Source of the DNA: a virus
Lineage: Duplodnaviria; Heunggongvirae; Uroviricota; Caudoviricetes
Reading direction: 5' to 3' (one strand)
Virus record (IMG/VR): IMGVR_UViG_3300025889_000082
Coordinates: 41,348 to 105,347 of that record
DNA: 64,000 nt
Shown: positions 1 to 64,000 of the stretch, one piece after another
Position numbering within the stretch: the stretch's first letter is position 1
Layout of the letters: each line of letters starts with the position of its first letter
Position numbers and translations under genes: made by a program
The notes under the pieces: model-generated
The model's input: the letters and a program-made list of their open reading frames with translations, nothing else
The model's database searches: none
What the model was told of the DNA's origin: nothing

Positions 1-1
1 G

Positions 2-337
2 AGAGTCCTTAAAAATGGTGACACTCTCACTGCTATTAAGGGATCTATCACTCCTGTTCCTAATGGTCATCTTATAAAGAAAGATGGTACAGCATTAAAG
101 AAAGGGGGCACAGTTGTTAAGGTGGGAGGTCAAACTCATAAGGTATTCAAGAATAAAAAAGGTGATGTTGTTGTTGACCACACTGCAGGAATACCTGCTG
201 GTAAGTGGGATAAGATAAATCTCACTAAGAAAGCAAAAGCTAAAACTGTTAAACAAGGTGTTGCTTCTGTAAGGAAGTGGCACAGAGAAAATCCTAACTA
301 TGGCAAAAAGTCCAGCATGGCAAAGAAAGGAAGGTAA
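2..337 (+). CDS. 5'-truncated lysine-rich basic protein; continues upstream of the window
   Basis: Frame 2 is open from nt 2 to the stop at 335-337. Product is Lys/Gly-rich (…KKGGTVVKVGG…KKAKAKTVKQG…). Overlaps the next basic ORF in frame 3 at an A5 run. Confidence 0.4.
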   Translation, partial: RVLKNGDTLTAIKGSITPVPNGHLIKKDGTALKKGGTVVKVGGQTHKVFKNKKGDVVVDHTAGIPAGKWDKINLTKKAKAKTVKQGVASVRKWHRENPNYGKKSSMAKKGR

Positions 338-545
338 GAGTCCTTCTGGAGGCCTAAACGCAAAAGGTAGAGCTTCATTGAAAGCTGCAGGTCATGATAT
401 CAAACCTCCACAACCTGGTGGTGGTCCTAGAAAGAAATCATTCTGTGCTAGGATGTCTGGTATGAAAAAGAAACTTACAAGTTCAAAGACTGCTAATGAT
501 CCTAATAGTAGAATCAATAAGTCTTTACGTAAATGGAAATGCTAA
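300..545 (+). CDS. small highly basic protein; possibly the C-terminal part of the upstream ORF through a +1 frame change
   Basis: 81-aa K/R/G-rich ORF. Overlaps the previous ORF by 38 nt in the +1 frame, next to the ggcAAAAAg run at 303-309. Confidence 0.35.
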   Translation: MAKSPAWQRKEGKSPSGGLNAKGRASLKAAGHDIKPPQPGGGPRKKSFCARMSGMKKKLTSSKTANDPNSRINKSLRKWKC

Positions 546-564
546 CAATTAAAATTATAATAAA

Positions 565-972
565 ATGGGAGTTGTAATAAAACCTAAAAATCTAAATGAA
601 CGTCAAATCAAAAGAGTTGACAGAATTGCAGAATCAAATCCTATGAGAGCTCGTAAAGTATCTGATAGAATCAGTGATAGAAGAGAAGCTCGTGGTGCTG
701 AAACAGCTGTAAAGCCTATCATGAAAAAAGGTGGTAAAGCTAAAAATGGTACATCATTTGGTATGTTATCAGTGAAAGCTGGTATTGATAAAAACCCTAA
801 TCCAACAGCTGCAGATAGAATTGCAGGTGCTAAAGGCTTAGCTAAGTCTGGTAAGAAATTAGCTAAACAAGCTGCTACAGCAATTGCTATGAAAAAGGCT
901 GGTAAAGCTCCTAAGAAAGCAAGCTATGGTAAAATGATGAAAGGTGGTGGTAAATGTAAAAATGGTTGTTAA
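565..972 (+). CDS. Lys/Ala-rich basic protein (histone-H1-like composition)
   Basis: 135 aa. C-terminus AGAKGLAKSGKKLAKQAATAIAMKKAGKAPKK is low-complexity and basic. Probable DNA-binding or virion-internal protein, assigned by composition only. Confidence 0.45.
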   Translation: MGVVIKPKNLNERQIKRVDRIAESNPMRARKVSDRISDRREARGAETAVKPIMKKGGKAKNGTSFGMLSVKAGIDKNPNPTAADRIAGAKGLAKSGKKLAKQAATAIAMKKAGKAPKKASYGKMMKGGGKCKNGC

Positions 973-989
973 TTAAAACTAAAATATAA

Positions 990-1118
990 ATGAAAAAAGT
1001 AATTGCAATTTTATTAGTAGCTACATTAGCTGCATGTGGTGGTAGTGCTTCTACAGAAGTTAAAGCTGATACAGCTGTTGTTGCAGCTGATACAGTGGCT
1101 GTTGACTCAGTAAAATAA
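990..1118 (+). CDS. small lipoprotein (42 aa) missed by the ORF track
   Basis: MKKVIAILLVATLAACGGSAS…: n-region, h-region and lipobox L-A-A-C, the signature of a signal peptidase II substrate. ATG at 990, TAA at 1116-1118. Confidence 0.45.
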   Translation: MKKVIAILLVATLAACGGSASTEVKADTAVVAADTVAVDSVK

Positions 1119-1123
1119 TTAGT

Positions 1124-1330
1124 ATGTCAAAAGCTAAAATAGGAACCAAGCAAGCAAAGTCAGTCAAACCAATGACTGCTGGTAAAGCTAAAGGTTCTGG
1201 AACACCAAGACCAGCTCCTAAGGTGGCAGCTCCTAAACCTATTAATGGTAATTATATGAAGGAAGCTGACACAAAGCTTAGATTAAAGAGCAAGATGTGG
1301 CCTCTGAAACAAAAGAGACTATCAAAATAA
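1124..1330 (+). CDS. small lysine-rich basic protein
   Basis: 68 aa, K/A/P-rich (…KAKGSGTPRPAPKVAAPKP…). Last gene before the terminator. Confidence 0.4.
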   Translation: MSKAKIGTKQAKSVKPMTAGKAKGSGTPRPAPKVAAPKPINGNYMKEADTKLRLKSKMWPLKQKRLSK

Positions 1331-1332
1331 TA

Positions 1333-1360
1333 AAAGCCCCTTAATTGGGGCTTTTTTATT
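1333..1360. terminator. bidirectional rho-independent terminator between convergent genes
   Basis: aaagcccc-ttaatt-ggggcttt stem-loop followed by TTTTTTATTT on the + strand. An A-tract precedes it, so it also reads as a terminator on the - strand. Confidence 0.6.
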
Positions 1361-2042
1361 TATGTAGCTGACTGTAATAGTCATTATCAAAATGTGGATT
1401 GAGTTGAATCACTCCTGATTCTTCATCTAACATCTGGTCAGCTTTGGCTAGGACAACTTCATTAGGTTGTATTCCCATGCCAGAGATATGTAAAGTATTC
1501 ATGCCCCATCTATATATCATAGAAGTTGGTACTTTATCAGATATAGATGCATTATTACCAAAGGTAATTTCTACATCTTCATCTCCTGACTTACTTGGCC
1601 ATTTGATTCTGTCTAAGTATTTTCTAGTGTAGATGTTTCCATTATTAATATTAGAACTTTTCTTCTCATAGACATTGTTTACAAAGAAGAAATGGTCTCT
1701 ACTTCTGTATATATCATAGTCTAAAGGACTCTCTATAATAGTAATAGCCACATTGCGTAAAGCCTTTGGAGCTAATAGATCGTCATCATCTAATCTATAT
1801 ATGAAGTTATATGTACAATGCTTATAGCCCCATTCTAGTTTAGCAGCTATAGAGGGGAATCTTTTCTTGATATTGAAGATTTTAATGCTAGGATGGTCAT
1901 AAACATAATCCACTTCTGGATTGTCATTTACAATTACCATCTCAGCACCAGCAACTCCTCCTTGTCTAAGAAAAGATTCTATAGCCTCCTCTAAGAGATG
2001 AGGTCTTTTGTACGTTATAGTTAGTACAGATATCATTACCAA
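1356..2042 (-). CDS. family-2 glycosyltransferase
   Basis: N-terminal ISVLTITYKRPHLLEEAIESFLRQ matches the GT2 consensus (ISVIIPTYNR…LL…SL..Q). Acidic DxD-like RLDDDDLL motif downstream. The start may be at M3 (2036), overlapping the groES-like stop. Confidence 0.7.
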   Translation of the reverse strand: MVMISVLTITYKRPHLLEEAIESFLRQGGVAGAEMVIVNDNPEVDYVYDHPSIKIFNIKKRFPSIAAKLEWGYKHCTYNFIYRLDDDDLLAPKALRNVAITIIESPLDYDIYRSRDHFFFVNNVYEKKSSNINNGNIYTRKYLDRIKWPSKSGDEDVEITFGNNASISDKVPTSMIYRWGMNTLHISGMGIQPNEVVLAKADQMLDEESGVIQLNPHFDNDYYSQLHK

Positions 2043-2317
2043 ATCATTATTACATCAAATGGGCTAACAAGAATAACTTGCTCATCATCTGATAAATCAA
2101 TCAATTGACCTTGTGACACCTTACCTGGATCTACTAACACAACATCACCTGCTTTGATAGTAGTTACAATATCACCCACTGAATGTACAGTGAGTTTAGA
2201 GAACTTCTTAAGCATCTCTCTTTGTAATGCTTCTTTTGTGTTTTCATCAACAATTAACTTGTTGTCTTCCACTTGTTTTGGCACCTCTAAATAGATGCGA
2301 TTTCCCAATAGTTTCAT
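2036..2317 (-). CDS. GroES/Cpn10-like co-chaperonin (phage gp31-like)
   Basis: KLLGNRIYLEV…SVGDIVTTIKAGDVVLV… is the Cpn10 pattern (K-P-L-G-D-R-V-L-V … G-D-x-V-x-F). 93 aa. Confidence 0.6.
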   Translation of the reverse strand: MKLLGNRIYLEVPKQVEDNKLIVDENTKEALQREMLKKFSKLTVHSVGDIVTTIKAGDVVLVDPGKVSQGQLIDLSDDEQVILVSPFDVIMIW

Positions 2318-2318
2318 A

Positions 2319-2588
2319 TTACTTATTTGCTAGGTTATTGAATCTAATCATATCTTCACCAGTCAAACCAATTTCAGTTTGATAAGTGTTACGTTCTCTC
2401 TTTTGTCCCTTCATCTTTCCTGTCTTAGGATCAATATCTGGAACATTCTCAGAACGCTCATGCATGTCATCTATCAATATAAGGATTCTATCATCATCCA
2501 TTTGTACTGATCTAATCACCTTGTTTAGGTTAAAGCTGTCTGTGTAGATTTTACCATCTACATTTCTTGTGTAAAAGAATAAACTCAT
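2319..2588 (-). CDS. hypothetical protein
   Basis: 89-aa ORF, translationally coupled to its neighbours (1-4 nt overlaps). Confidence 0.35.
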   Translation of the reverse strand: MSLFFYTRNVDGKIYTDSFNLNKVIRSVQMDDDRILILIDDMHERSENVPDIDPKTGKMKGQKRERNTYQTEIGLTGEDMIRFNNLANK

Positions 2589-3067
2589 TTGATTGTATTT
2601 ATTTGGTTATAAAAAGAATTGGTTAAAAATTGTATCTCATAGGCAAAAGCTTCTTCTGTCTCAGAATTAAGCTCCATACCTGTCCAATACATGATGTTCA
2701 AAGCTGTGTGAAATAATTCATGAGCTATGACACCTTTGTCTTCTGTGGTAGCCATCCATATAATTGGTGACTTACCTTCATTAATAGGAAATGATACAGC
2801 TCTAGCATTGAAGTCTGCAGCTGTAACAGTGGAGTCTAAGTTCTCACGTACATACTTCAGAGCATACTGTGTATCTTCTGTTACTAACACTGTCACATCC
2901 ATATCAAACGTAGATCCTGATAGAGTGAATGTTCTATATTTAACAAACATGCTATCATTGTTTGATAGCTTTGCTATTGCCATTGCTACACTTATAGCAA
3001 TCATAAGAATTATTACATATTTTATGAATCTTGGCAGGAACCATTTAGCCCACTTAATGAATTTCAT
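2585..3067 (-). CDS. putative zinc metallopeptidase with N-terminal membrane anchor (HExxH)
   Basis: VIAHELFHTALNIMY carries an HExxH zincin motif. N-terminal hydrophobic segment VIILMIAISVAMAIA looks like a signal or SAR-type anchor. Confidence 0.45.
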   Translation of the reverse strand: MKFIKWAKWFLPRFIKYVIILMIAISVAMAIAKLSNNDSMFVKYRTFTLSGSTFDMDVTVLVTEDTQYALKYVRENLDSTVTAADFNARAVSFPINEGKSPIIWMATTEDKGVIAHELFHTALNIMYWTGMELNSETEEAFAYEIQFLTNSFYNQINTIK

Positions 3068-3452
3068 ATTTCTGTTTTAATTGTTCACGTCTTTTATTTA
3101 CTTCCTCATATCTATACATGTCAGACTCTACATTACTATGCTCATCTAATGTCAAAAGTATGATATTTTCCTCATCTAATGCAGCTTGAGGGTATTTTTC
3201 TTTTGGTAAAATATGATGAAAGAATGCTGTTGATATTCCACCAACTAGATAATCTCCACTCACTTCAGATAACCTAGGTCTAGTTTTCCATATACGTAGA
3301 AACATATCTCTCATAGGATGTATTTCTGTTATTGGATGTTTCTCAGGTATCTTTACATTAAATCCTTTTTTAGCTGTTAGAGGTTTTCTAGGCTTGTGCT
3401 GAAAACAATATTCTCCATCACATTTCTTACCACAGGTTTTACAAAGACTCAT
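3054..3452 (-). CDS. hypothetical protein with N-terminal Cys4 zinc ribbon
   Basis: MSLCKTCGKKCDGEYCFQH: CxxC…CxxxC knuckles. Function unknown. Confidence 0.35.
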   Translation of the reverse strand: MSLCKTCGKKCDGEYCFQHKPRKPLTAKKGFNVKIPEKHPITEIHPMRDMFLRIWKTRPRLSEVSGDYLVGGISTAFFHHILPKEKYPQAALDEENIILLTLDEHSNVESDMYRYEEVNKRREQLKQKYEIH

Positions 3453-3898
3453 TTCAAACCAGTTGAGCCAAATCCTCCTTCACCTCTTTCTGATTGTTCC
3501 AATTCAGGAACCACATCAAAAGATATAGGAAGAACTTCTTCAAAATAGATTTGTGCCACTCTATCTCCTACACCATAAGGAAACTCTGGTACAGATCCTC
3601 CATTAATAATAGGTGTAAAGATGGCCATCCACTCACCTCTATAGTCTGAGTCAATAACACCATAAGAGTTATTTAACACCCAGTTAAACTTAGTGAGGTT
3701 ACTACGTGGTACTATGATGCCTTTGTAGCCTTTAGGGATTTCAGTTTTGAATCCTAATCCTACACACATCTTGTATCCACCTTTGTCTGTTATGCTATGA
3801 GCATACACATCATAGGCAGCAGCGTGCTCGCTACCCTTAATGGGCATGCGAGCATCTTCTGTTACCTTTTGCAATTTAATCTTCAATGGCTGGTTCAT
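3449..3898 (-). CDS. dut: dUTP pyrophosphatase
   Basis: dUTPase motifs: AAAYDVYA (motif I), PRSNL, GVIDSDYRGE (motif III), and a C-terminal glycine-rich motif V (ERGEGGFGSTG). 149 aa. Confidence 0.85.
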   Translation of the reverse strand: MNQPLKIKLQKVTEDARMPIKGSEHAAAYDVYAHSITDKGGYKMCVGLGFKTEIPKGYKGIIVPRSNLTKFNWVLNNSYGVIDSDYRGEWMAIFTPIINGGSVPEFPYGVGDRVAQIYFEEVLPISFDVVPELEQSERGEGGFGSTGLK

Positions 3899-3973
3899 TT
3901 TCTTCTACTATTTCAATGTTTTTAATTTTGTTGATGATGCTTTCTTTAATCTCATTGTAGAATTCTTCATTGT

Positions 3974-4912
3974 CTAACAACATGCGTTTGAATTCATCAA
4001 GATTGTATTTGATTTCATTAATGTCATTGTCTGGCCATACTTTCTACCAAGCTCATATTCATTCAACAATTCCATAATCTCCTTCACCTTATCAATACCT
4101 ACACCATATACAATCTCAAAGCTTGACAATCTAAATGGAGGACTCATTCTATTCTTAGCAGCTTTCACCTTAGTGATATTACCATAAGTTACATCACCAT
4201 CTTTTGCAGCTGTCTTGCTCACTTCTATACGAGCATCTGATGCAAACTTCAATGCATGTCCACCTTGTGTTGTTGTTGGATTACCAAACATCACACCAAT
4301 CTTCTCTCTGTATTGAGAGATGACAATTACACATGTGTTGTGAATAGACATTGCAGATTTTAATTTAGAATACACACTGCTATTCAATCTAGCCTTTAAG
4401 CCAATTGCTGAATCACCCACATCACCATCTAAGACCTTCTTAGGAATTAATGATGAGTCTGAATCTATAATCAATAAATCCACCTCACCAGTTTTAATCA
4501 TTTCAATTGCAATGTTAAAACCTTCTTCACCACAAGATGGTTGGGAGATTAACATATCTGCTGTGTTAACACCAATTGCTTCAAAGTAATTTTTATCAAC
4601 AGCATGTTCACCATCAATATAAACTACCTTTCCACCCTTCTTTTGACATTCAGCAACTGCATGACCACAGATGGTAGATTTACCTGTACCTTCCCATCCC
4701 ATTAATTCATACAATTTACCTTTTACAAATCCACCAGTGCCTAATGTAATCCAATCAAATCCAATTGAACCTGTACTGATTACATCATAATGACCATCTG
4801 TCTTGGAATCTAATGCTAGCACTGTACCTGTGCCATATGCTTTGTTTAATTTATCCAAAGCTTCTTGGAGTTTAGAGACACCACTGTCTGTTGGTTTTAC
4901 TGCTTTCGCCAT
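3974..4912 (-). CDS. recA: RecA recombinase; start reassigned to MAKAVKP at 4912
   Basis: MAKAV…ALDKLNKAYGTGTV…GWEGTGKSTICGHAVAECQKKGGKVVYIDGEHAVD parallels E. coli RecA GPESSGKTTL…FIDAEHALD (Walker A plus L1 region). The track's upstream extension runs through a terminator hairpin. Confidence 0.8.
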   Translation of the reverse strand: MAKAVKPTDSGVSKLQEALDKLNKAYGTGTVLALDSKTDGHYDVISTGSIGFDWITLGTGGFVKGKLYELMGWEGTGKSTICGHAVAECQKKGGKVVYIDGEHAVDKNYFEAIGVNTADMLISQPSCGEEGFNIAIEMIKTGEVDLLIIDSDSSLIPKKVLDGDVGDSAIGLKARLNSSVYSKLKSAMSIHNTCVIVISQYREKIGVMFGNPTTTQGGHALKFASDARIEVSKTAAKDGDVTYGNITKVKAAKNRMSPPFRLSSFEIVYGVGIDKVKEIMELLNEYELGRKYGQTMTLMKSNTILMNSNACC

Positions 4913-4970
4913 AATTGTTAATTTAGTGTACAAATTTAATACTTTTCTCTGATATTTCCATACTTTTTCG

Positions 4971-5012
4971 TTAAAAAATAAAGCCCCTAAGATAGAAATC
5001 CCAGGGGCTGAC
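4971..5012 (-). terminator. rho-independent terminator (- strand) downstream of the Cys-rich gene
   Basis: On the - strand: cagcccctgg-gatttctatctt-aggggctt followed by TATTTTTTAAC. Confidence 0.5.
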
Positions 5013-5069
5013 ACAATTAACGAAAAACAGAGATGCAAACATACGTATATAAACGCATATAAATGCAAA

Positions 5070-5264
5070 TTATTTTATCTTTTCTTCACTTTTGTTACCT
5101 TCTGTTACCTGTTTGTTACCTTTTATACCCTTTGGTTCATAAGGACAATGCCTACAATTGTTGCCACAGCAATAGCCACGTTCCTTATGTTGGAGGGCAG
5201 TGAATACCACTCTGCCCTCCTCCAAATAGTAATGAACATTTTTTATGAATTCTTTCTTTTCCAT
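5070..5264 (-). CDS. small Cys-rich protein; start reassigned to MEKKEF
   Basis: …GYCCGNNCRHCPY… cysteine cluster. ATG at 5264 lies 2 nt after the RNR stop. Possible redox or metal-binding partner of the RNR (inference). Confidence 0.4.
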   Translation of the reverse strand: MEKKEFIKNVHYYLEEGRVVFTALQHKERGYCCGNNCRHCPYEPKGIKGNKQVTEGNKSEEKIK

Positions 5265-5265
5265 G

Positions 5266-7206
5266 TTATTGAATTTCACATGCACCACCAGCACAAGCAG
5301 CCACCTGACCAAACTCTACAGTGTCATCTAGTTCTATCACCTTAGTTAAGTCTATGGCTTTCAATGTGTTAAGTAGCTCATCATATTTCTCCTTAGTGAT
5401 ATCTTCAAATGGAGCTTGTTTGTATGTATGGTCAAATGCAGGTAATACAGATAAGCCATTATACACTTCTCTGTTATCCCACATCCACTGACCTACAGTT
5501 TCCCATTCATCTAATGTGCCATCTTGAGCTAATTTGTATACAGAATCATTTGGTGGAAAACTTCCAATAGGACTAAATTCTGTGTACGTTCTACTTTTAT
5601 CAATAGAAATTGTAGCACTTACATTATGTGTGTTAGGTCCTTCTACATGTCCTGGTTTAATCCATTCTGTGCTGAACTTCTTAACACGCTCTAATGTATC
5701 AATTGCTGTCTCTGTTCTAAGGATAGATCCTTCAGGAGCCTGAACAGGAATTCTTACACAAAGTGTGTCTGTAGGACGTAATACATCATCTTCACATAAC
5801 TCTGGATGATTGATCATTAAATACTGAGCAATGTCTTCATTCTTATTGAATCTCATTGTTCTTAAGTAGTGCTGAGCATGCCATGCATGAATACCACTAG
5901 ATGTACCTAATACAAGACTAGTTGTACCTGATGGTTTAATACATGTAACACGAGCTGCTTCATTAGTTCCAATCATCTCTGAGATTAATTGGTTTGTCTT
6001 TACAGCTATCTTAGCAGCCACTTCTAGGTTGTATTGTAACACCTCACCAGAAGCTATACCAGTCATACCAATACCTAATAAGGCATCTCTGAAGGTTGTC
6101 ATTTTCCATACATCACGTAAGTAGTGGAAGTCTGTAAAGCCAGCCTGTAATGTTCCAAAGAATGCTGCAGCAGTCACTCTGTCATTCAAATCTTCTTGAC
6201 ATGTCACATCTGATACATTCACCTCACATAAGTTACAGAACTGATATGGTCTCAAGGCAATCTCACAACAAGGATTAGTACCCCAGTCTTTGTCATTAGT
6301 CCAGTAGATACCTGGTTCTCCTGAGCCTGAAGCTTCAATACGCTTCCACAAAGAGTCAAACTCTTCTTGACCCACTGAGCCTCTTTCTAAAACAGCTGAG
6401 TTATTAGCTCTACCTCTTTGCTCATTCAATTCCCACCAGTTGCCATACTTACAGGTAATCATTTCCTCATCATCATGACTGAATAAAGCAATCATTGCTG
6501 AACGTCTAATACCTCCTGCTAAGACACTATTAGCTATATGACATAAGATGTCATGACATTCTAATGGTGTTAGTTTCTCTCCATGCTCTTTACGTTCCAT
6601 GATGGCATCAATGTGGCTAAGGCAGATCTTCAATGGTTCTGGACCAGGTGCTTTACCACCTGCAGTGACTAATCTAGCTCCTTTGTGTCTGATAGCTCTG
6701 AAGTCAAACTTAGGCTTCAATCCACCCTCAAAATAGAACTTCATTAACACCTTCACAGCATCAGCCCAGCCCATAATACTGTCTTCAATAAGCCAGTTTC
6801 TGTGCTTATAACGCTCATGCTTAATAATTGTAGGTAGTTGGTCTACGTGGTGTTTTTGTACAGAATAACCTACACCTGTACCTCCTAACAATAGGAACAT
6901 AGTCTCACTGAAGCTATGAACACTATCAATTGGTAGGAAACAACAGTTATAGATACGTGAGTTGTTCACCTCAGCTGCAGCACCTGCAAACTGTAGAGCT
7001 CTCATAGAAGGTAAAACCTTCTTCTTTCTGATAAATGTAGCACTGTCTTTAATTTGTGTCTCTAGATTAGGATACTTTTTCACCATCATGTTTTCATATC
7101 TATCTACTATCTCGTCCCATGTCTCTCTTCTTTTTAGCTCTGGGATGTACTTTGCGTACTTACTAAAAATGGTGATTTTGCTCAAGGCTTCTAATCCTAA
7201 ATCCAT
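5266..7206 (-). CDS. nrdJ: class II (adenosylcobalamin-dependent) ribonucleotide reductase
   Basis: 646-aa monomer-size protein. Active-site finger TNPCCEIAL matches the class II NPCGE motif. C-terminal tail FGQVAACAGGACEIQ carries the reductant-shuttle Cys pair. Confidence 0.75.
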   Translation of the reverse strand: MDLGLEALSKITIFSKYAKYIPELKRRETWDEIVDRYENMMVKKYPNLETQIKDSATFIRKKKVLPSMRALQFAGAAAEVNNSRIYNCCFLPIDSVHSFSETMFLLLGGTGVGYSVQKHHVDQLPTIIKHERYKHRNWLIEDSIMGWADAVKVLMKFYFEGGLKPKFDFRAIRHKGARLVTAGGKAPGPEPLKICLSHIDAIMERKEHGEKLTPLECHDILCHIANSVLAGGIRRSAMIALFSHDDEEMITCKYGNWWELNEQRGRANNSAVLERGSVGQEEFDSLWKRIEASGSGEPGIYWTNDKDWGTNPCCEIALRPYQFCNLCEVNVSDVTCQEDLNDRVTAAAFFGTLQAGFTDFHYLRDVWKMTTFRDALLGIGMTGIASGEVLQYNLEVAAKIAVKTNQLISEMIGTNEAARVTCIKPSGTTSLVLGTSSGIHAWHAQHYLRTMRFNKNEDIAQYLMINHPELCEDDVLRPTDTLCVRIPVQAPEGSILRTETAIDTLERVKKFSTEWIKPGHVEGPNTHNVSATISIDKSRTYTEFSPIGSFPPNDSVYKLAQDGTLDEWETVGQWMWDNREVYNGLSVLPAFDHTYKQAPFEDITKEKYDELLNTLKAIDLTKVIELDDTVEFGQVAACAGGACEIQ

Positions 7207-7227
7207 ACGTTAATTGTTTTAATTTGG

Positions 7228-7263
7228 TTAAATAATAAAGGGCTGCGAATTTACTGCAGCCCT
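7228..7263 (-). terminator. putative terminator (- strand) between the 7292 ORF and nrdJ
   Basis: gggctgc-gaatttact-gcagccc stem followed on the - strand by TTTATTATT. Confidence 0.4.
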
Positions 7264-7291
7264 TTGAAAAAACCAAGAGAATTCAAAAATT

Positions 7292-7543
7292 CTATCTAAC
7301 TAAATTTCTTATTTTGTAACCAAGTTCTGCATCATTTGGATGATCTTTAACTAATTTAGTTATTTCCTTATTTAGAGTCATGATTTTCTCTAAATAAAGA
7401 GTAGCATCCATCAATTCCTCCTGTAAATGTTTAAGATAATTGTCCTTATTGTTAGTTTCTAGGGTGGTACCATACTTGGCTTGTCCCACCTCACTACGCT
7501 TGGCATATTTCTCAATAACAGATAATACTATTTGGTCACTCAT
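7292..7543 (-). CDS. hypothetical all-alpha protein (MazG-like NTP pyrophosphohydrolase?)
   Basis: 83 aa. …KYGTTLE…LQEELMDATLYLEKI loosely resembles MazG EExxE/ELxD helices. Weak assignment. Confidence 0.3.
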   Translation of the reverse strand: MSDQIVLSVIEKYAKRSEVGQAKYGTTLETNNKDNYLKHLQEELMDATLYLEKIMTLNKEITKLVKDHPNDAELGYKIRNLVR

Positions 7544-7926
7544 AACTTGTCATTTAAGTATTCAATAGCTTTTTCCATAGCAATTGCTTCAGCTGTGTTT
7601 CTTTGTGGATAGGTCTCAAAAGAACCCATCATTTCTGTGTTCTTTCTGTCTATAGTGTATCCAAACTGAACAGCACCCTCCACCCAAACTGATGGTGTTT
7701 GAACAATAATATCATTTGCATCCATTAAGTCAAACAAAAATCTAGGATTATTGTCAATAAATGTTGCAATGTATTCATTATCAAAGCTTTGTGATTTCAC
7801 CATGTCTTTGAATTCTTGTGGGATGTCACCATCTTCTTGTAAAGACTCAATCATCTTTCCATAATAGAATTCCTTAATAGCATCTGCTGCCTTAGGATAC
7901 TTCTCTAATAATTCTAATCCTGTCAT
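7540..7926 (-). CDS. hypothetical protein
   Basis: 128-aa ORF in the coupled operon. Confidence 0.4.
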   Translation of the reverse strand: MTGLELLEKYPKAADAIKEFYYGKMIESLQEDGDIPQEFKDMVKSQSFDNEYIATFIDNNPRFLFDLMDANDIIVQTPSVWVEGAVQFGYTIDRKNTEMMGSFETYPQRNTAEAIAMEKAIEYLNDKL

Positions 7927-8129
7927 ATTCTTTGTTTTAATTGTTTACCACTATCAGCCCACCAGTCCCTTTCATATCTCCATTCATTAGGTTCTGGATG
8001 ATGCTGCTTATCTTCATCAACTGATTCTGCTAAGATGTGATTCTTTTCACTCTCTATTTCACAGAACTTGATTACATCATCTATGCCAAACTTGGCAATT
8101 AGATGGTCTAGTATTTCACTATTATACAT
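7923..8129 (-). CDS. hypothetical protein
   Basis: 68-aa ORF with coupled overlaps on both sides. Confidence 0.35.
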   Translation of the reverse strand: MYNSEILDHLIAKFGIDDVIKFCEIESEKNHILAESVDEDKQHHPEPNEWRYERDWWADSGKQLKQRI

Positions 8130-8673
8130 ACTCTTTAATTTTATCTAGGTCTAATGTCTCAAACTCTTCAAAGAAACCATGCCAAACCTCTAGGTCTTCT
8201 GGCATCTCTATGCCTAATTTATCTTCCCAAAACTGCACCAAATCTTCTGTTTTATTAAACACTCTATACTGCAGAGATATCTCATCTCTACGCAGTCCAT
8301 TTTTCTTAATTTGTACATTTTTAGGGAAAATTCCTTGAAAAGCAGGAGAAGTTTGAGAATATTTACCTTGTTTTATTAACTCTATGTCACTCTTAAGCCT
8401 TGGATTAATTTCATAAACAACCACTACATAACCATCTTCATAGTCATAGTCATCTATAATAGACTTAGTTCTTTCATATTCTTTATCTAAGAATAATCTG
8501 AACTTATCTAAATCTTTTGGTTTAAAGAGAAGATACACAGCATTTTCATACTGTATATCTTTTCTTGCATCTTTTATATAGCCATTAACAAATCCATTGT
8601 CCAACAATTTATCTCTGCCAATGCTGAGAGTTGGAACAATAAAAATGCTAGTGATTGTGTGTTTTCTCTCCAT
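8122..8673 (-). CDS. hypothetical protein
   Basis: 183-aa ORF. Confidence 0.4.
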   Translation of the reverse strand: MERKHTITSIFIVPTLSIGRDKLLDNGFVNGYIKDARKDIQYENAVYLLFKPKDLDKFRLFLDKEYERTKSIIDDYDYEDGYVVVVYEINPRLKSDIELIKQGKYSQTSPAFQGIFPKNVQIKKNGLRRDEISLQYRVFNKTEDLVQFWEDKLGIEMPEDLEVWHGFFEEFETLDLDKIKEYV

Positions 8674-8675
8674 GC

Positions 8676-9749
8676 TTACGCTAATTTTACTACTCCATTA
8701 TTTATATAGTTCTCTCTAGATATGTTCCATTTGTCATTCTCTAGTGCCCATGTAAGGTCTTCAATGAGTTGTTTAACACCTGGATACTTTCTACCCTTAT
8801 ATTCAAAACCTTTTTCAGCATTTTCAAAGCTGTCTATGGTCATGCTATATAACAATGGATTCATATAATTTGTGCTATCACATACAATAAATTTAGGATA
8901 GAGCACGTTGTAACCATCTAAATCAGCAAAGTGATGTTTAGCTGCATAATAATACAAATAGCCCTGGATATATGCTCTTCTATAAAGATAATACTCATCA
9001 TAAAAGTTTTCTACAGACCATGTGCATTTTAAGTCATATACAGTGATTAACTTCTTATCATGATCTACAATCACCTTATCCATCATAGACTTAAATATAT
9101 GATTTTCTACTGAATATCCTTCAACCTGTAATTGGTTATATACAGAATATCTAGAGTCAGATACAAGGTTTACAATATCTGCTGTGACAGCATTAGTCCT
9201 AAGCTCATTTACTATCTTCTCAGCAGTATCAATTTCTTTGGTGGTTACAACAGTGAGATTTTTACTTCTTACTTCTCTAATCTCTTTGTAATAGATTTCA
9301 GCTTCAGATCCTATAAACTTGTTTAACACAGCATCTATCTTAATCTTGAACCCTGAGTCTTCATATGCATCCTTGCACATATCTTCAAAGCTTCTAGTAA
9401 TTGTACCATCTTCAGCTGTAGCTTCTTTGGTATGTTTATACAATGCTTCTACAAAGTCTAACATCAAACCAGTTGGTGTAGACATACATGTAGATACGTG
9501 AAACTTCTCCTCAAATAAATGTGGTTCCATTAATAATGTTTCCACTAGTCTTCCTGTAGTGGCAGCTTTAGACTCTTCGTCCTCTACCACCTCATTCAAG
9601 ATGTATTTCTTATGATACTTCTTCCTATCCATGGAGAAGTCTTTTAAACTAGAACTACTGTCTAGATAACTTGCTCTATATAGAGCTTCTGTTTTTGCTG
9701 GTCCACTAATCATGTTGGTTTTCTTTAAAGTCTTTAATAATTTGTTCAC
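8676..9749 (-). CDS. PD-(D/E)XK family nuclease (RecB/Cas4/lambda-Exo-like)
   Basis: …VIVDHDKKLITVYDLKCTW… gives D…(D/E)-x-K motifs II/III. RRAYIQGYLYYY gives the QxxxY motif IV typical of RecB-family nucleases. Confidence 0.5.
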   Translation of the reverse strand: MNKLLKTLKKTNMISGPAKTEALYRASYLDSSSSLKDFSMDRKKYHKKYILNEVVEDEESKAATTGRLVETLLMEPHLFEEKFHVSTCMSTPTGLMLDFVEALYKHTKEATAEDGTITRSFEDMCKDAYEDSGFKIKIDAVLNKFIGSEAEIYYKEIREVRSKNLTVVTTKEIDTAEKIVNELRTNAVTADIVNLVSDSRYSVYNQLQVEGYSVENHIFKSMMDKVIVDHDKKLITVYDLKCTWSVENFYDEYYLYRRAYIQGYLYYYAAKHHFADLDGYNVLYPKFIVCDSTNYMNPLLYSMTIDSFENAEKGFEYKGRKYPGVKQLIEDLTWALENDKWNISRENYINNGVVKLA

Positions 9750-9975
9750 TCATGGCTCTAATCTCCTTTGGCACTTGCTTGAACCACCATCTTACCTCCA
9801 TTTCATACTCACGTCCTTGGTCATCAAGTCCTCTAGGATTAATCAGCCAGAAGTTATACTCCTTGTTTTCATATGTAACAGAGCCCTCATACCATATCTC
9901 AGTGAAGGAAGGTTGTCTGTTAATTGTAACAGTCATTACATTATTCTCCATTCTTGTTAATTTATAGGTTTCCAA
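9706..9975 (-). CDS. hypothetical protein
   Basis: 89-aa ORF. Confidence 0.35.
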   Translation of the reverse strand: METYKLTRMENNVMTVTINRQPSFTEIWYEGSVTYENKEYNFWLINPRGLDDQGREYEMEVRWWFKQVPKEIRAMSEQIIKDFKENQHD

Positions 9976-10193
9976 ACATAGGAAAGTAAATGATAAGGCT
10001 TTTCTCCAAACTTTGGTTTCTCAATGTATTGTCTATCAACACATTCATTTCTTAACTGTTCTGGTGTAAGAATCATAATCTTTCCTCTGTATTCCACCTC
10101 ATAGTTTTCATTCTTTTGAATGCACTCTTTTACGCTATGATCTATCAAATCAGCGTACTTCTTAGGGCTAAGCTTTAGTATTTTTCTTCTCAT
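9957..10193 (-). CDS. hypothetical protein
   Basis: 78-aa ORF. Confidence 0.35.
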   Translation of the reverse strand: MRRKILKLSPKKYADLIDHSVKECIQKNENYEVEYRGKIMILTPEQLRNECVDRQYIEKPKFGEKPYHLLSYVWKPIN

Positions 10194-10602
10194 TTCTTTT
10201 CTTTTCTAGTTTGGTTTTCATATCATGGCAGGCTTCGCATAACACTTGTAAGTTGTCTAACTCACAGAATAGTCTATCTACAAATCCAGGTAGGTCTGCA
10301 GCACAGTTTAAACTACCTGCAGGCTTTATGTGGTCTACGTTGATAAGCTTCTCTGGGAACCAGTCTCCACAACATGCACATTTGTATTCAAACTTCTGTC
10401 TTTTGCTTGGGCCCTTATAAGGTCTGCGTGCTTTCATTTTACATTCAGAGATAGGTTTCCACCATCTAGATTTCTGCCTCAAAGCACTTCTAATGAAGCT
10501 CCAAAAAGCAGACTCTGTCATAGTACCACTGTTCCTCACCCTAGGGGTCTTGGTTCTAGGTATTTTAGTCCTTCTCTTAGTTGCATTTTTCTTTACTGCC
10601 AT
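10168..10602 (-). CDS. HNH endonuclease
   Basis: CACCGDWFPEKLINVDHIKP…NLQVLCEACHDMK: CxxC…DH…N…CxxCH, the HNH/His-Me finger. Confidence 0.75.
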   Translation of the reverse strand: MAVKKNATKRRTKIPRTKTPRVRNSGTMTESAFWSFIRSALRQKSRWWKPISECKMKARRPYKGPSKRQKFEYKCACCGDWFPEKLINVDHIKPAGSLNCAADLPGFVDRLFCELDNLQVLCEACHDMKTKLEKKRNEKKNTKA

Positions 10603-10654
10603 AATATTGTATTAAATAATCCCTAGGGACAAATAGTCCCCAGGGAATACAAAT

Positions 10655-12124
10655 TTAGTCAATTATTACAATTCTTTTAGATATTTCTTGCTTTATTTCA
10701 TCAAGACTCTTAACAATTGCATAAACTTCTACAGCAGAAAGAGCTGGTAAATTGAAATCATACTTCTTAGCTTCCTGTGTGAAACCATTCTTAGCTTTCC
10801 ATTCTAAGTCTTCTAGCTCACGTACAGCATAAGAGTCATCCAATTGTAATGTGTCAAAGTCTAAATCATGTAAGATTTCTGTAGCTTCTTCACGTGGCAC
10901 AGTCATAATTGGTAAATACTCATAGCATCTACCCTTAGACTCACCAATACCAACCACCTTCATAGGATTGATAAGGACAATAACAGATGTGTCACCACAA
11001 CCTACATAATGAATCTCATTACTAGTGAAGTGTAAGCCCTCAGCTCCACAGTCATCAGTATTCCAACGACATGCTTCCATAGGCATATTTACCACTCTAC
11101 CAATTCTGATGTCAAATGTTCTTGTGTGAGCATCTGTAAATCTGTTCTCAGCTCTGTTAGGTAAGTCAAGATATAATTCAGTTAAGTTACCAATGTTCTC
11201 ACCATGGTCAACTGTATCCATAACATAACCATCACCACTACAATCTGGACAATCAGTATCTTCATCACACTCTGGATCAATTCCTGAACCATCACAATAT
11301 TCACATCTTTCAAGTTTAGTTAAGTTCTCATTGTGAACTAACTTATATGTACCATCCTTCTGTAAGAATATAGTGTAGTCATTAGGACTCTTCTTCCAAA
11401 CAGCCTTCACCTTATTATATGCATTAGACACAAAGTGTACCAATTCATTAGAGCCATGCAATGTAACTACATTTCTCAAAGCTACAAAGAAGCCCTGTTT
11501 AGTAATTTTGAAGCTATTCTTCTTCAAGAAGTTAAATAACTTATCTGCCACTTCAGCTCTTGGATTCAAGCAACACCACATAAAGAATCTATGTAAGGCA
11601 TTGAACTCATCACTGTTAGTGCCATTATGTCTACCTACCACTTCTAGGAATTCTTCTACTAGCAATGGAGGTAAGCTTCTGTTAATACCTTTTAGATATA
11701 AAGAACCATTCTTCATCTCAAACTGTTCCAATGTAGCTAGATATTCAGCACCTCTTTGAATTGCTTTGGCCTTCTCATATTCAGCTTCTGCTTTTCTTCT
11801 CTCCTCTCTAACATCAGGAGAGCTTACTAAATCAAGCAAACATGCTTCAGATGTACAACCTCTAGCAAGGTTGAAGTCATCAGATGTTGCTGGAGACTTA
11901 GTGATAATACTACCATCATTCATTACAATAGTCAATGTGTCATTAACCATCTTGATATTCATGTAAGGCTTTTCTACCATTGCTGTAGTGTAGCTACTAG
12001 TAGTTGAAGAGGGAACTTGCCCCTCTTCATTACCTAATTCATTAAAAGCTTGGTCTATTTTGTTTTCAACCACCTTTTCAATAGTGCGTTCAATAGCACC
12101 CTTAAACCATTTTAAACTTAGCAT
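10655..12124 (-). CDS. hypothetical protein with Cys/Asp-rich metal-binding cluster
   Basis: 489 aa. CEYCDGSGIDPECDEDTDCPDCSGDG cluster. Immediately downstream of the Hsp90-like gene. Confidence 0.4.
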   Translation of the reverse strand: MLSLKWFKGAIERTIEKVVENKIDQAFNELGNEEGQVPSSTTSSYTTAMVEKPYMNIKMVNDTLTIVMNDGSIITKSPATSDDFNLARGCTSEACLLDLVSSPDVREERRKAEAEYEKAKAIQRGAEYLATLEQFEMKNGSLYLKGINRSLPPLLVEEFLEVVGRHNGTNSDEFNALHRFFMWCCLNPRAEVADKLFNFLKKNSFKITKQGFFVALRNVVTLHGSNELVHFVSNAYNKVKAVWKKSPNDYTIFLQKDGTYKLVHNENLTKLERCEYCDGSGIDPECDEDTDCPDCSGDGYVMDTVDHGENIGNLTELYLDLPNRAENRFTDAHTRTFDIRIGRVVNMPMEACRWNTDDCGAEGLHFTSNEIHYVGCGDTSVIVLINPMKVVGIGESKGRCYEYLPIMTVPREEATEILHDLDFDTLQLDDSYAVRELEDLEWKAKNGFTQEAKKYDFNLPALSAVEVYAIVKSLDEIKQEISKRIVIID

Positions 12125-12134
12125 GTTTTCTGTT

Positions 12135-14513
12135 TTAAATTGTTTCTAATTCTGTAATTGTGTCTTGTGTTAATGTCTCCTCTAAAGGGGCATCTTCGTT
12201 CATCTTTGGATAGAAAGATAAGTTAACCTTCTGTTTGTGATATTTAAACAAATCAGCAATCATTGTATTTAACTTCTCTTCTCTTGGGCTATCACTACTT
12301 ATATAACCTGGAATGTGACTACATAGTACATCAAGGAAAGGTAATTTCTCTAGTAATTCTTTCACCTCAATAAGAGTTGGATAGATTTCTAAATCAACAA
12401 ACTTGTTTTCAATAGCAAAGTTTACTAATGTAAGCTCTTGTTCTGTACCAGTTCTTGTAATAGGATTTGTTGACAGATAAACATTTAAGCGTCTCATCTT
12501 TTCAACAAGATCTTCTGTGACATATGCTAAACGTTCCATTCTATCAAACACTCTAGCATTATCTTTTACAAAACGTGCTATGATTAAACTAGTAACCATT
12601 CTAATAAATGGTTTGTTCTTCCCTTCCATAAATTTATGTATGTTTATCCAGTTATGTAATTCAGCCTTCTCTAAGTTAGTATAAGATGTGTTAGATACAA
12701 TACCAAATCTCACCTGTCTTTTAAAGGTGGGATATAGTCTGTCTAATTCCTCACGATGTTCTTCTGTGCCATACACAGTTAACTTTGTATGTTTGTACAA
12801 CTCGTCCATCTTGAATGTATTAGGAACAAACTTACACGTTTGTCCACTAACCCACACTTGTAACTCAGTGGCTATCTTTACAGAGATTTCTCCTGCAAGT
12901 CTCACTTTCTTCTGACCAGTTACTACTGCAGCAGACATCACCTTAGCACGCTTAGCTTTCTGCTCAGCTATCCATGTCTCAGGAATCTCTATAGCATCTG
13001 CATCAATAAACTTATCAGTGAACATCTTAAGCAACTTCTGGAATTCCTGGATGATTACTCTCCATTCACTCTTAGGATAGTTTCTAAGCTCTAAGATTCT
13101 ATAATAAGTATCATAACCTGATTGGTCATCATAAGCTCCTAATGGAAATGCTTTTTTAAACTTAATAAAGTTGATAGTTTTATGATTAAATCCTAATAAA
13201 GCTCTTAGATAGTTCTTCTTACGTACACCTAATTGCTCAGAGAACTTATATACAATACCAGATTCACCAAATCTTTCACCAGCTAACATATGGTAATTGA
13301 AGTCAGCCCAATAGCCCTTTGCTTCAGTGAATTTACCATTGTTATATCTATATTTCAAATCCCATTCACCAAACATATATTCTGGTAACTTTGTAGCTAC
13401 ACGTTCTAAGTCTAGCTTCTCAATACCAGTGATTTTTGGCTTTTTAACAGGAGTTGTTGCATAGTTTAATAAATCATCAATTGTCACTCTTGCATTCTTA
13501 TCTGCATTTGGAGAAAAGAATATAGGAATAGACTTCTGTCTGTTTCTATAGCTATTTAATACAGACACTGGATCATCACTATCAGAGATGGATTCATTGT
13601 ATTTATCCATAAACACATTAGCTACAGCTTCAAGCTTCTTAAGAATCACTTCTTTAGCTTCCTTGGTATATCTAATAGCCTCTCTATTTGGTGTAGGGAA
13701 CAATCCATCACTTAGACTGAATCTAAGAGCAATAGGAAGAGCAATGTTTTTGATACCAAGCTTCTCCCAATCAATAGGATAGCTTACATTATCTAAACAC
13801 ATGTGCATATAGCCAGTTGTAGCCATACTAGAGAACTGAAAATGTTCTGTTCTTACAATAACAAAGCTGTTATCTATAGATCCTGCAATAGATGCATCTA
13901 CATCAAAATACACACTCTCAAAATAAGCTAATTGCTCTTGAATCTTTCTCTTGAAGTTGTGTCTGTCATAATATGTAACTGGTACAATCACCTTAACACC
14001 ATTTCTTTCTTCTGTTGGCTTTTCATACAACAAGTCAATAGTGTTTGTGTCTTCACCTTCGTACATCATATACTTACGTTCCATGCCATCCTTTCTAGCT
14101 ACAAAATAGAAGCTAGAAGAATAAGCTAATGGGGCTTTGAAGCCCAAACCCATCATACCTAATTCTGTGTTGCTGTCACGCTTTGTTGACTTACCATACT
14201 TACTGATGATATTGCGTACATCATCTGCATCTAAGCCAATACCAAAATCTTCAACAGCAAATTCATATGTATCAGACTTTGCTGACCTTTTAAAACTCAC
14301 TATAATAGGGTCTGTGGTTCCTGCTCTCCTGTGAGAATCTAATGCATTGCTTGCACATTCTCTAACAGTTGAGCCTATTGCATCTGAATATAAATTCTTA
14401 CTTAACATCTGCATCAATACCTGTGCAGAATCTAAGTCTAGGGACATTTTCACTGATTCATGTGATTCTCCCTCTTGCAAAATGTGTGCTTCTGTCTGTT
14501 TTTCTAAAATCAT
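12135..14513 (-). CDS. GHKL-superfamily ATPase, Hsp90 (HtpG)-like
   Basis: Bergerat-fold motifs are present. N-box is RECASNALD (Hsp90 ELISNASDA). G1 box is EDFGIGL (DNGIGM). G2 box is GMMGLGFKAPLAYSSSFYFVA (GQFGVGFYSAFIVAD). The preceding helix LMQMLSKNLYSD matches Hsp90 LLHLMIHSLYSN. 792 aa. Confidence 0.6.
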   Translation of the reverse strand: MILEKQTEAHILQEGESHESVKMSLDLDSAQVLMQMLSKNLYSDAIGSTVRECASNALDSHRRAGTTDPIIVSFKRSAKSDTYEFAVEDFGIGLDADDVRNIISKYGKSTKRDSNTELGMMGLGFKAPLAYSSSFYFVARKDGMERKYMMYEGEDTNTIDLLYEKPTEERNGVKVIVPVTYYDRHNFKRKIQEQLAYFESVYFDVDASIAGSIDNSFVIVRTEHFQFSSMATTGYMHMCLDNVSYPIDWEKLGIKNIALPIALRFSLSDGLFPTPNREAIRYTKEAKEVILKKLEAVANVFMDKYNESISDSDDPVSVLNSYRNRQKSIPIFFSPNADKNARVTIDDLLNYATTPVKKPKITGIEKLDLERVATKLPEYMFGEWDLKYRYNNGKFTEAKGYWADFNYHMLAGERFGESGIVYKFSEQLGVRKKNYLRALLGFNHKTINFIKFKKAFPLGAYDDQSGYDTYYRILELRNYPKSEWRVIIQEFQKLLKMFTDKFIDADAIEIPETWIAEQKAKRAKVMSAAVVTGQKKVRLAGEISVKIATELQVWVSGQTCKFVPNTFKMDELYKHTKLTVYGTEEHREELDRLYPTFKRQVRFGIVSNTSYTNLEKAELHNWINIHKFMEGKNKPFIRMVTSLIIARFVKDNARVFDRMERLAYVTEDLVEKMRRLNVYLSTNPITRTGTEQELTLVNFAIENKFVDLEIYPTLIEVKELLEKLPFLDVLCSHIPGYISSDSPREEKLNTMIADLFKYHKQKVNLSFYPKMNEDAPLEETLTQDTITELETI

Positions 14514-14516
14514 GTG

Positions 14517-14876
14517 TTAGTAGTTTACTGTAATATTAAATTGTGCTAGTATTTCTTTTGATTTCTGTAAGTCATCTATCATCTTTGGATCTGTAATATT
14601 ATCTCTGTTTAACTTTATAATCCTTGTATCTCTTGGAGTGTTTATAAAATCCTTCCAGATACCACCTAATCTTAATGGACCATTCTTTTCTTTTTCTTCA
14701 GGAGTCAGTTTATCATAACGCTCTTGTGTATATACAGGAGAAGATGGATGATAAAATTGCACTGTACCACCTCTACCTCTAGCAAAGTATATACCTACTG
14801 TGAAGTCATTGCCATTAGCTACAGCAATAAGATCCCCCTGGTGGATATCTCCACCAATTTTTGAATTTGGAAACAT
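14517..14876 (-). CDS. hypothetical protein
   Basis: 119-aa ORF. Confidence 0.4.
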   Translation of the reverse strand: MFPNSKIGGDIHQGDLIAVANGNDFTVGIYFARGRGGTVQFYHPSSPVYTQERYDKLTPEEKEKNGPLRLGGIWKDFINTPRDTRIIKLNRDNITDPKMIDDLQKSKEILAQFNITVNY

Positions 14877-14887
14877 AAATAATTGTT

Positions 14888-15604
14888 TTAGAAAGGAGTG
14901 TCCATTAACCAGATAATCTCTGTGTTGTTGGTTTCCTTTAGTAATTTATTAACTTTTGTAAATGTACCTTCTGTATCCCAGTCATCTTGCTTATATGATG
15001 CACTTGCTGGGTGAGACAATGTAAATGTCCATGTGAATGGAGCTACATACTTTTCATATCTAGCTGCGTCTTTACCTAAGAATATGATAGGAGCCATTTT
15101 AGTTGCTAGGACCTCTTCTAATAAATACTTAGTGAATGGTTCCCATAGAGCAATATGGCTACCTGCCTTGTTTATTTCTGTAGTCAAAGCAGCATTATAC
15201 AACAGTACACCTTGTTTAGCCAGAAATGATACATCTGGAGTTCTTTCACAAGTTACACATAACCCATTATAGAATTCCTTTTCTACACCATCATAGAACT
15301 TAGTTAGTGAAGGTTGTAATATGTTTGTTGTAGAACAGCCCATTAATAAGCCATCAGCTACAAATTGTCCATTCTTTGTAGAATGATAAGGACACATGCC
15401 CATCATTACCACCTGTACATCTTCATAGGGTGTCTCATAGAAGCACCTGAATACATTTTGAGATAGAGGAGCAATCTGCTTACCTCTTTGACTCTCAAAC
15501 TTTAAATGTTTATATATGTTATCACACTCCTTACTCTCTATAAATGGTTGCATCCATCTATGCCAAGAAGGGTGGAATTGATCTTTGAATTTATCCCAAT
15601 TCAT
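14888..15604 (-). CDS. family-1 uracil-DNA glycosylase homolog with altered catalytic motif
   Basis: Colinear with E. coli Ung. [32 protein letters not shown] aligns to [45 protein letters not shown] aligns to [22 protein letters not shown] aligns to APHPSPLSA. GQD is replaced by GMC. Confidence 0.65.
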   Translation of the reverse strand: [238 protein letters not shown]

Positions 15605-16605
15605 ATTAATTGTTTACTCTTTAAATAATCTTCTATAGCTTGCATGCCATGAGCTTTGGCAAGATCAGCCCAATCTTTAATCCCTTCAGCTAGATACTTA
15701 CGTGGGACGTTAGTATATTCAAAGTCAAACATCTCTGTAATCTGCTTGGAGTTTTGTACACCTACATCATCTGCATCAAATGATAGGATCTGCTTGTCAG
15801 AGTTTGCTTTCAAATACTCCACATTCTCATGGGAGAAGCAACCTAGTCCTTCATTCTGTACAGCACAACTGCAGGGGAATAGCTTCTTCATTACCATGTA
15901 GTCCTTCTTGGACTTATTGATAAATGCTACGCTGCAGTTCTTGATGTTCTCTTTACCATCCATTGCTGTGATAGGTACATTGTTAGGCATCCATTTCTTC
16001 TTCTTGTCAGCAAATGGTCTATATATCTTCCAATACTGTCCCTCATATAGATAACCAAACCTGAGCTCTGTATCTAGTATGGGAAACTTTTGCTTGTTAA
16101 GATAGACTTCTTTGATAGAATAGATGTTGTTATCTCTTAAGTCCTGGATATCCTGGTGATACATGTTCCAATAAGCTAGTTCTTCTTGTGTGAACTTCCT
16201 CACCTTCACTTGTATAAGAGAATATCTCTTTTCTATCTCAGGTTGTTTATACTCAGAAATAATCTTTTTATATTCCCCTGTCATCACACCTGTAGATAGA
16301 CCCAAGCCAAAGTCTCTATCTACCATCTTCAAAGCTTCACTAGTACTAGGAAGATGATGTAGCATTTGTACAAAGTTGAAGCAATCTCCACGCTTGCTGG
16401 TATCAGCATAGTCTATAAACATTAAATAACCCATCTTATTACCAATCATAAAAGATGGATTGTTCTCATGCCTAAATGGAGAATATGTCACTCTATTAAT
16501 CTTCCAATCATGATTAGGCATGTAATATCTAAAGATGTCATACTCAGAGATTCTGCTTAGAATAGCCTCAATAGATAGTTTTGTTTTTCTTTCTCCTGTA
16601 ATCAT
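15601..16605 (-). CDS. DnaG-like DNA primase (zinc-ribbon-like N-domain plus Toprim); start reassigned to MITGERK
   Basis: YSPFRHENNPSFMIG matches the DnaG zinc-binding-domain signature CPFHxExTPSF, but Cys ligands are substituted. ILSFDADDVGVQ is a Toprim DxD motif. The track start at 16632 lies inside the upstream terminator. Confidence 0.5.
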   Translation of the reverse strand: MITGERKTKLSIEAILSRISEYDIFRYYMPNHDWKINRVTYSPFRHENNPSFMIGNKMGYLMFIDYADTSKRGDCFNFVQMLHHLPSTSEALKMVDRDFGLGLSTGVMTGEYKKIISEYKQPEIEKRYSLIQVKVRKFTQEELAYWNMYHQDIQDLRDNNIYSIKEVYLNKQKFPILDTELRFGYLYEGQYWKIYRPFADKKKKWMPNNVPITAMDGKENIKNCSVAFINKSKKDYMVMKKLFPCSCAVQNEGLGCFSHENVEYLKANSDKQILSFDADDVGVQNSKQITEMFDFEYTNVPRKYLAEGIKDWADLAKAHGMQAIEDYLKSKQLI

Positions 16606-16619
16606 AATGCAAATGTAAT

Positions 16620-16644
16620 GAAAAAGCCCCATAGAAATGGGGCT
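16620..16644 (-). terminator. rho-independent terminator (- strand)
   Basis: agcccc-atagaaat-ggggct stem followed on the - strand by TTTTT. Confidence 0.5.
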
Positions 16645-16667
16645 AGTTCTTATTTTTGGTGGGCATA

Positions 16668-17543
16668 TTAATAATCACTATCATCTTCTTCAATCACCTT
16701 GTCAGATGCTACTAAATTATCTTCAGAATTGTAGTCTCTCAACTCTTTGAATGTGTAATAGTCTTTACAACCATACTCACCCACTACGTTTAATACAAAA
16801 CGCTCATGAGCTTTCAACTCTTTGTTAGACTTGCTACGTAATGCACTCACTGATTCAGCTCTATTATAATCTACCAATCTGAATGCTTTGATGCTATATG
16901 CAGGTAAGAATGCTTTGTTATATACATTCTGGAATTCCTTAATACCATCAGCTTTCTCTTGTGTAGAAATAGTTGCTAAGGCTACAATATTGTTAGCCCA
17001 TTCACCATTGATTTGCTCTTTGATTTCTTTAACATTACCCTTAATCAACTTGTTGAATTCTAATTGTAATGTAGATTTCTTACTGCTGAAATCAATGTTG
17101 CTTAACCATGAGCGTAAGAAGTTATATAAATCTTCTTCACCTACAAATGCTACACGATATTCTCTTTCTTTGAACCAACTAGGAAGATTGTTCTCACTGT
17201 CAGCCCATGTACAACGTCCTACATTATTAATGTATTGTAACTTTGTACCATCATTATTTTCTCTCTCTTTATTCTCAATAAAGAAAGTTAACTTAAACTT
17301 ATCTTGTGTCTTTACTTCTTCTAACCAAAAGTCTAAACGTAATCTAGCATTACCATCTTTACTAGTACCTAAATACTCTGTAGCTTTGCTATCTTCTTTT
17401 AACTGTCTTCCCAATACATCAGCATATTCTTCTGCTGTAGGGTTAACTGCAATCACTTTTGCTTCAAATAAGCCAATCTTTTTAGGAAAGTCTTTGTCTT
17501 CAAATACTGGGTTTTGTCTTTTTTCTCCTCCAATGTTACTCAT
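16668..17543 (-). CDS. hypothetical protein with acidic C-terminal tail (possible SSB-like protein)
   Basis: 291 aa ending …VIEEDDSDY. An acidic tail and a position next to a Sak4-like ATPase suggest a phage SSB. No OB motif recognised. Confidence 0.3.
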   Translation of the reverse strand: MSNIGGEKRQNPVFEDKDFPKKIGLFEAKVIAVNPTAEEYADVLGRQLKEDSKATEYLGTSKDGNARLRLDFWLEEVKTQDKFKLTFFIENKERENNDGTKLQYINNVGRCTWADSENNLPSWFKEREYRVAFVGEEDLYNFLRSWLSNIDFSSKKSTLQLEFNKLIKGNVKEIKEQINGEWANNIVALATISTQEKADGIKEFQNVYNKAFLPAYSIKAFRLVDYNRAESVSALRSKSNKELKAHERFVLNVVGEYGCKDYYTFKELRDYNSEDNLVASDKVIEEDDSDY

Positions 17544-17564
17544 TTTTTCTGGATTTAATTATTA

Positions 17565-18236
17565 TTAATTGTAATATTCATCTATTGCGTTTACTACCTC
17601 TTGTAAGTTATTAGGTATCTTAGTTTCTGCAAACATTCCATCAGGACTCTTTGCTGGATACTTCTTATATCTATTGGTTACAAAATTGTATGTTGTGCTA
17701 CCATCTTTGTTCTCTTCTACGTGAGTGTATAAACAGATTGTTAATAATCCTTCAAGAACAATTTGGTTGTCAATTAACTTACCTGCTGTCTTGATTTTAT
17801 ACCCTACAATCTCTCCACCATCTTCAATGGTTTCAGGATGTGTAAAATAGAACACTTTTAAATCATCACGTAGTTTTCTAGCTTCTCTAAATAGTTCTGC
17901 CATTTCTTTAGCCATGATGCTGAACTTGGTAAAACCAACTTCTGTAGCTTTTGCTAACATATTGAAGCCCATGATGTAGTTAGAGTCTTCAATAATAATG
18001 TTCTTGATGTGTGGTGCTTTCTCTGAGATAGTCTTTAACAGACGTGTAATCTCAGTTGCATCATCTACTTCCTTGTAATTTTTACTCTCTGAATTGTACA
18101 ATTTCTCTGCTCCCTTGAAAGGTAATTCTTTCTTAGCAACGTTGATAATGTAAGTTTCTTTTGGGTCTAAATGTTTCACTGAAGTTGACTTGCCAGTCCC
18201 TGTAGGACCAACAATTCCAATTAATTTGCTTGCCAT
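17565..18236 (-). CDS. Sak4-like RecA-fold ATPase (phage recombination mediator); start reassigned to MASKLIG
   Basis: Walker A GIVGPTGTGKST near the N-terminus. Walker B hhhhED (NIIIEDSNYIM). About 220 aa, typical of Sak4/AAA_24 proteins. Confidence 0.5.
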   Translation of the reverse strand: MASKLIGIVGPTGTGKSTSVKHLDPKETYIINVAKKELPFKGAEKLYNSESKNYKEVDDATEITRLLKTISEKAPHIKNIIIEDSNYIMGFNMLAKATEVGFTKFSIMAKEMAELFREARKLRDDLKVFYFTHPETIEDGGEIVGYKIKTAGKLIDNQIVLEGLLTICLYTHVEENKDGSTTYNFVTNRYKKYPAKSPDGMFAETKIPNNLQEVVNAIDEYYN

Positions 18237-18249
18237 GTTTTTACTGATT

Positions 18250-18453
18250 TTATTTCTCCAAAGATACATCAATATCTTGAGATTTCAAAATATTTTTTAC
18301 AGGTTTTAACATGTCTGGATTAGCAATAATTTCATCATAAAACTTCTCTGCAGATTCTTTATGAGCAAACCATTTAATACCTGAACCATCTGCTCTTACA
18401 GCATACATTGTACCACTTGAGATGCTTGTTTCTTCTGTTAATTCTATTGTCAT
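18250..18453 (-). CDS. hypothetical protein
   Basis: 67-aa ORF coupled to the helicase gene. Confidence 0.35.
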   Translation of the reverse strand: MTIELTEETSISSGTMYAVRADGSGIKWFAHKESAEKFYDEIIANPDMLKPVKNILKSQDIDVSLEK

Positions 18454-19526
18454 TTGTATGTAATTTTATCTTTATCAAAAAATTCTAGTGCTTTTCTAAG
18501 CCACTTTCGTTCCACTTCTTCTGCAGAACATACAATGTATATGTGTGCTTTCTTATCAGGAGTGTTATACTCCATAGCCATGCATCTATTAATCTTCTGT
18601 GCAAGATTCTCTGCATTGCTATCAAAATAGTTGATTATCACTCTGTTAAGAGGTTTATATGTAACACCAGTGTTACCAATCTTTACTACAGCAAGGTGAT
18701 TACCCTTACCTGCAGCAAAGTCTTCAAACACCTGCTTATCTCCTGCTTTGCTATGATAGACAGGAATTCCTAGTTCATCTGCTATGGCTGTGACACCACA
18801 GAATACTAGAACACGTTCATCTTTATGCTTAGCCAATAGAGCTCTTGTTTTCTCCATCTTAGCCACACTATTCTGTATAATACGCATTCTAGCTAAACGT
18901 AGGAACATAGCATTCTGTCCTTTTAAGTCTAACTGATTAATAGCCCAGCCATAGGCATCAAACTGTTTCTTCTCAGTCTTCCATTTACCCTTATAGTTGT
19001 TCTTTCTCTTATCATCAAGCATAACATGCACTACAGTGATTTCATAGTCTGTAATAACACCTTCTTTAATTGCTTGTTCTATGGGATATGTAGCTAAGAC
19101 AGGTAGTTTTAGTTCTAAGCCTAATGTTTCTTCTGTCAGTCTAGATAAAGTACCAGTTAAGCCCAACATGTGGGTGTATTTTAACTCCTTAACTGCTTCT
19201 ATCTGAGCTTCTGACAACAAATGTATCTCATCAAGCACAACCAAGTCAAAATGAGTCTCTGTGTGCTTTTTGATAGACAAATGTGTTGTATATGTGATGT
19301 TAGGATTCTTGTACTTTCTAATCTTGAAGTCCTCTTCCCACGCAGCCTTAATTTTTAAGTCTGGATATGCTATCAGTATGTTTATACCTTTAGGTAACTT
19401 TTCTAATATATTGATTGTAGTGTAAATCTTACCAAATCTAGGGCACAGATTAAGTATACCAAATTTATCATTTTCCAACCATACATCAGCAAACTCTTGC
19501 TGTCTTTTATCTCTTATTGATGCCAT
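18450..19526 (-). CDS. SF2 (DEAH-box) helicase
   Basis: Walker A-like LCPRFGKIYT. Motif II VLDEIHLL (DEIH). Motif III LGLTGT. Confidence 0.65.
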   Translation of the reverse strand: MASIRDKRQQEFADVWLENDKFGILNLCPRFGKIYTTINILEKLPKGINILIAYPDLKIKAAWEEDFKIRKYKNPNITYTTHLSIKKHTETHFDLVVLDEIHLLSEAQIEAVKELKYTHMLGLTGTLSRLTEETLGLELKLPVLATYPIEQAIKEGVITDYEITVVHVMLDDKRKNNYKGKWKTEKKQFDAYGWAINQLDLKGQNAMFLRLARMRIIQNSVAKMEKTRALLAKHKDERVLVFCGVTAIADELGIPVYHSKAGDKQVFEDFAAGKGNHLAVVKIGNTGVTYKPLNRVIINYFDSNAENLAQKINRCMAMEYNTPDKKAHIYIVCSAEEVERKWLRKALEFFDKDKITYK

Positions 19527-19693
19527 ATTCTACTGTTGTAGTGAATGACCAAAATAGCCACTCAAAATTAATTGCTACATAAGACTCAGCGTCCACTCTA
19601 TTAAAAATACTGATTGTGGGTAGTAATACTATCTGCCACCAGTAATCTCTAGATGTGGGCAATGTGTTATGAGCATGTGCTTTTATATTCATA

Positions 19694-20755
19694 TTAAGTG
19701 TTTATAAAAAATGTTTTATTTGTCACCTCAAAATAGGTGTTGTCTGTCATATATTTAACCTTTGGTAGCTCTTTGAACATACCTATTTGACCTAAGAAAC
19801 CTAGACCAATTCTTACATCATCTTCACCATAAGAATTCTTAATGAGTCTCAATGATCTGAAATACTTTGCACCAAACTCATCTCTAAGCTTAACTAGGTC
19901 ATAACCACTAGGGTCTGCCACCTTATAACGCATAGGATCAAATAGTGCTAGGACTACATCAGCATCATTTTGTGTTTGTGAACTCTCAGCAAAATCTTCT
20001 AGCTGTGGTTCTACATCACCATTCTTAATTCTTAGTGGGTTACTAATATCTCTGTTGAACTGGCTAACAACTACAGGGCTATATCCAAACATGTCTCTGA
20101 CATATCTAAGCTCATCAGACATCTTATCAATTGTCTGCTTCTTAGTAGGATAGTCCTTAGTAGGTTTAAGTAGACCTATATGGTCAATAACAACAATAGT
20201 TATTTCATTCTCATTGTTAGGAATGTATTTCTTGTTGTATTGATCTACATCTTCCATTACACCATTAGCCATTGCATGTTCTTTTAGATGCTTAGCTATG
20301 CCAATAGGGTTCTCTGGTCCATCAATAATGGTGATTACATCTTTCATCTGATCCATGTAATCTTCATACATAAGGAACAAATCATGTTCATCTGCAGTCA
20401 TCTTATCAGTCCAGCCTAATAGCTTTGGTACAGGAATGATTACACCATGGTCTAGAAATATCTTTCTACTTACCCATTTAGCATATTTGTATGTTCTACT
20501 ACGCTCCATGGATCTATATATGATACGCAGTTTCATTGGTGGATTCTTATGACTGATAAACCAATCAAAAGGATTCAAGACATAAGCATCATCTAGAAAG
20601 CTAGTCTTACCAGAACCAGTTAATCCACCTATCAGCGTGTACATAGACTTTCTGATACCAATATATCTGTTCAAACGCTCAAAGCCCATAGGTATACCAT
20701 TGTTTCTACCATCCAGGCCAGCTTGAACTTCTCGTCTTAAATCTTCAAAACTCAT
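19694..20755 (-). CDS. DnaB-like replicative helicase (RecA-fold C-domain)
   Basis: LIGGLTGSGKTSFLDDAYVLNP (Walker A / H1). IVVIDHIGLL (Walker B / H2). 353 aa. Confidence 0.6.
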   Translation of the reverse strand: MSFEDLRREVQAGLDGRNNGIPMGFERLNRYIGIRKSMYTLIGGLTGSGKTSFLDDAYVLNPFDWFISHKNPPMKLRIIYRSMERSRTYKYAKWVSRKIFLDHGVIIPVPKLLGWTDKMTADEHDLFLMYEDYMDQMKDVITIIDGPENPIGIAKHLKEHAMANGVMEDVDQYNKKYIPNNENEITIVVIDHIGLLKPTKDYPTKKQTIDKMSDELRYVRDMFGYSPVVVSQFNRDISNPLRIKNGDVEPQLEDFAESSQTQNDADVVLALFDPMRYKVADPSGYDLVKLRDEFGAKYFRSLRLIKNSYGEDDVRIGLGFLGQIGMFKELPKVKYMTDNTYFEVTNKTFFINT

Positions 20756-21378
20756 ATGTCCATTCCTTTAATTGGTTCATGTGATTCTTTGATGGTAACA
20801 CCTTGATCAATTAGCTCTATGTAGTTTTGGAATGAACGCTGATTCAAATAGGTGAGACTTCCTTGCATGTATGTAAGTCTGTTTGTACCTGTTTTGATAG
20901 AGCTTTCTTTCTTTTGTAGCACTTCATATTCTAATGCTGCTATGAGCTGATCAACTGTATACTCACCTTCAGCTAGAATAGCATCTAGCTTTGCTTGGCA
21001 GTCATCTCTATGAACACGCAATGTTCTACCACCTGCAAAACTTTTACCCTTATAAGTAAAGATATCAGTTCCTGGAAAGGCAGCCCACCATTTCTCAAAC
21101 TCAGCATGTGTCTGTGTTTTCTTGATAATCTTAGTGGTCTTAGCACGTGTGTTCATGAAATCTAATAGATTTCTACCTAGCACTGTAATCTTAAATTGCT
21201 CAGACACTAATCCTTTTCTACGTAAGGATTGACATAATGCATCCACCTTTGGTCCTCCCTCAGCTAATGTTTTAATGTCAAATTCTTCTTCTATTAATTT
21301 AAGAAGAAATACCATGTCTAATGTATATCCATCTTTGAGGAGTTGCTCAAAATGGTAAGGGGTTATCTTGATGTTCAT
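20752..21378 (-). CDS. hypothetical protein
   Basis: 208-aa ORF coupled to the helicase gene; possible loader or accessory protein (inference). Confidence 0.4.
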   Translation of the reverse strand: MNIKITPYHFEQLLKDGYTLDMVFLLKLIEEEFDIKTLAEGGPKVDALCQSLRRKGLVSEQFKITVLGRNLLDFMNTRAKTTKIIKKTQTHAEFEKWWAAFPGTDIFTYKGKSFAGGRTLRVHRDDCQAKLDAILAEGEYTVDQLIAALEYEVLQKKESSIKTGTNRLTYMQGSLTYLNQRSFQNYIELIDQGVTIKESHEPIKGMDI

Positions 21379-21598
21379 GTTCTCTGTTTAGTATTTTGTC
21401 CTTATCAATTACCACTATCTGAGCAGGCTGTTTCATTGCTAATCTAAACTCCTCTTCAAGCAGGTGTTGTGTCTCCTGCAAATATACTAAATCTTTAAGA
21501 GATTCTCTCTCCCAATCTTCATTTATTTTCAAATTTTGGTCTCTCATTTTCATAGTCTTTATTGTTCCAAAAATAAGAACATGTACTAGTGACAACAC
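21347..21598 (-). CDS. hypothetical protein
   Basis: 83-aa ORF. The start may be the internal MKMRDQ; overlaps the next ORF. Confidence 0.3.
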   Translation of the reverse strand: MLSLVHVLIFGTIKTMKMRDQNLKINEDWERESLKDLVYLQETQHLLEEEFRLAMKQPAQIVVIDKDKILNREHEHQDNPLPF

Positions 21599-21752
21599 CT
21601 AATCCATTGTTGTTCTCATCTGTTATCATATTCATCTTATATGGAGGGTCTACAAAATATGATTGACCTAGTTCCTCAGCTTTAGCTGTATATCTGTGAC
21701 AGTGTAGTCTCAAAGGACAACTGCCTCCTGGGCACATTGAAATGTCTGGCAT
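21519..21752 (-). CDS. hypothetical Cys-rich protein
   Basis: MPDISMCPGGSCPLRLHCHRY: CxxxC…C.H cluster. Confidence 0.3.
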   Translation of the reverse strand: MPDISMCPGGSCPLRLHCHRYTAKAEELGQSYFVDPPYKMNMITDENNNGLGVVTSTCSYFWNNKDYENERPKFENK

Positions 21753-21753
21753 A

Positions 21754-22023
21754 TTACTTATGTTTATTAATTGTATCAGTTAATGTCTTCTTATCTATTA
21801 TACTAACCTGTCTAAAGACTTCTTTACCATCTTTAAACATAATAGTTGTAGGAATGCTTCTAACTGCATGATCTGTAAGCAATTGTGATTCATTATCAGC
21901 ATCTACCATTTGTACATCTATTTCATCTTTAAACTTATCAGTAACTTCTATAAATACTGGTTTGTATACTTTACATGGACCACACCATGGTGCACTAAAG
22001 TACATCACTTTCAATTTGCTCAT
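21754..22023 (-). CDS. trxA: thioredoxin
   Basis: MYFSAPWCGPCKVYKP is the canonical WCGPC active site. 89 aa. Confidence 0.8.
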   Translation of the reverse strand: MSKLKVMYFSAPWCGPCKVYKPVFIEVTDKFKDEIDVQMVDADNESQLLTDHAVRSIPTTIMFKDGKEVFRQVSIIDKKTLTDTINKHK

Positions 22024-22276
22024 TGTCTTGATTTTTGTGATTAATATATATTCTCAATGTCTTATGTGTATCTTCAAGCATTGCATATACTTTGGATCTA
22101 CTGTCCCAATTGTAATACTTGAGCACACCATTTTCTATTATCTCCACTTGTGTAACAAGTGTAGTATTAAGAACGTTCTTTGATGGAAGTTTAGACTTTC
22201 CATTACCAGATATATCTCTGGTGCTCATTGGTTTATTTCCCATAACTATTCTGCTGCCCAACCAAAGAACACCCAT
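21995..22276 (-). CDS. hypothetical protein
   Basis: 93-aa ORF. Confidence 0.35.
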   Translation of the reverse strand: MGVLWLGSRIVMGNKPMSTRDISGNGKSKLPSKNVLNTTLVTQVEIIENGVLKYYNWDSRSKVYAMLEDTHKTLRIYINHKNQDNEQIESDVL

Positions 22277-22800
22277 CTACCTGGTCTTTCTGTGGTGGAT
22301 TTCTTATATGTAATTTTAGCTACTACAGGCTTTGGTCCAACTAATACTTTACGCATTATAACTGTAGTGGGAACTTGATGTTCTTCTGTATAAGCTCTAG
22401 CCATTTTAACAGCATCACCTTTCTGAGGACAAGAAGCAATAACTCTACCATCACCATAATACTCTTCCACTTCATATTTAAGTATCCATTTCTTAGTACC
22501 TGGTGTAACTATGTGCTCCACTTGAGACTTAGTTTTGTTCTTATTAGCAACAGGCTCTTGAATACATATAGCAGCACAATCTCTTTTCTTAAGTTTGTCT
22601 ATTTGCATGTCTATGTATTCTTGCAAAGATTTACCACTTCTTTTAAAATTAGCTGTAAGATCTGCACACTGGTGTGTAGTGCTAATTGTACCATTATATG
22701 AATCATTTCCTGATTCTTCTATTGCCATGTCTCTAGCAGTATTATATGCGTCTTGTAAAGACTTACCATGTCTATTTATTTCAAACCAACTTGCTCCCAT
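22246..22800 (-). CDS. hypothetical protein
   Basis: 184-aa ORF. Confidence 0.4.
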   Translation of the reverse strand: MGASWFEINRHGKSLQDAYNTARDMAIEESGNDSYNGTISTTHQCADLTANFKRSGKSLQEYIDMQIDKLKKRDCAAICIQEPVANKNKTKSQVEHIVTPGTKKWILKYEVEEYYGDGRVIASCPQKGDAVKMARAYTEEHQVPTTVIMRKVLVGPKPVVAKITYKKSTTERPGRWVFFGWAAE

Positions 22801-22806
22801 AATTAG

Positions 22807-23187
22807 TTATTTTAATACTGTTTTAATTGCTTTTTTCATTACATCCAATCTTGCTTGTTCTCTCATTTTGTCTGTAACTTCATTTTCCTTTCCTGTATAA
22901 TGACTAATCCAAAGTCTTTTACTTGAACCAAGGGTTAAAGAACCTCTTGCATGTATATAAACACTATCAGGATATCTTTTGTTTGTTACATTTTGGAAAT
23001 TAATTTTCATATCAAGAACTCGTTTGTACGATAGAAGATTATCCATTATACGTAATGTATCTTCAGTGGACATTGGTTTTTTAAGTTCTTTCTGTAGTTT
23101 ATTAATTTCTATTGTAAAAATACCCTTATTGTCTATATACTTATCCTCAATCATATCTTTATAATCTCGCAATATGTTTATTGACAT
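22807..23187 (-). CDS. hypothetical protein
   Basis: 126-aa ORF. Confidence 0.4.
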   Translation of the reverse strand: MSINILRDYKDMIEDKYIDNKGIFTIEINKLQKELKKPMSTEDTLRIMDNLLSYKRVLDMKINFQNVTNKRYPDSVYIHARGSLTLGSSKRLWISHYTGKENEVTDKMREQARLDVMKKAIKTVLK

Positions 23188-23189
23188 AA

Positions 23190-23309
23190 TTATTTGTTTA
23201 AATATACATAAATTTCATGCATAATGCTAGCAATTAATGTTAATATTATACTAATAATAGCTACAAATACAAAAGCCCTCTCTTGAGGGCTATGTTTATT
23301 ATTTTTCAT
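23190..23309 (-). CDS. small single-pass membrane protein (start reassigned to MKNNKH)
   Basis: AFVFVAIISIILTLIASIM hydrophobic helix. The track's longer version overlaps the 23314 ORF by 120 nt. Confidence 0.25.
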   Translation of the reverse strand: MKNNKHSPQERAFVFVAIISIILTLIASIMHEIYVYLNK

Positions 23310-23313
23310 ATGT

Positions 23314-23568
23314 TTAATCTTGTATTCTAAGGCCAAATTGTAAATCAAACCAATTAAATGTTTCTTTGGCCTTATTAGTGTTAAACTTAAATGTCTTTTT
23401 GAGAAGAGGAATAGCATATGCTTTGAACTTCTCATGTTGTTCTGTGGTCATAGTCCATTCATGAAACCAGTCAGGATTCTGCATGGCTTCAAACATTGTT
23501 TTATTAACTATCTTTAATTGAACATTCACTAAGTGCTCAGCTATGTTAAACCTATTAATCTTTCCCAT
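23314..23568 (-). CDS. hypothetical protein
   Basis: 84-aa ORF. Start is 1 nt from the upstream stop. Confidence 0.4.
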   Translation of the reverse strand: MGKINRFNIAEHLVNVQLKIVNKTMFEAMQNPDWFHEWTMTTEQHEKFKAYAIPLLKKTFKFNTNKAKETFNWFDLQFGLRIQD

Positions 23569-23744
23569 TAGATTCTTTTAATTATGTAGTCATTGAACTT
23601 ATCAATATCAAAGCTACTGTTAATAGATTCAAAGAACTTCTTATATGCCCAATAGTAATCTGATGCTGTTGGATAAACATGTCCATTAGCTTGACAGTCT
23701 TCTACTACTAAGTCTGCAGCTATTTTAAAATGTGATTTGCCCAT
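23568..23744 (-). CDS. small hypothetical protein (58 aa) missed by the ORF track
   Basis: MGKSHFKIAADLVVEDCQANGHVYPT… Its ATG overlaps the polymerase stop (TAATG) and its stop overlaps the next ATG, which indicates translational coupling. Confidence 0.3.
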   Translation of the reverse strand: MGKSHFKIAADLVVEDCQANGHVYPTASDYYWAYKKFFESINSSFDIDKFNDYIIKRI

Positions 23745-25699
23745 TAGAATAAACTTAATTGGTTCTTGTCAGTATTGACTTTTCTTCTTTTGCCTTCTAG
23801 CTGTATCTTGTGTATGATACGCTCAGCTTTCTCTATATAATAATCATGATTGATGTTGTCTAGTGGGTGGTCAGGCTTCAGTTTATTACATACTGTTACC
23901 ATCCAATCACCAGCTTCAACCTGCATAACTTCTGCAGCTCCACTATCAGAATTCTCATTCTTCATCTTGAGCAGCTTCTCACCTGTATTACTTACATAAT
24001 ATCTGATGAGCTTGTTGTATGTGTGGGTTTTACCATCTTTTGTTTTGCCTTCATAGTGAAAGTCTTTACTAGCTTTCTGTCTGAGACAAAAGTCATATAT
24101 GTTTGTGTGATTATGAATGGTATCAGCCACAGGCACACCATGCACAAACCAATGCTCAAGTGCAATAGGAACAACCCTAGCACTCTTATTCTTGTGTAGT
24201 TCAAAGTCAGTGAGGAAATCCCCCTTCTTTTTAATCTCTCCATCTGTTTTAATTGCTAAATAGTCATTAACTGTAGAGAATATAATCTTGGAATAGTCTG
24301 TACGTTCTAGCTCATATTGAGTTAGCTCAGACCACCACTTGTTTAACTCATGCATTTTATCCACCTGAGATTTGTCCACCATAATAGTGACACCATCTGT
24401 ATTAGCAGATATAACATGTATACCAGCTAGCTCATAGGCTTCAATTAGCATTAACAAGCTTAACTCTCCTGTGATGGTTGTGAACATGGTGAGCTGTCTG
24501 TCATAGATCCAAGACTGCATGTCGCTAGATTTCCCATACACAGAATTAACTGCCAACTTAAGTGCTCCCACAATCCCCTTAATCTTCTTATCTTTCTTTG
24601 CCAAGGGCTTAAGTTCAAGTCTTTTGTCAAACATTGTCTTGTACCCTCTAAGGAATTCAGGACCCAAGTGAACAGGATATCTACCATTATTAATAATAAT
24701 AGCAGGATAGTAGCTGGATACATCCCAATCAACAATAAGAGTGTTCTCATCAGCTTCAAAAACCTTTGGCTTATTCTCTGTGTGTAAGCCACCTTTGGCA
24801 AATGTGTAGGTGTTTCCATAAAATTCTACTGATTCTTTGAAGTCATCTTTTTGTGTTAGCACCTCCTTGCTGATTCTCTTTAAGAATGCTTGCAGCTCTG
24901 GTGTCTGGAATGTTACATAGCTAGCTATACAATGCTTTACCTTCACTTCTGTTCTAAACTGTCCTTTTTTTGGTAGTTCAGAATACAATATGCCTTTCTC
25001 TTCACAATAGTATTTCTTGATCATTTCATCACCAATCTTACTATCTGAATAGTTTATGCATGGAATGCCAAACTCTTCCTGGATATCTTGTCTTAGCTCA
25101 ATCTGATTATTACCTTTATAAAGAGGATGATTACAATTACCAGTTGTAACATTATAAAAAGCGTAAGTAGCCATAACATCATTATGGCAATAATCTTTTG
25201 TAAGTTGAATTTCTTCATCTGTCATGTTTGTTTTGCTGTGATGAATAGGCATTTCCTCAATGTTCTCAAGGTCCATCTCAAACTCTAGTCTCTTCAAGCT
25301 CACCATTCTATTCTTATTATCATAGTGGTTTATCTTGAATAAATCTATCTGTTTGAGTGTGAGGTTCTCTTCTCTGAATTCAGGAAATATATCATAGTTA
25401 GCATCATCAATAACATCTGCAGCTTTCTGTGCAATCTTAGCCACAATTTCCATTGTACCTAATGTATGCCAGTGTTCATAGTTTCTTATGATCCACTCAA
25501 TCACTTGAGCATCAAAGCGTAAGTTGTTATAACCTACCCAATAATACTCATTATATTGTTCTGTGAATCTAATGAATGCATCTATTTGATTGATGTTCTT
25601 ACTCATCTCAAAATCATGCATTCCTTTTGTCTCAGGATTATATATACTGATTAGAAACAATTCCTGCATGGTTTCTATATCATAGATGAGTACTTTCAT
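23744..25699 (-). CDS. family-B DNA polymerase with 3'-5' exonuclease
   Basis: Exo I LIYDIET. Exo II NLRFD. Exo III YCHNDVMATY. Pol motif A DWDVSSYYPAII (DxxSLYPS). Motif B KLAVNSVYGKS (Kx3NSxYG). Motif C ISANTDGVTI (YGDTDS-like). Compact at 651 aa. Confidence 0.85.
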   Translation of the reverse strand: MKVLIYDIETMQELFLISIYNPETKGMHDFEMSKNINQIDAFIRFTEQYNEYYWVGYNNLRFDAQVIEWIIRNYEHWHTLGTMEIVAKIAQKAADVIDDANYDIFPEFREENLTLKQIDLFKINHYDNKNRMVSLKRLEFEMDLENIEEMPIHHSKTNMTDEEIQLTKDYCHNDVMATYAFYNVTTGNCNHPLYKGNNQIELRQDIQEEFGIPCINYSDSKIGDEMIKKYYCEEKGILYSELPKKGQFRTEVKVKHCIASYVTFQTPELQAFLKRISKEVLTQKDDFKESVEFYGNTYTFAKGGLHTENKPKVFEADENTLIVDWDVSSYYPAIIINNGRYPVHLGPEFLRGYKTMFDKRLELKPLAKKDKKIKGIVGALKLAVNSVYGKSSDMQSWIYDRQLTMFTTITGELSLLMLIEAYELAGIHVISANTDGVTIMVDKSQVDKMHELNKWWSELTQYELERTDYSKIIFSTVNDYLAIKTDGEIKKKGDFLTDFELHKNKSARVVPIALEHWFVHGVPVADTIHNHTNIYDFCLRQKASKDFHYEGKTKDGKTHTYNKLIRYYVSNTGEKLLKMKNENSDSGAAEVMQVEAGDWMVTVCNKLKPDHPLDNINHDYYIEKAERIIHKIQLEGKRRKVNTDKNQLSLF

Positions 25700-25897
25700 A
25701 TAATTCTATTAATTGTTCATGAGTTAAATACACTCTAGGATAATCTGCTGGCTTATACCATTTACTATCTTTGTTTCTTACATAATTATTATATTCAATC
25801 CATTGTAATAGTTCTATCATTTAATTAATATAATTAGTTCATTCTCGATGTTTCTTAATACCAACCATAATATCAGCTGCATCTATATATGTTTCCA

Positions 25898-26122
25898 TTA
25901 TACATGTATTGTTTTAGCTACAGTTTCCCAATGATAATTAAATCCACCATCCCAATCATTTACATATCTTACATATACTTGTTCTTCAATATATAATTCT
26001 AACCATATTCTATGGTCAGTCATAGTTAGTTTGCTAAGAACAACAGTTGGTAACCAAGCAAACCTGGTTCTGAATCTTATGTCACCAACCTTTGGTGAGT
26101 TGTCTATTATTTCCCATCTCAT
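25898..26122 (-). CDS. hypothetical protein
   Basis: 74-aa ORF. Confidence 0.35.
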   Translation of the reverse strand: MRWEIIDNSPKVGDIRFRTRFAWLPTVVLSKLTMTDHRIWLELYIEEQVYVRYVNDWDGGFNYHWETVAKTIHV

Positions 26123-26153
26123 AATGTGTAATTTAATGCACTAAATTAGAAAT

Positions 26154-26447
26154 TTATTTCTTTTTTGCCACTTTTTTCACTGTTTTAGGCACTTTATTGC
26201 TCTTTTTAGAACTATATTTCTCATTTCTGAGTTTTACTTTATCTCTATGTTCTATTGCTGTTAAGAATGCAGAGCTGAATACATCAAATAGCTTTGCATC
26301 TTCTTGCAATACACTAGCAAATGCTGCACCTAATGCTAATCCTTTATCTGATGCATCATGATATACAACATGTACATCTTTGCCCTGAACACTTAAGAAG
26401 AAGTATGCATTTAGCTCTTCTACCTTTGGAATTTTACTTATTGCCAT
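26154..26447 (-). CDS. hypothetical protein with Lys-rich C-terminus
   Basis: 97 aa, …KKSNKVPKTVKKVAKKK. Confidence 0.4.
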   Translation of the reverse strand: MAISKIPKVEELNAYFFLSVQGKDVHVVYHDASDKGLALGAAFASVLQEDAKLFDVFSSAFLTAIEHRDKVKLRNEKYSSKKSNKVPKTVKKVAKKK

Positions 26448-26595
26448 GTTGTCTGTCTTTATAAATTTGAATGAATGCTCTAATAATGTAATACCAACAT
26501 ATAATAGCTAATATAAGTTGAATTGCTGGTAATAAATCAACAAATTGTTTTGGATGTATAGCTGATTCCCATACAAACTGTAAATATTTTTTCAT
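26434..26595 (-). CDS. small membrane protein (53 aa) missed by the ORF track
   Basis: MKKYLQFVWESAIHPKQFVDLLPAIQLILAIICWYYIIRAF… One predicted transmembrane helix. The 3' end overlaps the start of the next gene. Confidence 0.3.
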   Translation of the reverse strand: MKKYLQFVWESAIHPKQFVDLLPAIQLILAIICWYYIIRAFIQIYKDRQHGNK

Positions 26596-26600
26596 AACTA

Positions 26601-26831
26601 TTATTTTAAATGTCTTCCAAGTGATGGATTATTCTGCATAGATATTTCTCTATTATCTAAGCTCCATATATCACCATTCTCCATTGCACACACAAATAAT
26701 ATGTAATGCTCTTGAGAATAATCTATCACTAAGAAGGCATATCCTTTCATACCATCAGATTTCCTGGTTATTGGTATCATTGGATTGAGTTGTAGAATCA
26801 TTGTTATATGTATTACGATGGTGTGGAGCAT
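26601..26831 (-). CDS. hypothetical protein
   Basis: 76-aa ORF. Confidence 0.3.
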   Translation of the reverse strand: MLHTIVIHITMILQLNPMIPITRKSDGMKGYAFLVIDYSQEHYILFVCAMENGDIWSLDNREISMQNNPSLGRHLK

Positions 26832-26888
26832 TTATCCATTCAGATATAAGCCATATCCACACTAGTAGTACAAAGATAATAAAATATA

Positions 26889-27131
26889 TCATTGGTTGAA
26901 GTATTTCACTCTAATGATTTTGTATGCATCTGAGGGAATGTACATATACTTATCTCCCTTAATATGCAAACGCTTTGGTATTCTATAATGGAATGCATGT
27001 CTAAAGATTGCGTCAATTAACTTGCCACAAGCTTTGATAGTATCCATTTGGTTATGTGTTTTAGTTCCTGGTTCATAAACTAAAACTGATGTTGTGCTTG
27101 GTTTAGCACTGTAGACTAGGCTGTAAGACAT
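26889..27131 (-). CDS. hypothetical protein
   Basis: 80-aa ORF. Confidence 0.35.
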   Translation of the reverse strand: MSYSLVYSAKPSTTSVLVYEPGTKTHNQMDTIKACGKLIDAIFRHAFHYRIPKRLHIKGDKYMYIPSDAYKIIRVKYFNQ

Positions 27132-27149
27132 GTTGGTTATATTTATTGG

Positions 27150-27461
27150 TTAGAAATAAAATGTCATGCCATTATTAGATATCTCTATCTTGGTTGGTCT
27201 GCCAAGAGTCACTGAGCTTGGAGCTGGATTCTTTTGAGCCACCACTCTTGTGCCCTTAACTGCAGATCTTTTTGTAGATGCTGGTACCATACCTAACATC
27301 TTGTAATACACACCTGTATATGATCTACCTAATACTCTAGCTGTAGCACGTGCTAACTTAGATGTAGACCATGGTTTTGGTGCTTTATTGTTTGCACGTA
27401 ATGCACCTTTAATGTACTTTAATTCCTTTGAGGAATAGTTTAATTGACCTTTTGCTTTCAT
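27150..27461 (-). CDS. hypothetical basic protein
   Basis: 103 aa, K/R-rich. Confidence 0.35.
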   Translation of the reverse strand: MKAKGQLNYSSKELKYIKGALRANNKAPKPWSTSKLARATARVLGRSYTGVYYKMLGMVPASTKRSAVKGTRVVAQKNPAPSSVTLGRPTKIEISNNGMTFYF

Positions 27462-27468
27462 GTGTATT

Positions 27469-28197
27469 TTATTTTAGTTTAGTAAATAATTCTACTAGTT
27501 TCCCATCTTCTTGAGTGGCTAATATAAATTCTTTCTTATTCTTTTTAAGATTGTCTATAAACTTCTTATGATTATAAGTCTTTGTAGTTCTTAAAAACTT
27601 AACGTATTCTCTAGCAGTATATCTATTGTCGTTTCTAGCCATTCTTGGTATGACTTTTAATAGATCTGTTACATAATCAAGTATTGATACATTAAACTTC
27701 TCATCTACAATCTTAAATTGACCATTCTTAATAGTTCTAACAGTATTACTGCCATCCACTGAACCACCCATTAATATAGTGGCTAATGTAGCAAGATCAA
27801 TGTCATATACCTGATAGTAATGATTAAGCTTTACGTAGTCTTGACTTAATGATGCCCATGCTGTGATGTAGTCTAACATTGTCCAGTTCTTTGAGGATGC
27901 ATTTAATAGTGCAATCTTCTCAACCAAATCTGTTTTATCTTTCACTTCAATTATTACATATGGAATATCCATATTGTTTCTAATCAAAGCATTAAATAAG
28001 TGCTGACCATCAATGATATATAGTTTCTTAATACCATCTACAAATGCTATGTAAGCAACTACAACAGGTCTAATGATACCCATTTTGTTTACTGATTCTG
28101 CTAATTTAGTCACTTGAGCTGGATTAATAGCTCTGTTGATGCCTGCTAAATAACAGAATGATTGTTTGCTGTCTTTCTTTAATATCTGAAGTTTCAT
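27469..28197 (-). CDS. ParB/Srx-like nuclease-domain protein
   Basis: …YLAGINRAINPAQV…KLYIIDGQHLFNAL matches the ParB N-terminal DGxHR box with its preceding beta-strand. Confidence 0.45.
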   Translation of the reverse strand: MKLQILKKDSKQSFCYLAGINRAINPAQVTKLAESVNKMGIIRPVVVAYIAFVDGIKKLYIIDGQHLFNALIRNNMDIPYVIIEVKDKTDLVEKIALLNASSKNWTMLDYITAWASLSQDYVKLNHYYQVYDIDLATLATILMGGSVDGSNTVRTIKNGQFKIVDEKFNVSILDYVTDLLKVIPRMARNDNRYTAREYVKFLRTTKTYNHKKFIDNLKKNKKEFILATQEDGKLVELFTKLK

Positions 28198-28244
28198 GTT
28201 AACTGTGTGTTTTCTTTATTTACTGGAGTTTACTAAGTTTAGAT

Positions 28245-28281
28245 GTAAAAAAGAGCCCCACATTGCTGCAGGGCTCTATCG
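28245..28281 (-). terminator. rho-independent terminator (- strand)
   Basis: gagccc-cacattgctgc-agggctc stem. The - strand reads stem then TTTTTTAC. Confidence 0.5.
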
Positions 28282-28299
28282 TTTACTAACCATAACCAA

Positions 28300-28527
28300 C
28301 TAACCTAGCCTTAATTTATTGTCTTCCCATAATATACTGACATTCAGCTCTTTACACCACTGATTGAACTTTTCACGTTCTTCAGGTGTAAATGGTTTAA
28401 CTGACTTCACTGTAATTTTGGGTCTGTCTTCTGTCTTTTGTTTGCCTTTGAATAGTTCTAATACACTTTTCATAGCTAATTCATTTTCGTTAATAATTGT
28501 TTTATTCTGTTTCATGGTCTGAGTCAT
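28300..28527 (-). CDS. hypothetical protein (start uncertain: 28527, 28515 or 28599)
   Basis: The track ORF 28300..28599 overlaps the upstream gene by 98 nt. Internal Mets at 28527 and 28515 remove the overlap. Confidence 0.3.
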   Translation of the reverse strand: MTQTMKQNKTIINENELAMKSVLELFKGKQKTEDRPKITVKSVKPFTPEEREKFNQWCKELNVSILWEDNKLRLG

Positions 28528-29134
28528 GTTTAGGACAAGAATCTTGTTGATTTCTATATTCACCATTGACAATCCTGTCATCTTCAGTGAATCCAGCACT
28601 GTCTATGTCTGGTTCTTCATCATGTGTCCAATCATCTATATCATCCCAATCATCATCATAGTCATCATATGGCTCATCATGTACTCCTGGATAAGCTAAT
28701 GTCACCTTATCCATATATATTAGAGGAACAATGATTTCATCATCTTCCAAGCCAGTGATGTATGTATCATCTATCTCTATCTCTATTTCAGAGTTATAGT
28801 CTGATAGTATCATATTAATATCTTTGAGCTCTATATCTCTCATTTCATCAGAGCTTGGATCATCATCCCACCAACCTATTTGCTCAGCTGTAGCTAATGT
28901 AATAGCTGGTTCATCTGGATTGGCTGTGATGGTCATTATCCTAGGTTTAACAGGATAGCCATTTGTTGATAAATAAGAGTCTGTGTCTTCTGGTATATGA
29001 TTGAGCTCAAATATCTTGTCATATTCATAAACTCTACCATATATAATGTCTTTAATTCTTTGTTTGAACCACATACCTGTAGTTAATGTATTAGGTATGT
29101 AAGACTCAAATACTAGTTTAGCTATTATAAACAT
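28502..29134 (-). CDS. highly acidic hypothetical protein
   Basis: 210 aa with a DDYDDDWDDIDDWTHDEEPDID tract. A DNA-mimic or anti-host role is possible (inference). Confidence 0.4.
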   Translation of the reverse strand: MFIIAKLVFESYIPNTLTTGMWFKQRIKDIIYGRVYEYDKIFELNHIPEDTDSYLSTNGYPVKPRIMTITANPDEPAITLATAEQIGWWDDDPSSDEMRDIELKDINMILSDYNSEIEIEIDDTYITGLEDDEIIVPLIYMDKVTLAYPGVHDEPYDDYDDDWDDIDDWTHDEEPDIDSAGFTEDDRIVNGEYRNQQDSCPKHDSDHETE

Positions 29135-29339
29135 AATTTGTTATTTAGATGGTAAATATAATAAAAATAGTTGTTCTGGCACAACTACAAGCCCCCCTGA
29201 TTTCCTTAATCATGTATTTAACGAACAAACCCCATACATACACTCCATGAAAATGCAGGAAACCTATGTCTAGCCCAACCCTGAGGCAAGGGTCAAGGGA
29301 ATGTTTCAAGTGTGTGGGTATATCTTTAGCTTTGGTAAG

Positions 29340-29378
29340 ATGTAAAAAGAACCCCACTGGGGGAAGTGAGGTTCTCTA
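29340..29378 (-). terminator. rho-independent terminator (- strand)
   Basis: agaaccccact-ggggga-agtgaggttct (11-bp stem with one mismatch). The - strand continues TTTTTAC. Confidence 0.5.
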
Positions 29379-29407
29379 ACATACACACAATTACCAACTA
29401 GCCAATA

Positions 29408-29626
29408 TTATTTTATAATGGACATCTCATCTATGTCTCCTTCACTTACAAGGTATAATAATACTGTACCCAAGCAATAGAAGAAATCAACTGATATCCA
29501 TAATGCTGATGTAATAGCAGCATGATACTCAAATGAGAACCATGTAAGCACCATAAAGAATGCTAAAAGAATGTAAGGAATGCTCCATAGGAACATAATG
29601 TTAATTAAATGTTTAATAAGCTTCAT
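29408..29626 (-). CDS. small membrane protein (two TM helices)
   Basis: 72 aa: IMFLWSIPYILLAFFMVLTWF and AITSALWISVDFFYCLGTVLLYLV. Holin-like topology (inference only). Confidence 0.4.
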   Translation of the reverse strand: MKLIKHLINIMFLWSIPYILLAFFMVLTWFSFEYHAAITSALWISVDFFYCLGTVLLYLVSEGDIDEMSIIK

Positions 29627-29656
29627 AACTAATTGATTGTGTTTGTGTTGTGTGTA

Positions 29657-29914
29657 TTAATTGTTATTTTCATTAAATAAACCCATTATCTTCTCATGCT
29701 TGGCTAGGTCAGATAGCATATCATCAGCTGTCATATGCTTCTTTTCCATAAGATATTTCATCATAACCATCTGCATTACAAAGACTAAATAACCCTTAGA
29801 CTCATCTGAAGGGTCATCGTGGTATTTCTCAATACCCATTTCAACCTGTTTTACTAAATGTTTAAATGATAGCACTTCTACCATTGTTGTCATTAAATGA
29901 TCTTGACTGTCCAT
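29657..29914 (-). CDS. hypothetical protein
   Basis: 85-aa ORF. Confidence 0.35.
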   Translation of the reverse strand: MDSQDHLMTTMVEVLSFKHLVKQVEMGIEKYHDDPSDESKGYLVFVMQMVMMKYLMEKKHMTADDMLSDLAKHEKIMGLFNENNN

Positions 29915-30010
29915 TGTTAATTGTATTATTGGTTAATAAATAATGTGTAAAATATACACACATCGCCTTTGGTAAGCATAGAAGGCTAATAATCCTAGAT
30001 GTGTGTGTGT

Positions 30011-30277
30011 TTATTTCTGTTGAGCAATTAATTCTTTTATCTTCTTCTGATGCTTTTCTCTCTCAAACTGAGCATACTCTTCAGTGTGGAATTTAAGCAC
30101 TTTTGTATCATCTGTTCCCTCTGCAGATTCTCTTCCACCATACTTAATCTTACCTAAATGTCCCCAGAAGTACATATCTCTAACCATCTCAATGGCTTCA
30201 AGTTCGTCTTCTGTCTCTCTAATAATCTTGTAACCACATAGTTTATTATTGTGGTCTTTAATAAGTTCTAATTTCAT
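30011..30277 (-). CDS. hypothetical protein
   Basis: 88-aa ORF. Confidence 0.35.
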   Translation of the reverse strand: MKLELIKDHNNKLCGYKIIRETEDELEAIEMVRDMYFWGHLGKIKYGGRESAEGTDDTKVLKFHTEEYAQFEREKHQKKIKELIAQQK

Positions 30278-30511
30278 AATTGTGTGTGTTGGTTAATAAT
30301 AAATGGATTTTATGCCTCAATCCATAAAGCCTCTATTCAATGAAGTAGAATAGATAAACTCCTTAATAATGATTATAACTAAACTATTGCTTTACAGAAT
30401 GAATAGTTTTGCCTGAAACATGTTATAATCTAAATCCCTCTGCACTCAGCCTGGATATTGGTATTCCTTGACTCATTTGACTGTCTATCCTTGGGAAATA
30501 GAAATGGTGCA

Positions 30512-30715
30512 TTATACATAAACTGTTATTCTCTGTAGATACTCACTAAACCTACTAATGTTATAAGTGTAATCAACAGACTTAACTATATAATCTTTAA
30601 CATCATTAGTATGTTCATCTATAACAGTTACTCTTTCTCCTACCCTAGGAACAATATCTGATGTAATAGATACTACATATTCATCTTCTAGTTGTGTTCT
30701 GATGTATATTGTCAT
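30512..30715 (-). CDS. hypothetical protein
   Basis: 67-aa ORF. Confidence 0.3.
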   Translation of the reverse strand: MTIYIRTQLEDEYVVSITSDIVPRVGERVTVIDEHTNDVKDYIVKSVDYTYNISRFSEYLQRITVYV

Positions 30716-30879
30716 ATAATTGTCATTTAATGCTATATATATTCTATTATGTATAGCTGATTATTGAATGGTGTGAAAAAGTGGTGAAAAGTGGTTATTT
30801 GACACACACCTAATAAAACATTCACATAAAACATATTGAAAATCAATGTGTTATGTTGTCTGATGTAATAATGTTGTAT

Positions 30880-30908
30880 AAAAAAAGGGGCACTTGGCCC
30901 CTTTCTTA
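30880..30908 (-). terminator. rho-independent terminator (- strand)
   Basis: aggggc-cacttg-gcccct stem. The - strand reads stem then TTTTTTTATAC. Confidence 0.55.
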
Positions 30909-31319
30909 TTAATAAGCAACTAACTCATCATAACTAACAGCTTGCTTAACTGTGCTATTGTTAATTACAAACTCTTCTTCTTCGCCACCTTTACCAACTG
31001 GTGCACAGATGGTAGTGATTTTGCCATCAATGCTCTCACAGATGTTAAGGTTTAAGATGGCACCAAGCACATCATTCTTGGTTGCACCATTCTCAAGAGC
31101 TTTCTTAACTGTTGCACTAACACGCTTGCTCAAAGGACAAGTGGTGCTAGTACCATCTTTTAATGTTAATACCATTGACATTGCTTTGATAAGGCCATCA
31201 TTGAACTTAGCAATAGTGCCTGGACAAAACTTAACGCTTCCACCTGCGTGCAAGCTTGCAACTGTTCCCAACTCTGTTAGTCTTGGAGTGCTAACATACT
31301 CTTTGTAAATTAATGCCAT
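30909..31319 (-). CDS. hypothetical protein (start reassigned to MALIYKEY at 31319)
   Basis: First gene of the leftward arm. The track's N-terminal extension reads through the GC-rich switch region and is unlikely. Confidence 0.4.
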   Translation of the reverse strand: MALIYKEYVSTPRLTELGTVASLHAGGSVKFCPGTIAKFNDGLIKAMSMVLTLKDGTSTTCPLSKRVSATVKKALENGATKNDVLGAILNLNICESIDGKITTICAPVGKGGEEEEFVINNSTVKQAVSYDELVAY

Positions 31320-31713
31320 TGTTTTTCGTTTTAGGCTGTTAAAGAATAGGGGGGATGTGTCAATCCCCCATTTGCAGGAGGGGTAGTCAACTGGAAGTAG
31401 GCTCCTCTCCCATGGACACAGCAGGTAGGGGGGATAGGGGAAAATTTTGGGCTGGGCTAGAAAATTTGGAATGTAGTCCAAGCACAGGATTGTTCCACGT
31501 GGAACATTTGTCCAGTTATCACTTGACAAAACTGGACATTTGGTAAAGGTATAACTTGTCTTATAACACCCTTTCAGGTATAAACTTGTCCTTTATATGG
31601 GACATTATAACCTATGGGGTATAAAAATAAATTTGGTTGGTATTGTAAATACCCCTTACCTTTGAGGGTGGAGGGTGGGGAATAAACCCCAGCTTTGACA
31701 AAGACAATATATT

Positions 31714-31965
31714 ATGATAGTATTAGTATTAAAGGTGTTAGCTTGTATCGTTGGGTTGTTGACAGTAATAGTGTTAACAATGGGATTTATGTATTTTGAG
31801 GAATGGGAGATAGGAATAGAGTTATTGCCTAAGGGATATAATAACTTTGAGCTAGGTGTGTCTAACAGAAACTACAACCTAGAGGATGATGGACAGGAGC
31901 AGGAATTGAGGATTGGGCTCTTGTTGTTTACATTTATTGCTGTGTTTAGGAGATTTGACGCATAA
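31714..31965 (+). CDS. possible small membrane protein inside the switch region (doubtful)
   Basis: 83-aa ORF with two hydrophobic helices. Its ATG sits inside a TTGACA-N17-TAGTAT promoter-like element. Confidence 0.2.
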   Translation: MIVLVLKVLACIVGLLTVIVLTMGFMYFEEWEIGIELLPKGYNNFELGVSNRNYNLEDDGQEQELRIGLLLFTFIAVFRRFDA

Positions 31966-32000
31966 TATAGCATTAAAATTTTTAATAACTAAAATAGTTA

Positions 32001-32031
32001 TTTGTAGATAGCCCAGATATACATACCTTTG
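32001..32031 (+). promoter_or_regulatory. Bacteroidetes sigmaA-type promoter of the late arm (TTTG-N19-TAccTTTG)
   Basis: TTTG at 32001-32004, a 19-nt spacer, then TACCTTTG at 32024-32031, which matches the -33/-7 consensus TTTG / TAnnTTTG. ATG of the first late gene is at 32044. Confidence 0.5.
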
Positions 32032-32043
32032 TATCAACTAATT

Positions 32044-32394
32044 ATGGAAACTAAATCAATTGTACAACGACTTAAAACATCTGTTAAGGACAGTGTTGCC
32101 ATGGCTGAGAAGTATTATAGAATACTGTCAGCTGTCAACAACCTTAAACTGACTAATAGGGAGGTGCAATTAATTGCATTTGCTGCTACAAAGGGAAACA
32201 TTTCATATGCTAACATACGTAAGGAATTCTGTGAGAAATATGGAAGCACTCCCCCAGCTATTAATAATATTGTAAGCAAGCTGAAGAAGATGGGTATATT
32301 TATAAAGGATGGGACAAAGGTGAAGGTGAACCCCATCATCCTCCTAAACTTCGAGAAGAATGTTGTCTTACAAATAACTCTTACACATGGATAA
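32044..32394 (+). CDS. winged-helix (MarR-like) transcriptional regulator; ATG at 32044, since the track start at 32029 is a TTG
   Basis: LTNREVQLIAFAATKGNISYANIRKEFCEKYGSTPPAINNIVSKLKKMGIF follows the MarR pattern (LT..E..VL..L…G.IS..ELA..LG.S.S.VS…KKLEEKGLI). Confidence 0.45.
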   Translation: METKSIVQRLKTSVKDSVAMAEKYYRILSAVNNLKLTNREVQLIAFAATKGNISYANIRKEFCEKYGSTPPAINNIVSKLKKMGIFIKDGTKVKVNPIILLNFEKNVVLQITLTHG

Positions 32395-32773
32395 GCCTAT
32401 AAGTATGTCTGTCAAGGACTTCCTTATTAGGACGCTGGCAGTGAAGATGATGGTGTCTGAGAAGACAATTGAGACAGTGGTGAACCACCAGTTTCAGTCA
32501 GCTAACGAGGCAATGGATGTGAACAACAGTTTAGAAATCTCTGGCTTTGGTAAGTTTTATTTCAATGAGAAGAAGGCTAAGAAAAGGCTTCAGGTGTTGG
32601 AAGAGAAGAGAAAAGCCATGCAGAAATATTCAACAGATGAGACGTTGTCTGAACAAAGACGAAAGACGTCCAAGGTGACACTAGAAAAAACAGAAGCTCT
32701 GATCAACTTATTAAAAAACAAGGTGACTTATGAAGATCAACTTCTCCCAGATTTACGAGGGATGGAAGAATAA
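32387..32773 (+). CDS. HU/IHF-family DNA-binding protein
   Basis: …MSVKDFLIRTLAV…KTIETVVNHQFQSANEAMDVNNSLEISGFGKFYFNEKKA… Helix-turn then a beta-arm with the GFGKF signature of Bacteroidetes HU-like proteins. Basic C-terminal extension. Confidence 0.65.
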   Translation: MDKPISMSVKDFLIRTLAVKMMVSEKTIETVVNHQFQSANEAMDVNNSLEISGFGKFYFNEKKAKKRLQVLEEKRKAMQKYSTDETLSEQRRKTSKVTLEKTEALINLLKNKVTYEDQLLPDLRGMEE

Positions 32774-32792
32774 CCTCTTTCCAGCTGATGAC

Positions 32793-33077
32793 ATGAAAGA
32801 ACGCATTAGACAGATTAGTCAAGAACGTATGGCTATCTGTGATGCATGTGAGTGGTGTTCTGAGAATAGGCCCAAAAAGCCTAGAAGATTTGACAAACAC
32901 TGCACTCATTGTGGATGTACCCTAGCAGCCAAGACTAGATGTTTATCTTGTGCCTGCCCCATAGAAAAATGGGGAACTGAAATGGAATCTAGGGAGGAAG
33001 AAGAACAATTAATCCAAACAATATATGGCAAACAGGGAAGTGAAAATAGAGAAGATTCCACTGGACAAGCTAATTGA
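32793..33077 (+). CDS. Cys-rich zinc-finger protein (start reassigned to MKERIRQ)
   Basis: CDACEWC…CTHCGC…CLSCAC: three CxxC-type knuckles. Confidence 0.35.
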   Translation: MKERIRQISQERMAICDACEWCSENRPKKPRRFDKHCTHCGCTLAAKTRCLSCACPIEKWGTEMESREEEEQLIQTIYGKQGSENREDSTGQAN

Positions 33078-33279
33078 TACGCTTGTTGAACTGTATAACA
33101 AAGGAATAGATTATGTAGATATAGCTGGTGTGCCTGGTAAAGAGTTTGATAGGTTGGCTATAGGATTTAATAAAGAATATATGACAGAACAGGGAAAAAA
33201 GAACTTTGCAGAACTTGATGAAGAGTTAGAAATCAAGCCAGGCAAGTTAACTGATGATGACCTAAACTACTTAATATAA
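33025..33279 (+). CDS. hypothetical protein (candidate small terminase by position)
   Basis: 84-aa ORF upstream of the large terminase. Positional inference only. Confidence 0.3.
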   Translation: MANREVKIEKIPLDKLIDTLVELYNKGIDYVDIAGVPGKEFDRLAIGFNKEYMTEQGKKNFAELDEELEIKPGKLTDDDLNYLI

Positions 33280-33567
33280 ATGAGTAAAAAGAACCACTAT
33301 AAAGAAGTGATTCATATCCTTGAAGAACTATATAGAGATTTTCCAACATATAATGTAGGAAGACATTTAGCTACAGCTTTGGATGGATATGGAGATATAT
33401 GGGGAATAACAGACAAAGAATTGGCATTTGCTCTAAGCAAATACAAAGCTGAGATAGAAATGGATGTCCCTCATACAGATGAGTCTGAACTAGATAAAAT
33501 AATCAAAGAGGGAATGGACCTCGAAAATATCCTCAAGGAGGAGGATGATGAAGATGGCAACTATTAA
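33280..33567 (+). CDS. hypothetical acidic protein
   Basis: 95-aa ORF. Confidence 0.35.
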   Translation: MSKKNHYKEVIHILEELYRDFPTYNVGRHLATALDGYGDIWGITDKELAFALSKYKAEIEMDVPHTDESELDKIIKEGMDLENILKEEDDEDGNY

Positions 33568-33886
33568 AAAAACTACATACATCAACACAGAGCTTGAATG
33601 GGCTGAAGCACAGCTGAAGTCTTGGAAAGCTTATGTAGATGCAAATCCTCTTCATGAACTGAAGGACAGGATTGAATGGAAACCTACAGCTAAGGGTGGA
33701 ATGCTTCCTATGGTCATAGCAAGTATAGAAGCTCAGGGTAAGTTTGTCCAAGAGACAATGAAGAATTACCTAGCGTTAGTAGAAGTGGTTGATAAACTCA
33801 GAAGTGCAGAAGAAGCTAAGGTGGAAGTGAGAGGTAAGGGAGAACTATCTGGAGCAGCTGAAGACTGGCTGAAGAATAGAAAATAA
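33545..33886 (+). CDS. hypothetical protein (candidate small terminase by position)
   Basis: 113-aa coiled-coil-like ORF whose stop overlaps the TerL ATG (TAATG). Confidence 0.35.
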   Translation: MMKMATIKKTTYINTELEWAEAQLKSWKAYVDANPLHELKDRIEWKPTAKGGMLPMVIASIEAQGKFVQETMKNYLALVEVVDKLRSAEEAKVEVRGKGELSGAAEDWLKNRK

Positions 33887-35925
33887 TGGAACTACAAAAT
33901 ATAGATTATAAAGACTGGTTTATTAATCAGAAGCGTCTGCCTGACAAAGATTCAGCAGAATATAAACCTTTCTTTGATTTCCATAAACAACTTTGCTTGG
34001 ATGGTGCAATGATGAATGGGGTGTATATTAACCCTTTTTTATATTGGCATTTAAACATCTGGCACACAGAGGTAGATATTATAGATGATAAAGGACGTAT
34101 ATTTCAAAAATATGCTAATCCTCTACTTAGAGATAATGAATGGCTTGTGACAAATGAAATTGACAGAGCTAATCAAGAAAAGAAAGGCTTAGTCATTCTA
34201 GGTATTAGACGTTTTGCCAAGTCAGTTTTAGAAGCTTCCTATATTGCATGGGGAGCTACATTTGATGAAAACTCACAGAACATCATTGCTGGATTGAATG
34301 CAGCAGATATTAAACTTATTACAGATAAGATTGATAAAGGACTAAACTTTATCCCTGAATATTGGAGATGGCAGAGAGTGGAAGACAACTGGAAAAATCA
34401 GGTTACATTAGGTATCAAGACTAAGGCAGGGGAACGTATTCCCTTCTCTCAAATCTTGATACGTAACTTAGATGAAGGTAATAATGAAGAGGCTATTGCA
34501 GGTACTAAACCACGTAAATTAATTATAGATGAGATTGGTAAAGGTAATTTTCTCAGAGGGTTTCAGGCAGCTGTGCCAGGTTTTACAACTCCATATGGAT
34601 GGGGTTGCTCTCCTATTCTTACAGGTACTGGTGGTGATATGAAGAGATTCATGGATGCTAAATCCTTGATGTTTGATGTAAACAACTATAACTTTTTAGA
34701 TTATAATAATGAAAAGGATGAAAAGCGTATACATGGCTTGTTCATTCCTGCTAAGTATAGAATGGAGGCAAAAGTGGAATCAACACTTGGAGCTTTTCTA
34801 AATGAACCAAAAAACTCAGACTTACATAATATTAAGATGTTAGTAAGTGATGAAGCCAAAGCAAAAGAGATTACAGAAACTAACTTAGAAAGACTTAAGA
34901 AGGCTGGAGATAGAAGTATGTATTTAAAAGAAAAGATGTATTACCCACTTGAAGTGGATGATATATTCTTAAATGAGGATACAAATATATTTGATATAGA
35001 GGCTGCTAAGAGACAGAAATTCAGACTGTTACAACAAGAGAAAACAGGTGTTCCTGTTACATTGTTTCATGATGAAGATAAGATAGGTCATGAGTTTACA
35101 GACAAACAACCTATTACAAATTTTCCTCTTAAGCCTTCAGATTTAAAAGATGCACCTGTAGTAATATATGAATTTCCTATAGAAAATCCACCATATGGAT
35201 TGTATGTAGCTGGAGTTGACCCTTATAGACAGGGTAAATCAGCATATAGCTCCTCATTAGGGGCTGTCTACATTTACAAACGTATGCATGATTTGACAGG
35301 TGAGAAATATCAGGACATGTTCGTAGCATCCTATGTAGCAAGACCTGATAATAAAGATCACTGGAATGAGCAGGCTAGATTGTTAATTAAATATTACAAT
35401 GCTAGAACCTTATGTGAGAATGATGATATATCCTTTATTGAATATATGAAGAGTAAAGGAGATGCTCACCTTTTAGAAAGACAACCTGACTGGTTAAAAG
35501 AAATTGTTCCAAACACCACTGTAAAAAGAGAGTATGGTATACACAGATCTGCACAAAAGATAATTGACTATCTTCACACATGTCTTAAAAAATATATGGA
35601 AAGTCCTATCTTTGTAGAGAAGAATGAAGAAGGTCAGGTGATTAGAGAAGTGCTAGGAGTGAGTAAGATATTTGATCCTGTATTGTTAGAAGAAGTTATA
35701 CAATACAATGACCAAGATAACTTTGATAGAATCATTGCTGCTGAGCTTGCCATAGCACAAGCTTTAAAGATGGACCCTATTATGGGTAAGATAGGTGGCA
35801 CATCTGATGAAAGAGTGGCATCTATGTTTAAGAAAAAAAGAGGAAATGTTCTTTTCACTGAGGCTAGAGCAAATATGTTTGGACAATCTAAAAATAAATA
35901 TAAACGCAATAAATTGTTTTCATAA
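33886..35925 (+). CDS. terL: terminase large subunit
   Basis: 679 aa. Deviant Walker A LVILGIRRFAKSVL. Walker B KLIIDEIGKG. C-terminal RNase-H-like nuclease acidic motif YVAGVDPYRQG. Sits directly before the portal gene. Confidence 0.6.
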   Translation: MELQNIDYKDWFINQKRLPDKDSAEYKPFFDFHKQLCLDGAMMNGVYINPFLYWHLNIWHTEVDIIDDKGRIFQKYANPLLRDNEWLVTNEIDRANQEKKGLVILGIRRFAKSVLEASYIAWGATFDENSQNIIAGLNAADIKLITDKIDKGLNFIPEYWRWQRVEDNWKNQVTLGIKTKAGERIPFSQILIRNLDEGNNEEAIAGTKPRKLIIDEIGKGNFLRGFQAAVPGFTTPYGWGCSPILTGTGGDMKRFMDAKSLMFDVNNYNFLDYNNEKDEKRIHGLFIPAKYRMEAKVESTLGAFLNEPKNSDLHNIKMLVSDEAKAKEITETNLERLKKAGDRSMYLKEKMYYPLEVDDIFLNEDTNIFDIEAAKRQKFRLLQQEKTGVPVTLFHDEDKIGHEFTDKQPITNFPLKPSDLKDAPVVIYEFPIENPPYGLYVAGVDPYRQGKSAYSSSLGAVYIYKRMHDLTGEKYQDMFVASYVARPDNKDHWNEQARLLIKYYNARTLCENDDISFIEYMKSKGDAHLLERQPDWLKEIVPNTTVKREYGIHRSAQKIIDYLHTCLKKYMESPIFVEKNEEGQVIREVLGVSKIFDPVLLEEVIQYNDQDNFDRIIAAELAIAQALKMDPIMGKIGGTSDERVASMFKKKRGNVLFTEARANMFGQSKNKYKRNKLFS

Positions 35926-38516
35926 TGGCAATTATAAGATATACGAAAGACGCAACAATTAGGTATGCCTATTTGAACATCTTTCCTGATCAATTTAAAA
36001 CTGAGAAGGAAAAGATGGATGAGAGTTGGATTAAGAATACTATGGACTACTTTGCTAATAAGGCATATGCAGAGTATGTTAAAAGCAGAGATACATTTGT
36101 AAAGAACTATGACCTTGTTAAAGGTATTTTAAGAAGAGAAGATTTCTATGTTGAACCAGAGGTGAGAAGTTTCACAGATGTGCTTACAGCAGATTTGGAT
36201 CTTCCTGCTTATGTTAAGATGTATTCTATTATCACCACTCCTCTTAACGAGTTAGTTGGAGAGATAAGCAAACGACCAGATGCGTTTCGTGTCAAAGCAT
36301 TTGATGATGATAGTAAATCAGAAGAGTTAGAATTTAAAACTCAAATGTTAAATGACTATGTTGTTAACAAAGCTAAGCAGAAAATCATGGAAGATGCTGC
36401 TATGAGAGGTGAAGAGATTGATGAAGAAGAGATACAGAACATGAGCTTAGAACAAGTGAAAGATGAATTAGATAACTATACTTCTACAGCAGAAAAGTGG
36501 GCAAACCATATACTATCAGCTCAGAAGATTGAGTTTAATTTAAAAGAGAAAGGAGAAGATACATTTAGAGATTTATTGATTTCTGCTAGAGAGTTCTTCC
36601 ACATTTATGAGGATAACTCTAAACTTGGGTTTAATGTAGAGGTGGCTAATCCTAAGAACACTTGGTTCTTAACTACACCAGACAGAAAGTATATTTCAGA
36701 TCCTACAGGTAGAGCACAAGGAGCATATGCTGCTGGTATTGTACAGGTTATGGAATTATCTGAGATTATTGAATCTGTTCCTGACTTAACTAAAGAAGAG
36801 ATTGATCACTTACGTAGTTCATTGCAAGACTATGGTTTAATTAATGTACGTGAATCTAACTTAGGTAATCCTAATGCCATTCCTGGTAATGACTCTATTC
36901 AATATGATACATATGATCCATTGGTATTACAAACCAGAATGATCATTGAATCTGAAATGAAGGAAAATAATGATGGTTTAAAAGACTTCTTAGGATTAAC
37001 TTCTAATGTTAGTAGCTTTGGTTACAAGTATGTAGTGGTTAGATCTTACTGGATTTCTAAAAAGAAGATAGGTAAAGTTATTTACTTAGATGAGTTAGGA
37101 AATGAACAATCTCAGTTAGTGGATGAGAACTATAAGTCTGGAACTCTTCCTACACAACAATCATTAGAGTGGGGATGGATTAACCAATGGTACCAAGGTA
37201 TCAAGATTGGTCCAGATATCTATCATATTAAACCTTATAACTTATTACCTTATTGTCCTATCATTGGACAGGTGTTTGAGGTGAAGAATACAGAAGCTAA
37301 AAGCTTAGTGGATATGATGAAACCTTTCCAAGTAATTTATAATGTTTGTATGAATCAACTTTATAAGTTATTGGAGAAAGAGGTAGGTAAGGTACAATTG
37401 ATGTCTATTAGACACATTCCTATTCCTAAAGATGGTGATGCTCAAGATGCATTAGATATCTGGGAAATGGAAGCTAGAAATAGAGGTGTAGTATTTGTGG
37501 ATGACAGCCCAGAGAACTTAAAGAGTCCTTCTAGCTTCAACCAATACACCAGCTTAGACCTTACACGTACGCAGGAGATCCAAGCAAGATATACTCTAGC
37601 TCAACAGATTAAGAATGAATGTTGGGAGTTGATAGGTATGTCAAGACAAAGACTTGGTTCTGTGTCTGCTAGTGAATCTGCTACAGGAACTAATGCAGCA
37701 ATTACACAATCTTATGCTCAGACAGAACCATTGTTTGTAGCTCATGAATATGTAATGGGACAATTATATCAAGCAATTATTGATGCAGCTTTATATGTAG
37801 AAAGTGCTAAACCACAATCTACTATTTCATATGTTACTTCTGAGGGAGAGTCTGCATTTGTATCTGTAAATGGTACAGATTTACGTTTCAGAGATTTAAA
37901 AGTATTCTTGACTAATAGACCTGAAGATAAACAAATGTTTAATGAGATTAGAGGATTATCTCAAGCTGTTATTCAAAATGGTGGTAGCTTGCATGATGTA
38001 ATTGAATTGTATAGCACTAACTCTATGAGACAAATGAAGAAGGTGTTCAAGACACTTAAGGATAGACAAGAGGCTATGCAGAATGCTCAAATGCAACAAA
38101 AGCAACAAGAATTAGAACAACAACAACAACAAGTTCAGGCTCAAATTGAAGCTGCTCAACAACAAGCTCAAGAAAAAATGGCTAATGAAAACTACCAAGC
38201 AGAGCTTGATAGAATTAATAAGAAAGAGATTGCTCTTATTGCAGCTGAAGCTAAAGGTGGTCCATTGAGTGACATTGATCAATCAGGAGCTCCTGATGTG
38301 TTAGAGATTGATAAATTAGCAATGGAACAAGCTAATGCTCAAAAGGAATATCAGACTAAGATGATGGACATGCAAAGTAAGAACCAATTAGCAGCTGAGA
38401 AGTTACAAATAGAAAGAGAGAAACTAAAGATAGCTAGAGAGAACCAAGCAAATGACTTGGCCATAGCTAAGGAAAATGCCAAGGGAAGAGCCAAAGCAAA
38501 ACCAAAAACTAAATAA
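35925..38516 (+). CDS. portal protein with Q-rich coiled-coil C-terminal extension
   Basis: 863 aa immediately after terL (ATG overlaps the stop). C-terminus is …QNAQMQQKQQELEQQQQQVQAQIEAAQQQAQEK… Assigned by size and position. Confidence 0.5.
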   Translation: MAIIRYTKDATIRYAYLNIFPDQFKTEKEKMDESWIKNTMDYFANKAYAEYVKSRDTFVKNYDLVKGILRREDFYVEPEVRSFTDVLTADLDLPAYVKMYSIITTPLNELVGEISKRPDAFRVKAFDDDSKSEELEFKTQMLNDYVVNKAKQKIMEDAAMRGEEIDEEEIQNMSLEQVKDELDNYTSTAEKWANHILSAQKIEFNLKEKGEDTFRDLLISAREFFHIYEDNSKLGFNVEVANPKNTWFLTTPDRKYISDPTGRAQGAYAAGIVQVMELSEIIESVPDLTKEEIDHLRSSLQDYGLINVRESNLGNPNAIPGNDSIQYDTYDPLVLQTRMIIESEMKENNDGLKDFLGLTSNVSSFGYKYVVVRSYWISKKKIGKVIYLDELGNEQSQLVDENYKSGTLPTQQSLEWGWINQWYQGIKIGPDIYHIKPYNLLPYCPIIGQVFEVKNTEAKSLVDMMKPFQVIYNVCMNQLYKLLEKEVGKVQLMSIRHIPIPKDGDAQDALDIWEMEARNRGVVFVDDSPENLKSPSSFNQYTSLDLTRTQEIQARYTLAQQIKNECWELIGMSRQRLGSVSASESATGTNAAITQSYAQTEPLFVAHEYVMGQLYQAIIDAALYVESAKPQSTISYVTSEGESAFVSVNGTDLRFRDLKVFLTNRPEDKQMFNEIRGLSQAVIQNGGSLHDVIELYSTNSMRQMKKVFKTLKDRQEAMQNAQMQQKQQELEQQQQQVQAQIEAAQQQAQEKMANENYQAELDRINKKEIALIAAEAKGGPLSDIDQSGAPDVLEIDKLAMEQANAQKEYQTKMMDMQSKNQLAAEKLQIEREKLKIARENQANDLAIAKENAKGRAKAKPKTK

Positions 38517-38518
38517 TA

Positions 38519-39049
38519 ATGTTTGATAAACTCATTGAGATAATAACTCACTGGTGGTTCCAAATAACCCCAGTGATTATTATCAGAGATTATGAGGAAG
38601 CTGTGCTTCTCAGATTTGGAAAATTTCATGCAGTTCTTAAACCAGGAATGCATGTTAAAATTCCTTTACTAGATGAGGTGATAGATCAACATGTTGTTAT
38701 CACCACTCTAAGTTTAGATGCTCAGTCTTTATATACTATAGACAAGCAGAACATAGTTGTCAAGGGAGTTATCAAATATAAGATATCAGATGTTAAAACA
38801 TTTTTACTTGAGGTGTATGACGCACAGGATGCCCTTGCTGACATGTCTCAAAGCATCATAAAAAATGTTATTATGTCAATGACCCTAGAAGAATGCACTG
38901 ACACAGAATTAGACAACACTTTGACCAAGAAGGTGAGAGTGGAGGCACGTAAGTGGGGTGTTGAAGTTCAACAAGTTACACTTACAGATTTAGCTCCAAT
39001 AAGGAGTTTTAGATTTATAAATGACTCTTTTCTTAACAAATTAGATTAG
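38519..39049 (+). CDS. SPFH/band-7 (stomatin/prohibitin/HflKC) domain protein
   Basis: ITPVIIIRDYEEAVLLRFGKFHAVLKPGMHVKIPLLDEVIDQHVV matches the SPFH core (V.QGE.AVVERFGKY…L.PGLHF.IPFID.V…). Confidence 0.65.
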   Translation: MFDKLIEIITHWWFQITPVIIIRDYEEAVLLRFGKFHAVLKPGMHVKIPLLDEVIDQHVVITTLSLDAQSLYTIDKQNIVVKGVIKYKISDVKTFLLEVYDAQDALADMSQSIIKNVIMSMTLEECTDTELDNTLTKKVRVEARKWGVEVQQVTLTDLAPIRSFRFINDSFLNKLD

Positions 39050-39107
39050 AGTGAAAAAAGTTAATGCTATATTATACTGAATAATAGTCTGTATAAAGAC
39101 ATGTCTC

Positions 39108-39138
39108 TTTGCTATTAATTTAACTTAATATACTTTTA
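39108..39138 (+). promoter_or_regulatory. Bacteroidetes-type promoter (TTTG-N19-TAcTTTTa) upstream of the scaffold gene, overlapping palindrome AGACATGTCT
   Basis: TTTG at 39108-11, a 19-nt spacer, then TACTTTTA at 39131-38. The 10-bp perfect palindrome AGACATGTCT lies just upstream (~39097-39106). Confidence 0.4.
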
Positions 39139-39170
39139 CATTCACAAAACCAATTAAAACTCAACTACAT

Positions 39171-40457
39171 ATGGCTGAAAACCTAGATACACCCCAATTG
39201 GGTAATTTTAGTATTCAAGATACTATGGATATGGGTATGGGTAGTCAAGAGCTATTAGATGGCTTATTTGCACCTGAAACTGCTACAGGAAATCCTGATG
39301 ACATTAAAGACATCAAAGATGAACCTGCTCCAGCACCTGCCCCCAAAAAGACTACTTCTAAGACACCAGCTCCTGCTCCAGAAGAAGGAGAGGAAAAGAA
39401 AGATGAGAATCCTGTAAAGGACATTCAAAGCTTCTTATATGGTGAAGATGAAACTGAAGATGAGGAAGATGATCAAGATGATAAACCAGCACCTCCAGCT
39501 AAGAAAGCTGCACAAAGTACTGATAATCAAGAAGATAGTAATGAGGAAGATGATGAAGAAGGTGATGAAGCTCCTACGAGCCAGTTCACTGCTTTATCAA
39601 ATGACCTTTTCAAATTAGGTGTATTTTCTAAAGATGAAGATGAAGAAGATGTAACTATAGATACTCCAGAAGCTTTCTTGGAAAGATTCCAAGCAGAGAA
39701 GAAGAAAGGAGCTATTGAAATAGTAGACAACTTTATTGGTCAGTTTGGTGAAGATTACCAACAAGCATTTGATGCAATCTTTGTTAAAGGTGTTAATCCT
39801 AAGGATTATTTCAGCTCATATAATCAAATCCAATCTTTCTCTGAGATGGATTTAACTCAAGAGAACAACCAAGTAGCTGTTATCAGACAGGCTTTGACTG
39901 ATCAAGGCTTTGAATCAGAAGACATTGATACTGAGGTTGAAAGATTGAAAAACTATGGTGACTTAGAGAACGTTGCTACTAAACACCATAAAGTATTAGT
40001 AAAGAAAGAAGCTGCAAAGCTTCAACAACTAGAGCAAGACAAACAAGCTCAATTACAACAGCAACAAGCTATCAAACAGCAGTATCTTCAGAACGTAAAC
40101 CAAGTGTTACAGGAGAAGCTCAAAGCAAAAGAATTTGATGGCATACCAATTAACCCCAAATTAGCTGGTGAACTACAAGATTTCCTAGTAACAGATAAGT
40201 ACAAAACTGCTAGTGGTGAAACACTAACAGACTTTGATCGTACCATTCTGGAGCTGAAGCGTCCTGAGAATCATGCAACAAAAGTAAAGCTTGCGTTGCT
40301 TATGAAGATAATGGAGAAAGATCCTACATTATCTACTATTCAAAAGACAGGTATCACCAAGAAGTCCAATGAGCTATTTGGTGAGGTTGCCAGACAAGCC
40401 CAGAAGAGTTCAGTGAAATCTAAACAAACAGCTAAACCCACTTCTTGGTTTCAATAA
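39171..40457 (+). CDS. scaffolding protein (acidic, coiled-coil)
   Basis: 428 aa. Acidic stretches (EDETEDEEDDQDD, EEDDEEGDE). Q-rich helix LQQLEQDKQAQLQQQQAIKQQYLQN. Directly upstream of the capsid gene. Confidence 0.5.
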   Translation: MAENLDTPQLGNFSIQDTMDMGMGSQELLDGLFAPETATGNPDDIKDIKDEPAPAPAPKKTTSKTPAPAPEEGEEKKDENPVKDIQSFLYGEDETEDEEDDQDDKPAPPAKKAAQSTDNQEDSNEEDDEEGDEAPTSQFTALSNDLFKLGVFSKDEDEEDVTIDTPEAFLERFQAEKKKGAIEIVDNFIGQFGEDYQQAFDAIFVKGVNPKDYFSSYNQIQSFSEMDLTQENNQVAVIRQALTDQGFESEDIDTEVERLKNYGDLENVATKHHKVLVKKEAAKLQQLEQDKQAQLQQQQAIKQQYLQNVNQVLQEKLKAKEFDGIPINPKLAGELQDFLVTDKYKTASGETLTDFDRTILELKRPENHATKVKLALLMKIMEKDPTLSTIQKTGITKKSNELFGEVARQAQKSSVKSKQTAKPTSWFQ

Positions 40458-40491
40458 CAATTTCTATAACAAAAATTAAAAAGGATAACAA

Positions 40492-42045
40492 ATGGCAATT
40501 CAAACAATCCCAGGTTTAACTGGTTTTACCTATGCTAGAGTAGCTTCAATGGACAAGCGTGCAGTAGGTAAATTGACTGATGCGAACCATTTAGAGAGCT
40601 TCCACTCAACTGAGCCTGCTGATTATGATAAAAAGATCATCAGCTTGTATACTCAGAGTTCTCTTTATAGTAATGATTTCTTAGACATGATCAACAAGTC
40701 TACTCCTTACTATATTGATAACAATAGTGATGCTTGGAAATGGCAAGTACAAGTACCTTACAAGTTCCCTAAAATCATTGACGTTCCTACCAGCACTTTG
40801 GAATTAAACAAGCCTGGTATTGATGGTCAAGAGTTTCAATTAATCATTGACACTAATGAGTTTAGCAAGAACGCTATCATCTCTGTAGGTACACGTCAAT
40901 ATGGTCCACGTTTTTACGTAGTAAAAGATCCAGTTCCTTGGAACGTTGGATACTTGTACACATTCACTTTAGTAAGTGACAACCCAACTGTAGATTTCGT
41001 ATCACCTGTATTCTTACAAGTAGGTATTGAATTAGAATTGGTTGATGCTGCAATTGGTGAATTTGACCAAGACTTATTAGGTCTTCCTCGTTTAGGTGAG
41101 CAAATCACAATGTTTGAATCTTTAGGTTCTGCATATGGTTATGAGCACAAAATCACAGAGTGGGCTGATGACAAGATGATGAGAGACAGCAAAGGTAATC
41201 CATTGGATATCTTGGTATACGCTCCTCAAAGACGTAACCAATTACCTTTAACTCGTAATGATGTTAAATGGGAACCATTCATTGAATTCTGGATGCGTAA
41301 GTCTATGTTAGAATTAAAAGTTAAGCGTATGATCTGGGCTCGTCCTGGAACTGTGAAGACTAATGGTTCTAAGCAAGAATTAAAGCGTACTTCTGCTGGT
41401 GTTTACCACAGAATGCGTAACAATGGTAACTTAGTACAGTACAACAGAGGTGAGTTCACAGCTAACTTAATTCGTTCTGTATTTGGTGACTTATTCTACA
41501 GACGTGTGGATGTTAAAGACAGACGTGTTAAAATGTACACTAATGAAGCTGGCTTTGACGTATTCCAACAAGCTTTAAAAACAGATGCTTTAAATTCTGG
41601 TTTAACTTTCATGGCTGATTCTGGTAACAGATATATGCAAGGAGAAGGACAACACATCACTTACAACTTTGCTTTCGATGCAATGGTAACTCGTGAGACT
41701 GGTCGTGTTGAATTGATCCACTTGAAAGAGTTAGATTTACCTCAAACTAACTTAGAATTTGGACAGAATAAAAAATCTACTCCTGTATTCATGGTATTTG
41801 ATGTATCTCCTATGAGTGATGGTTCTATGGTGAACAACATTCGTGAAGTACGTATGAAGGGTGCACCTTCTATGACTTGGGGTTACATTGATGGTACTCG
41901 TCACCACTTAGGCTTTGCTAAGTCTCAAGGTATGAGTTCTGCAAACAAATTCCCTGGATATGAGATCTGGATGAAAGATCGTTGTGATGTATTTATTGAA
42001 GATTTATCTCGTACAGTATTGATTGAAGAGATTCCTCAATTCTAA
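40492..42045 (+). CDS. major capsid protein
   Basis: 517 aa after the scaffold gene. Codon usage suggests high expression (Arg almost exclusively cgt/aga, ggt/gct preferred). Followed by a cluster of GC hairpins. Confidence 0.55.
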   Translation: MAIQTIPGLTGFTYARVASMDKRAVGKLTDANHLESFHSTEPADYDKKIISLYTQSSLYSNDFLDMINKSTPYYIDNNSDAWKWQVQVPYKFPKIIDVPTSTLELNKPGIDGQEFQLIIDTNEFSKNAIISVGTRQYGPRFYVVKDPVPWNVGYLYTFTLVSDNPTVDFVSPVFLQVGIELELVDAAIGEFDQDLLGLPRLGEQITMFESLGSAYGYEHKITEWADDKMMRDSKGNPLDILVYAPQRRNQLPLTRNDVKWEPFIEFWMRKSMLELKVKRMIWARPGTVKTNGSKQELKRTSAGVYHRMRNNGNLVQYNRGEFTANLIRSVFGDLFYRRVDVKDRRVKMYTNEAGFDVFQQALKTDALNSGLTFMADSGNRYMQGEGQHITYNFAFDAMVTRETGRVELIHLKELDLPQTNLEFGQNKKSTPVFMVFDVSPMSDGSMVNNIREVRMKGAPSMTWGYIDGTRHHLGFAKSQGMSSANKFPGYEIWMKDRCDVFIEDLSRTVLIEEIPQF

Positions 42046-42055
42046 TAAATGCCCC

Positions 42056-42180
42056 TCTAAGAATAGTATTCTTAGACTGACACCACTGGTGTTTCGCAAA
42101 AAACTCAGAAGACATTCCCCCCACCTCCTAGTGGGGGAGTCTTCTAACACAGATGGATGGGTCTAGGCTCCATGTCTGAC
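42056..42180 (+). other. cluster of GC-rich hairpins 3' of the capsid gene (terminator or RNA-stability element)
   Basis: Hairpin tctaagaata-g-tattcttaga (42056-76). Hairpin acaccactggtgt (42080-92). Hairpin gaagacattcccccac-ctccta-gtgggggagtcttc (42108-44). An imperfect fourth hairpin follows. No U-tract. Confidence 0.45.
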
Positions 42181-42235
42181 AGCATACCCTTCGTTGGGAA
42201 CCATCTGCAAATAAACCAAATAAAATAAACTACAT

Positions 42236-43201
42236 ATGGGTAAGATAGGAAAAATCTCTACTATTAAGAAAGAGTACAACAACTCTCAATTGCAAACAAT
42301 GCAAGGTGGTCTTGCTATGAAAGGTTACACTAGAATTCCTGGTACAGGTGTATTTAAGTATCCTTACAAAGAATTAGATGGTCAGTACAGAACAGGTCTT
42401 GATCCTAAAGCTGCTTATATCAGAAGAATCTCAGATCCTCTTGAAAGAGAGATGGAGATTGAAAGAGTAACAGAGTTAAGACAAAAGCTTGAAGATGCTT
42501 TGAATGTAGACTTAGGTCCTCGTTCACAGTTTTGGAACTATGGCTTATCAACTTCTGTAGATGATGCTTTGCACGTACAAGCAGTTAAATTATTAGATGG
42601 TGACAACTTCTTTGACTTATCAATGCCATTGCAAGAACTAGCGTTCTCATGGTTAAGAGTTCATCCAACAATTGCTTCTAGCTATCAAGCATGGGAGCGT
42701 GGTGAATATCCTGCAGACATACAATATTATGTTGCTGATGATGAGATTGAGAATAAGGTGGTATTCAAGAAGAAACAACTTATTAACAAAGCAATCATTA
42801 AGTTTGATCAAATGACTCCTGAGAAGAAGAAGAAAGTAGCTCGTTTACTTGGTCTTCCAGTGTCTGATGATTCTAAAGAAGAAGCAGTTTACAATCAGGT
42901 AGATAACCTATTAAAACAAACAGAATTCAAGAATGGCAAATATCAAGGTTTGAATCCAATTGAGGTGTTCAACAGATTTGCAGACATGAAGGAAAACTTA
43001 CTCCATATTAAAGACTTGGTTAAACAAGCTATTGCTCACTCAGTTTATAGAGTTAGACCTAATGGCAGAGTTTATGAAGGTGAATTTGAAATAGCTGCTG
43101 ATGAGGATGAATTAGTGAAGTTCTTAGCAGATGAAGATAACCAAGACCAATTATTAACCTTAGAAGGTAAATTAAAAAGTAAAAAAATAGCTTCAGTATG
43201 A
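42236..43201 (+). CDS. hypothetical virion protein
   Basis: 321-aa ORF in the structural operon. Confidence 0.4.
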   Translation: MGKIGKISTIKKEYNNSQLQTMQGGLAMKGYTRIPGTGVFKYPYKELDGQYRTGLDPKAAYIRRISDPLEREMEIERVTELRQKLEDALNVDLGPRSQFWNYGLSTSVDDALHVQAVKLLDGDNFFDLSMPLQELAFSWLRVHPTIASSYQAWERGEYPADIQYYVADDEIENKVVFKKKQLINKAIIKFDQMTPEKKKKVARLLGLPVSDDSKEEAVYNQVDNLLKQTEFKNGKYQGLNPIEVFNRFADMKENLLHIKDLVKQAIAHSVYRVRPNGRVYEGEFEIAADEDELVKFLADEDNQDQLLTLEGKLKSKKIASV

Positions 43202-43929
43202 TCCCTGTAGATAGTTTATTATATAAGATAGATCAGAAACTAAATAAACTATCCACAAATGAGCATCAACAAATCAACTTAGAGGACAAAATCCTTGCTT
43301 TGAATGAAGCTCAGATAAAGCTGATAAAGCAGAAAGTTGATGGATGGAGCACAGTTTCTGGATTAGGTATGGATGCTTTTAAGAAGCGTTACGAAGACTT
43401 GCAAAGTTTAGTAGTTACTTACAACAACCAACCTCTTACCCTAGCATTGAAGAATGCTGAACTAAATCAATGGTTTGCAAACTTGCACACTCTTATTCCT
43501 AAGTACATGTTCTATATTGATAGTTATGTATTAGCAGACAAAGGAAGGTGTACAGATAGAAAGATATGGATTAATAGAGACTTGGCTAAGCATGGTGACT
43601 TACAGTTCTGCTTAAACAATGTCCACTACAGACCTTCTTTTGAATATCAAGAGACATTCAACTTTCTATCTTCTGATGAGATAAGTATATTTACAGATGG
43701 TACATTCACACCAAAAACTATAAATATATCTTATATGAGATATCCTCAATATATTAATAAAACAGGATATGTTATGTTTGATGGATTACCATCATTCGAT
43801 CAGGATTGTGAACTTGAGCTTTACTTAGAAGATGAATTATTAGATTTGACAGTGCAGAACTTGGCAATGTATACAGAAAACCAAAGTGCTGTTCAAAGCT
43901 CAATCTATAGAATTCAAACAAACGAATAA
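43198..43929 (+). CDS. hypothetical virion protein
   Basis: 243 aa; start/stop overlap ATGA. Confidence 0.4.
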   Translation: MIPVDSLLYKIDQKLNKLSTNEHQQINLEDKILALNEAQIKLIKQKVDGWSTVSGLGMDAFKKRYEDLQSLVVTYNNQPLTLALKNAELNQWFANLHTLIPKYMFYIDSYVLADKGRCTDRKIWINRDLAKHGDLQFCLNNVHYRPSFEYQETFNFLSSDEISIFTDGTFTPKTINISYMRYPQYINKTGYVMFDGLPSFDQDCELELYLEDELLDLTVQNLAMYTENQSAVQSSIYRIQTNE

Positions 43930-43956
43930 TTTTTCATAACCTAAAATAAAATCAAA

Positions 43957-45117
43957 ATGGCTGATTTTTCATTAACCACGCTCTTCGTGGTTCCAGTAGG
44001 AAATTCTCTACCTAGCTCTGGATCTACGCAAGACTTAACAGCTGGCCAAGTAGGTATTTTTGGTAGTGATTACACAGTAGCAACTGCTGGTAACATTACT
44101 GACTTCCCTTACTTTTATGTTGCACAAGGTAGAGTAAACACATATTTACAAGGTTCTAAGCGTTCAGACAAAATTGCTGGATGTCCTAGTGGTAACTCTT
44201 GTAAAACAAACGTAACTGAATGGTATAAATCTTCTGGTTGTGCTACAGCTGTGAATCAAGTAACTGATGTTACTAATTTCACTGTAAAACCAGGTGAGAT
44301 TGTTACTTTGACATTACGTGGTTTTTCTAGCTATTTGAATACTTTATATTTCAATGGCTTCACTCGTTCTGTAACTGTGAACGCTCCATGTTTACAATGT
44401 GGTGACAATCCTTGTACAGATGTAGATGTTCCTACTTTAATTGATGAGTTAATCTTAAAGTTAGAAGCACATGCTCCTGGTGACAACCCAGATAACATCT
44501 ATTTGACTCAGTTCTATCAATTCCAAAGAATTGGTAATGATCAAAATGCTATCTTACGTATCACTGGTAAACCATTAACTAAATATGGCCAACCTTGTGA
44601 TGTTGCTGCATTCCCTTGGGAGTATGACAGATTCTACTTTAGAACTTTCATTTTCTCTGGTCCTGCTACAACTGCTGACTTTATTGTTGCTGATCCTTGT
44701 AACACAGTGGCTACTCCAGTAATCACTCAAAGATCTAACTATCCTGTTGGTACTTCTGCTGAAGTTCAACAATTAGAAAAGAACTTCTATAGCTACCAAG
44801 CTGGTTACTTGAAGCACTTATACAGAATGAATGGTTACAACGAGAACTTTGAGTCTTGGGTAACTGATGGTACAATCTATGATTTGTATTACATCAAATT
44901 CAATGAGTATGATAAAACTGCTTACCAATGGGGTGACTACATCATGGAAGATAGCACTGTAATCATTGCTGTTCCTCAAGGTCAAACATCTGCAATTGAA
45001 GCTGTATTAGAAGCTGGTTTAGGACCTGTAGCTGGTGACACTGAGTGTATCACTACTACTAGCACTACAACTACTGTATGGCCTAGCACTTCAACAACTA
45101 CTACTTTGATTCCTTAA
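43957..45117 (+). CDS. abundant structural protein (major tail or tube candidate) with C-terminal poly-Thr tract
   Basis: 386 aa with biased codon usage. C-terminus is TTTSTTTTVWPSTSTTTTLIP. Followed by a hairpin and U-run terminator. Confidence 0.35.
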   Translation: MADFSLTTLFVVPVGNSLPSSGSTQDLTAGQVGIFGSDYTVATAGNITDFPYFYVAQGRVNTYLQGSKRSDKIAGCPSGNSCKTNVTEWYKSSGCATAVNQVTDVTNFTVKPGEIVTLTLRGFSSYLNTLYFNGFTRSVTVNAPCLQCGDNPCTDVDVPTLIDELILKLEAHAPGDNPDNIYLTQFYQFQRIGNDQNAILRITGKPLTKYGQPCDVAAFPWEYDRFYFRTFIFSGPATTADFIVADPCNTVATPVITQRSNYPVGTSAEVQQLEKNFYSYQAGYLKHLYRMNGYNENFESWVTDGTIYDLYYIKFNEYDKTAYQWGDYIMEDSTVIIAVPQGQTSAIEAVLEAGLGPVAGDTECITTTSTTTTVWPSTSTTTTLIP

Positions 45118-45145
45118 GAAATAAGGTAGTGTCATATTAACCTAT

Positions 45146-45193
45146 GCCAGAGGGGAGAGGATTATTTCTCAAATCCTCTGGCATTATTATTTT
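45146..45193 (+). terminator. rho-independent terminator after the 43957 gene
   Basis: gccagagg…cctctggc stem with a nested gaggatt/aatcctc, followed by ATTATTATTTT. Confidence 0.45.
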
Positions 45194-45200
45194 AAATAAC

Positions 45201-45758
45201 ATGGTCTTAGATATACTAGTAATACCTACTTACAACACATTAACTTTAGGAGTGGCTGATGCATCAACATATGATACTGATCCTCCTGTTGTAAGTGCTC
45301 CTACAATAGAAATCACTGTTCCAAACTTTGGAGTGGTATCATTACCTTTTACTCCTAATGAATTTAATATATTCAATTCTACATCATTGGGACTATCTGC
45401 TGTAGGTGACCCATTAATTCCTTTACCTGATGGTATCTACTATTTAAAATATACAGTTGCTCCTGCTATAACATATCATGTAGAAAAGAACATAATGCGT
45501 ACAGAATTGATTCAAGAGAAGTTTGATAATGCATTTATGAAGCTTGACATGATGGAATGTGATAGTGCTATTAGGACCCAAGCAAAAGTAGATTTGAATA
45601 GTATTTATTATATGATATCAGGTTCAATAGCTGCTGCAAATAACTGTGCTGTGGATACAGCAAATAAGTTATATTTGCAAGCAAACAATATGTTAAATAA
45701 TTTTATTAGAAATAACTGTGGTTGCACAGGAAATAACTATATTATAAATTTTTATTAA
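45201..45758 (+). CDS. hypothetical structural protein (start moved to MVLDIL at 45201, after the terminator)
   Basis: The track start 45144 lies inside the terminator hairpin; the next in-frame ATG is at 45201. Confidence 0.4.
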   Translation: MVLDILVIPTYNTLTLGVADASTYDTDPPVVSAPTIEITVPNFGVVSLPFTPNEFNIFNSTSLGLSAVGDPLIPLPDGIYYLKYTVAPAITYHVEKNIMRTELIQEKFDNAFMKLDMMECDSAIRTQAKVDLNSIYYMISGSIAAANNCAVDTANKLYLQANNMLNNFIRNNCGCTGNNYIINFY

Positions 45759-45759
45759 G

Positions 45760-45894
45760 ATGGCAAATTGTAGAAATTGTGGAATGAAAGTGGGCTGTGG
45801 ATGTCAATTAATTAATGGCTTATGTTCAGCATGTCATAACGCTGCTCAAAAAGCTGCAAAACTTGTTAAATATGTTGCAGCCAAGATTAACTAA
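45760..45894 (+). CDS. possible 44-aa Cys-rich mini-protein (zinc-ribbon-like), overlapping the next ORF
   Basis: MANCRNCGMKVGCGCQLINGLCSACHNAAQK…: CxxC…CGC…CxxC. ATG is 2 nt after the previous stop. Confidence 0.25.
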   Translation: MANCRNCGMKVGCGCQLINGLCSACHNAAQKAAKLVKYVAAKIN

Positions 45895-46138
45895 CTGTAT
45901 AGAATGTGCTAGCATTCCTGCTTTACTTATTGATATTGATTGTAAGCTTACAGAACTAGCTAAACAGCAATACAACAATATTATCTTCTCTATGAACAAT
46001 TACATACCTGGACCTGTAATTGGTGATTTATTGAATTACAAAAGGATATTAACCTATAAATATTGTAATCCAGACTATTGCCTAAGGTTTAGTGTACAGC
46101 AAATAGCTAGTAGAGTTAAAGTGTTAATTCATAAATAA
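45815..46138 (+). CDS. hypothetical protein with Cys-containing N-terminus
   Basis: 107-aa ORF. Starts inside the mini-ORF in another frame. Confidence 0.35.
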   Translation: MAYVQHVITLLKKLQNLLNMLQPRLTNCIECASIPALLIDIDCKLTELAKQQYNNIIFSMNNYIPGPVIGDLLNYKRILTYKYCNPDYCLRFSVQQIASRVKVLIHK

Positions 46139-46145
46139 ATTAAAA

Positions 46146-47264
46146 ATGTCTTGTTCAAATTGCCCTCCTGAGGCTTGTTATAATGGATGTGTAGAGATTG
46201 TATCTGATCAATGTGTTAGATATACAGGTCTTGACAGTGTTCCATTAAACATAACTTATGGAGATAATATTCAAGTAGTTATACAAAATGTAATTGATAA
46301 CCTAGTTCCTTTATTAGATGGAACAGGTGATAAGATTACTATAGCATCAGGAATACGCTGTGCTATATTAAATGGTTACTTACCTACTCCAGTAGATACA
46401 GATCAGTGGACTTCTGAACAGTTATTTCAATCATTAGTTAAAGTGGTTTGTGATTTACAAGATCAGATCACAGCAATTGATGCTGAGATAGCTACATTAA
46501 ATGCTGATTACAATATAGATTGTCTTAATGATGTAACATCTAGTTCCAACACTCATGACGTTGTCCAAGCTATCATAAGCAAACTTTGTGAAACAGTGGC
46601 TAGTTTAGCTGCATTAGAACTTGATGTAGCAACAAACTATGTTAAGTTAGCAGACTTAGATGCTTTGATTGCAGCATATTTGGCAGCTCATTCAGGTGGA
46701 TCTTCTAATCAGCAATATTTAAAAATGGTTCCATATGTAGCATATGAATACTATGGATCATTAGATAACTTTGATGGGTCAGGAATTGGCATCCCAGCAA
46801 ATGGTTTCTTTAAAGTATATTTATGTAATGGTCTTAATGGCACTCCTGATAAAAGAGGACGTGTTACTGTTGGAGCTATTCAAAATGTACCAGGTGGTCC
46901 ACTAGATGCTGCAGTAAATCCAGTAAATGCTGGTAATCCAAATTATGCTTTGTATAATACAGCTGGTGAAAATACAGTGACGCTTATTACATCCCAACTT
47001 CCTGTTCACTCACATTCAGCAGTTGCTGTATCTACTGCTAGTGTATCTCCAAATCCTCATAGCCATAGTTATGCAGGGGTACAAGTTCCTTCAGGTGGAG
47101 GAGATGGAAGTAGAACTTCTGTACCAGTTGATAAAACTACAAGTTCTGTAGATCTTACTGTTACTGTAGATACAGGTGTTACAATTGGTAATGCAGGTAA
47201 TGGGGCACCTCATGCAAACATACAACCTGTCATAGCTGCATATTATATCATGTATATTCCTTAA
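46146..47264 (+). CDS. tail fiber protein with C-terminal phage tail-collar (MdpB-like) domain
   Basis: TPDKRGRVTVGA (collar PDLRGR). GENTVTLITSQLPVHSHS (GsetvtLt..qmPaHtHt). Terminal GNGAPHANIQPVIAAYYIMYI (aHnNmqPYl.lnyiI). A second HSHS follows. Cys-rich N-terminus CSNCPPEACYNGCVEIVSDQCVRYTG. Confidence 0.65.
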   Translation: MSCSNCPPEACYNGCVEIVSDQCVRYTGLDSVPLNITYGDNIQVVIQNVIDNLVPLLDGTGDKITIASGIRCAILNGYLPTPVDTDQWTSEQLFQSLVKVVCDLQDQITAIDAEIATLNADYNIDCLNDVTSSSNTHDVVQAIISKLCETVASLAALELDVATNYVKLADLDALIAAYLAAHSGGSSNQQYLKMVPYVAYEYYGSLDNFDGSGIGIPANGFFKVYLCNGLNGTPDKRGRVTVGAIQNVPGGPLDAAVNPVNAGNPNYALYNTAGENTVTLITSQLPVHSHSAVAVSTASVSPNPHSHSYAGVQVPSGGGDGSRTSVPVDKTTSSVDLTVTVDTGVTIGNAGNGAPHANIQPVIAAYYIMYIP

Positions 47265-47283
47265 TAGATTAAACCAACTATAA

Positions 47284-50200
47284 ATGGCTTGTTTACCAGG
47301 AATGCCTTGCTATGGTGCTCAGCAAAAAGAGTGCTGTCCTGAGGTTAATTCAAATTGCGTAGATTATTCTGGACCTAATTTACCTTGTTCAGGTGTGCAA
47401 ACACATGACTGCCTTACCACTGCTATTGAGAAAATAGATGATAAATTGTGTAAGGTGGGGAATGGTACGTCTGGTACATCAGGATCATCAGGTCAAACAT
47501 ATGGAACAGCAGGTACCTCTGGTTCTTCAGGAACTAGTGGAAATGATGGTTCTTCTGGTTCTGCAGGTACTAGTGGTCAAACTGGTACATCAGGGACATC
47601 AGGTAGTTCTGGTAGCTCTGGTAGAACTTATGGTACATCAGGTACCTCTGGAACTTCTGGCTCATCAGGTAGTGCTGGCACTAGTGGTTCTTCTGGATCT
47701 AGTGGATCTAGTGGTTCTTCTGGATCATCAGGTTCATCAGGCACTTCTGCTTCTAGTGGTACTAGTGGATCTTCTGGGTCATCTGGTACTTCTGCAACTT
47801 CAGGATCCAGTGGTTCATCAGGATCAAGTGGATCTTCAGGATCTGCAGGAACTAGTGGTCAAGAAGGTACTTCAGGTTCAAGTGGTTCTTCTGGTATTTC
47901 TGGTGATAGATACTTTACAACATCAGCTGATTCTTTTACATTAGGTAATTCTGGTACATTAACTGTAGGCACAAACCTAGCATATACACCAGGACAATCC
48001 ATTATCATAGCACATGACGCTACCAATTATCAAGTGTCAACAGTATTATCATATAATGCTGGTACAGGTGCATTACAATTTTCTTCTCCTTCCTCAGTAG
48101 TAGGTTCTGGCACATACACTGCTTGGACCATCAACTTACAGGGGGCTGCAGGTGGTGATGGTTCTAGTGGAACTTCAGGTTCTTCTGGAACGTCAGGATC
48201 TAGTGGCTCTTCTGGTAGTAGTGGAACTAATGGTAGTTCAGGAACTAGTGGAACTAATGGTTCAAGTGGAACTAATGGTTCTTCTGGTACTAGTGCCACA
48301 TCTGGTTCTTCTGGTACTGCTGGAACAAGTGCTACATCAGGAAGTTCTGGTTCTTCTGGCACATCTGCCACTGCAGGAACTAGTGGATCTTCTGGCACAA
48401 GTGGTACCAATGGGTCTAGTGGTACAGCAGGATCATCAGGTACATCTGCTTCTTCTGGTACATCAGCAACGTCTGGGTCTAGTGGGTCTTCTGGTACTAG
48501 TGGGTCTTCTGGCTCAAGTGGTACTTCTGCTACTAGTGGTTCTTCTGGTACAGCAGGCACTAGTGGGTCTAGTGGTACAGTTGGCACTAGTGGAACATCA
48601 GGTTCTTCTGGTACTAATGGTTCAAGTGGAACTTCTGGTACTAGTGGTTCATCAGGTACAAGTGCTAGTTCTGGTTCCTCAGGTACAACTGGTACATCAG
48701 GTAGTTCAGGATCTTCAGGTACTAGTGGAACAAGTGGTACAAATGGTAGTTCAGGTACAAATGGATCCAGTGGTACAAATGGTTCTTCTGGTTTATCAGG
48801 AGATAGATATTTAACATCTTCCACAACAACTCTTACAATTGTATCTTCTGGAACAATTACATTTACAGTTGAAACAGGATTAGCATATAGTACATTACAA
48901 ACAGTTATTGTAGTACATGAAAACACCCATTACATGGAAGGAACAGTATTATCATATGATAGTGCTACTGGAGTAATGAGTGTTGATGTTACAAATGGTG
49001 TTGGATTAGGACTAACAGAATCTATGTGGACAGTGAACCTGTTAGGTGCTGCTGGTGGAGATGGCTCTTCAGGAACATCTGGTTCAGCTGGTACTAGTGG
49101 TACGTCTGGATCTTCTGGTTCAACAGGAACTTCTGGAACAACAGGAACTTCTGGCTCTTCTGGAACAAGTGGTTCTTCTGGAACTAGTGCAACTTCTGGT
49201 AGTTCTGGTACGTCTGGAACTAAGGGTACGTCTGGAACTTCAGGCATCAATGGTACCTCTGGTACAAGTGCAACTAGTGGTTCAAGTGGTTCTTCTGGTA
49301 CTTCTGGAACATCAGGTTCTTCTGGCTCATCTGGTACAGCTGGTTCTTCTGGTACATCAGGTACTAAGGGAACATCTGGTACCTCTGCATCATCTGGAAC
49401 GAGTGGTTCATCTGGCACTACAGGAACCTCTGGTACATCAGGCTCAACAGGTACTTCAGGAACAGCAGGATCTAGTGGTACAAGTGCAAGTAGTGGATCA
49501 TCTGGATCAAGTGGAACAACTGGTACTTCAGGATCAAGTGGTATCAATGGTACTTCAGGAACTGCTGGTACATCAGGTTCAACAGGAACATCAGGAACAT
49601 CAGCTACTTCTGGTTCAAGTGGTACAACAGGAACAAGTGGTTCTTCTGGAACAACAGGAACTAGTGGAAGTTCTGGTACTGCTGGATTAAGTGGAGATAG
49701 ATATCAAACAACTTCAACAACTCCTTTCACTCTTGGTAATAATGGTACAATAACAATTGGAACAGGACTTGCTTATACAGCAGCTCAGGTTATTCTTATT
49801 GTATATGATTTAACTCACTATCAAGAGTCTGTAATCATATCTTATAATGCTGGTAGTGGATCTTTGCAATTTGATACTCCTACAAGTACAGTTGGTTCAG
49901 GTACATTTAGTTCTTGGACTGTAAACTTATCTGGTGCTAGTGGTGGAGATGGATCTTCTGGTACATCAGGATCTGCTGGTACTAGTGGAGCAAAAGGTAC
50001 AAGTGGTACTGCAGGCACATCTGGATCTAGTGGTACATCTGCATCTTCAGGATCATCTGGCACTAGTGGAACGTCAGGTTCAAGTGGTACATCAGGTACC
50101 TCTGGTAGTAGTGGTACTTCTGGTACAAAGGGAACTTCTGGTACTTCAGGTGCTAATGGAACCTCTGGTACAGCAGGTACGTCTGGTTCTTCTGGAACAA

Positions 50201-51909
50201 CTGGTACTTCAGGTTCAGCTGGTACTAGTGGAACTAATGGAACAAATGGCTCTAGTGGTACAAGTGGTTTACAAGGTACATCAGGAACAAGTGGAGCAAA
50301 TGGGTCATCAGGCACATCAGGTACTAATGGTTCTAGTGGAACAACAGGTACATCTGGTAGCTCAGGAACAAGTGGAGTTAGTGGTTCCTCTGGTACGTCT
50401 GGTACAAAAGGTACAAGTGGTACTAGTGGTACGAGTGGTTCTAGTGGTACTTCTGGTACATCTGGTTCTAGTGGAACTACTGGTACTAGTGGTAGTAGTG
50501 GAACAAGTGGTACTAGTGGCAGTAGTGGTACTTCTGGTACATCTGGTACAAGTGGTAGTAGTGGAACAAGTGGTACTAGAGGTACATCAGGATCTAGTGG
50601 TACTAGTGGAGCTGGAACTATTAGTGGTACATTGAACTACATAGCTAAGTTCACTCCTAATAGTACCACTGTAGGAAATAGTCAGATTTTTGATAATGGT
50701 ACTAATATTGGCTTTGGTACCAATTCTCCAAGTTACTTTGCTGATTTTCAAGTTAACAATACTTCTTTTGTATCAAGATTTAGAAACTTAAATACAACAA
50801 CTGATAGTGCTGGTTTATTGATTCAGGCAGGTGTTAATTCTGGAAATGAAATATTGCTTTTAAAGAATGCAGCAGGAACAGCAAGAATGGGTGTCTATGC
50901 AAATGGATATGTAGGTCTTGGTACTGAAACTCCTACTGTTAGATTTAATATGGAAAGTTCAGGATCTTCATATTCTGATCCTAGTACAAATGATTGTTCA
51001 ACAATAGCATTATATAACTCAAATAGTTCATCTACCACAGCACATTCAATTCTTTCATTAAGAACAAATCTTGGAACTGGTGGTAATCCTTTTGTATCTT
51101 GGGATATACGTGGTGTTACAGGTTATTCAATGGGTATTGACAATGCTGACTCAGATAAACTTAAAATTGCTGCAACATGGTCTAATGTTGCTAGCTCAAC
51201 AATTCTTACATTTACAACATCTGGTGCTGCAACTTTTGCATCCACTGTAACAGCTTCTTCTTTGATTAAATCAGGTGGTACTAGTTCTCAATTCTTGAAA
51301 GCTGATGGTAGTGTAGATTCAAATACATATTTAACAACATCTTCTGCAGCTTCTACATATGTTGCTAAGAGTGGAGATACAATGACTGGAACATTAAACT
51401 TTTCTAATAACTTAGGAACTTGTTTATATGGTTCTATGGCAGATAATGATCAGTGGAGAATATATGCTGGTAATACAGGAAGCAATGCTGGATATTTAGA
51501 AATAGCTACAGCAGATGATGCTAGTGAACCAATTTATGTAAGACAATATAGTGGTGTGTTTGGTTCTTTGGTAAGAACATTTACATTGTTAGATGGTAGT
51601 GGTAACACTACAATGCCAGGAACTGTAACAGCTACAGCATTCTATGAGTCTTCAGATGCTACATTGAAAAAACTAATTACAGATGATTTCACTGTAGAAG
51701 GAATTGAAAACATTGCATCAAAGCTTTATATAAAAGATGGTAGACAAGAAGTGGGATATTTTGCACAAGATGTTCTACCTTTGTTACCAAATGCTGTTGC
51801 TAAGAATGATGCAGGCATATTAAGTTTATCATATAAGGAAGTGCATACAGCTAAGATAGCTAGACTTGAAAAGAGAGTTAAAGAACTAGAATCTAAATTA
51901 GGAATCTAA
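47284..51909 (+). CDS. giant tail fiber: Cys-rich N-anchor, four proline-free Gly-X-Y (X,Y=Ser/Thr) repeat blocks, three ~90-aa knob domains, distal domain and C-terminal S74 intramolecular-chaperone domain
   Basis: 1541 aa. About 245 G-[ST]-[ST] triplets (…GTSGSSGTSGNDGSSGSAGTSG…). The blocks are separated by three homologous GDRY(F/L/Q)T(T/S)S… knob domains. C-terminus is …YESSDATLKKLITDDFTVEGIENIASKLYIKDGRQEVGYFAQDV…, which matches the endosialidase/T5-LTF autocleaving chaperone (S-DxRLKK…). Confidence 0.7.
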   Translation: MACLPGMPCYGAQQKECCPEVNSNCVDYSGPNLPCSGVQTHDCLTTAIEKIDDKLCKVGNGTSGTSGSSGQTYGTAGTSGSSGTSGNDGSSGSAGTSGQTGTSGTSGSSGSSGRTYGTSGTSGTSGSSGSAGTSGSSGSSGSSGSSGSSGSSGTSASSGTSGSSGSSGTSATSGSSGSSGSSGSSGSAGTSGQEGTSGSSGSSGISGDRYFTTSADSFTLGNSGTLTVGTNLAYTPGQSIIIAHDATNYQVSTVLSYNAGTGALQFSSPSSVVGSGTYTAWTINLQGAAGGDGSSGTSGSSGTSGSSGSSGSSGTNGSSGTSGTNGSSGTNGSSGTSATSGSSGTAGTSATSGSSGSSGTSATAGTSGSSGTSGTNGSSGTAGSSGTSASSGTSATSGSSGSSGTSGSSGSSGTSATSGSSGTAGTSGSSGTVGTSGTSGSSGTNGSSGTSGTSGSSGTSASSGSSGTTGTSGSSGSSGTSGTSGTNGSSGTNGSSGTNGSSGLSGDRYLTSSTTTLTIVSSGTITFTVETGLAYSTLQTVIVVHENTHYMEGTVLSYDSATGVMSVDVTNGVGLGLTESMWTVNLLGAAGGDGSSGTSGSAGTSGTSGSSGSTGTSGTTGTSGSSGTSGSSGTSATSGSSGTSGTKGTSGTSGINGTSGTSATSGSSGSSGTSGTSGSSGSSGTAGSSGTSGTKGTSGTSASSGTSGSSGTTGTSGTSGSTGTSGTAGSSGTSASSGSSGSSGTTGTSGSSGINGTSGTAGTSGSTGTSGTSATSGSSGTTGTSGSSGTTGTSGSSGTAGLSGDRYQTTSTTPFTLGNNGTITIGTGLAYTAAQVILIVYDLTHYQESVIISYNAGSGSLQFDTPTSTVGSGTFSSWTVNLSGASGGDGSSGTSGSAGTSGAKGTSGTAGTSGSSGTSASSGSSGTSGTSGSSGTSGTSGSSGTSGTKGTSGTSGANGTSGTAGTSGSSGTTGTSGSAGTSGTNGTNGSSGTSGLQGTSGTSGANGSSGTSGTNGSSGTTGTSGSSGTSGVSGSSGTSGTKGTSGTSGTSGSSGTSGTSGSSGTTGTSGSSGTSGTSGSSGTSGTSGTSGSSGTSGTRGTSGSSGTSGAGTISGTLNYIAKFTPNSTTVGNSQIFDNGTNIGFGTNSPSYFADFQVNNTSFVSRFRNLNTTTDSAGLLIQAGVNSGNEILLLKNAAGTARMGVYANGYVGLGTETPTVRFNMESSGSSYSDPSTNDCSTIALYNSNSSSTTAHSILSLRTNLGTGGNPFVSWDIRGVTGYSMGIDNADSDKLKIAATWSNVASSTILTFTTSGAATFASTVTASSLIKSGGTSSQFLKADGSVDSNTYLTTSSAASTYVAKSGDTMTGTLNFSNNLGTCLYGSMADNDQWRIYAGNTGSNAGYLEIATADDASEPIYVRQYSGVFGSLVRTFTLLDGSGNTTMPGTVTATAFYESSDATLKKLITDDFTVEGIENIASKLYIKDGRQEVGYFAQDVLPLLPNAVAKNDAGILSLSYKEVHTAKIARLEKRVKELESKLGI
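47440..50620 (+). repeat. intragenic near-perfect 9/18-nt tandem repeats (ggt-ac/tc-t/agt) encoding the Gly-Ser/Thr triplets
   Basis: A 3-nt periodic, low-complexity region. It produces long spurious ORFs in all other frames on both strands. Confidence 0.8.
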
Positions 51910-54074
51910 TGAGTTGGAAATCAATAGCTGGAAATCAAACAATATCTAGAGCAAACCTTCAGAATGCTATAGATACTGGTGTGTTCATAGCAAAAAATGG
52001 TGTTCCTGGTACAGAGTCTAATAGACAGATAACCAAAGCAAATGCTCAAGACTATATATACACATGGGATCTTTATCCTTCTTTTTTAGCAGCAGCTTCT
52101 AATCAACTTCCTGTTAAACAAGAACTAGCTGTACAGTCTAATCAAGTGTATGCACAAGGAAGTACAACAATAGCTGTTGGAAATAATAATAGAAATTGGG
52201 TATATACTATACTTTCTAATTCTGGAGATAGCTGGGGATCAGTTGCTTCATCCACAGATAATAGATGTATACTAGCTGGAAGATCTTATAGTCCAGGTAG
52301 TGGAGGAGGAGGTCTTTGGGTATCTAATGACTATGGAGAAACATTTACAAGATTAGATTCTGTAATGAGTACCAATGATGCAGCACTGAGTACTGCTATG
52401 AATTCTTATGGTGATTATATGATTGCCACTAGACAAGTTGGATCTTTTGGTTCTCAAAGAGCTTATATATATTGGTCATATAATTCAGGAGTGAACTGGG
52501 CTACAGGATACCATGACACAATAGATTACAACTTTAATGGAGCTGCAATGTCTGGTGTTGGTGTATATGCTACAGTATTAGGTTCTGATGGAACTAGTTA
52601 TTATGTTTGGACATCTAATAGCTTTGGTTCTAGTTTTACTAAAACATATTTATGTGCTGGAACAAAAGTAGTACAAGGAGGATGTGTTGGTATGTCCAAG
52701 TCAGGGCAATATCAATTATTAACACCTCCTCAAGCATCTAGTCCAGATGTTGGTAATTTTTATGTTTCAAATGATTATGGATCATCTTGGACTACAGTTA
52801 ATTTAACACCTGTACCACTTGCTCCTAATGATACGTTCTATGGATGTTCTGTTTCTGCTGGAGGTGATTACATGACAGTAGCTGCTTATTCAAGTACATT
52901 AGGTCAATCTAGAACTTATATATCAAGTGATTGGGGAGTGAATTGGACTGTTATATCTGGAGCAGATGTTGCACAAGCTGTAGATAGTTCTGGACAATTT
53001 CAATATCAAAATGGTCGTGCATCAATAGATTATGGTAATACATGGTCAGGAGGACAATATGCATATGCTATTTCTGTAAATCCAACTACATATACCACTC
53101 CTTATATATATGGTCCATCAACAGGTGGTAATTTGTATAAATCTATTAATCAAGGAAATACTTATAGTGTTACCTCTTTGTCTGGATTTATAACTAAGGT
53201 GGCTACATCTGGTGGATCAAACAATGGTAAATATGTAGCTGCTATTGTAGACAACAATCCAGGAGGGTCTCCTAGCTATAATCTTTATAAGTCTAGTGAC
53301 TATGGGGCTAGTTGGTCTACAAACTTTTCATCATCTGGAGAAGTTATGGTATGTTGTGCTGTATCAGATGATGGAGTATATTGGTTTGCTGTTACATATA
53401 ATTCAGGAACAAATTTATCTTATATATATAGGTCTACTGATTCAGGAGCAAGTTGGCAGTATATGGGTTATATTTCTGGTCAAGCAATAAATTGTGCCAT
53501 GTCAAATATTGGGCAATATATAACTATGGTAGTAAGTACTCCTAATGGTGGATTTTATGATGCATATGTAGCTAACTCTTCTGACTATGGAGTGAATTGG
53601 ACAGGAGCAGCTTTTGATAGTTCAGGAAGAACATACAATGATATTGCTATATCTGGACATGGTAAGTTTAGAACATTTGTAAGTACAGATTCAGGAAACA
53701 CAGGTTGCAGAACATTTTATTCAGGTGACTATGGTGTAAACTGGTCAGAGATTTACTACAATGCAGGTTATGTTGCTACTAGCTGTGACATGGATGATTC
53801 AGGACGAGTTTGTTTGGCAGCTAATAACTCAAATGATAACACAGCTTCTCAAATATATTACACAATTAATGGATGGAGTTCTTATAGTACAAATTCTAGT
53901 TTGATGCCTTTCCCTTTTGCAGCTCCTATGATAACTGGTGTAAATGTATCTTCAGATGCTACATATTGGGCTCTTGTTTCAAACAATCAAGCTTATAGTT
54001 ATACATGTACAACAGGTAATGGAGTTTTCAATTATCAATACACAGGAATAACTTTTAATAGACTTAGTAAATAA
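51909..54074 (+). CDS. BNR/Asp-box repeat beta-propeller protein (sialidase/GH74-like fold); receptor-binding or glycan-degrading tail protein
   Basis: At least 12 Asp-box motifs (S-x-D-x-G-x-T/S-W): SNDYGETFT, YNSGVNWAT, SNSFGSSFT, SNDYGSSWT, SSDWGVNWT, SIDYGNTWS, SINQGNTYS, SSDYGASWS, STDSGASWQ, SSDYGVNWT, STDSGNTGC, SGDYGVNWS. They recur every ~45-55 aa. ATG overlaps the fiber stop. Confidence 0.65.
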   Translation: MSWKSIAGNQTISRANLQNAIDTGVFIAKNGVPGTESNRQITKANAQDYIYTWDLYPSFLAAASNQLPVKQELAVQSNQVYAQGSTTIAVGNNNRNWVYTILSNSGDSWGSVASSTDNRCILAGRSYSPGSGGGGLWVSNDYGETFTRLDSVMSTNDAALSTAMNSYGDYMIATRQVGSFGSQRAYIYWSYNSGVNWATGYHDTIDYNFNGAAMSGVGVYATVLGSDGTSYYVWTSNSFGSSFTKTYLCAGTKVVQGGCVGMSKSGQYQLLTPPQASSPDVGNFYVSNDYGSSWTTVNLTPVPLAPNDTFYGCSVSAGGDYMTVAAYSSTLGQSRTYISSDWGVNWTVISGADVAQAVDSSGQFQYQNGRASIDYGNTWSGGQYAYAISVNPTTYTTPYIYGPSTGGNLYKSINQGNTYSVTSLSGFITKVATSGGSNNGKYVAAIVDNNPGGSPSYNLYKSSDYGASWSTNFSSSGEVMVCCAVSDDGVYWFAVTYNSGTNLSYIYRSTDSGASWQYMGYISGQAINCAMSNIGQYITMVVSTPNGGFYDAYVANSSDYGVNWTGAAFDSSGRTYNDIAISGHGKFRTFVSTDSGNTGCRTFYSGDYGVNWSEIYYNAGYVATSCDMDDSGRVCLAANNSNDNTASQIYYTINGWSSYSTNSSLMPFPFAAPMITGVNVSSDATYWALVSNNQAYSYTCTTGNGVFNYQYTGITFNRLSK

Positions 54075-54084
54075 ATAAATCAAA

Positions 54085-54702
54085 ATGACAGTATTAGTAA
54101 CATTAACTTTAGCAGGGACAGATGTGGGTCCCTTTGATCTGTATTCAGATGCAGATGGGTATACAACTCCTCTAGCAACTGGTATATCTAGATCTTCTTT
54201 ATTGGCTGGATACAGTCTTGCAGGTGTTCCTGATGACGCTGCAGTTATAAGAGCTCAATCTACAGGAACTTGTACAAACTATTTAGACATGTATTTAAGT
54301 GGAGGAACTACCACTACTACTACATCTACATCTTCAACCACTACATCTACAACTACTGCAACACCATGTTTAACTGGTGATACAAGTGCCATTTCATCTT
54401 GTGGTGGTGGGGAATCAGCATTATTCACAGTAACTACAGGAAATACAGCTCTAATCACTCCAGGTGGGTATTACTATTCTGGAACTGGTACAAGAACTTA
54501 CACGTCTTATATTATGAATGCTGCTAATGATACAGTTTTGTATACATTCAACTATACACAAACAGGATCAACTCCAGGAACTTGGACATCTGACTTACCT
54601 TCTAATACATTACCTGCAGGTAGTTATCGCCTAAGAACAGACACAGTGAACTGTTTCACTAGCTCTGGTTCATTTAGCTTAAATGCTGCTTGTAATTCAT
54701 AA
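54085..54702 (+). CDS. hypothetical structural protein with GPFD N-module and poly-Thr linker
   Basis: N-terminus …AGTDVGPFDLYSDADGYT… resembles the N-terminus of ORF 62946 (…GGRTGPFDISDNLGT…). TTTTTSTSSTTTSTTTATP tract. Confidence 0.4.
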   Translation: MTVLVTLTLAGTDVGPFDLYSDADGYTTPLATGISRSSLLAGYSLAGVPDDAAVIRAQSTGTCTNYLDMYLSGGTTTTTTSTSSTTTSTTTATPCLTGDTSAISSCGGGESALFTVTTGNTALITPGGYYYSGTGTRTYTSYIMNAANDTVLYTFNYTQTGSTPGTWTSDLPSNTLPAGSYRLRTDTVNCFTSSGSFSLNAACNS

Positions 54703-54708
54703 ATAGTT

Positions 54709-54770
54709 AAAAACCCCTGTTTGTTGGTTTACAGATGGTCTCCCCTAGGGTCTCTACCCTGGGGGTTTTT
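54709..54770 (+). terminator. GC-rich stem-loop with flanking A and T tracts (terminator-like)
   Basis: aaaacccc…(ccctaggg internal palindrome)…ggggttttt. Confidence 0.35.
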
Positions 54771-54794
54771 ATTTAAAATCTAACTAAAAAAGTT

Positions 54795-54856
54795 ATTGCA
54801 TATAACCAAAATAGTTAACTTATTTTTGGGAAATTCAAAAATAGTTCCTACCTTTA
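54795..54856 (+). promoter_or_regulatory. Bacteroidetes-type promoter candidates upstream of ORF 54885
   Basis: TTTG (54825-28), a 20-nt spacer, then TACCTTTA (54849-56). An overlapping alternative is TTG (54795-97), a 23-nt spacer, then TATTTTTG (54821-28). Confidence 0.35.
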
Positions 54857-54884
54857 CATCAATTTTAACTAAACTTAACTCTAT

Positions 54885-56135
54885 ATGTCTGAAAACCAAC
54901 CCCTTTTACAGCAGCTTCAGCAGATGTTACACTGGAAAAAATCAAAGAAATACTATGCTGAAAAGCTAGGAGTCACAGAAACTGAGATTGATGAATTGTT
55001 AGAAGAGATAAGAAAACAAGAAAGGGTTGTAGAAGATGCTGAGGTTGGGAACTACATATCTGATTTAGAGGACGTGGTTGTTAAGTTCATGGAGGATGTG
55101 AGCAAAGGAACAGGTGAGGTCATAGCAAATGTATCTCAAGAAATCAAGAGCTTAGAGGAACTTATAGAGAAATGTAAGATAGACACAGAGAAATGGGAAG
55201 TAACTAAATATGTACAAAACTTCTGGGGAAATGGAGAGAATCCCCACTGGCAGGTGAAAGCCTGGTTAGGAAAGAAGTCTACAGAGCAGGTGTTTCAAGA
55301 TAGCTTTGTAGACTTTTTAAGTTCATATGAGCCTGTGTGTCAAGCAATTGCAACTCCTAAGATAGAAGTGAATAAAGAGTTTGCAATGTTAATTATCAAC
55401 AAACAAGACTCCCATTTGAACAAGTATGATATTGATGGAGACAACAATATTACAAATAGATTAGCTCAGATTATGTACAAGGTTGAGGTGATTGCTTCTC
55501 AAGCAGAGATGACTAACAACCTAGAAACAATAACCTACATCATTGGTTCTGACGAGTTCAATAGTGAATATACCAACGCAACAACAAAAGGTACTCCTCA
55601 GCAAAATACACATACATACCATACTTCCTTTAAATATATCTGTGACCATGAAATTTTAATGATCTCAATGTTATTATCACATGCTCAACAGGTAGAGGTT
55701 ATATATGTTGCTGGGAACCATGATGAGTTTGTAGGATGGCACATGGTAAATTGGTTGAAGATGTTCTTCAGAGATGAACCAAGAGTAATTATAGATGATT
55801 CTCCTAAGTATAGAAAGTACGTAAGTTATGGTGACTCTGCAATGATGTTTAACCATGGAGACGCTATCAAGCCTGCTAAGCTAGCTGGTATATTCCCAAT
55901 GGAGTTTAAAGATAGTTGGTCTGGTCACAATAACTACTATATCTTCACAGGAGATAAACACCATGAAGTGAGCTTGGACTTCAATGGTATCAAGTTCTAT
56001 CAAATTCCAGCTTTCTCTAAAGCTAAGAGTTTATGGGATGACAAGATGGGACATGTATGTTCTAAAGCAGAAGTTACAGGGTTCCTCATTGAGTTTGATA
56101 ATGGAATGACAAATATATTCAAACAATATTTATAA
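54885..56135 (+). CDS. calcineurin-like metallophosphoesterase-domain protein
   Basis: C-terminal half carries VIYVAGNHDEF (GNH[DE]), FNHGD and FTGDKHHE, which resemble MPP metal-binding motifs. N-terminal coiled coil. Confidence 0.4.
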   Translation: MSENQPLLQQLQQMLHWKKSKKYYAEKLGVTETEIDELLEEIRKQERVVEDAEVGNYISDLEDVVVKFMEDVSKGTGEVIANVSQEIKSLEELIEKCKIDTEKWEVTKYVQNFWGNGENPHWQVKAWLGKKSTEQVFQDSFVDFLSSYEPVCQAIATPKIEVNKEFAMLIINKQDSHLNKYDIDGDNNITNRLAQIMYKVEVIASQAEMTNNLETITYIIGSDEFNSEYTNATTKGTPQQNTHTYHTSFKYICDHEILMISMLLSHAQQVEVIYVAGNHDEFVGWHMVNWLKMFFRDEPRVIIDDSPKYRKYVSYGDSAMMFNHGDAIKPAKLAGIFPMEFKDSWSGHNNYYIFTGDKHHEVSLDFNGIKFYQIPAFSKAKSLWDDKMGHVCSKAEVTGFLIEFDNGMTNIFKQYL

Positions 56136-56872
56136 TGGCTACATTAAGAAAAATGGTCTCAGATGTGCGTGCAACACATAAACTGTTATCAACAGACAAC
56201 TTGATAACAGATAGAGTTGTTGCGTCTGAGATTAAGAATAACACAATTTTACTGATAAAGAGAGAAACAAATCTTAGAAAGCTTTGGGCTACTGACACTG
56301 TATTCCAAACGCTTCCTTGTTTAGAGATGATAGAGGTACCTATTTCTGATTGCTGTGAGTATGTTGATCCTTGCACTGTTGCTAGGAGTAAATACAAACT
56401 TCCACGTATCAGTGAGGGTAACTATCAATATCTAATCCAAGGTGTTTACTCTATCAACGCAATGGGTGGTAAGGGTAAAAGATTTAAAGAAATCACAATT
56501 AACAGATACTTAAATTTATTAAAACTGCCCATCATTAAGAATGAACAATACTATTGGATAGCTAATGGTGGATATTTATATGTTAATAACCCTAACTTAA
56601 AATCAGTTAGAATTTCTGCTTTCTTTGAAGAAGATGTTCCAAATGACATATTATATCCTCAAGAGTGTGCATGTGGTGCTACTCCTCCTGTGAGTGATGA
56701 AGACTATTGCATGAATCCTTTAGATAAAGAATTTGGATGTCCTGGTTACTTGGAAAAGCAAGTGTTAGACCTAACATCTCAAAAACTTTTAAGTACTTAT
56801 TTCAACATTAAAACAGATCAAACCTTTGAAGGTATAGATGGGCAAGCACCAAATGCTAAACCAACTAATTAA
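56135..56872 (+). CDS. hypothetical structural protein
   Basis: 245 aa; ATG overlaps the upstream stop. Confidence 0.4.
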   Translation: MATLRKMVSDVRATHKLLSTDNLITDRVVASEIKNNTILLIKRETNLRKLWATDTVFQTLPCLEMIEVPISDCCEYVDPCTVARSKYKLPRISEGNYQYLIQGVYSINAMGGKGKRFKEITINRYLNLLKLPIIKNEQYYWIANGGYLYVNNPNLKSVRISAFFEEDVPNDILYPQECACGATPPVSDEDYCMNPLDKEFGCPGYLEKQVLDLTSQKLLSTYFNIKTDQTFEGIDGQAPNAKPTN

Positions 56873-57348
56873 TGCGAACTAAGATAGACTGGAGAAGTTC
56901 TAGTAAAGAAAACTACAATAACTTTTGCAAGAAACATCCCACAATTAAAATTACATTTGATCAGTGGAGAAACATTATATATCAATATAATGATCATTTC
57001 AAAAACTACATTCTAGAAACAGGAGAGAAAGCAAGGCTTCCTTTTGGTTTTGGTGAGTTCTCTATTAACAAAAAGAAGAGAAGAAAGCTTAAGACAGTTG
57101 ATGGTAAGGAAATAGTAAACCTTCCTATTGATTGGCAAAAAACTAAACAGAGAGGAAAGATTATCTACAATTTCAACTATCATACAGAAGGATTCTTCTT
57201 TGGTTGGACATGGTTTAAAGAATCAACTAGATTACGCAATATTAATCTTTGGTATTTTAAGCCCACTCGTAACACTTCTAGATTGCTGTCACATTACATA
57301 AAAACAGATGAAAAATACCAGCACCTGTACAGGGAATGGAAAAAATAA
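56872..57348 (+). CDS. hypothetical protein
   Basis: 158 aa, basic. Confidence 0.4.
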   Translation: MRTKIDWRSSSKENYNNFCKKHPTIKITFDQWRNIIYQYNDHFKNYILETGEKARLPFGFGEFSINKKKRRKLKTVDGKEIVNLPIDWQKTKQRGKIIYNFNYHTEGFFFGWTWFKESTRLRNINLWYFKPTRNTSRLLSHYIKTDEKYQHLYREWKK

Positions 57349-57354
57349 AATAAC

Positions 57355-58326
57355 ATGGCATATTATTACAAATACAATTTTGTCTCTCCTGAGCCAATCT
57401 ACTCTATTGTTAAAGAAGAGTTAAAATCTTACTTTGACACAGGAGCAGTAGATGATTTGATGTTCCCAACTTACTTAGACAAATGTCTACAGAAGTTAGG
57501 TAGATCTAGTTATGTTATTGCTGAACAAACATTAAATGTTGAAGATTTTGAAGCTAGGCTTCCTGATAACTTCTTTGCTGTAAGAGAGGCTTGGATGTGT
57601 ACTGAGATTCCTCAACTACCTTACCAAACAGCAAATTCATTCTACTCTCAAGCTGCCACAGCCACTACAATTCAGGTTAGTCCTATTACAACAAACTGTG
57701 CTATTCCTAGCCCTTGTTGTGGAAATGTTGGATGTGATGGTAGTTGTATGCCTGAGATTATAGAAACTGTATACAAAACTAATACACAAGCTGCAAGGGG
57801 AATTAGAAAAGAATATCTATTAAAACCAGGTAATATATCTTGTCAGGGTAGATGTGATGTAAGTTATACAGATGCTTGGCAGTTCTATACAAACGTACCA
57901 CCTGTGAGAGAATTCACTCCTGGATCTGCAGGATATGATAGTTTTGATATTAGAGATAATAAGTTTGTTACAAACTTTAGATGTGGTATTGTTCACATGA
58001 TATTTTATGCTACAGATTATGATGCTGTAGGTAATCAATTAATTCCTAACAACTATCGTATTAGAGAGTACATTGAAGCTTTCCTTAAATATAAGGTGTT
58101 TGAAATATTAGCTAATCAGATTAATGATGAAACATTTAATCAAATACAACAGAAGTTAGGTTATTACAAGCAACTTTCAGAAGAAGCCTTTATCATGGCA
58201 TACACTGAGATTAAGAAACAAGATGCATGGACTAAGCAAAGAAGAGTAAGAAATGACTTACAACGTTTTGCACAATATGAATTACCAAATAGAAGCAGCA
58301 GATATGGCAATGGATGGAACAGCTAA
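57355..58326 (+). CDS. hypothetical structural protein with Cys cluster
   Basis: 323 aa. CAIPSPCCGNVGCDGSCMPE. Confidence 0.4.
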   Translation: MAYYYKYNFVSPEPIYSIVKEELKSYFDTGAVDDLMFPTYLDKCLQKLGRSSYVIAEQTLNVEDFEARLPDNFFAVREAWMCTEIPQLPYQTANSFYSQAATATTIQVSPITTNCAIPSPCCGNVGCDGSCMPEIIETVYKTNTQAARGIRKEYLLKPGNISCQGRCDVSYTDAWQFYTNVPPVREFTPGSAGYDSFDIRDNKFVTNFRCGIVHMIFYATDYDAVGNQLIPNNYRIREYIEAFLKYKVFEILANQINDETFNQIQQKLGYYKQLSEEAFIMAYTEIKKQDAWTKQRRVRNDLQRFAQYELPNRSSRYGNGWNS

Positions 58327-61300
58327 CGAGGGAACATCTAACATAAGACAAGAGTACAATCTTGGTAGAGTTGGATTAGACATGGACTCTTCTGTAAATC
58401 AAGTGCAGAAAGGTAAGCTTTCTTATGCTCTAAACGCAGCATTAGAAAACTTTGATGCTAACTCAGTGAGTTATCAGAATGAGCCAAGTAATGAATTTTG
58501 TTTAGAGTTTCCTGAAGGTTATCACCTTATTGGAACTCATTTTATACAAGAGAAAGGTAAACATATATTCTTCTTAGCTAATCCTGAAACAGGAGGAAGT
58601 GAGATAGGATATATGAACAATAATGATTGTGTATATCATACACTTTGCACTCCTATTCCTAATACAGAATTAACTGTTTGTGCTAACTCTGAATGTTTAA
58701 ACTTTGATATAAACTATCCAATACATAAAGCTGTACATAAGATTACAAACTGTACTACAGAAGTATATTGGACTGATGGATTAAATCCAAGAAGATTTAT
58801 TAATATTGAACAAGTTCCTTATATCACCACTTATTTAGATGATGGAATTTGTGATCCTGTTATCCAAGCAACATTAGATTGTAACAAGTTAAAGGTACAA
58901 CCTAATTTTCAAGTACCTACTATAAATATTACTGATATTGTTGTAGGAGGAGATTTAAAAGCTGGTGCCTATCAGTTTGCTATTCAATATTCTAATGCAT
59001 CAGGAGATGCTTACACATCATATTATTCTGTAACTAATCCTACATCTATTGCAAATACAGAGATAACAACTCCTGATTTTCAATACTCTGTAGGAAAGTC
59101 TATTGTATTGAGTATTGATAACTTAGATGTTACAGGATATTATCAATACTTTAACTTAGCTGTTATAAAGACTATCAATAATGGAACCACTGTAGAGTTA
59201 GTGGGAACATATAACATCCAAGAAAAGTCTGTAAATATTACTTATACAGGTCAGAATACAACTCAAATTCCTTTGAGTCTTGGTGATATACTTGAAAAGT
59301 TTCCTTATTATGATATTGCCAAGGACGTAACAAATGTACAAGACGTTATTGTTTGGGACAATTTAACTTCTATAGATAGGATTAACTATCAAAGTATTGC
59401 TAATAAGATTCAACTTCAGTGGGAAACATACAAATTACCAGCTAACAATACGTATGCTCAAGGTTTCTATACTGCTAATCTAAGAGGGTATTTGAGAGAT
59501 GAGGTATATCCTTTTGAGATTGTATTCTTATTAGATAATGGTAAACAAACAGATGGATTCCATATTCCTGGTAGAGCTAAGAATTTCAACGAGCTATCTG
59601 AACCAGATGTAACAACAGCTAATCCAGACTATGTTGGTGATGGAACTCCACAACCATATTGGAAAATATATAATACAGCTAGTGTACTTGTAACTTATCC
59701 TGCTCCTACAGAAAATAGTCCTAAAATAGGTGAAGCTTATCCTTATCAATCTGGAGACTTTGCATATTGGGAGTCTACAGAAAGATATCCTTGTAATATA
59801 GATGTATGGGGAGATTTAGCAGATCAACCAATTAGACATCATAAATTTCCTGATGTTCTTGTAAGTCCCATATTTGAAACAGTATCAACAGACTTTACTG
59901 CTCCTGTTATGCAAAATAAAGCAACCTTTCCAATAGGTGTTAAAATAGATGTACAACAGATAGCATTTCTTATTCAGTCATCTAATTTGACGTCTGAACA
60001 GAAAGCATCTATTGTTGGATTTAAGATAGTGAGAGGTAATAGAAGTACAAATAAATCTATCATTGCAAAAGGTATATTAAGAAATGTAGGTAAATATACT
60101 AGAGAAGGTACAGATTATTATTATCCAAACTATCCATATAATGATCTTAATAAAGATCCTTTCTTACTTGAAGAAAACAATGCTTATAATTCTCAATGTG
60201 ATACATTTTCTATAACAGTTACTACTGCTGGTGTATTACAATATACAAATTGTAATACAGCAGAAGTAGATACATTAGAGTTTGATTCAAGCACTAAAAC
60301 TATTTGTTCTATTACTCTTCCTGTATTAAATAGTGGGGTTGCTACATTTGAAAATATTACAGCCAGTACTTATACAATTAGAAACACATCTAACCCAATT
60401 TTTGGTTTATCTGTTACTTTTAATTATACAGATAGTATTACAGGAACTTTACAAAATATAACTGTACCTAAATTACAATCTAGAACAATTAACTCTATTA
60501 CTGTACCTGTAAAAATATCAGGAACAGATAGTTATACACTCGTAGCTAACAATACAGGTCAAAACACAAATTGTTACCCTGATCAGTTAAATGGATTTAA
60601 TAATATTGATTCTCCATATAGACAAGTATTTAATTCACCAGAAACTTCGTTTGGACAACCTAACTTAGGAAATGTTCTTAAATTAGAAAGTGTATTGTAT
60701 GGTGGAGGTAAGGCACATTTTGTTGAAGTGCAAAAGCACTCTATGTATAAGTTGCTTACAAAACAAACACAAATAGAGGCTTTAAATGCTAGTAAAAAAA
60801 TAGCTGATCTTGGAGGATTTAGTTCTACAGCATTCTTTACAGGATACCAAACATACTTACAAATCTTCCTTAATGGTATAAGTAGAAAGAATTTTACATA
60901 TTCTTTTAACTCTATATCTAGCTATGACTATAGTGCAGAAATACCTAATAATCAAGGAGTTAAACAAAGAGAGCTTGATAAATGTCAATATGTATTCCCA
61001 GGTGTACAAAATGTAGGAGACAATCATGATCTTAATAACTGGAATAGAGAATCATCTGTTTATACTAAAAGTATTGATAGTAGAGATGATGTACCTTATA
61101 CAGTGGCACCCCTTCCTTATCCTAATCAAACTCCTTCTCTTGTCGTAGCAGGTGTTAGTCAAATATCTGATGACTCAAGATTTACTATTTCACAAAAAAA
61201 CAATTGTGCAGCTCCTGAATTTCAAGAAGATATTAAAGTAGTATCTTATTATGGTTCTATAAAGACCATCAACAATAATCAGTGGGGACAAATATATTCC

Positions 61301-62935
61301 TATCAAACTATTGATACAGGATTCCAAAGAATATTTAGTGCATTACCTACTCTAGATTCTGAAGTAATATTTGGTGGTGATACATATATTGGTAAATTTG
61401 GATTTAAAACTAAATTACCATTCTTTATTGATAACAGAGTGGGAGCTCCTGATGACAGTGATATATATTATGATGAACTTGGTAACATAGCTTATCCACA
61501 ATATTGGTATTCAGCAAGGTCTATCTTGTCTGATTATTATGTGGGAAGCACGTTAATGAAAAACATCATATCTACCAAAGCACATCATTTTGATTGTTCT
61601 AATGATGATATTGTAGATACTAGTACAACAACTACATCTACAACTCCTCAACCTGGATCAGTAATAGCTAGTTCTTTAAACTATATATATGATGGTAAGA
61701 TGTATTTATTTGCATATGGTATACCTTATTATTATGTAGAAAGTTCTATAAATGTGGACTTACGTCAAGCATTCAATAACTTAGAAGGTGATTTTTACCC
61801 ACACGTAAGCTCTGGTATTCCTGATCAATGGTTCCAAGAAAGCAGAGTGCCTATTGCTTTAGACAATACCTATTATTATAACACTACTTATTCTAAACAA
61901 AATGTAGAGAATTATTTCTCTCATTTACCTTCAGATTGGAAACAACAGTTATGTTATACATATTTTCCATTTAGAGCAATCTATTCTGATAAACAAGAAA
62001 GTTATTCTGATAACAGAATAAATAGTTGGTTGATATATCGTCCATTAAGTTTCTTTGATTTTCCTCAAAACTATGGCAATCTAATATCTTTAGATGGTAT
62101 TCAAAATAAAGCTACATTAGCTAGGTTTGAAAACAAAACTTTACTGTATGGTAACTTATTAACAATTGATACAAGTAACCCTCAAGCAGCTTATTTAGGA
62201 AATCCTTCATTATTTAGTAGTACCAATCCACCTCCAGTTGATTTTGCTGAGACAGATCTTGGGTTTGTAGGATGTCAAAACAAGATGTTACTCAAGATAC
62301 CACAAGGACAAATTACAATAGATGCTAAGAGAGGACAGATATTCTTAATTCAAGGTACCCAAGCACAAGATATTTCTGGGTTTGGATCTGGTCTTAATAG
62401 ATTCTTTACAGATCATTTGGCATTTGAAATATTAAGATACTTTCCAACAGTTGATACAGATAACCATTTCAAAAATATTGGTATTCATGGTGTGTTTGAT
62501 AGTAAGTTTGATAGAGTAATTATAACCAAATTAGACTACATTCCTCAACCAGGAAAAGAAGTATTCTATGATGAGGTGACTAAACAGTTTTATGTAAATC
62601 AACCAATAGCTGGTGATATTGCAGTTAAGAAGTATGTAGAAGTTACAAACTTAGAGTACTTCTGTAATAAATCATGGACTGCATCATTTAACTTAAATAC
62701 AAAGAGTTGGGTGAGTTTTCATACATATCTTCCTAACTTCTATATAGGAGAAAACAACTTCTTCTATTCTGGTTTAAATGAAGGTTGTGATATCACAGCA
62801 GTGGCAGTTACAGAGATTCCTTCTCCAACCACAACAACTACTACTACAATAATTGTATACTGCAACTTGACTGGTACAGCAGTAGTAACAGGATATCCTT
62901 GTGCATTAGAAGGAACAGTTGAAGAACAACCTTAA
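58304..62935 (+). CDS. giant (~1540 aa) beta-rich virion protein (tail, baseplate or host-recognition); start uncertain (58253, 58304 or 58382)
   Basis: N/T/Y/G-rich and non-helical, so not a tape-measure-like protein. Poly-Thr tracts TSTTTTSTTPQP and PSPTTTTTTTII. Confidence 0.5.
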   Translation: MAMDGTANEGTSNIRQEYNLGRVGLDMDSSVNQVQKGKLSYALNAALENFDANSVSYQNEPSNEFCLEFPEGYHLIGTHFIQEKGKHIFFLANPETGGSEIGYMNNNDCVYHTLCTPIPNTELTVCANSECLNFDINYPIHKAVHKITNCTTEVYWTDGLNPRRFINIEQVPYITTYLDDGICDPVIQATLDCNKLKVQPNFQVPTINITDIVVGGDLKAGAYQFAIQYSNASGDAYTSYYSVTNPTSIANTEITTPDFQYSVGKSIVLSIDNLDVTGYYQYFNLAVIKTINNGTTVELVGTYNIQEKSVNITYTGQNTTQIPLSLGDILEKFPYYDIAKDVTNVQDVIVWDNLTSIDRINYQSIANKIQLQWETYKLPANNTYAQGFYTANLRGYLRDEVYPFEIVFLLDNGKQTDGFHIPGRAKNFNELSEPDVTTANPDYVGDGTPQPYWKIYNTASVLVTYPAPTENSPKIGEAYPYQSGDFAYWESTERYPCNIDVWGDLADQPIRHHKFPDVLVSPIFETVSTDFTAPVMQNKATFPIGVKIDVQQIAFLIQSSNLTSEQKASIVGFKIVRGNRSTNKSIIAKGILRNVGKYTREGTDYYYPNYPYNDLNKDPFLLEENNAYNSQCDTFSITVTTAGVLQYTNCNTAEVDTLEFDSSTKTICSITLPVLNSGVATFENITASTYTIRNTSNPIFGLSVTFNYTDSITGTLQNITVPKLQSRTINSITVPVKISGTDSYTLVANNTGQNTNCYPDQLNGFNNIDSPYRQVFNSPETSFGQPNLGNVLKLESVLYGGGKAHFVEVQKHSMYKLLTKQTQIEALNASKKIADLGGFSSTAFFTGYQTYLQIFLNGISRKNFTYSFNSISSYDYSAEIPNNQGVKQRELDKCQYVFPGVQNVGDNHDLNNWNRESSVYTKSIDSRDDVPYTVAPLPYPNQTPSLVVAGVSQISDDSRFTISQKNNCAAPEFQEDIKVVSYYGSIKTINNNQWGQIYSYQTIDTGFQRIFSALPTLDSEVIFGGDTYIGKFGFKTKLPFFIDNRVGAPDDSDIYYDELGNIAYPQYWYSARSILSDYYVGSTLMKNIISTKAHHFDCSNDDIVDTSTTTTSTTPQPGSVIASSLNYIYDGKMYLFAYGIPYYYVESSINVDLRQAFNNLEGDFYPHVSSGIPDQWFQESRVPIALDNTYYYNTTYSKQNVENYFSHLPSDWKQQLCYTYFPFRAIYSDKQESYSDNRINSWLIYRPLSFFDFPQNYGNLISLDGIQNKATLARFENKTLLYGNLLTIDTSNPQAAYLGNPSLFSSTNPPPVDFAETDLGFVGCQNKMLLKIPQGQITIDAKRGQIFLIQGTQAQDISGFGSGLNRFFTDHLAFEILRYFPTVDTDNHFKNIGIHGVFDSKFDRVIITKLDYIPQPGKEVFYDEVTKQFYVNQPIAGDIAVKKYVEVTNLEYFCNKSWTASFNLNTKSWVSFHTYLPNFYIGENNFFYSGLNEGCDITAVAVTEIPSPTTTTTTTIIVYCNLTGTAVVTGYPCALEGTVEEQP

Positions 62936-62945
62936 ATAAAAACAG

Positions 62946-63812
62946 ATGGCTAAAACAGTAATAATAAGATTGACATGCTCAGGTGGTAGAACAGGACCCT
63001 TTGATATCTCAGATAACTTAGGGACAGTCTTGGGCATTAACATAACTAAGCAAAATCTTATTGATGGATATACTGTTAGTGTTGACAATGATGTTTCATC
63101 AATTATTATAGCTTCTAAAGGAAAATGTAGCACATCTATAACTGTAGCAATTGGTACAGCTACAAAAGAAGAATTAGCTGCATTGGAATACACTATATGT
63201 AATACAGCATCTATGTGGAGACACTTGACTAATATTGAACACTACAACAAATATTATGGTGTTGTAGAACCATATATCATTGAGTATCCATTTGCTTATC
63301 AAACATATGATGAGATACTTCAAAATGTTAAAGACTATAGTAGAGTATTTAACTATCTACCTATTCCTGATGGTGTGTATAATGATAATGCTAAGATAGA
63401 GGTTGATAATCAATGGTTTAACAAAGCTGTGTTATACAATGGACAGCAGTCTACAGGTATACTTGAATTGGTACCAAAGCCAATCAATAATCTAAAACAA
63501 TATTTGACTTACCCAATGTATAATGAGTTTAGCAAAACTATTACCTATACTAAGTCAGATAACTTCTATCAATATAATACTTTCTGGGGATTAGTTAAGA
63601 ATAAATCCTTACCTTTGTTTAATACCACTTGTGAATCATTATCAATAGATAAGGTTGTAAATCAGGCTAATATGGATTATGGAAAACGTTCATTTAAAAA
63701 AGAGCCACTAAGAGCTAAAGATTTGAAGGTTAGACATATTCTTGATAATAGCTCAGAAGCTCACATTGTTTCTCAATTCATTATTGCACCATCTCAAATC
63801 TCTTACAAATAA
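62946..63812 (+). CDS. hypothetical structural protein with GPFD N-module
   Basis: 288 aa. N-terminus is paralogous to ORF 54085. Confidence 0.4.
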   Translation: MAKTVIIRLTCSGGRTGPFDISDNLGTVLGINITKQNLIDGYTVSVDNDVSSIIIASKGKCSTSITVAIGTATKEELAALEYTICNTASMWRHLTNIEHYNKYYGVVEPYIIEYPFAYQTYDEILQNVKDYSRVFNYLPIPDGVYNDNAKIEVDNQWFNKAVLYNGQQSTGILELVPKPINNLKQYLTYPMYNEFSKTITYTKSDNFYQYNTFWGLVKNKSLPLFNTTCESLSIDKVVNQANMDYGKRSFKKEPLRAKDLKVRHILDNSSEAHIVSQFIIAPSQISYK

Positions 63813-64000
63813 TGGCTAGTTGGTTAGACAAATATGAACAAGGAGGTTTAGTCTTAAAGAAGAAGACTAAGGACAACTACAGTCTAAAGGGTAATGCAAA
63901 TGACTCTAAGGTGTCAGTAGGTCCTGGTTTTGTAGGAGCTGGTTGGAATACACAAGGTAGAAACTATTCTCCTGCATGGGGTGGACAGTTTCAAGATGGT
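63812..64000 (+). CDS. 3'-truncated ORF (MASWLDKYEQGG…) continuing past the window
   Basis: ATG overlaps the previous stop (TAATG). Open to the window end. Confidence 0.35.
   Translation, partial: MASWLDKYEQGGLVLKKKTKDNYSLKGNANDSKVSVGPGFVGAGWNTQGRNYSPAWGGQFQDG

What the first reader, a model, noticed from the sequence alone, without database searches (positions are those of the whole stretch)
14888..15604. Uracil-DNA glycosylase homolog with the catalytic GQDPYH motif mutated to GMCPYH
The protein is colinear with family-1 UNG; the substrate-pocket, Leu-loop-region and HPSPLS-like (HPASAS) motifs are all present. The water-activating Asp and neighbouring Gln are replaced (D to C, Q to M). 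This parallels poxvirus D4, a UDG-fold processivity factor. It could be an inactive uracil-binding replisome subunit, a glycosylase with altered chemistry or specificity, or a decoy against host UDG inhibitors. It sits between the Hsp90-like and primase genes.
Basis: partly seen in the sequence, partly recalled or inferred. Interest (0 to 1): 0.5.

Follow-up and report, generated by a model that had tools for sequence, protein, structure and literature searches.

The report
Phage uracil-DNA glycosylase lacking catalytic aspartate
An uncultivated phage carries a well-conserved copy of the DNA-repair enzyme uracil-DNA glycosylase in which the residue that normally does the chemistry has been swapped for cysteine, so it probably still recognises uracil in DNA but cuts it out slowly or not at all, and likely helps phage DNA replication instead.

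Summary
Window 14888-15604 (minus strand) encodes a 238-aa protein with a confident family-1 UNG fold (pLDDT 96.6; TM 0.83-0.88 to human and bacterial UNG). Its GMCPYH aligns without gaps to GQDPYH, so Cys71 replaces the water-activating Asp and Met70 the adjacent Gln. It is not a sequencing error: of 76 related phage genes, 67 have Cys (TGT 45, TGC 22), 8 have Ala and 1 has Ser, and dN/dS is about 0.1. The uracil-pocket residues (Pro72, Tyr73, His74, Asn137, His198) are invariant. The Ala subclade is still under purifying selection (dN/dS about 0.15), so the thiol is not essential, which argues against new Cys chemistry. Across the wider phage UNG-like family, Asp is inferred as ancestral and has been lost several times to C, S or A. 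The intercalating Leu is also missing (HPASAS). The gene sits in a conserved replication module. Best reading: a uracil-recognising protein with little or no excision activity that acts as a replication accessory, a natural counterpart of the engineered Q-to-L/D-to-N EBV UNG mutant that still supports replication. A slow but real glycosylase cannot be excluded. The poxvirus D4 analogy is only functional, because D4 keeps its Asp. The "Hsp90-like" neighbour is an rIIA homolog. This is a new variant of a known kind, of moderate interest.

The parts
14888..15604 (-). UNG-fold (family-1-like) protein, 238 aa, lacking the catalytic Asp
   Evidence: ORF; Pfam UDG; phrog_12143, unknown function, 1e-32; PDB UNG hits; AF2 pLDDT 96.6; Foldseek TM 0.83-0.88 to UNGs
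15383..15400 (-). Motif A (water-activating loop) GMCPYH. Met70 replaces Gln144 and Cys71 (TGT, 15392-15394) replaces Asp145. Pro72, Tyr73 and His74 are kept.
   Evidence: Gapless alignment to GQDPYH. Codon 71 in 76 relatives: TGT 45, TGC 22, GCT 8, TCC 1. G69, P72, Y73 and H74 are invariant.
15308..15322 (-). Pro-rich loop equivalent ILQPS (human 165-PPPPS-169); Gln97 and Pro98 are invariant in the clade
   Evidence: Alignments; invariant list
15194..15205 (-). Uracil-recognition motif LLYN (human 201-LLLN-204); Asn137 is invariant
15071..15076 (-). Gly-Ser loop equivalent, here Gly177-Lys178 (invariant in the clade)
14996..15013 (-). Motif B (minor-groove intercalation loop) HPASAS. His198 and Pro199 are kept; the intercalating Leu272 position is Ala202.
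   Evidence: H198, P199, S201 and A202 are invariant
15601..16632 (-). DNA primase gene immediately upstream. Its stop overlaps the UDG-like start (ATGA).
   Evidence: phrog_12622, 6e-31; sequence. The adjacency is not conserved: relatives have 0-2.3 kb inserted.
14517..14876 (-). 119-aa ORF of unknown function between the UDG-like gene and rIIA; present in most but not all relatives
12135..14513 (-). rIIA homolog with a GHKL (HATPase_c) ATPase domain.
   Evidence: phrog_612, 9e-58; Pfam HATPase_c_3
10655..12124 (-). rIIB homolog
   Evidence: phrog_609, 6e-16
16668..25699 (-). Rest of the conserved replication module: orf291 (acidic C-terminal tail, possible SSB), Sak4-like ATPase (17565-18272), SF2 helicase (18450-19526), DnaB-like helicase (19694-20755) and DNA polymerase (23744-25699)
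   Evidence: synteny in 76 relatives
3449..3898 (-). dUTPase. The phage limits dUTP, so its DNA is expected to contain thymine, not uracil.
   Evidence: phrog_135, 3e-42

Best explanation
[quoted passage not shown] It has naturally lost the water-activating Asp (now Cys71) and the neighbouring Gln (now Met70). It keeps an intact uracil-specific pocket and intact DNA-binding loops, both under strong purifying selection. It most likely still flips and binds deoxyuridine, probably best in single-stranded or fork DNA because the Leu wedge is also missing. It probably excises uracil very slowly or not at all. It would then act as an accessory of the phage replication machinery, scanning, holding or shielding template uracil and/or tethering the polymerase. 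The precedent is herpesvirus and poxvirus UNGs, whose replication role does not need catalysis. Shown: fold, motif substitutions, selection, dispensability of the thiol, placement in the replication module. Inferred: retained uracil binding, loss or attenuation of excision, and the replisome role.
For: Fold and catalytic column. Not an error, and under selection: 116 of the 120 closest proteins have GMCPYH and 4 have GMAPYH. In 76 phage loci codon 71 is TGT 45, TGC 22, GCT 8 and TCC 1, while G69, P72, Y73, H74, N137, H198 and P199 are 100% conserved despite synonymous variation. Median dN/dS is 0.10. Thiol dispensable: the 8 Ala71 sequences form one clade of three sublineages at 78-87% identity, with dN/dS 0.14-0.16. 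Wider family (150 representatives at 31-57% identity): column 145 is D, C, S, A or E, Asp is inferred as ancestral with several losses, and N204 and H268 stay near-invariant in all classes. Context: the order PolA-DnaB-helicase-Sak4-orf291-primase-...-UDG-like-rIIA-rIIB-exo-RNR is conserved in 76 relatives. Distant Cys-type members also lie in replication or nucleotide-metabolism regions. There is only one UDG-like gene in the window, and a dUTPase is present. Literature: a catalytically dead EBV UNG mutated at these same two positions (Q-to-L, D-to-N) fully restores viral replication (PMC5934625). Human UNG D145N/H268N keeps specific, tight uracil-DNA binding (PMC4756853). UDG domains on phage A-family polymerases sit on the template ahead of the active site, or have been proposed as processivity factors (bioRxiv 10.1101/2025.03.26.645540; PMC3201878).
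Against: There is no biochemical data. His198, the leaving-group-stabilising His268, is strictly conserved, and that is a mainly catalytic residue. UDG families 2, 3 and 5 excise bases without an Asp at this position, so residual or alternative catalysis is plausible. Cys71 co-occurs with His at position 148 in 22 of 24 representatives, which could mean a functional active-site pair and not a dead site. No physical link to the polymerase or primase has been shown, and the tight primase overlap in this window is not conserved. The presence or absence of a sliding clamp cannot be judged from a 64-kb window. I had no model coordinates, so side-chain geometry was not inspected.
Confidence: 0.5

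Rival explanations
1. It is still a genuine uracil-DNA glycosylase. Excision proceeds without the Asp general base. Water would be positioned by His74 and/or a small polar residue at position 71, and catalysis would be driven by His198, Asn137 and the DNA phosphates, as in the slow Asp-less UDG families (MUG/TDG, SMUG, family 5). It would work in phage base-excision repair or in pre-replicative uracil removal.
For: His198, Asn137, Tyr73 and Pro72 are strictly conserved in all Asp-less classes. Columns 145 and 148 are coupled (C with H in 22/24, D with P in 38/54, E with A or S in 11/17), which suggests the site is still shaped by selection. Motif-1 plasticity with retained activity is established for the UDG superfamily (PMC5387724 and general knowledge of families 2-5). 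The phage also encodes a dUTPase, recombinase and exonucleases.
Against: An Ala71 clade is maintained, so no polar group is needed at this position. About half of the Ser-type relatives lack His148 as well. Gln144 and Leu272 were lost at the same time, and engineered changes at each of these positions reduce UNG activity (Q-to-L/D-to-N in EBV UNG, PMC5934625; the L272A human UNG structure 2SSP appears among the hits). The 145/148 coupling may be partly phylogenetic.
Confidence: 0.3
2. Cys71 is a new catalytic nucleophile or redox switch. For example, it could attack C1' or the abasic aldehyde to form a covalent protein-DNA adduct, as UdgX does through a His, or it could make activity redox-dependent.
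For: Cys is the commonest non-Asp residue at this column and is kept through TGT/TGC synonymous change. It is almost always paired with His148. UdgX shows that UDG-fold proteins can evolve covalent uracil-DNA capture (PMC4787834).
Against: Ala71 and Ser71 occur in close relatives with all other sites unchanged and purifying selection maintained. S, C and A interleave on the family tree like a neutral small-residue exchange. No UdgX-like KRRIH loop or Fe-S motif is present.
Confidence: 0.06
3. The pocket has been retuned to another base, for example a modified pyrimidine of the phage's or the host's DNA. The protein would then be a glycosylase or reader for that base and not for uracil.
For: Phe158 is Met, Gln144 is Met and the loop residues are changed. 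A GT2 glycosyltransferase lies in the window.
Against: Tyr73, which excludes 5-substituted pyrimidines, and Asn137, which gives uracil-versus-cytosine specificity, are invariant (their roles are established UNG knowledge). No thymidylate-synthase-like or base-modification enzyme was found in the window.
Confidence: 0.07
4. It is a decoy that soaks up UDG inhibitors, or it is a decaying pseudogene or a sequencing artefact.
For: None beyond the changed motif.
Against: More than 1300 homologs, dN/dS about 0.1, a full-length confident fold and synonymous codon variation at Cys71 all rule out a pseudogene or artefact. UDG inhibitors (Ugi, p56) are phage-encoded, so a phage gains nothing obvious from a decoy against them. 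No inhibitor-like gene was identified nearby.
Confidence: 0.02

Closest known systems
[quoted passage not shown]
   Same: Same fold over the full length (TM 0.83-0.88, rmsd 2.4-3.1 Å), colinear sequence at 22-29% identity, and profile E = 3e-48. It retains Pro146, Tyr147, His148, Asn204, His268 and Pro269.
   Different: It lacks Gln144 and Asp145 (Met-Cys), Phe158 (Met), the Ser of the Gly-Ser loop (Lys), Ser270 and Pro271 (Ala, Ser) and the intercalating Leu272 (Ala). It is encoded by a virus in a replication module.
crAss-like (Crassvirales) and Flavobacterium phage 'UDG' (PhiCrAss001-type, DAC15, FpV4, cr111_1)
   Same: These are the nearest annotated relatives (about 28-35% identity). They are phage-encoded, lie near the primase and replication genes, and share the HPAxxA type of motif B without the Leu.
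   Different: They retain the catalytic Asp (GQDPYP). Cellulophaga phi14:2 instead has GKEPYR and lacks the motif-B His.
Herpesvirus UNG (EBV BKRF3, KSHV) as a structural replisome element
   Same: A viral UNG-fold protein needed for replication independently of catalysis. The engineered dead EBV mutant changes exactly the Gln and Asp of motif A and still rescues replication (PMC5934625).
   Different: The wild-type herpesvirus enzymes are active glycosylases with intact GQDPYH and an extended Leu loop. Here the loss is natural and fixed.
Poxvirus D4/E4 UDG (processivity factor subunit with A20)
   Same: A UDG fold used as a polymerase accessory that sits on the template ahead of the polymerase. 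Motif B is HPAARD, which also lacks the Leu.
   Different: D4 keeps its catalytic Asp (GIDPYP) and is an active glycosylase. It is only a distant relative (profile E about 5e-9 against 1e-48 for cellular UNG). No A20-like partner is known here.
UDG domains fused to phage A-family DNA polymerases (SPO1, T5, SP15-like such as YerA41 and phiLo)
   Same: A phage PolA combined with a UDG-fold module that reads the template ahead of synthesis, or is proposed as a processivity factor (PMC3201878; bioRxiv 10.1101/2025.03.26.645540).
   Different: Those are family-4-type domains fused in cis, and the SP15-like ones are active. Here a family-1-type protein is encoded in trans and lacks the Asp.
UdgX (Mycobacterium smegmatis)
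   Same: A UDG-superfamily protein that recognises uracil in DNA but does not release it (PMC4787834).
   Different: UdgX is family-4-like with an Fe-S cluster, makes a covalent link through the His of a KRRIH loop, and is bacterial. Neither feature is present here.

Membership tests
Family-1 UNG | UNG alpha/beta fold, colinear over the whole catalytic domain | tested here: met
   AF2 pLDDT 96.6. The top 50 Foldseek PDB hits are all UNGs, with TMt 0.76-0.88. Profile E = 3e-48.
Family-1 UNG | Water-activating loop 143-GQDPYH-148 with catalytic Asp145 (motif list from PMC5538708) | tested here: not met
   The loop is GMCPYH, so Gln144 is Met and Asp145 is Cys. This is conserved in the clade.
Family-1 UNG | Pro-rich loop 165-PPPPS-169 | tested here: inconclusive
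   The equivalent is ILQPS. Only the final Pro-Ser is kept, and Gln97 and Pro98 are invariant in the clade.
Family-1 UNG | Uracil-recognition motif 201-LLLN-204 (Asn204), plus Tyr147 | tested here: met
   The motif is LLYN, with Asn137 and Tyr73 invariant in 76 relatives. Phe158 is replaced by Met88.
Family-1 UNG | Gly-Ser loop 246-GS-247 | tested here: not met
   It is Gly177-Lys178, invariant in the clade.
Family-1 UNG | Minor-groove intercalation loop 268-HPSPLS-273 with His268 and Leu272 | tested here: inconclusive
   The loop is HPASAS. His198 and Pro199 are present and invariant, but Leu272 aligns to Ala202. The alignment could be off by one residue, but no bulky residue lies at 271 or 272 either way.
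Family-1 UNG | Uracil excision activity, Ugi-sensitive | not testable with these tools
   This needs an enzyme assay.
Poxvirus D4-type processivity subunit | Specific sequence relationship to D4/E4 and motifs GIDPYP plus HPAARD | tested here: not met
   D4/E4 score only about 5e-9 with the family profile, against 1e-48 for cellular UNG. BLASTP to D4 aligns only residues 132-232 at 28%. D4 keeps its Asp.
Poxvirus D4-type processivity subunit | Binding to a polymerase-bridging partner (A20) and conferring processivity | not testable with these tools
   No A20 homolog was recognised. This needs pull-down and processivity assays.
UdgX-type covalent uracil-DNA binder | Family-4 scaffold with Fe-S cluster and a KRRIH loop (PMC4787834) | tested here: not met
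   The sequence and fold are family-1. No KRRIH motif is present in the 238-aa sequence.
Phage UNG-like family (phrog_12143 and crAss-like 'UDG') | Full-length match to the phage family profile, with HPAxAx-type motif B | tested here: met
   phrog_12143, 1.2e-32, covering residues 8-232. There are 126 representatives at E<1e-30, most of them with HPA-x-A-x.

The most novel reading that the evidence does not exclude
The Asp-less phage UNGs may be natural 'dominant-negative' uracil readers. They would clamp onto deoxyuridine in single-stranded template DNA at the phage fork. This could shield the uracil from the host's UNG, which would otherwise create fork-breaking abasic sites; that would be a protein-level alternative to Ugi or p56. 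Or they could act as a read-ahead sensor that pauses the polymerase or hands the lesion to the phage's recombination proteins (UvsX, Sak4). A still more exotic version is a Cys-His site that captures the sugar covalently.
Probability: 0.2. Interest if true: 0.75.

Novelty: new variant of a known kind. Interest (0 to 1): 0.5.

Why it matters
Viral UNGs in herpesviruses and poxviruses have long been known to have a replication role that can be separated from base excision. That was shown only with engineered mutants of enzymes that are active in nature. This phage family seems to have done the experiment itself. The catalytic Asp, with its neighbouring Gln, has been discarded several times, while the uracil pocket stays frozen under purifying selection in a conserved replication module. 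That gives a natural system of paired Asp-type and Asp-less homologs for asking what a non-excising UNG does at a replication fork. It also flags that more than 1000 metagenomic proteins auto-annotated as 'uracil-DNA glycosylase' may not be efficient glycosylases. Asp-less, uracil-specific binders could also be useful as uracil sensors.

Tried and rejected
(1) Sequencing error or pseudogene: rejected by 120 close homologs, synonymous TGT/TGC codons and dN/dS about 0.1.

(2) A second, canonical UDG in the window that could supply activity: none was found with the family HMM or with E. coli Ung. Only 64 kb of a roughly 110-117 kb genome was searched.

(3) Close nucleotide relatives among sequenced phages: none.

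(4) A cultured relative as an experimental system: Leptolyngbya phage Lbo-JY46 has the nearest TerL and MCP, but it has no UDG-like gene. Cultured FpV4, DAC15 and PhiCrAss001-type phages have the Asp-type.

(5) A specific relationship to poxvirus D4: rejected.

(6) Translational coupling to primase as a conserved feature: rejected, because only 2 of 76 relatives have a zero gap.

(7) Host or cellular origin from genome assemblies: only one 3-kb contig, binned in an Aquiluna MAG, which is uninformative.

(8) The search for related loci with the diverse alignment failed because no conserved stretch was available, so I used the single protein.

(9) Literature searches for natural Asp-less family-1 UNGs in phages found nothing. 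Two searches failed on term format.

(10) Thymidylate synthase, base-modification genes, a sliding clamp or a Ugi-like gene in the window: none recognised.

(11) I could not inspect side-chain geometry because the model coordinates are not exposed.
Full report
OBSERVATION. Residues 69-74 read GMCPYH. The Cys71 codon is TGT, the reverse complement of window 15392-15394. Residues 198-203 read HPASAS. Pfam assigns the UDG superfamily (30.5 bits, cutoff 24.3). PHROGs gives a full-length match to phrog_12143, a family of unknown function (1e-32). Against solved structures the best matches are all family-1 UNGs: Coxiella 3TR7 at 2.5e-16, E. coli at about 1e-11, human at about 3e-8, and poxvirus D4/E4 only at about 1e-3. 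In those alignments [10 protein letters not shown] lies without gaps on [10 protein letters not shown], and HPASAS lies on HPSPLS. An AlphaFold2 model built on a 147-sequence alignment is very confident (pLDDT 96.6, pTM 0.92). Its top 50 Foldseek hits in the PDB are all UNGs, with TM 0.83-0.88 to human, Deinococcus and Coxiella UNG. Its viral neighbours are UNGs of giant viruses, herpesviruses and an entomopoxvirus.

WHAT ELSE IS CHANGED. I mapped the five motifs that define family-1 UNG, as listed in PMC5538708.
- The water-activating loop is GMCPYH, so Gln and Asp are lost while Pro, Tyr and His are kept.
- The Pro-rich loop is ILQPS.
- The uracil-recognition motif is LLYN, so the Asn is kept.
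- The Gly-Ser loop is Gly-Lys.
- The intercalation loop is HPASAS. His and Pro are kept, but the Leu272 position is Ala.
- The uracil-stacking Phe158 is Met88.

NOT AN ERROR, AND UNDER SELECTION. A search of 5.8 billion proteins found 1302 homologs. Of the 120 closest (67-96% identity), 116 have GMCPYH and 4 have GMAPYH. I recovered 76 related genes with their DNA from IMG/VR phage contigs, which come from genomes of about 110-117 kb. Codon 71 is TGT in 45, TGC in 22, GCT (Ala) in 8 and TCC (Ser) in 1. Gly69, Pro72, Tyr73, His74, Asn137, His198 and Pro199 are 100% conserved despite synonymous variation. Median pairwise dN/dS is 0.10. The eight Ala71 sequences form one clade made of three sublineages that have diverged to 78-87% identity, and dN/dS within it is still 0.14-0.16. 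The protein is clearly functional. Its uracil pocket is frozen, and position 71 accepts Cys, Ala or Ser. This is the key result against a Cys-dependent chemistry.

THE WIDER FAMILY. An exhaustive HMMER search of 1.84 billion cluster representatives gave 5948 hits at E<1e-3 and 126 at E<1e-30. Among the best 150 (31-57% identity), Pro146, Tyr147, Asn204, His268 and Pro269 are almost invariant. Motif B is typically HPA-x-A-x, without the Leu. Column 145 is Asp in about 54, Cys in 24, Ser in 24, Glu in 17 and Ala in 4. Column 145 is coupled to columns 144 and 148. Asp goes with Gln144 and Pro148 (GQDPYP, also the motif of mimivirus UNG, and similar to vaccinia GIDPYP). Cys goes with a hydrophobic residue at 144 and with His148 in 22 of 24 sequences. 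Glu goes with Ala or Ser at 148. Ser goes with His in only 11 of 24. On a neighbour-joining tree built without the motif columns, Fitch parsimony infers Asp as ancestral and several independent losses. S, C and A interleave within clades. The tree is noisy, so its counts (up to 10 gains of Cys) are upper bounds. A one-step codon path runs GAT to GCT to TCT to TGT (Asp, Ala, Ser, Cys). Ala, Ser and Cys are all seen at column 145, and GCT and TGT are seen as codons (the single Ser is TCC); the path itself is my inference. The family profile matches cellular UNGs at 1e-48 to 1e-41, herpesvirus UNGs at about 1e-33 and poxvirus D4/E4 at about 5e-9. The family is therefore an offshoot of canonical UNG and not specifically D4-like.

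CONTEXT. An rIIB homolog follows it (10655-12124), and a 119-aa ORF of unknown function lies between rIIA and the UDG-like gene. Upstream lies the primase (15601-16632), whose stop overlaps the UDG-like start (ATGA). Further upstream are a 291-aa ORF with an acidic C-terminal tail, a Sak4-like ATPase, an SF2 helicase, a DnaB-like helicase and a DNA polymerase. A dUTPase (3449-3898), a ribonucleotide reductase, a UvsX-like recombinase and an exonuclease are also present. The gene order PolA-DnaB-helicase-Sak4-orf291-primase-[0-2.3 kb variable insert, often a DUF932 gene]-UDG-like-(orf119)-rIIA-rIIB-exo-RNR is conserved in the 76 relatives. The direct primase overlap is not conserved. More distant Cys-type members (GYCPYH, SYCPYH) also lie next to RNR, RecA-like and DUF932 genes. 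The window has no second UDG-like gene, and I recognised no clamp, thymidylate synthase or base-modification gene.

LINEAGE. The phage has no nucleotide match among sequenced phages. Its terminase is most similar to Leptolyngbya phage Lbo-JY46 (41%), Cellulophaga phi4:1 (32%) and gut crAss-like phages (27-30%). Its capsid protein matches only Lbo-JY46, at 26%. It therefore belongs to an uncultivated lineage distantly related to crAss-like phages. The nearest annotated UDG homologs are crAss-like and Flavobacterium phage 'UDGs' at about 28-35% identity. All those I examined keep the Asp (GQDPYP), except Cellulophaga phi14:2, which has GKEPYR and no motif-B His. Lbo-JY46 has no UDG-like gene.

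MECHANISM. The following points are shown:
- a UNG fold;
- natural, selected loss of Asp145 and Gln144 and of the Leu wedge;
- strict conservation of the residues that give UNG its uracil specificity (Tyr147, Asn204) and its leaving-group stabilisation (His268);
- dispensability of the side chain at position 71 beyond being small;
- residence in a conserved replication module of a phage that also encodes a dUTPase.

From established UNG enzymology, removing the Asp carboxylate costs roughly three to four orders of magnitude in kcat but does not abolish uracil binding. The human D145N/H268N protein is used as a specific uracil sensor (PMC4756853). In EBV, a mutant changed at exactly these two motif positions (Q-to-L, D-to-N) is catalytically dead yet fully restores viral DNA replication (PMC5934625). 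UDG modules associated with phage A-family polymerases contact the template ahead of the active site (bioRxiv 10.1101/2025.03.26.645540), and they were proposed as processivity factors earlier (PMC3201878).

I therefore judge it most likely (about 0.5) that this protein recognises and binds uracil but excises it poorly or not at all, and that it serves the phage replisome. It could act as a tether or processivity aid, as a read-ahead sensor for uracil, or as a shield that keeps host UNG from making abasic sites in single-stranded template. The missing Leu wedge fits a preference for single-stranded or fork DNA, but that is inference.

The main rival (about 0.3) is that it remains a real but slow glycosylase, like the Asp-less UDG families, perhaps with His74 positioning the water. 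The strict conservation of His198 and the Cys-His148 coupling favour this reading. The Ala71 clade, the Ser-type relatives without His148, and the simultaneous loss of Gln144 and Leu272 count against it. Readings based on a Cys nucleophile or redox switch (about 0.06) are weakened by the Ala and Ser variants. A changed base specificity (about 0.07) is weakened by the invariant Tyr73 and Asn137. A decoy, pseudogene or artefact (about 0.02) is effectively excluded.

COMPARISON AND NOVELTY. By fold and descent this is a family-1 UNG derivative. It fails two of the five defining motifs outright, including the catalytic one, and two more are only partly kept, so it should not be annotated as a uracil-DNA glycosylase. 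It works most like the catalysis-independent replication function of herpesvirus and poxvirus UNGs. I found no paper in the searchable library describing natural Asp-less family-1 UNGs in phages. PHROGs lists the family as of unknown function, and IMG labels its members 'uracil-DNA glycosylase'. I rate it a new variant of a known kind, with moderate interest (0.5). The finding is solid, widespread and experimentally tractable, but its likely function has clear precedent.

LIMITS. There is no biochemistry. The family tree is only approximate, so the number of independent Asp losses and the 145/148 coupling are not corrected for phylogeny. Only 64 kb of the genome was visible. No cultured phage carrying the Cys-type was found.

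Noticed in passing
window 10655-14513 (-): An rIIA (792 aa, GHKL ATPase domain) and rIIB (489 aa) homolog pair is embedded in the replication module of a distant crAss-like phage. It is conserved in this position in the related phages whose loci reach that far.
   Followed up: partly
window 16668-17543 (-): A 291-aa ORF with no Pfam or PHROG hit ends in an acidic tail (…EEDDSDY), like SSB or T7 gp2.5 C-termini. It is conserved between the Sak4-like ATPase and the primase, so it may be the phage SSB. E. coli Ung is known to bind the SSB tail (PDB 3UF7 appeared among the hits).
   Followed up: no
window 23744-25699 (-): The 651-aa DNA polymerase matches phrog_1252 strongly (5e-143) but has no Pfam hit at E<=1e-3. 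Its nearest annotated relatives are only 31-33% identical. It is a divergent polymerase clade.
   Followed up: partly
window 1356-2042 (-): A family-2 glycosyltransferase (Pfam PF00535, 1e-11) lies at the end of the early region. Whether it modifies DNA, the host surface or something else is unknown.
   Followed up: no
window 3054-3452 and 10168-10602 (-): Two HNH endonuclease genes are inserted in the nucleotide-metabolism and replication region, probably homing endonucleases. Relatives show variable inserts at several points in the module, for example 0-2.3 kb between primase and the UDG-like gene, often a DUF932 gene.
   Followed up: partly
window 47284-51909 (+): A 1541-aa collagen-like, repeat-rich tail fibre gene has locally raised G+C (0.41 against about 0.35) and many spurious overlapping ORFs on both strands.
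   Followed up: no
window 54885-56135 (+): A DNA repair exonuclease (phrog_704, 4e-45; SbcD/Mre11-like) is located among the structural genes and not in the replication module.
   Followed up: no
window ~31500-31700: The strand switches between the leftward early/replication genes and the rightward structural genes, and the GC and AT skew change sign at the same place. This is a likely divergent promoter or origin region.
   Followed up: no
window 27469-28197 (-): A ParB-like protein (phrog_12305, 4e-16) lies in the early region.
   Followed up: no
L003 (Cellulophaga phage phi14:2) 5980-6690: The annotated 'uracil-DNA glycosylase' of this cultured crAss-like phage has GKEPYR in motif A and EDPIQA in place of HPxxxx, so it lacks the motif-B His. 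It is another family member unlikely to be a standard glycosylase, and it is available in culture.
   Followed up: partly
L094 (record 'Acinetobacter phage MD-2021a', CAKLQH020000011.1) 565-1278: The best tblastn hit in the phage collection is a fully canonical bacterial-type ung (GQDPYH, HPSPLA) on a 108-kb contig. It looks like bacterial sequence filed as phage.
   Followed up: no

Follow-up and report, generated by a model that had tools for sequence, protein, structure and literature searches.

The control region between two divergent gene blocks was analysed in a stretch of 64,000 nucleotides from IMG/VR record IMGVR_UViG_3300025889_000082 (hereafter the window). The genome is probably that of an uncultured crAss-like (Crassvirales-related) phage, with Bacteroidota as the probable host. 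The leftward block begins with small variable genes at the switch and continues with genes for a ParB-like protein, DNA polymerase, helicase, rII and RNR, and the rightward block consists of packaging and structural genes (Table 1). The terminase is 41% identical to that of Leptolyngbya phage Lbo-JY46 and 32% identical to that of Cellulophaga phi4:1, and its similarity to crAss-like phages is weak. There are 253 relatives of the phage in IMG/VR. About 60 of these, with terminases 78-87% identical, were used for comparison, each as a locus of 10-18 kb. When the region was searched by blastn against 50,697 phage records, no match was returned.

Table 1. Features of the switch region and its neighbouring genes, with positions in the window (strand ".", no strand assigned)
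Feature	Position	Strand	Basis or remark
ParB/Noc-like protein gene, 242 aa, candidate binder of parS or the 18-bp dyads	27469..28197	-	Profile and fold matches
Stop codons of first leftward gene, then intrinsic terminator AAAGGGGCcaagtGCCCCTTT and T run	30884..30911	-	
First leftward gene, 136 aa, no family match	30909..31319	-	ORF and start codon
M1, G6 ... C5 element able to form a hairpin, 30-50 nt away from the leftward start codon	31349..31369	+	
M2, conserved block GGAGGGG-N9-GGAAGTAGGCTCCTCTCCCATGGACAC	31377..31419	+	Family consensus GGGGTT-N6-8-GGAAGTAnCCTCCCCTCCCATGnACA
AAAATTTT / AAAATTT module	31441..31467	.	A/T palindromic module after M2
parS-type 16-bp perfect palindrome TGTTCCACGTGGAACA	31491..31506	.	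Consensus match and conservation
Inverted repeat TGTCCAGTT-N12-AACTGGACA	31509..31538	.	Perfect 9-bp arms, 31509-31517 and 31530-31538
18-bp quasi-palindrome unit GTAAAGGTATAACTTGTC	31543..31560	-	2 mismatches to family consensus GTMAAGnTATAGnTTKAC
Second 18-bp unit, degenerate, TTCAGGTATAAACTTGTC	31573..31590	.	Aligns with third unit of L003, GTCAAGTTATAGGTTGTC
Inverted repeat GGGGTAT-N26-ATACCCC around the P1 -33 box	31616..31655	.	Arms 31616-31622 and 31649-31655
Predicted promoter P1: A-tract, -33 box TTTG (31632-31635), 21-nt spacer, -7 box TACCTTTG (31657-31664)	31624..31680	+	
ORF83, 83 aa, predicted small membrane protein, two predicted hydrophobic segments	31714..31965	+	Conservation and public gene calls
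Conserved box GCATAATATAGCATT	31960-31974	+	Nearly invariant in 12 aligned relatives, including those without ORF83
Inverted repeat AATAACTA-N3-TAGTTATT, overlapping the P2 -33 box	31984-32002	+	
Predicted promoter P2: -33 box TTTG (32001-32004), 19-nt spacer, -7 box TACCTTTG (32024-32031)	32001..32043	+	
Winged-helix protein gene, 116 aa, first of the conserved rightward block	32044..32394	+	
HU/IHF-like DNA-binding protein gene	32387..32773	+	Pfam Bac_DNA_binding, 6.3e-8

A sequence-only reading had described the region as about 720 bp of non-coding DNA that separates all minus-strand genes from all plus-strand genes. The region is indeed the point at which the two blocks diverge, but a plus-strand ORF (565-972) and, near 1.3 kb, another strand switch are also present in the window. 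The conserved 83-codon gene ORF83 lies inside the region, which leaves 31320-31713 and 31966-32043 as truly non-coding. That reading had noted GC-elevated blocks, and the non-coding part is GC-elevated; runs of at least four G are enriched, with 6 of the window's 47 falling within 31320-31720. Every repeat that it had listed was found again when the sequence was re-inspected. In inverted-repeat density the tile ranked about 5th of roughly 320 in the window. When chance was tested in the window alone, the palindrome was the sole clear standout among these repeats; the function of the palindrome, the TGTCCAGTT inverted repeat and the repeat units is shown by conservation in relatives.

The architecture is common to the roughly 60 relatives. 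A G/C-run block beside the first leftward gene, a zone of dyad sites, and the promoters P1 and P2 follow each other in fixed order, and P1 and P2 read rightward into the genes for the winged-helix, HU/IHF-like, terminase and portal proteins. The idea of a divergent control region is borne out by this conserved switch between the blocks, in which promoters and several sites are under selection. A tRNA scan of the sequence found none, Rfam at a permissive E-value gave chance-level matches only, and the canonical G-quadruplex motif (four G3 tracts) is absent from the window. The length of the G runs is constant among the near-identical strains L081-L086, giving no sign of phase variation.

The gene at the first leftward position varies among relatives. 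Homologues 44-50% identical to it occur in three of them (L062, L063 and L076), and, as read from the sequences, an N-terminus similar to MAL..Y.R..R.ELGTV begins the first leftward genes of several others. A terminator follows this gene in the window, therefore the switch-adjacent gene forms a one-gene transcription unit. ORF83 is an optional gene between P1 and P2. Its product is 70-73% identical in L002 and L003 and about 40% identical in L010, L042 and L049, and a polymorphism in strain L084 preserves the frame.

The product of the first gene of the rightward block had been called MarR-like. No Pfam MarR match at E<=0.1 and no PDB profile match was found for this protein, which is a generic winged helix. 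Its AF2 model, of medium confidence (core pLDDT ~80), has three helices plus a beta wing (H-H-H plus wing) and thus suggests a winged helix-turn-helix fold. Fold matches were weak and mixed (Zur, MotA (MotA-N), MarR/OhrR and NtcA; E 0.008-0.1). Pfam gave only weak matches below threshold (Sigma70_r1_1, HTH_Mga and Phage_rep_O), and the profile search against PDB sequences returned nothing significant. The HU-like assignment of the next product was supported by its Pfam match (Table 1).

Two rightward promoters, P1 and P2, were predicted. Judged by sequence, both would be of the Bacteroidota sigma-A type, with the -7 box TAnnTTTG, the -33 box TTTG 19-21 nt apart from it, and a gene on the same strand. 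The predicted start of P1 is about 31669, and that of P2 is about 32036, which would give a leader of about 8 nt. P1 was found in most main-clade relatives with an almost invariant 21-nt spacer, and after it comes a conserved stretch rich in G, GGGTGGAGGGTGGGG (31666-31680), that contains one GG tract. Essentially every relative has a TAnnTTTG box 12-35 nt before the start codon of the winged-helix gene. In the window, the pattern TTTG-N19-21-TAnnTTTG occurs 6 times (1.9 expected), and all 6 sites point the same way as the genes around them. Tried as a genome-wide promoter motif, CATAATATAGCAT gave 50 matches versus 53 expected, and a sigma-70 promoter scan gave matches no commoner than in shuffles.

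The TTGACA box at 31523, to which the sequence-only reading had given weight, was rejected as a promoter because it is not conserved; the conserved promoters here, which that reading had passed over, are of the Bacteroidota type TTTG/TAnnTTTG. A TTGACA-N17-TAGTAT match at 31695 was also discarded, as it overlaps the ORF83 start codon. The GGGGTAT and ATACCCC arms are present 26 nt apart as had been described. This pair is absent from the relatives examined and was rejected as a hairpin for lack of conservation; it is either lineage-specific or a chance match. The GCATAATATAGCATT box is not enriched elsewhere in the window.

On the leftward side, M1 occupies the same position in nearly all relatives and shows no compensatory changes. 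M2 is a single-copy block of constant orientation, found in several clades, which most relatives carry at <=4 mismatches (45 loci) and which was never found elsewhere in their 10-18-kb loci. M1-M2 as a structured RNA was rejected, since RNAalifold revealed no covariation (0 of 7 predicted pairs with compensatory changes); there was no Rfam match of note. We infer that M2 serves the leftward unit as its promoter or leader region. No host-type -7 box was found on the leftward strand, therefore a different polymerase or factor is likely for this unit. The DFDxD motif of virion RNA polymerase is absent from every long ORF of the window, so a virion polymerase transcribing the leftward unit remains an analogy only. 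In every clade M2 is followed by a palindromic A/T module, for example CCAAATTTTGAAAATTTTGG in L060 and L069.

Between these elements lies the palindrome. The sequence reported as a 14-bp palindrome, GTTCCACGTGGAAC, is present at 31492-31505, but the perfect palindrome is longer, 16 bp. A search for further copies, suggested for the whole genome and carried out over the window, found it as a single copy even with 2 mismatches allowed (0.02 expected). The 16-mer agrees with TGTTNCACGTGAAACA, the parS consensus for chromosomal ParB loading, without a mismatch at any of its 14 specified positions, and shares 15 of 16 positions with the Myxococcus xanthus parS TGTTCCACGTGGAACG (PMC7022226). A site with <=2 mismatches was detected in 27 of 59 non-redundant relatives, compared with 0.4% of shuffles. 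The variants in relatives are symmetric (e.g. TTTCACGTGAAA), and their changes stay inside the parS consensus. Perfect parS sites also occur in the distant relatives L339, L374 and L394, where the neighbouring sequence is beyond alignment.

About half of the relatives have no parS within the 10-18 kb available, therefore the site is either not universal or located elsewhere in those genomes. Four genomes without a switch-region site (L027, L050, L051 and L053) carry a perfect parS core within an SPFH-like gene, and the same gene position has >=7 mismatches to parS in every genome with a switch-region site. The parS-like site in the SPFH gene is a possible by-product of the peptide motif GFHVKL. 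Among the matches listed, the exact 16-mer forms clusters around gidA on chromosomes of Chitinophaga, with 5 copies, and of Algibacter, with 2. Across IMG/VR, canonical parS 16-mers are common, near the rough chance expectation among the matches listed, and such collection-wide counts are uninformative; evidence was taken from multi-copy clusters only.

The palindrome had first been taken for a symmetric operator-like site. Its sequence is that of canonical parS, and the consensus is kept in relatives amid unrelated surroundings, which points to ParB rather than a private repressor. The sequence match suggests that the phage may borrow or mimic the bacterial chromosome-partition machinery. If instead the palindrome and repeats were private operators of phage repressors or activators, for example of the winged-helix protein, the parS match would be coincidental. 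Dimeric regulators do suit dyad symmetry, and the winged-helix gene comes first downstream. The recognition helix predicted for its product, INNIISKLKK, hardly varies in the main clade and reads VNNMVSKLKK in the clade that has neither the palindrome nor the 18-bp units. However, the chance of a perfect match at the 14 specified positions is about 2e-4 per 64-kb window by our own arithmetic, and the confinement of the relatives' variants to the parS consensus speaks against coincidence. The recurrence of perfect sites next to unrelated flanks and inside a gene is not expected of a promoter-bound operator. We therefore regard private operators as quite improbable, and prefer the parS reading of the palindrome.

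The remaining repeats of this zone are of a different kind. The inverted repeat said to bracket TTGACA has perfect 9-bp arms with TTGACA in the spacer, but the spacer is 12 nt and not 13. In L010, L013 and L042 its arms are kept and its spacers are changed. The tandem GGTATAA units were also located (AGGTATAA at 31547 and 31576, CTTGTC at 31555 and 31585, 29-30 bp apart), but they are degenerate copies of an 18-bp quasi-palindrome. A scan with the 18-bp consensus gave 100 matches in 58 kb of switch regions and 10 in 1047 kb outside, an enrichment of about 180-fold (palindromic sites counted on both strands). Relatives usually carry the motif in pairs, spaced by 32-34 bp (~33 bp) and sometimes inverted. 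In place of the canonical 33-bp pair, the window contains a good unit and, 30 bp away, a degenerate one; the 15-mer unit pattern gave one site in the window, not above the 0.84 expected by chance. As relatives carry pairs, which are sometimes inverted, the units are likelier to be dimer operators than the directly repeated iterons proposed before.

Iterons would belong to a replication origin, at which an initiator, maybe the winged-helix protein, binds the 18-bp units with HU/IHF bending, while parS is adjacent to the origin as in bacteria. Such an origin is compatible with the promoter-hub reading. The dyad symmetry of the units would not exclude iterons, for lambda iterons are also dyad-symmetric repeats. 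The winged-helix protein weakly resembles lambda-O-type initiators (Pfam Phage_rep_O 0.0046; PHROG 'replication initiation O-like' 0.039), but these matches are under the curated thresholds. The cumulative GC-skew minimum lies at 30-31 kb, but the skew flip coincides exactly with the flip in gene orientation; this confounded signal cannot locate an origin. In prototypic crAssphage the origin is predicted at the strand switch (PMC10983915), and bacterial parS sites are origin-proximal (PMC7022226). On the other hand, no DnaA box at <=1 mismatch was found within 30.5-32.6 kb, and in every 40-nt window of the region the AT content stays below the 99th percentile, leaving no AT-rich unwinding element. 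The 18-bp units form pairs, often inverted, and arrays of >=3 direct repeats are absent. The units are also missing in whole clades that keep the same replication genes. Lacking DnaA boxes, an AT-rich unwinding element and regular direct iterons, the region is unlikely to be an origin.

The surroundings of the region also bear on DNA packaging. Its distance to the large terminase gene downstream is 1.8-2.5 kb, and it shares an operon with the winged-helix and IHF-like proteins. It could accordingly be a pac/cos packaging initiation site or genome terminus, where a small-terminase-like winged helix binds the repeats and an HU/IHF-like protein bends them, as at lambda cosB. Contig ends of relatives are enriched about 3-fold at 1.6-2.7 kb upstream of the terminase gene, and several fall inside the region. 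However, these ends are scattered, lie mostly at G/C homopolymer runs or at the conserved/variable border, and resemble assembly breaks. Near-complete contigs (104-118 kb) break at many other places, and the window and several long contigs read straight through. We judge a packaging site highly improbable.

The phage encodes a candidate for binding the palindrome or the dyads. The gene of the 242-aa protein sits 3.3 kb from the parS-type site and is a core gene of the phage family with 548 homologues. The protein matches the PHROG 'ParB-like partition protein' at 4e-16 and Pfam ParB_N at 6.7e-5, the latter under the curated cut-off. Its AF2 model has a pLDDT of 85, and the best Foldseek PDB matches were Noc, ParB, Spo0J and KorB (E 1e-4 to 3e-2, 200-250 columns). 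The matches span the N-terminal and DNA-binding domains, and the model thus suggests a ParB N-terminal domain together with a helical DNA-binding domain. A profile search against PDB sequences gave nothing significant, that is, no detectable similarity to solved ParB proteins. The GERRxRA arginine patch is absent; the corresponding stretch is DGQHLFNA, in which D63, G64, Q65 and H66 are invariant. With GQHLFNA in place of the canonical ParB GERRxRA, CTP binding is doubtful. No match to ParA, CbiA or AAA_31 was found among the window ORFs tested, so that a ParA partner completing a ParABS system was not seen among them; the window leaves out about 41 kb of the genome. The ParB-like gene and clade were also compared with the presence of parS and the 18-bp dyads, but the flanks are short and the gene is core.

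In conclusion, the stretch is a real, conserved regulatory hub, and the host-type parS is its most interesting part. We put a probability of roughly 0.6 on the joint reading that this hub controls divergent transcription, with host sigma-A-type P1 and P2 on one side, the leftward M1-M2 unit on the other, and parS and operators between them. P1 (31632-31664) and P2 (32001-32031) should drive ORF83 and the operon of the winged-helix, HU/IHF-like, terminase, portal and structural genes. Rightward transcription would then parallel that of phage phi14:2, with host-RNAP middle/late promoters upstream of an IHF-like gene. M1-M2 (31349-31419), directly upstream of the first leftward gene, would provide a short early unit with its promoter or leader; this unit would end at a strong terminator behind a single gene. 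Dimeric phage regulators, for which the conserved winged-helix protein and the ParB-like protein are candidates, would bind the paired 18-bp dyads and the TGTCCAGTT inverted repeat as operators and so tune P1.

At the 16-bp parS, either the host chromosomal ParB, whose site is copied exactly, or the phage ParB/Noc-like protein would load. The ParB complex at the boundary of the two units may help to position, condense or partition the phage DNA in a non-lytic or carrier phase. Alternatively or additionally, it may lower the activity of nearby promoters, like KorB on RK2 and like ParB at parS3/parS4 in Pseudomonas. A further proposal, which we advance only tentatively and think rather doubtful as a whole, is that this large, integrase-less crAss-like family keeps one host parS at which host ParB, with host ParA and SMC, loads onto the phage DNA, either so that this DNA is positioned and inherited as a carrier-state episome or so that host chromosome segregation is titrated and disturbed. 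The phage ParB/Noc-like protein would modulate this loading, and a lost site would be re-created elsewhere, even in coding sequence.

Operator-bearing divergent promoter regions are ordinary in phages. A host-type parS under selection in a mostly lytic-looking crAss-related phage family was not described in the literature that we searched. If ParB loads at the phage parS, this would provide a concrete, testable mechanism for crAss-like persistence without lysogeny, and a new case in which a virus draws on the machinery that segregates bacterial chromosomes. The conserved M1-M2 block offers a candidate early promoter or leader for a phage group whose early promoters are so far undefined. The TTTG/TAnnTTTG promoter grammar also points to Bacteroidota as the host phylum of a group known from metagenomes only.

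Several known systems resemble parts of this region. P1 and P2 share with Bacteroidota sigma-A promoters the exact boxes and the spacers of 19-21 nt, and the position of the -7 box agrees with that in Flavobacterium (-12 to -5; PMC9723704); they differ in the very short P2 leader and in the G-rich stretch after P1. In the crAss-like Cellulophaga phage phi14:2, host-RNAP middle/late promoters lie upstream of the IHF-like gene (Drobysheva et al., 10.1101/2020.03.07.982082). Both phages have host-type promoters before IHF-like and structural genes, and early genes without a recognisable host motif. However, phi14:2 belongs to a distantly related lineage, and the promoters predicted here consist of plain TTTG/TAnnTTTG boxes, then a conserved G-rich stretch. 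The lambda ori iterons with O, and cosB with gpNu1 and IHF, are likewise repeated dyads of 18-19 bp near winged-helix and IHF-like genes. In contrast, the window has 1-2 units, the pairs of relatives are often inverted, an AT-rich unwinding element is missing and the similarity to O is sub-threshold.

KorB of plasmid RK2 is a ParB-family clamp that represses promoters from palindromic OB sites (PMC11790492), and Pseudomonas aeruginosa ParB causes repression beside parS3/parS4 (PMC5521831). Here, too, a palindromic ParB-family site adjoins promoters, and the fold of the phage protein matches KorB. The phage site differs in being a chromosomal parS and not OB, no KorA-like partner was identified, and its regulatory effect is inferred. 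Compared with ParABS systems, no ParA turned up among the tested ORFs of the window, and the sole ParB relative encoded is highly divergent and without the GERR motif. Chromosomes carry clusters of parS, whereas the phage has a single copy between divergent promoters. Even so, the window 16-mer is a perfect palindrome that fits all 14 specified positions of chromosomal parS, and the same 16-mer is found around gidA in Bacteroidota.

The switch region (31320-32043) contains every element listed in the sequence-only reading, and the view of it as a regulatory region was right in outline but needs correction in its specific assignments. The first concerns the palindrome, described as a perfect 14-bp, symmetric operator-like site. 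It is present but extends over 16 bp (TGTTCCACGTGGAACA), and a motif search found it to be unique in the window even at two mismatches (0.02 expected). It agrees with the chromosomal parS consensus TGTTNCACGTGAAACA at every one of the 14 positions that this consensus specifies, and the parS of Myxococcus xanthus, TGTTCCACGTGGAACG, differs from it by one base (both from the review PMC7022226). From this match and the conservation in relatives, we infer that the palindrome is a host-type parS site, the kind of bacterial chromosome site where the partition protein ParB loads.

In related phages (loci from IMG/VR, given L numbers), the 16-mer was found at up to two mismatches in 27 of 59 non-redundant switch regions, versus 0.4% of shuffled controls. 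The variants are canonical parS forms (TGTTCCACGTGAAACA in L036; GTTTCACGTGAAAC cores in L017 and L030), and they include symmetric double changes that keep the dyad. Distant relatives whose ParB-like protein is 49-64% identical (L339, L374/L375 and L394) carry a perfect parS in non-coding DNA, with surroundings that show no other resemblance to the switch region of the window. L027, L050 and L051 lack the switch-region parS, and L053 ends before that position. In all of these contigs, a gene of SPFH/band-7-like type contains a perfect parS core, either GTTTCACGTGAAAC or GTTCCACGTGAAAC (~12737-12752 in L027), where GGG TTC CAC GTG AAA CTC encodes the peptide GFHVKL. The equivalent position in the window is ~38650, in the gene 38519-39049, and all genomes with a switch-region parS have at least seven mismatches there. 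This distribution suggests selection for a parS somewhere in the genome. The relocation into the SPFH-like gene may have been a single evolutionary event, which the peptide motif could have favoured.

An exact scan for the 16-mer was performed on 185,579 species genomes; with ~140 chance matches expected by our own arithmetic, the total is uninformative. Among the matches listed, 3.6 kb around gidA/mnmG of Chitinophaga solisilvae contain five copies, an Algibacter genome has two copies flanking a confirmed gidA, and a Chitinophagales genome has two copies 43 bp apart. Such multi-copy clusters indicate that the exact 16-mer is an origin-proximal centromere in Bacteroidota, the phylum to which the rightward promoters P1 and P2 point. 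A host-type parS lifts the finding above a routine intergenic region and gives a testable clue to the interaction between a large uncultured family of crAss-related phages and the host chromosome-partition system.

The phage itself encodes a ParB-like protein of 242 aa, a core gene of the family. Its match to Pfam ParB_N is sub-threshold, and in sequence it resembles no ParB protein of solved structure. The best fold matches of its AlphaFold model (pLDDT 85) are Noc, ParB, Spo0J and KorB (E 1e-4 to 3e-2), covering the N-terminal and DNA-binding domains, and DGQHLFNA replaces the CTP-binding GERRxRA patch. The window ORFs tested yielded no ParA, and covariation between the ParB-like protein and the parS site was not established among the relatives compared. 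Since the affinity of ParB for parS leads one to expect that a canonical parS is bound in any cell with ParB, the phage protein should be no likelier as a ligand than the host ParB.

The large terminase (33886-35925) shares 41% identity with its counterpart in Leptolyngbya phage Lbo-JY46 and 32% with those of Cellulophaga phages phi4:1 and phi17:2; the similarity to crAss-like gut phages is weaker. IMG/VR holds 253 relatives, and 80 were retrieved (terminases 78-100% identical, source contigs up to ~118 kb). An identical strain occurs in several freshwater/estuarine metagenomes, in contigs up to 105 kb. Every relative keeps the right-hand genes, with 44-84% identity in the winged-helix protein. 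The left-hand genes are largely unrelated between genomes, yet the intergenic plan is fixed.

Features in and around the switch region, in window orientation; numbers in the second column give the order of elements in the plan shared by relatives
Feature	Order	Position	Strand	Description
Leftward block		left of 31319	minus	RNR, rIIA/B, DnaB-like helicase, DNA polymerase, RecA, ParB-like, many small ORFs
ParB-like protein gene		27469-28197	minus	242 aa, 3.3 kb left of palindrome; PHROGs 'ParB-like'
Terminator		30884-30911		strong
First leftward gene		30909-31319	minus
Start of leftward gene	1-2			start codon of whichever gene is first, then ~35 A/T-rich nt
M1	3	31349-31369		G5-6/C4-5 hairpin element
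M2	4	31377-31419		GGGGTT-N6-8-GGAAGTAnCCTCCCCTCCCATGnACA
Module and variable zone	5-6			AAAATTTT module, then dyad-symmetric cassettes
Palindrome		31491-31506		putative parS
Good 18-bp unit		31543-31560		two mismatches to consensus
Degenerate 18-bp unit		31573-31590
P1 and G-rich stretch	7-8			promoter P1, then G-rich stretch (31666-31680)
Small gene or leader	9			optional small gene or ~150-nt leader
Box, P2, winged helix	10-12			conserved GCATAATATAGCA box, promoter P2, winged-helix gene
Rightward block		right of 31714	plus	winged-helix, HU/IHF-like, terminase, portal, major head protein, tail fibres

The region was also described as ~720 bp of non-coding DNA, which holds only in part: one third is a gene (31714-31965). 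Its 83-aa product has two transmembrane segments suggested by sequence, is 70-73% identical in L002 and L003 and ~40% in three further relatives, and is called as a gene by public pipelines. A near-identical strain shows a frame-preserving polymorphism.

The inverted repeat around TTGACA has the 9-bp arms TGTCCAGTT and AACTGGACA, with a spacer of 12 nt instead of 13. TTGACA sits in this non-conserved spacer, outside any conserved promoter; the promoters here are of Bacteroidota type instead. L010, L013 and L042 also have the TGTCCAGTT repeat, its arms conserved and its spacers not; cassettes of this format with other sequences, for example TGCATGAA...TTCATGCA or GTGTCACA...TGTGACAC, occur in other relatives. 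GGGGTAT and ATACCCC are present, 26 nt apart, as are two tandem AGGTATAA...CTTGTC copies, 29-30 bp apart. These "GGTATAA...CTTGTC" units were taken for iterons; each is a diverged version of the 18-bp quasi-palindrome GTMAAGnTATAGnTTKAC, and their arrangement is that of paired dyads. When palindromic sites were counted on both strands, this consensus gave 100 matches in 58 kb of switch regions versus 10 in 1,047 kb outside. Just upstream of P1, the units are nearly always paired at a distance of 32-34 bp, or about three helical turns, and in some genomes the pair is inverted. In some more distant relatives (L335, 3830/3863; L340, 4468/4501; L364, 5983/6016), the pair, 33 bp apart, lies 1.5-2.5 kb beyond the ParB-like gene on the opposite side, so it moves relative to that gene. 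Dyads and cassettes look like operators for dimeric regulators. The first late gene product, labelled MarR-like, has no MarR profile match and is a generic winged helix (32044-32394, 116 aa); its model (pLDDT 66, core ~80) weakly matches Zur, the T4 MotA N-domain, OhrR/MarR and NtcA. Across the main clade, the recognition helix predicted for it hardly varies; it is different in the clade without 18-bp units and palindrome, a weak hint that the protein is tied to these sites.

It is unlikely that the switch region is a replication origin, a role that would not exclude the others. This reading keeps some probability because crAss-type origins are undefined and because an origin has been predicted where the gene strand switches in crAssphage (PMC10983915). 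The GC-skew minimum does fall here, but it coincides with the gene-strand switch and is thus not independent evidence. The region has no DnaA box or strongly AT-rich stretch, the repeats form no arrays of direct iterons, and they are missing from clades sharing the same replication genes.

By our own count, the interval 1.6-2.7 kb upstream of the terminase gene is ~3-fold enriched in ends of relatives' contigs, as a genome terminus or packaging site would predict. We read this instead as assembly or sequencing breakage. The ends, from independent metagenome contigs, are at different positions, mostly inside homopolymer runs of G or C (L003, L005, L021, L043, L053 and L065; window equivalent 31380-31680); others lie at the border of conserved and variable DNA, and contigs that are almost complete break at numerous other positions. 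The enrichment probably reflects coverage drop-outs or strain heterogeneity. Runs of at least four G are strongly concentrated here, with 6 of the 47 in the window lying in a 400-bp part of the switch region (31320-31720).

For inverted repeats, internal statistics showed the switch region to be only one of several rich tiles. The density of perfect ones peaks at 7206-7540 (e.g. AAAGGGCTGC-N9, TTATTTAGAG-N10). A hairpin CCCCCC...GGGGG (42117-42137) lies 3' of the major head gene. The tail-fibre gene 47284-51909 is GC-rich (~43%) and repeat-rich, with 'collagen like minor tail' among its PHROG matches; its TGGTTCAAGTGGAAC-like words, three mismatches from parS, are coding repeats and were rejected as parS sites. 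A second, convergent strand switch at 1-1400 (plus-strand ORF 565-972, positive GC skew, hairpin at 1332) limits the minus-strand block to ~30 kb (1356-31319).

M2 occurs as one copy in constant orientation, at up to four mismatches, in most relatives (45 loci), including the most divergent clade, and was never found elsewhere in their loci. A structured RNA was rejected for M1-M2, because RNAalifold gave no compensatory pairs and Rfam no match; we treat it as a putative DNA-level signal or sequence-conserved leader. Inspection by eye revealed no TAnnTTTG on the minus strand upstream of the first leftward gene. The leftward unit probably uses another promoter type, for which M1-M2 is the obvious candidate. 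A textbook intrinsic terminator directly 3' of the first gene makes this unit short (one gene). Several relatives have different genes in this position with a common N-terminus, MAL..Y.R..R.ELGTV, and the product is possibly an abundant early protein. Between the small leftward genes (28200-28300, 29140-29400, 29620-30015) there are terminator hairpins with TTTTTACATC after them, and ACACACA-rich leaders, which suggests many short early transcription units.

Promoters of Bacteroides and Flavobacterium have a -33 box TTTG and spacers of 19-21 nt. Across the phage family, P1 has the form AAAAATAAA-TTTG-N21-TA(A/C)CTTTG, and P2, 12-35 nt upstream of the winged-helix start codon, TTTG-N19/20-TA(T/C)CTTTG, both with almost invariant spacing. 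Both agree in sequence with the sigma-A promoter of Bacteroidota; in Flavobacterium, its -7 box TAnnTTTG spans -12 to -5 (PMC9723704). The predicted transcription starts are ~31669 (P1) and ~32036 (P2). The window has six copies of the full pattern versus 1.9 expected, all on the same strand as the genes around them. At 54740-54860, a terminator hairpin, CCCTAGGGTCTCTACCCTGGGGG with a T run, and then a near-consensus promoter of this type, TTTTGG-N19-TACCTTTA, precede gene 54885. The predicted first transcribed bases of P1 form the conserved G-rich stretch, GGGTGGAGGGTGGGG in the window and GGGGCGGTTGGGTGGG, GGGGGGGATTTAGGGGGGG or GGTGGGTGGGTGGG at the same position in relatives (L002-L080). 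It resembles G-quadruplex-forming sequences such as the c-MYC Pu element, but one of its tracts has just two G.

In the crAss-like phage phi14:2, the virion polymerase produces the early transcripts, which share no common motif (10.1101/2020.03.07.982082). By analogy, the leftward unit might be transcribed by a virion polymerase; the polymerase motif DFDxD was not found in the window. [quoted passage not shown]

Follow-up and report, generated by a model that had tools for sequence, protein, structure and literature searches.

The analysed stretch of 64,000 nucleotides (the window) is assigned to a crAss-like phage by profile matches of its predicted major capsid protein, ring protein 1 (57355-58326; CrAss_Ring_1, 1.1e-06), ring protein 2 (CrAss_Ring_2, 6e-17) and muzzle protein (crAss_MUZ, 6.9e-34). 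A contig from a Sediminibacterium MAG hints at a host among freshwater Bacteroidota. On its plus strand, the gene for the large terminase subunit TerL (33886..35925; PHROG 6681, E=2e-86) opens a series of three tightly packed cistrons, and its stop overlaps by 1 nt the start of a gene encoding an 863-aa portal protein (35925..38516, plus strand; Pfam P22_portal 7.9e-16, PHROG 6547 1.6e-100) that shares 24-30% identity with the portals of Crassvirales and of Leptolyngbya phage Lbo-JY46. The third cistron (38519..39049, plus strand) encodes a 176-aa SPFH-domain protein, referred to here as mini-SPFH, and starts 2 nt past the portal stop, leaving no promoter gap of its own; a sequence-only reading of this DNA had correctly placed it after the portal gene. 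Of 84 related loci, 65 show the same 2-nt distance and another 17 overlap by 1 nt. Mini-SPFH closes the TerL-portal-SPFH unit of this aquatic crAss-like phage. Beyond a non-coding spacer lies a gene for a putative scaffolding protein of 428 aa (39171..40457, plus strand), positioned directly 5' of the gene for a crassvirus-type major capsid protein (40492..42045, plus strand; Pfam Crass_capsid 1e-26, PHROG 11589 6e-33). The composition of the 428-aa product is scaffold-like (pI of 4.45 overall, 36% Asp+Glu in residues 61-160, the N-terminal half being acidic and the C-terminal half helical and rich in Q), but its sole family match is PHROG 16294 ('unknown function') and homology yields no scaffold annotation, so the earlier designation of this neighbour as a scaffold gene is plausible from position and composition. 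The scaffold-like counterparts of the related lineage L103 and of Lbo-JY46 are 26% identical to each other, and neither matches the window protein by BLASTP.

The mini-SPFH ORF begins at the ATG at 38519, the first start codon past the upstream in-frame stop, and comprises 176 codons plus the stop, with residues M1-F2-D3 invariant among homologues. The sequence-only reading had recognized an SPFH/Band-7 (stomatin-prohibitin) domain through the peptide RFGKFHAVLKPGMHVKIPLLDEV, which is indeed present in the translation, and both the domain and the fold were borne out. The protein matches Pfam Band_7 (PF01145) with E=3.5e-25 and 89.5 bits against a gathering cut-off of 23.6, residues 21-160 aligning to profile positions 2-147 of 176, an assignment far above chance. 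A profile search of PDB sequences returned stomatin (4.6e-12), QmcA (1.4e-10) and HflK (3.9e-09), and HflC as well. An AF2 model built from a 28-sequence alignment (40-92% identity) reached a pLDDT of 83.9 and a pTM of 0.68, whereas a model based on just 20 close homologues, which share 85-94% identity with the window protein, was of no use at a pLDDT of 45.8. When the former was compared to the PDB with Foldseek, the best match was human stomatin (E=1.1e-13, TMq 0.77) and the top 20 matches, with a probability of 1.00, were all stomatin, HflK/C, QmcA, erlin or prohibitin chains. There were 60 matches at E<=1e-3, and the 50 listed are all SPFH-family chains, the last two being major vault protein.

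Matches to the NCBIfam models TIGR01933 (hflK; E=3.7e-21, 75.7 bits) and TIGR01932 (hflC; E=2.2e-14, 53.0 bits) fall below the respective equivalog cut-offs of 159.4 and 134.4, and by these scores mini-SPFH is neither an HflK nor an HflC equivalog. The JGI annotation of the protein as 'regulator of protease activity HflC' is a domain-level transfer that is misleading and is no evidence of function. A search of all six frames of the window with the family profile (hmmsearch) revealed no second SPFH gene. As an annotation our assignment is modest, the domain being already auto-annotated in JGI, UniProt and GenBank, and a cluster look-up for the protein returned automated names only.

The architecture of mini-SPFH is near-certain: the chain starts with an acidic amphipathic helix, continues with the complete SPFH1+SPFH2 core and finishes in a tail of 16 residues. 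The helix (residues 2-16; 38522..38566, plus strand), which is helical in the AF2 model and follows the family pattern M-[FL]-[DE]-[KR]-L-I-[DE]-[LF]-[LI]-x-x-[FIW]-W-[ED]-x-[LI]-x-P, sits where HflC and stomatin carry a transmembrane segment, its polar face being acidic instead. The 19-residue Kyte-Doolittle maximum of the window protein is 1.23, compared to the usual transmembrane threshold of 1.6, which only 12 of 67 family members reach; across these 67 members the helix has a median hydrophobic moment of 0.55 and a median mean hydrophobicity of 0.32. In the family, Asp or Glu prevails at positions 3, 7 and 14 of the polar face, and the window protein carries D3 and E7 with Phe at position 14. 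Its sole Cys is residue 126, and thus there is no N-terminal lipobox cysteine. The core (residues 19-160; 38573..38998, plus strand) aligns to residues ~45-192 of human stomatin and is modelled as strands (19-89), helices (92-146) and a final strand (148-160). The tail (residues 161-176; 38999..39046, plus strand) bears the motif [RK]-[ST]-[ILF]-R-[LI], in which R165 is kept in 64 of 67 family members, and is modelled with a pLDDT of ~46-52 in the last two 10-residue blocks. Judged from the stomatin alignment, the tail appears to match the first turns of the coiled-coil helix CC1 before the chain stops. As the chain ends 16 residues past the last SPFH2 strand, there is no CC1/CC2 coiled-coil wall and no cap, and mini-SPFH covers only the first ~190 residues of the best-matching PDB chains, which mostly have 250-420 aa.

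The known SPFH proteins, among them stomatin, QmcA, HflK/C, flotillin, prohibitin and erlin, form cages anchored in membranes and regulate proteases and channels. Stomatin (288 aa) and QmcA (305 aa), both cytoplasm-facing, are the closest matches by sequence and structure (Foldseek TMq 0.75-0.78, ~22% identity over 166 aligned columns) and have the SPFH1+SPFH2 core and the motifs RFGK, PG and Q..T.D in common with mini-SPFH. They possess a membrane hairpin or transmembrane segment where mini-SPFH has its acidic amphipathic helix, and long CC1/CC2 helices and a C-terminal cap that build 16- to 26-mer cages, the helices and the cap being absent from mini-SPFH. Moreover, QmcA pairs with the NfeD protein YbbJ, while no NfeD gene was detected among the window proteins scanned. 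HflK and HflC, the modulators of the FtsH protease, match at the level of fold and domain family and only over the first ~150 of their 261-420 residues, and their SPFH domains are periplasmic behind a true transmembrane segment, whereas mini-SPFH has no clear anchor. The sequence-only reading had invoked the canonical roles in membrane microdomains and FtsH regulation. Since a clear membrane anchor, a coiled coil and a cap are all missing, they are not simply transferable to mini-SPFH.

SPFH ORFs have been listed in phage genomes since 2006, including those of the T4-like phages 44RR, Aeh1 and RB43 (PMC1524935), and most other viral SPFH proteins in BFVD are of full length (258-500 aa), unlike mini-SPFH. 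The SPFH 'lipoprotein' of Vi01-like and other phages (PHROG 200) matches at the domain only (E=1.6e-08, residues 21-160 against profile positions 103-258 of 379), the window protein having no lipobox. The same mini architecture is seen in A0A6J7WFI0, a 173-aa 'HflK protein' of an uncultured Caudovirales phage (Foldseek E=1.4e-17, TM 0.85/0.87, 27% identity), and the 'prohibitin-like protein' UOF81165.1, which adjoins TerL in phage MW202733, is 27% identical. We defined the mini-SPFH family by a length of 168-190 aa, end-to-end alignment, the N-terminal helix motif and a C-terminal RSxRL motif. The window protein has all of these features, and the helix motif (MF[DE]xLI[DE]xL..W....P) and RSxRL are visible in an alignment of 67 sequences. 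This family of ~175-aa proteins numbers 747 clusters (50% identity, E<=1e-10), and among the best 150 cluster representatives nearly all are 168-190 aa long and align over residues 1-170. Wherever their surroundings were examined, members lie in metagenomic phages or phage-like contexts; it is a very large phage-context family pared down to the SPFH core alone. Neither a functional study nor a cultured representative of the family emerged from the papers and collections searched, and the cultured phages of the GenBank set contained no close homologue. Two human-faecal 'Bacteriophage sp.' matches (MT835563 and MT836173) are uninformative for the clade of the window; the one examined, MT835563, proved to be a high-GC contig with a 301-aa full-length SPFH gene.

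The gene has two slots in crass-like phages: one between the portal and scaffold genes, and another, seen in a third crass-like lineage, that is flanked by ring protein 1 and the muzzle protein and where start and stop codons overlap. Its crass-like neighbours are thus always portal-vertex components. Members outside the crass-like context are found in other surroundings: between exonuclease and DNA polymerase genes (30-41% identity, L089), in a Metallophos/YqaJ/integrase/SSB region (L100) and within runs of small early-like ORFs (L102, L111 and L092). In unrelated phages, the gene precedes an SPP1 gp7-like head-morphogenesis gene (L090) or follows TerL (MW202733). No partner gene is common to these contexts, as the small flanking ORFs are non-homologous except for the pairs L092/L102 and L097/L103. 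In the lineages L097, L103 and L109, portal and SPFH are separated by a small, lipoprotein-like ORF whose product begins with a hydrophobic segment and has a conserved Cys (ICKPG); the likeness of the 86-aa L109 ORF to those of L097 and L103 was judged by eye only. An annotated 'peptidase' 3' of the portal gene in the Crassvirales phage cr10_1 gives only a weak aRib match in Pfam, with no support for a peptidase, and thus provides no SPFH/NfeD-like protease link through the portal slot.

The sequence-only reading had described the gene as inserted between the portal and scaffold genes. Mini-SPFH is absent from Lbo-JY46, the nearest cultured relative, in which the portal gene is directly followed by the scaffold-like and capsid genes, and from all GenBank Crassvirales. 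To think of a recent insertion is misleading, since the GC content of the gene (0.350) matches that of the window (0.354), the gene has no promoter gap, it is found in every one of >80 close relatives, and the portal-scaffold slot is kept even where TerL, portal and capsid proteins share just 21-30% identity with those of the window (portal ~29%). In line with this, purifying selection on mini-SPFH is as strong as that on TerL and portal, with pN/pS values of 0.135, 0.160 and 0.174, respectively. We also considered that mini-SPFH might be more conserved than the structural genes by virtue of horizontal transfer, and did not take this up: in the comparison with a closer relative (L098) the portal is more conserved (81%) than SPFH (63%). 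The pattern of identities fits a small domain that saturates near 45-50% identity.

Our best guess, tentative and at less than even confidence, is that mini-SPFH is an accessory protein that acts on membrane or SPFH-protease systems of the host. To our knowledge, every characterized SPFH protein acts at a membrane, where it regulates a membrane protease, channel or microdomain. A generic, capsid-independent function fits the spread of the family over replication and early regions and two different crass-like slots, and its absence from Lbo-JY46 and all GenBank Crassvirales implies that mini-SPFH is dispensable for a crass-type head. In addition, the lipoprotein-like ORF that adjoins it in three lineages hints at a slot that holds envelope-directed functions. 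Mini-SPFH would be made late, at a level nearer to that of the portal than of the capsid protein, and would stay cytoplasmic, either soluble or only peripherally bound to the membrane. There it would engage the SPFH, membrane-protease or membrane machinery of the host that faces the cytoplasm; HflK/C, with their periplasmic SPFH domains, would be beyond its reach, which leaves as possible targets only those host SPFH systems that face the cytoplasm. It might, for example, act as a cap-less decoy or poison subunit that is unable to close a cage. The outcome would be that host membrane quality control is kept from interfering during assembly and the pre-lysis phase, and mini-SPFH itself would be no capsid building block. 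If it does target host SPFH/protease systems, it would represent a phage takeover factor of a new kind and lend itself to the dissection of SPFH cage assembly.

Several observations weigh against such a host-directed role. No anchor is demonstrable, and the acidic face of the helix is atypical for binding to anionic bacterial membranes. Among the 36 window proteins scanned, Pfam revealed neither NfeD nor FtsH nor any other protease partner; this set excludes ~30 minus-strand ORFs of at least 100 aa between 12 and 31.5 kb, and it covers phage-encoded but not host-encoded partners. Start/stop overlaps within structural operons, the lack of its own promoter and a neighbour-like GC content distinguish the gene from a typical host-directed moron, and its retention beside portal-vertex genes at 21-30% TerL/portal/capsid identity is what is expected of a morphogenetic gene.

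A role in portal-vertex assembly is, in our view, a realistic possibility, nearly as likely as the host-directed role. Here, mini-SPFH would be a low-copy, oligomerizing factor that nucleates or chaperones the 12-fold portal, ring and muzzle assemblies. T4 gp40 is a membrane-associated helper of the initiation by the portal protein gp20, and mini-SPFH may assist in a comparable way, in solution or at the inner membrane, and may or may not stay in the virion. The likeness to gp40 is a functional analogy only, that of a small accessory acting at portal initiation that is not required in the finished particle, and homology between the two is not expected. In favour of this role are the translational coupling to the portal (a 2-nt gap or 1-nt overlap in 82 of 84 loci), the maintenance of the slot across crass-like lineages with ~29% portal identity, the ring 1-muzzle placement with overlapping start and stop codons in the third lineage, and the positions after TerL or before the SPP1 gp7-like gene in unrelated phages. 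The pN/pS is as low as that of TerL and portal, and the acidic amphipathic helix and the conserved tail resemble protein-protein interfaces more than membrane anchors. On the other hand, Lbo-JY46 and all cultured Crassvirales assemble crass-type heads and tails without mini-SPFH, family members reside in replication or early regions of other phages, and no partner gene is shared between contexts. Aquatic crAss-like phages have mini-SPFH hard-wired into their portal, ring and muzzle operons. Action at the portal vertex would put the SPFH fold to a new use.

A more specific and more doubtful version holds that mini-SPFH is a solubilized SPFH domain that forms a 12- or 24-fold ring on the dodecameric portal or tail-ring, nucleating the vertex or adding an extra collar. 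Such a ring would be comparable to the SPFH-like shoulder domain of major vault protein, and if this proved true, no SPFH protein before mini-SPFH would have had a part in virion assembly that is independent of membranes.

We consider it improbable that mini-SPFH is packaged, be it as a minor protein of the capsid or neck or as internal cargo, for the particle to deliver or display. While the gene lies inside the virion-structural block in three crass-like lineages, the protein has no homology to solved crassvirus virion components, the Pfam CrAss_* families match the neighbouring genes only, and in other phages the contexts are non-structural. SPFH-domain proteins have been detected at low abundance by phage mass spectrometry in Sajous1 (gp200, 3 retrievals) and RisingSun (gp131), yet these detections are near noise level, at least one of the preparations was crude, and the proteins are of the longer lipoprotein type (PMC10892097, PMC6034870).

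An equally poor prospect is a superinfection-exclusion, abortive-infection-type or lysis-timing membrane protein, for although SPFH proteins organize membranes, a small lipoprotein-like ORF adjoins the gene in the L097, L103 and L109 lineages and some relatives lie in early or temperate-phage regions, no PADLOC-DB defence model matches mini-SPFH at E<=0.01, the protein has no signal peptide or lipobox (its only Cys being residue 126) and no clear transmembrane segment, neither a holin nor an endolysin gene lies next to it, and its late operon placement in a phage with no integrase among the window proteins scanned sits poorly with exclusion.

The non-coding spacer that separates mini-SPFH from the scaffold-like gene (39050..39170, 121 nt) is itself conserved: it measures 117-121 nt in 83 of 84 relatives, and a comparison of 45 distinct sequences shows blocks within it whose conservation is at least 95%. 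Positions 39061-39076 include an extended -10-like motif, TGCTATATT. A scan for sigma-70 promoters showed no enrichment (27 matches observed versus 34 expected) and was for this reason set aside. The spacer motifs occur elsewhere in the window at chance-level counts, save for a second copy of TTAATGCTATATTAT with one mismatch at 31961-31976 on the minus strand. From its conservation and motif content, the spacer is probably a promoter or regulatory element for the scaffold-capsid unit.

The open reading frame at 38519..39049 (+), which the sequence-only reading had assigned to the SPFH/band-7 (stomatin-prohibitin) family, is present and encodes a 176-aa product beginning MFDKLIEIITHWWFQITPVIIIRDYEEAVLLRFGKFHAVLKPGMHVKIPLLDEV that matches Pfam Band_7 (PF01145, E=3.5e-25, 89.5 bits versus a gathering cut-off of 23.6). 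A profile of close homologues run against PDB sequences recovered human stomatin (E=4.6e-12), E. coli QmcA (1.4e-10), HflK (3.9e-09) and HflC (1.7e-08). The AlphaFold pLDDT was 45.8 with a shallow alignment and 83.9 with a 28-sequence alignment (40-92% identity), and Foldseek superposed the model on stomatin, HflK/C, QmcA, erlin, prohibitin and flotillin chains (best E 1.1e-13, TMq 0.77, probability 1.00). Neither outcome that the sequence-only reading had named as refuting it, a missing Band_7 match or a predicted fold other than SPFH, was thus obtained. The domain-level identification is correct and the finding is real, and the product (mini-SPFH hereafter) is a shortened version of an already known kind of protein, so that canonical SPFH functions are not to be assumed.

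In the model, residues 2-16 form an N-terminal helix and residues 19-89 the beta-rich SPFH1 part; SPFH2 is helical over residues 92-146 and is followed by a strand at 148-160, and residues 161-176 make up a low-confidence tail. The N-terminal segment occupies the position of the membrane segment in HflC and stomatin, but has too little hydrophobicity (Kyte-Doolittle 19-residue maximum of 1.23). Across 67 diverse family members this segment follows the pattern M-[FL]-[DE]-[KR]-L-I-[DE]-[LF]-[LI]-x-x-[FIW]-W-[ED]-x-[LI]-x-P, which describes a predicted amphipathic helix (median hydrophobic moment 0.55) whose polar face is acidic. R165 in the tail is near-invariant (64 of 67 members) and is part of an RSxRL motif that appears to align with the opening turns of the stomatin CC1 helix, whereupon the chain stops. 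The closest solved SPFH relatives are mostly 250-420 aa long and their extra ~100-250 residues make up the cage wall and cap, whereas mini-SPFH lacks these. It scores far under the cut-offs of the NCBIfam HflK and HflC equivalog models, matches PHROG 200 ('lipoprotein') only within the domain and has no lipobox, and is matched by none of the PADLOC defence models. The window holds no second SPFH gene, and none of the 36 window proteins scanned matched NfeD, FtsH or any other protease family.

An exhaustive HMMER scan over 1.84 billion cluster representatives returned 4473 matches at E<=1e-3, of which 747 reached E<=1e-10 and 45 reached E<=1e-30. Since the best 150 are nearly all 168-190 aa long and align end to end, mini-SPFH represents a distinct family and is not a fragment. 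Public records already annotate the domain automatically, under the names 'regulator of protease activity HflC' (JGI), 'HflK protein' (UniProt A0A6J7WFI0, 173 aa) and 'prohibitin-like protein' (MW202733). SPFH ORFs are also listed in T4-like phages (PMC1524935), Vi01-like phages (PMC10892097), phiKZ-related phages (PMC6034870), haloviruses (PMC7230728) and one gut Crassvirales genus (bioRxiv 10.64898/2026.08.21.746148), and no functional study of them was found in the literature searched. The family is large and unstudied; the gene's placement is suggestive, and its mechanism is not derivable from sequence alone.

The window is from a crAss-like phage, with genes for TerL (33886-35925; PHROG 6681, 2e-86), a portal (35925-38516; P22_portal; PHROG 6547, 1.6e-100), a capsid protein (40492-42045; Pfam Crass_capsid, 1e-26), tail ring 2 (56135-56872; CrAss_Ring_2), tail ring 1 (57355-58326; CrAss_Ring_1) and a crassvirus muzzle protein (58253-62935). 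TerL, portal and SPFH genes follow one another, the first two overlapping by 1 base and the SPFH ATG lying 2 nt past the portal stop, a distance found in 65 of 84 related loci (a 1-nt overlap in 17 of 84). Downstream come an AT-rich spacer of 121 nt (39050-39170), a gene whose product is 428 aa long and, after it, the capsid gene. Of the two neighbours named in the sequence-only reading, the portal is secure; calling the 428-aa protein a scaffold remains inference, because position and composition (pI 4.45, one stretch of 36% Asp+Glu, a Q-rich helical part) support it and no family match was found to back the label. The SPFH gene looks like the final cistron of a TerL-portal-SPFH unit set apart from the scaffold and capsid genes. 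The spacer is 117-121 nt long in 45 distinct relatives, with two sequence blocks at least 95% conserved, and includes TTAATGCTATATTATA, within which lies the extended -10-like motif TGCTATATT. If it holds a promoter for the scaffold and capsid genes, less SPFH protein would be made than of their products. A copy of TTAATGCTATATTATA with one mismatch (31961-31976, minus strand) lies in the intergenic region from which the leftward and rightward gene blocks diverge, and the two may be a shared promoter element. A strong GC-rich hairpin (42117-42138; 9 bp, 6 G-C pairs) in the 190-nt gap 3' of the major capsid gene likely terminates the scaffold-capsid unit.

GC content is 0.350 for the SPFH gene versus 0.354 for the window, and pN/pS against 12 relatives is 0.135 for SPFH, 0.160 for TerL, 0.174 for portal and 0.207 for the scaffold-like gene. 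The order IHF-like, TerL, portal, SPFH, scaffold, capsid is kept, to the extent of each contig, in 80 of 80 IMG/VR loci (78-100% identity). The portal-scaffold slot persists at 63% SPFH identity in locus L098, at 55% in L097, which has an additional 87-aa ORF, and at 49-52% in L103 and L109, both of which carry an 86-aa ORF and, further downstream, a Crass_capsid gene. Relative to L103 the window's TerL (28.5%), portal (29.5%) and capsid (20.9%) are less conserved than its SPFH (48.8%), whereas relative to the closer L098 the portal (81%) outranks SPFH (63%), which points to a small domain saturating in divergence; we found no clear evidence for horizontal transfer. 'Inserted' thus holds for the position after the portal and not for a recent event, as the gene is an old resident. 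In a second slot (6001-6534 in both L108, a 68.9-kb contig, and L110), a mini-SPFH 50-51% identical to the window's is flanked by CrAss_Ring_1 and a homologue of the window's muzzle protein (24-27% identity), with start/stop codon overlaps at both ends. Crass-like SPFH genes are therefore always within the structural block beside portal-vertex components, but not always beside the portal.

The ORF of 86-87 aa that separates the portal and SPFH genes in three loci (L103 7736-7996, L097 4649-4912, L109 5738-5998), absent from the window, encodes an N-terminal hydrophobic segment and then a conserved Cys motif, ICKPG, which would fit a small lipoprotein or a secreted protein. L103 (1243-4476) and L109 (1-2026) also encode a TerL of >1000 aa with intein/homing-endonuclease domains (Intein_splicing, LAGLIDADG_3, Hom_end), and in L109 an Endonuclease_7 gene separates TerL from portal.

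Outside crass-like phages, family members follow TerL in a 45-kb podovirus, precede an SPP1 gp7-like head-morphogenesis gene (L090), are flanked by exonuclease and DNA polymerase genes (L089), lie in a Metallophos/YqaJ/integrase/SSB region (L100) or sit among runs of small ORFs (L102, L111, L092); no partner gene common to these contexts was found. On the unrelated phage contig L092, the genes for a 174-aa mini-SPFH (7001-7522) and for a full-length Band_7 protein of 413 aa (9043-10284, Pfam 5.3e-09) lie 1.5 kb apart, and their products may form a heteromeric pair.

The gene, its fold, its truncated architecture, its coupling to the portal, the selection on it and its synteny are established. 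We infer where mini-SPFH acts, with what partners and to what effect, and tentatively prefer a host-directed late accessory factor: a core-only SPFH cannot close a cage, yet could bind, cap or poison host SPFH-protease assemblies that face the cytoplasm, or sites on the membrane, while particles are being assembled. We prefer it because family members occupy unrelated genomic modules, because the gene is dispensable in the cultured cyanophage Lbo-JY46 and in cultured Crassvirales, and because what is known of every characterised SPFH protein's biology points this way. The competing reading, a role in portal-vertex assembly, is only slightly less likely; in its favour are the gene's integration in the operon without its own promoter, a constraint equal to that on TerL and portal, its retention by portal, ring and muzzle genes through deep divergence, and an acidic N-terminal helix that resembles a protein-binding element more than a membrane anchor. 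That mini-SPFH is a packaged virion protein, or that it acts in exclusion or lysis timing, is improbable beside both the host-directed and portal-vertex readings.

Lbo-JY46 (Leptolyngbya phage, PP438436.1, 106488-120683) is the top cultured portal relative. Its TerL, portal and capsid, all annotated 'hypothetical protein', share 40%, 30% and 26% identity with their window counterparts and keep the same order, which makes it a crass-like phage of a cyanobacterial host. It lacks the SPFH gene, with no gene between portal and scaffold-like gene, and its portal resembles that of the L103 lineage (38%) more than the window's. Over aligned stretches, Crassvirales portals share 24-29% identity with the window portal; no mini-SPFH homologue was found in GenBank Crassvirales, nor any close GenBank phage at the DNA level. 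Identical or near-identical SPFH genes occur on 105-117 kb metagenomic contigs from aquatic samples (e.g. JGI 3300006802). A 59-kb phage contig of the same clade (JBBAJX010000014.1; SPFH gene 81% identical) was binned with a freshwater Sediminibacterium sp. (Chitinophagaceae) MAG, a weak hint at a Bacteroidota host or else a binning artefact. In the window, a leftward block (1356-7206, minus strand) encodes a GT2 glycosyltransferase, a dUTPase, RecA (E=4e-81) and a ribonucleotide-reductase-like protein; the rightward structural block starts with a gene for an HU/IHF-like DNA-binding protein (32387-32773, +), an arrangement shared with other crass-like phages; and a 1541-aa protein encoded within the tail-gene block (47284-51909, +), with ten collagen triple-helix repeat stretches (Pfam Collagen E=1.3e-93), may be a collagen-like fibre.
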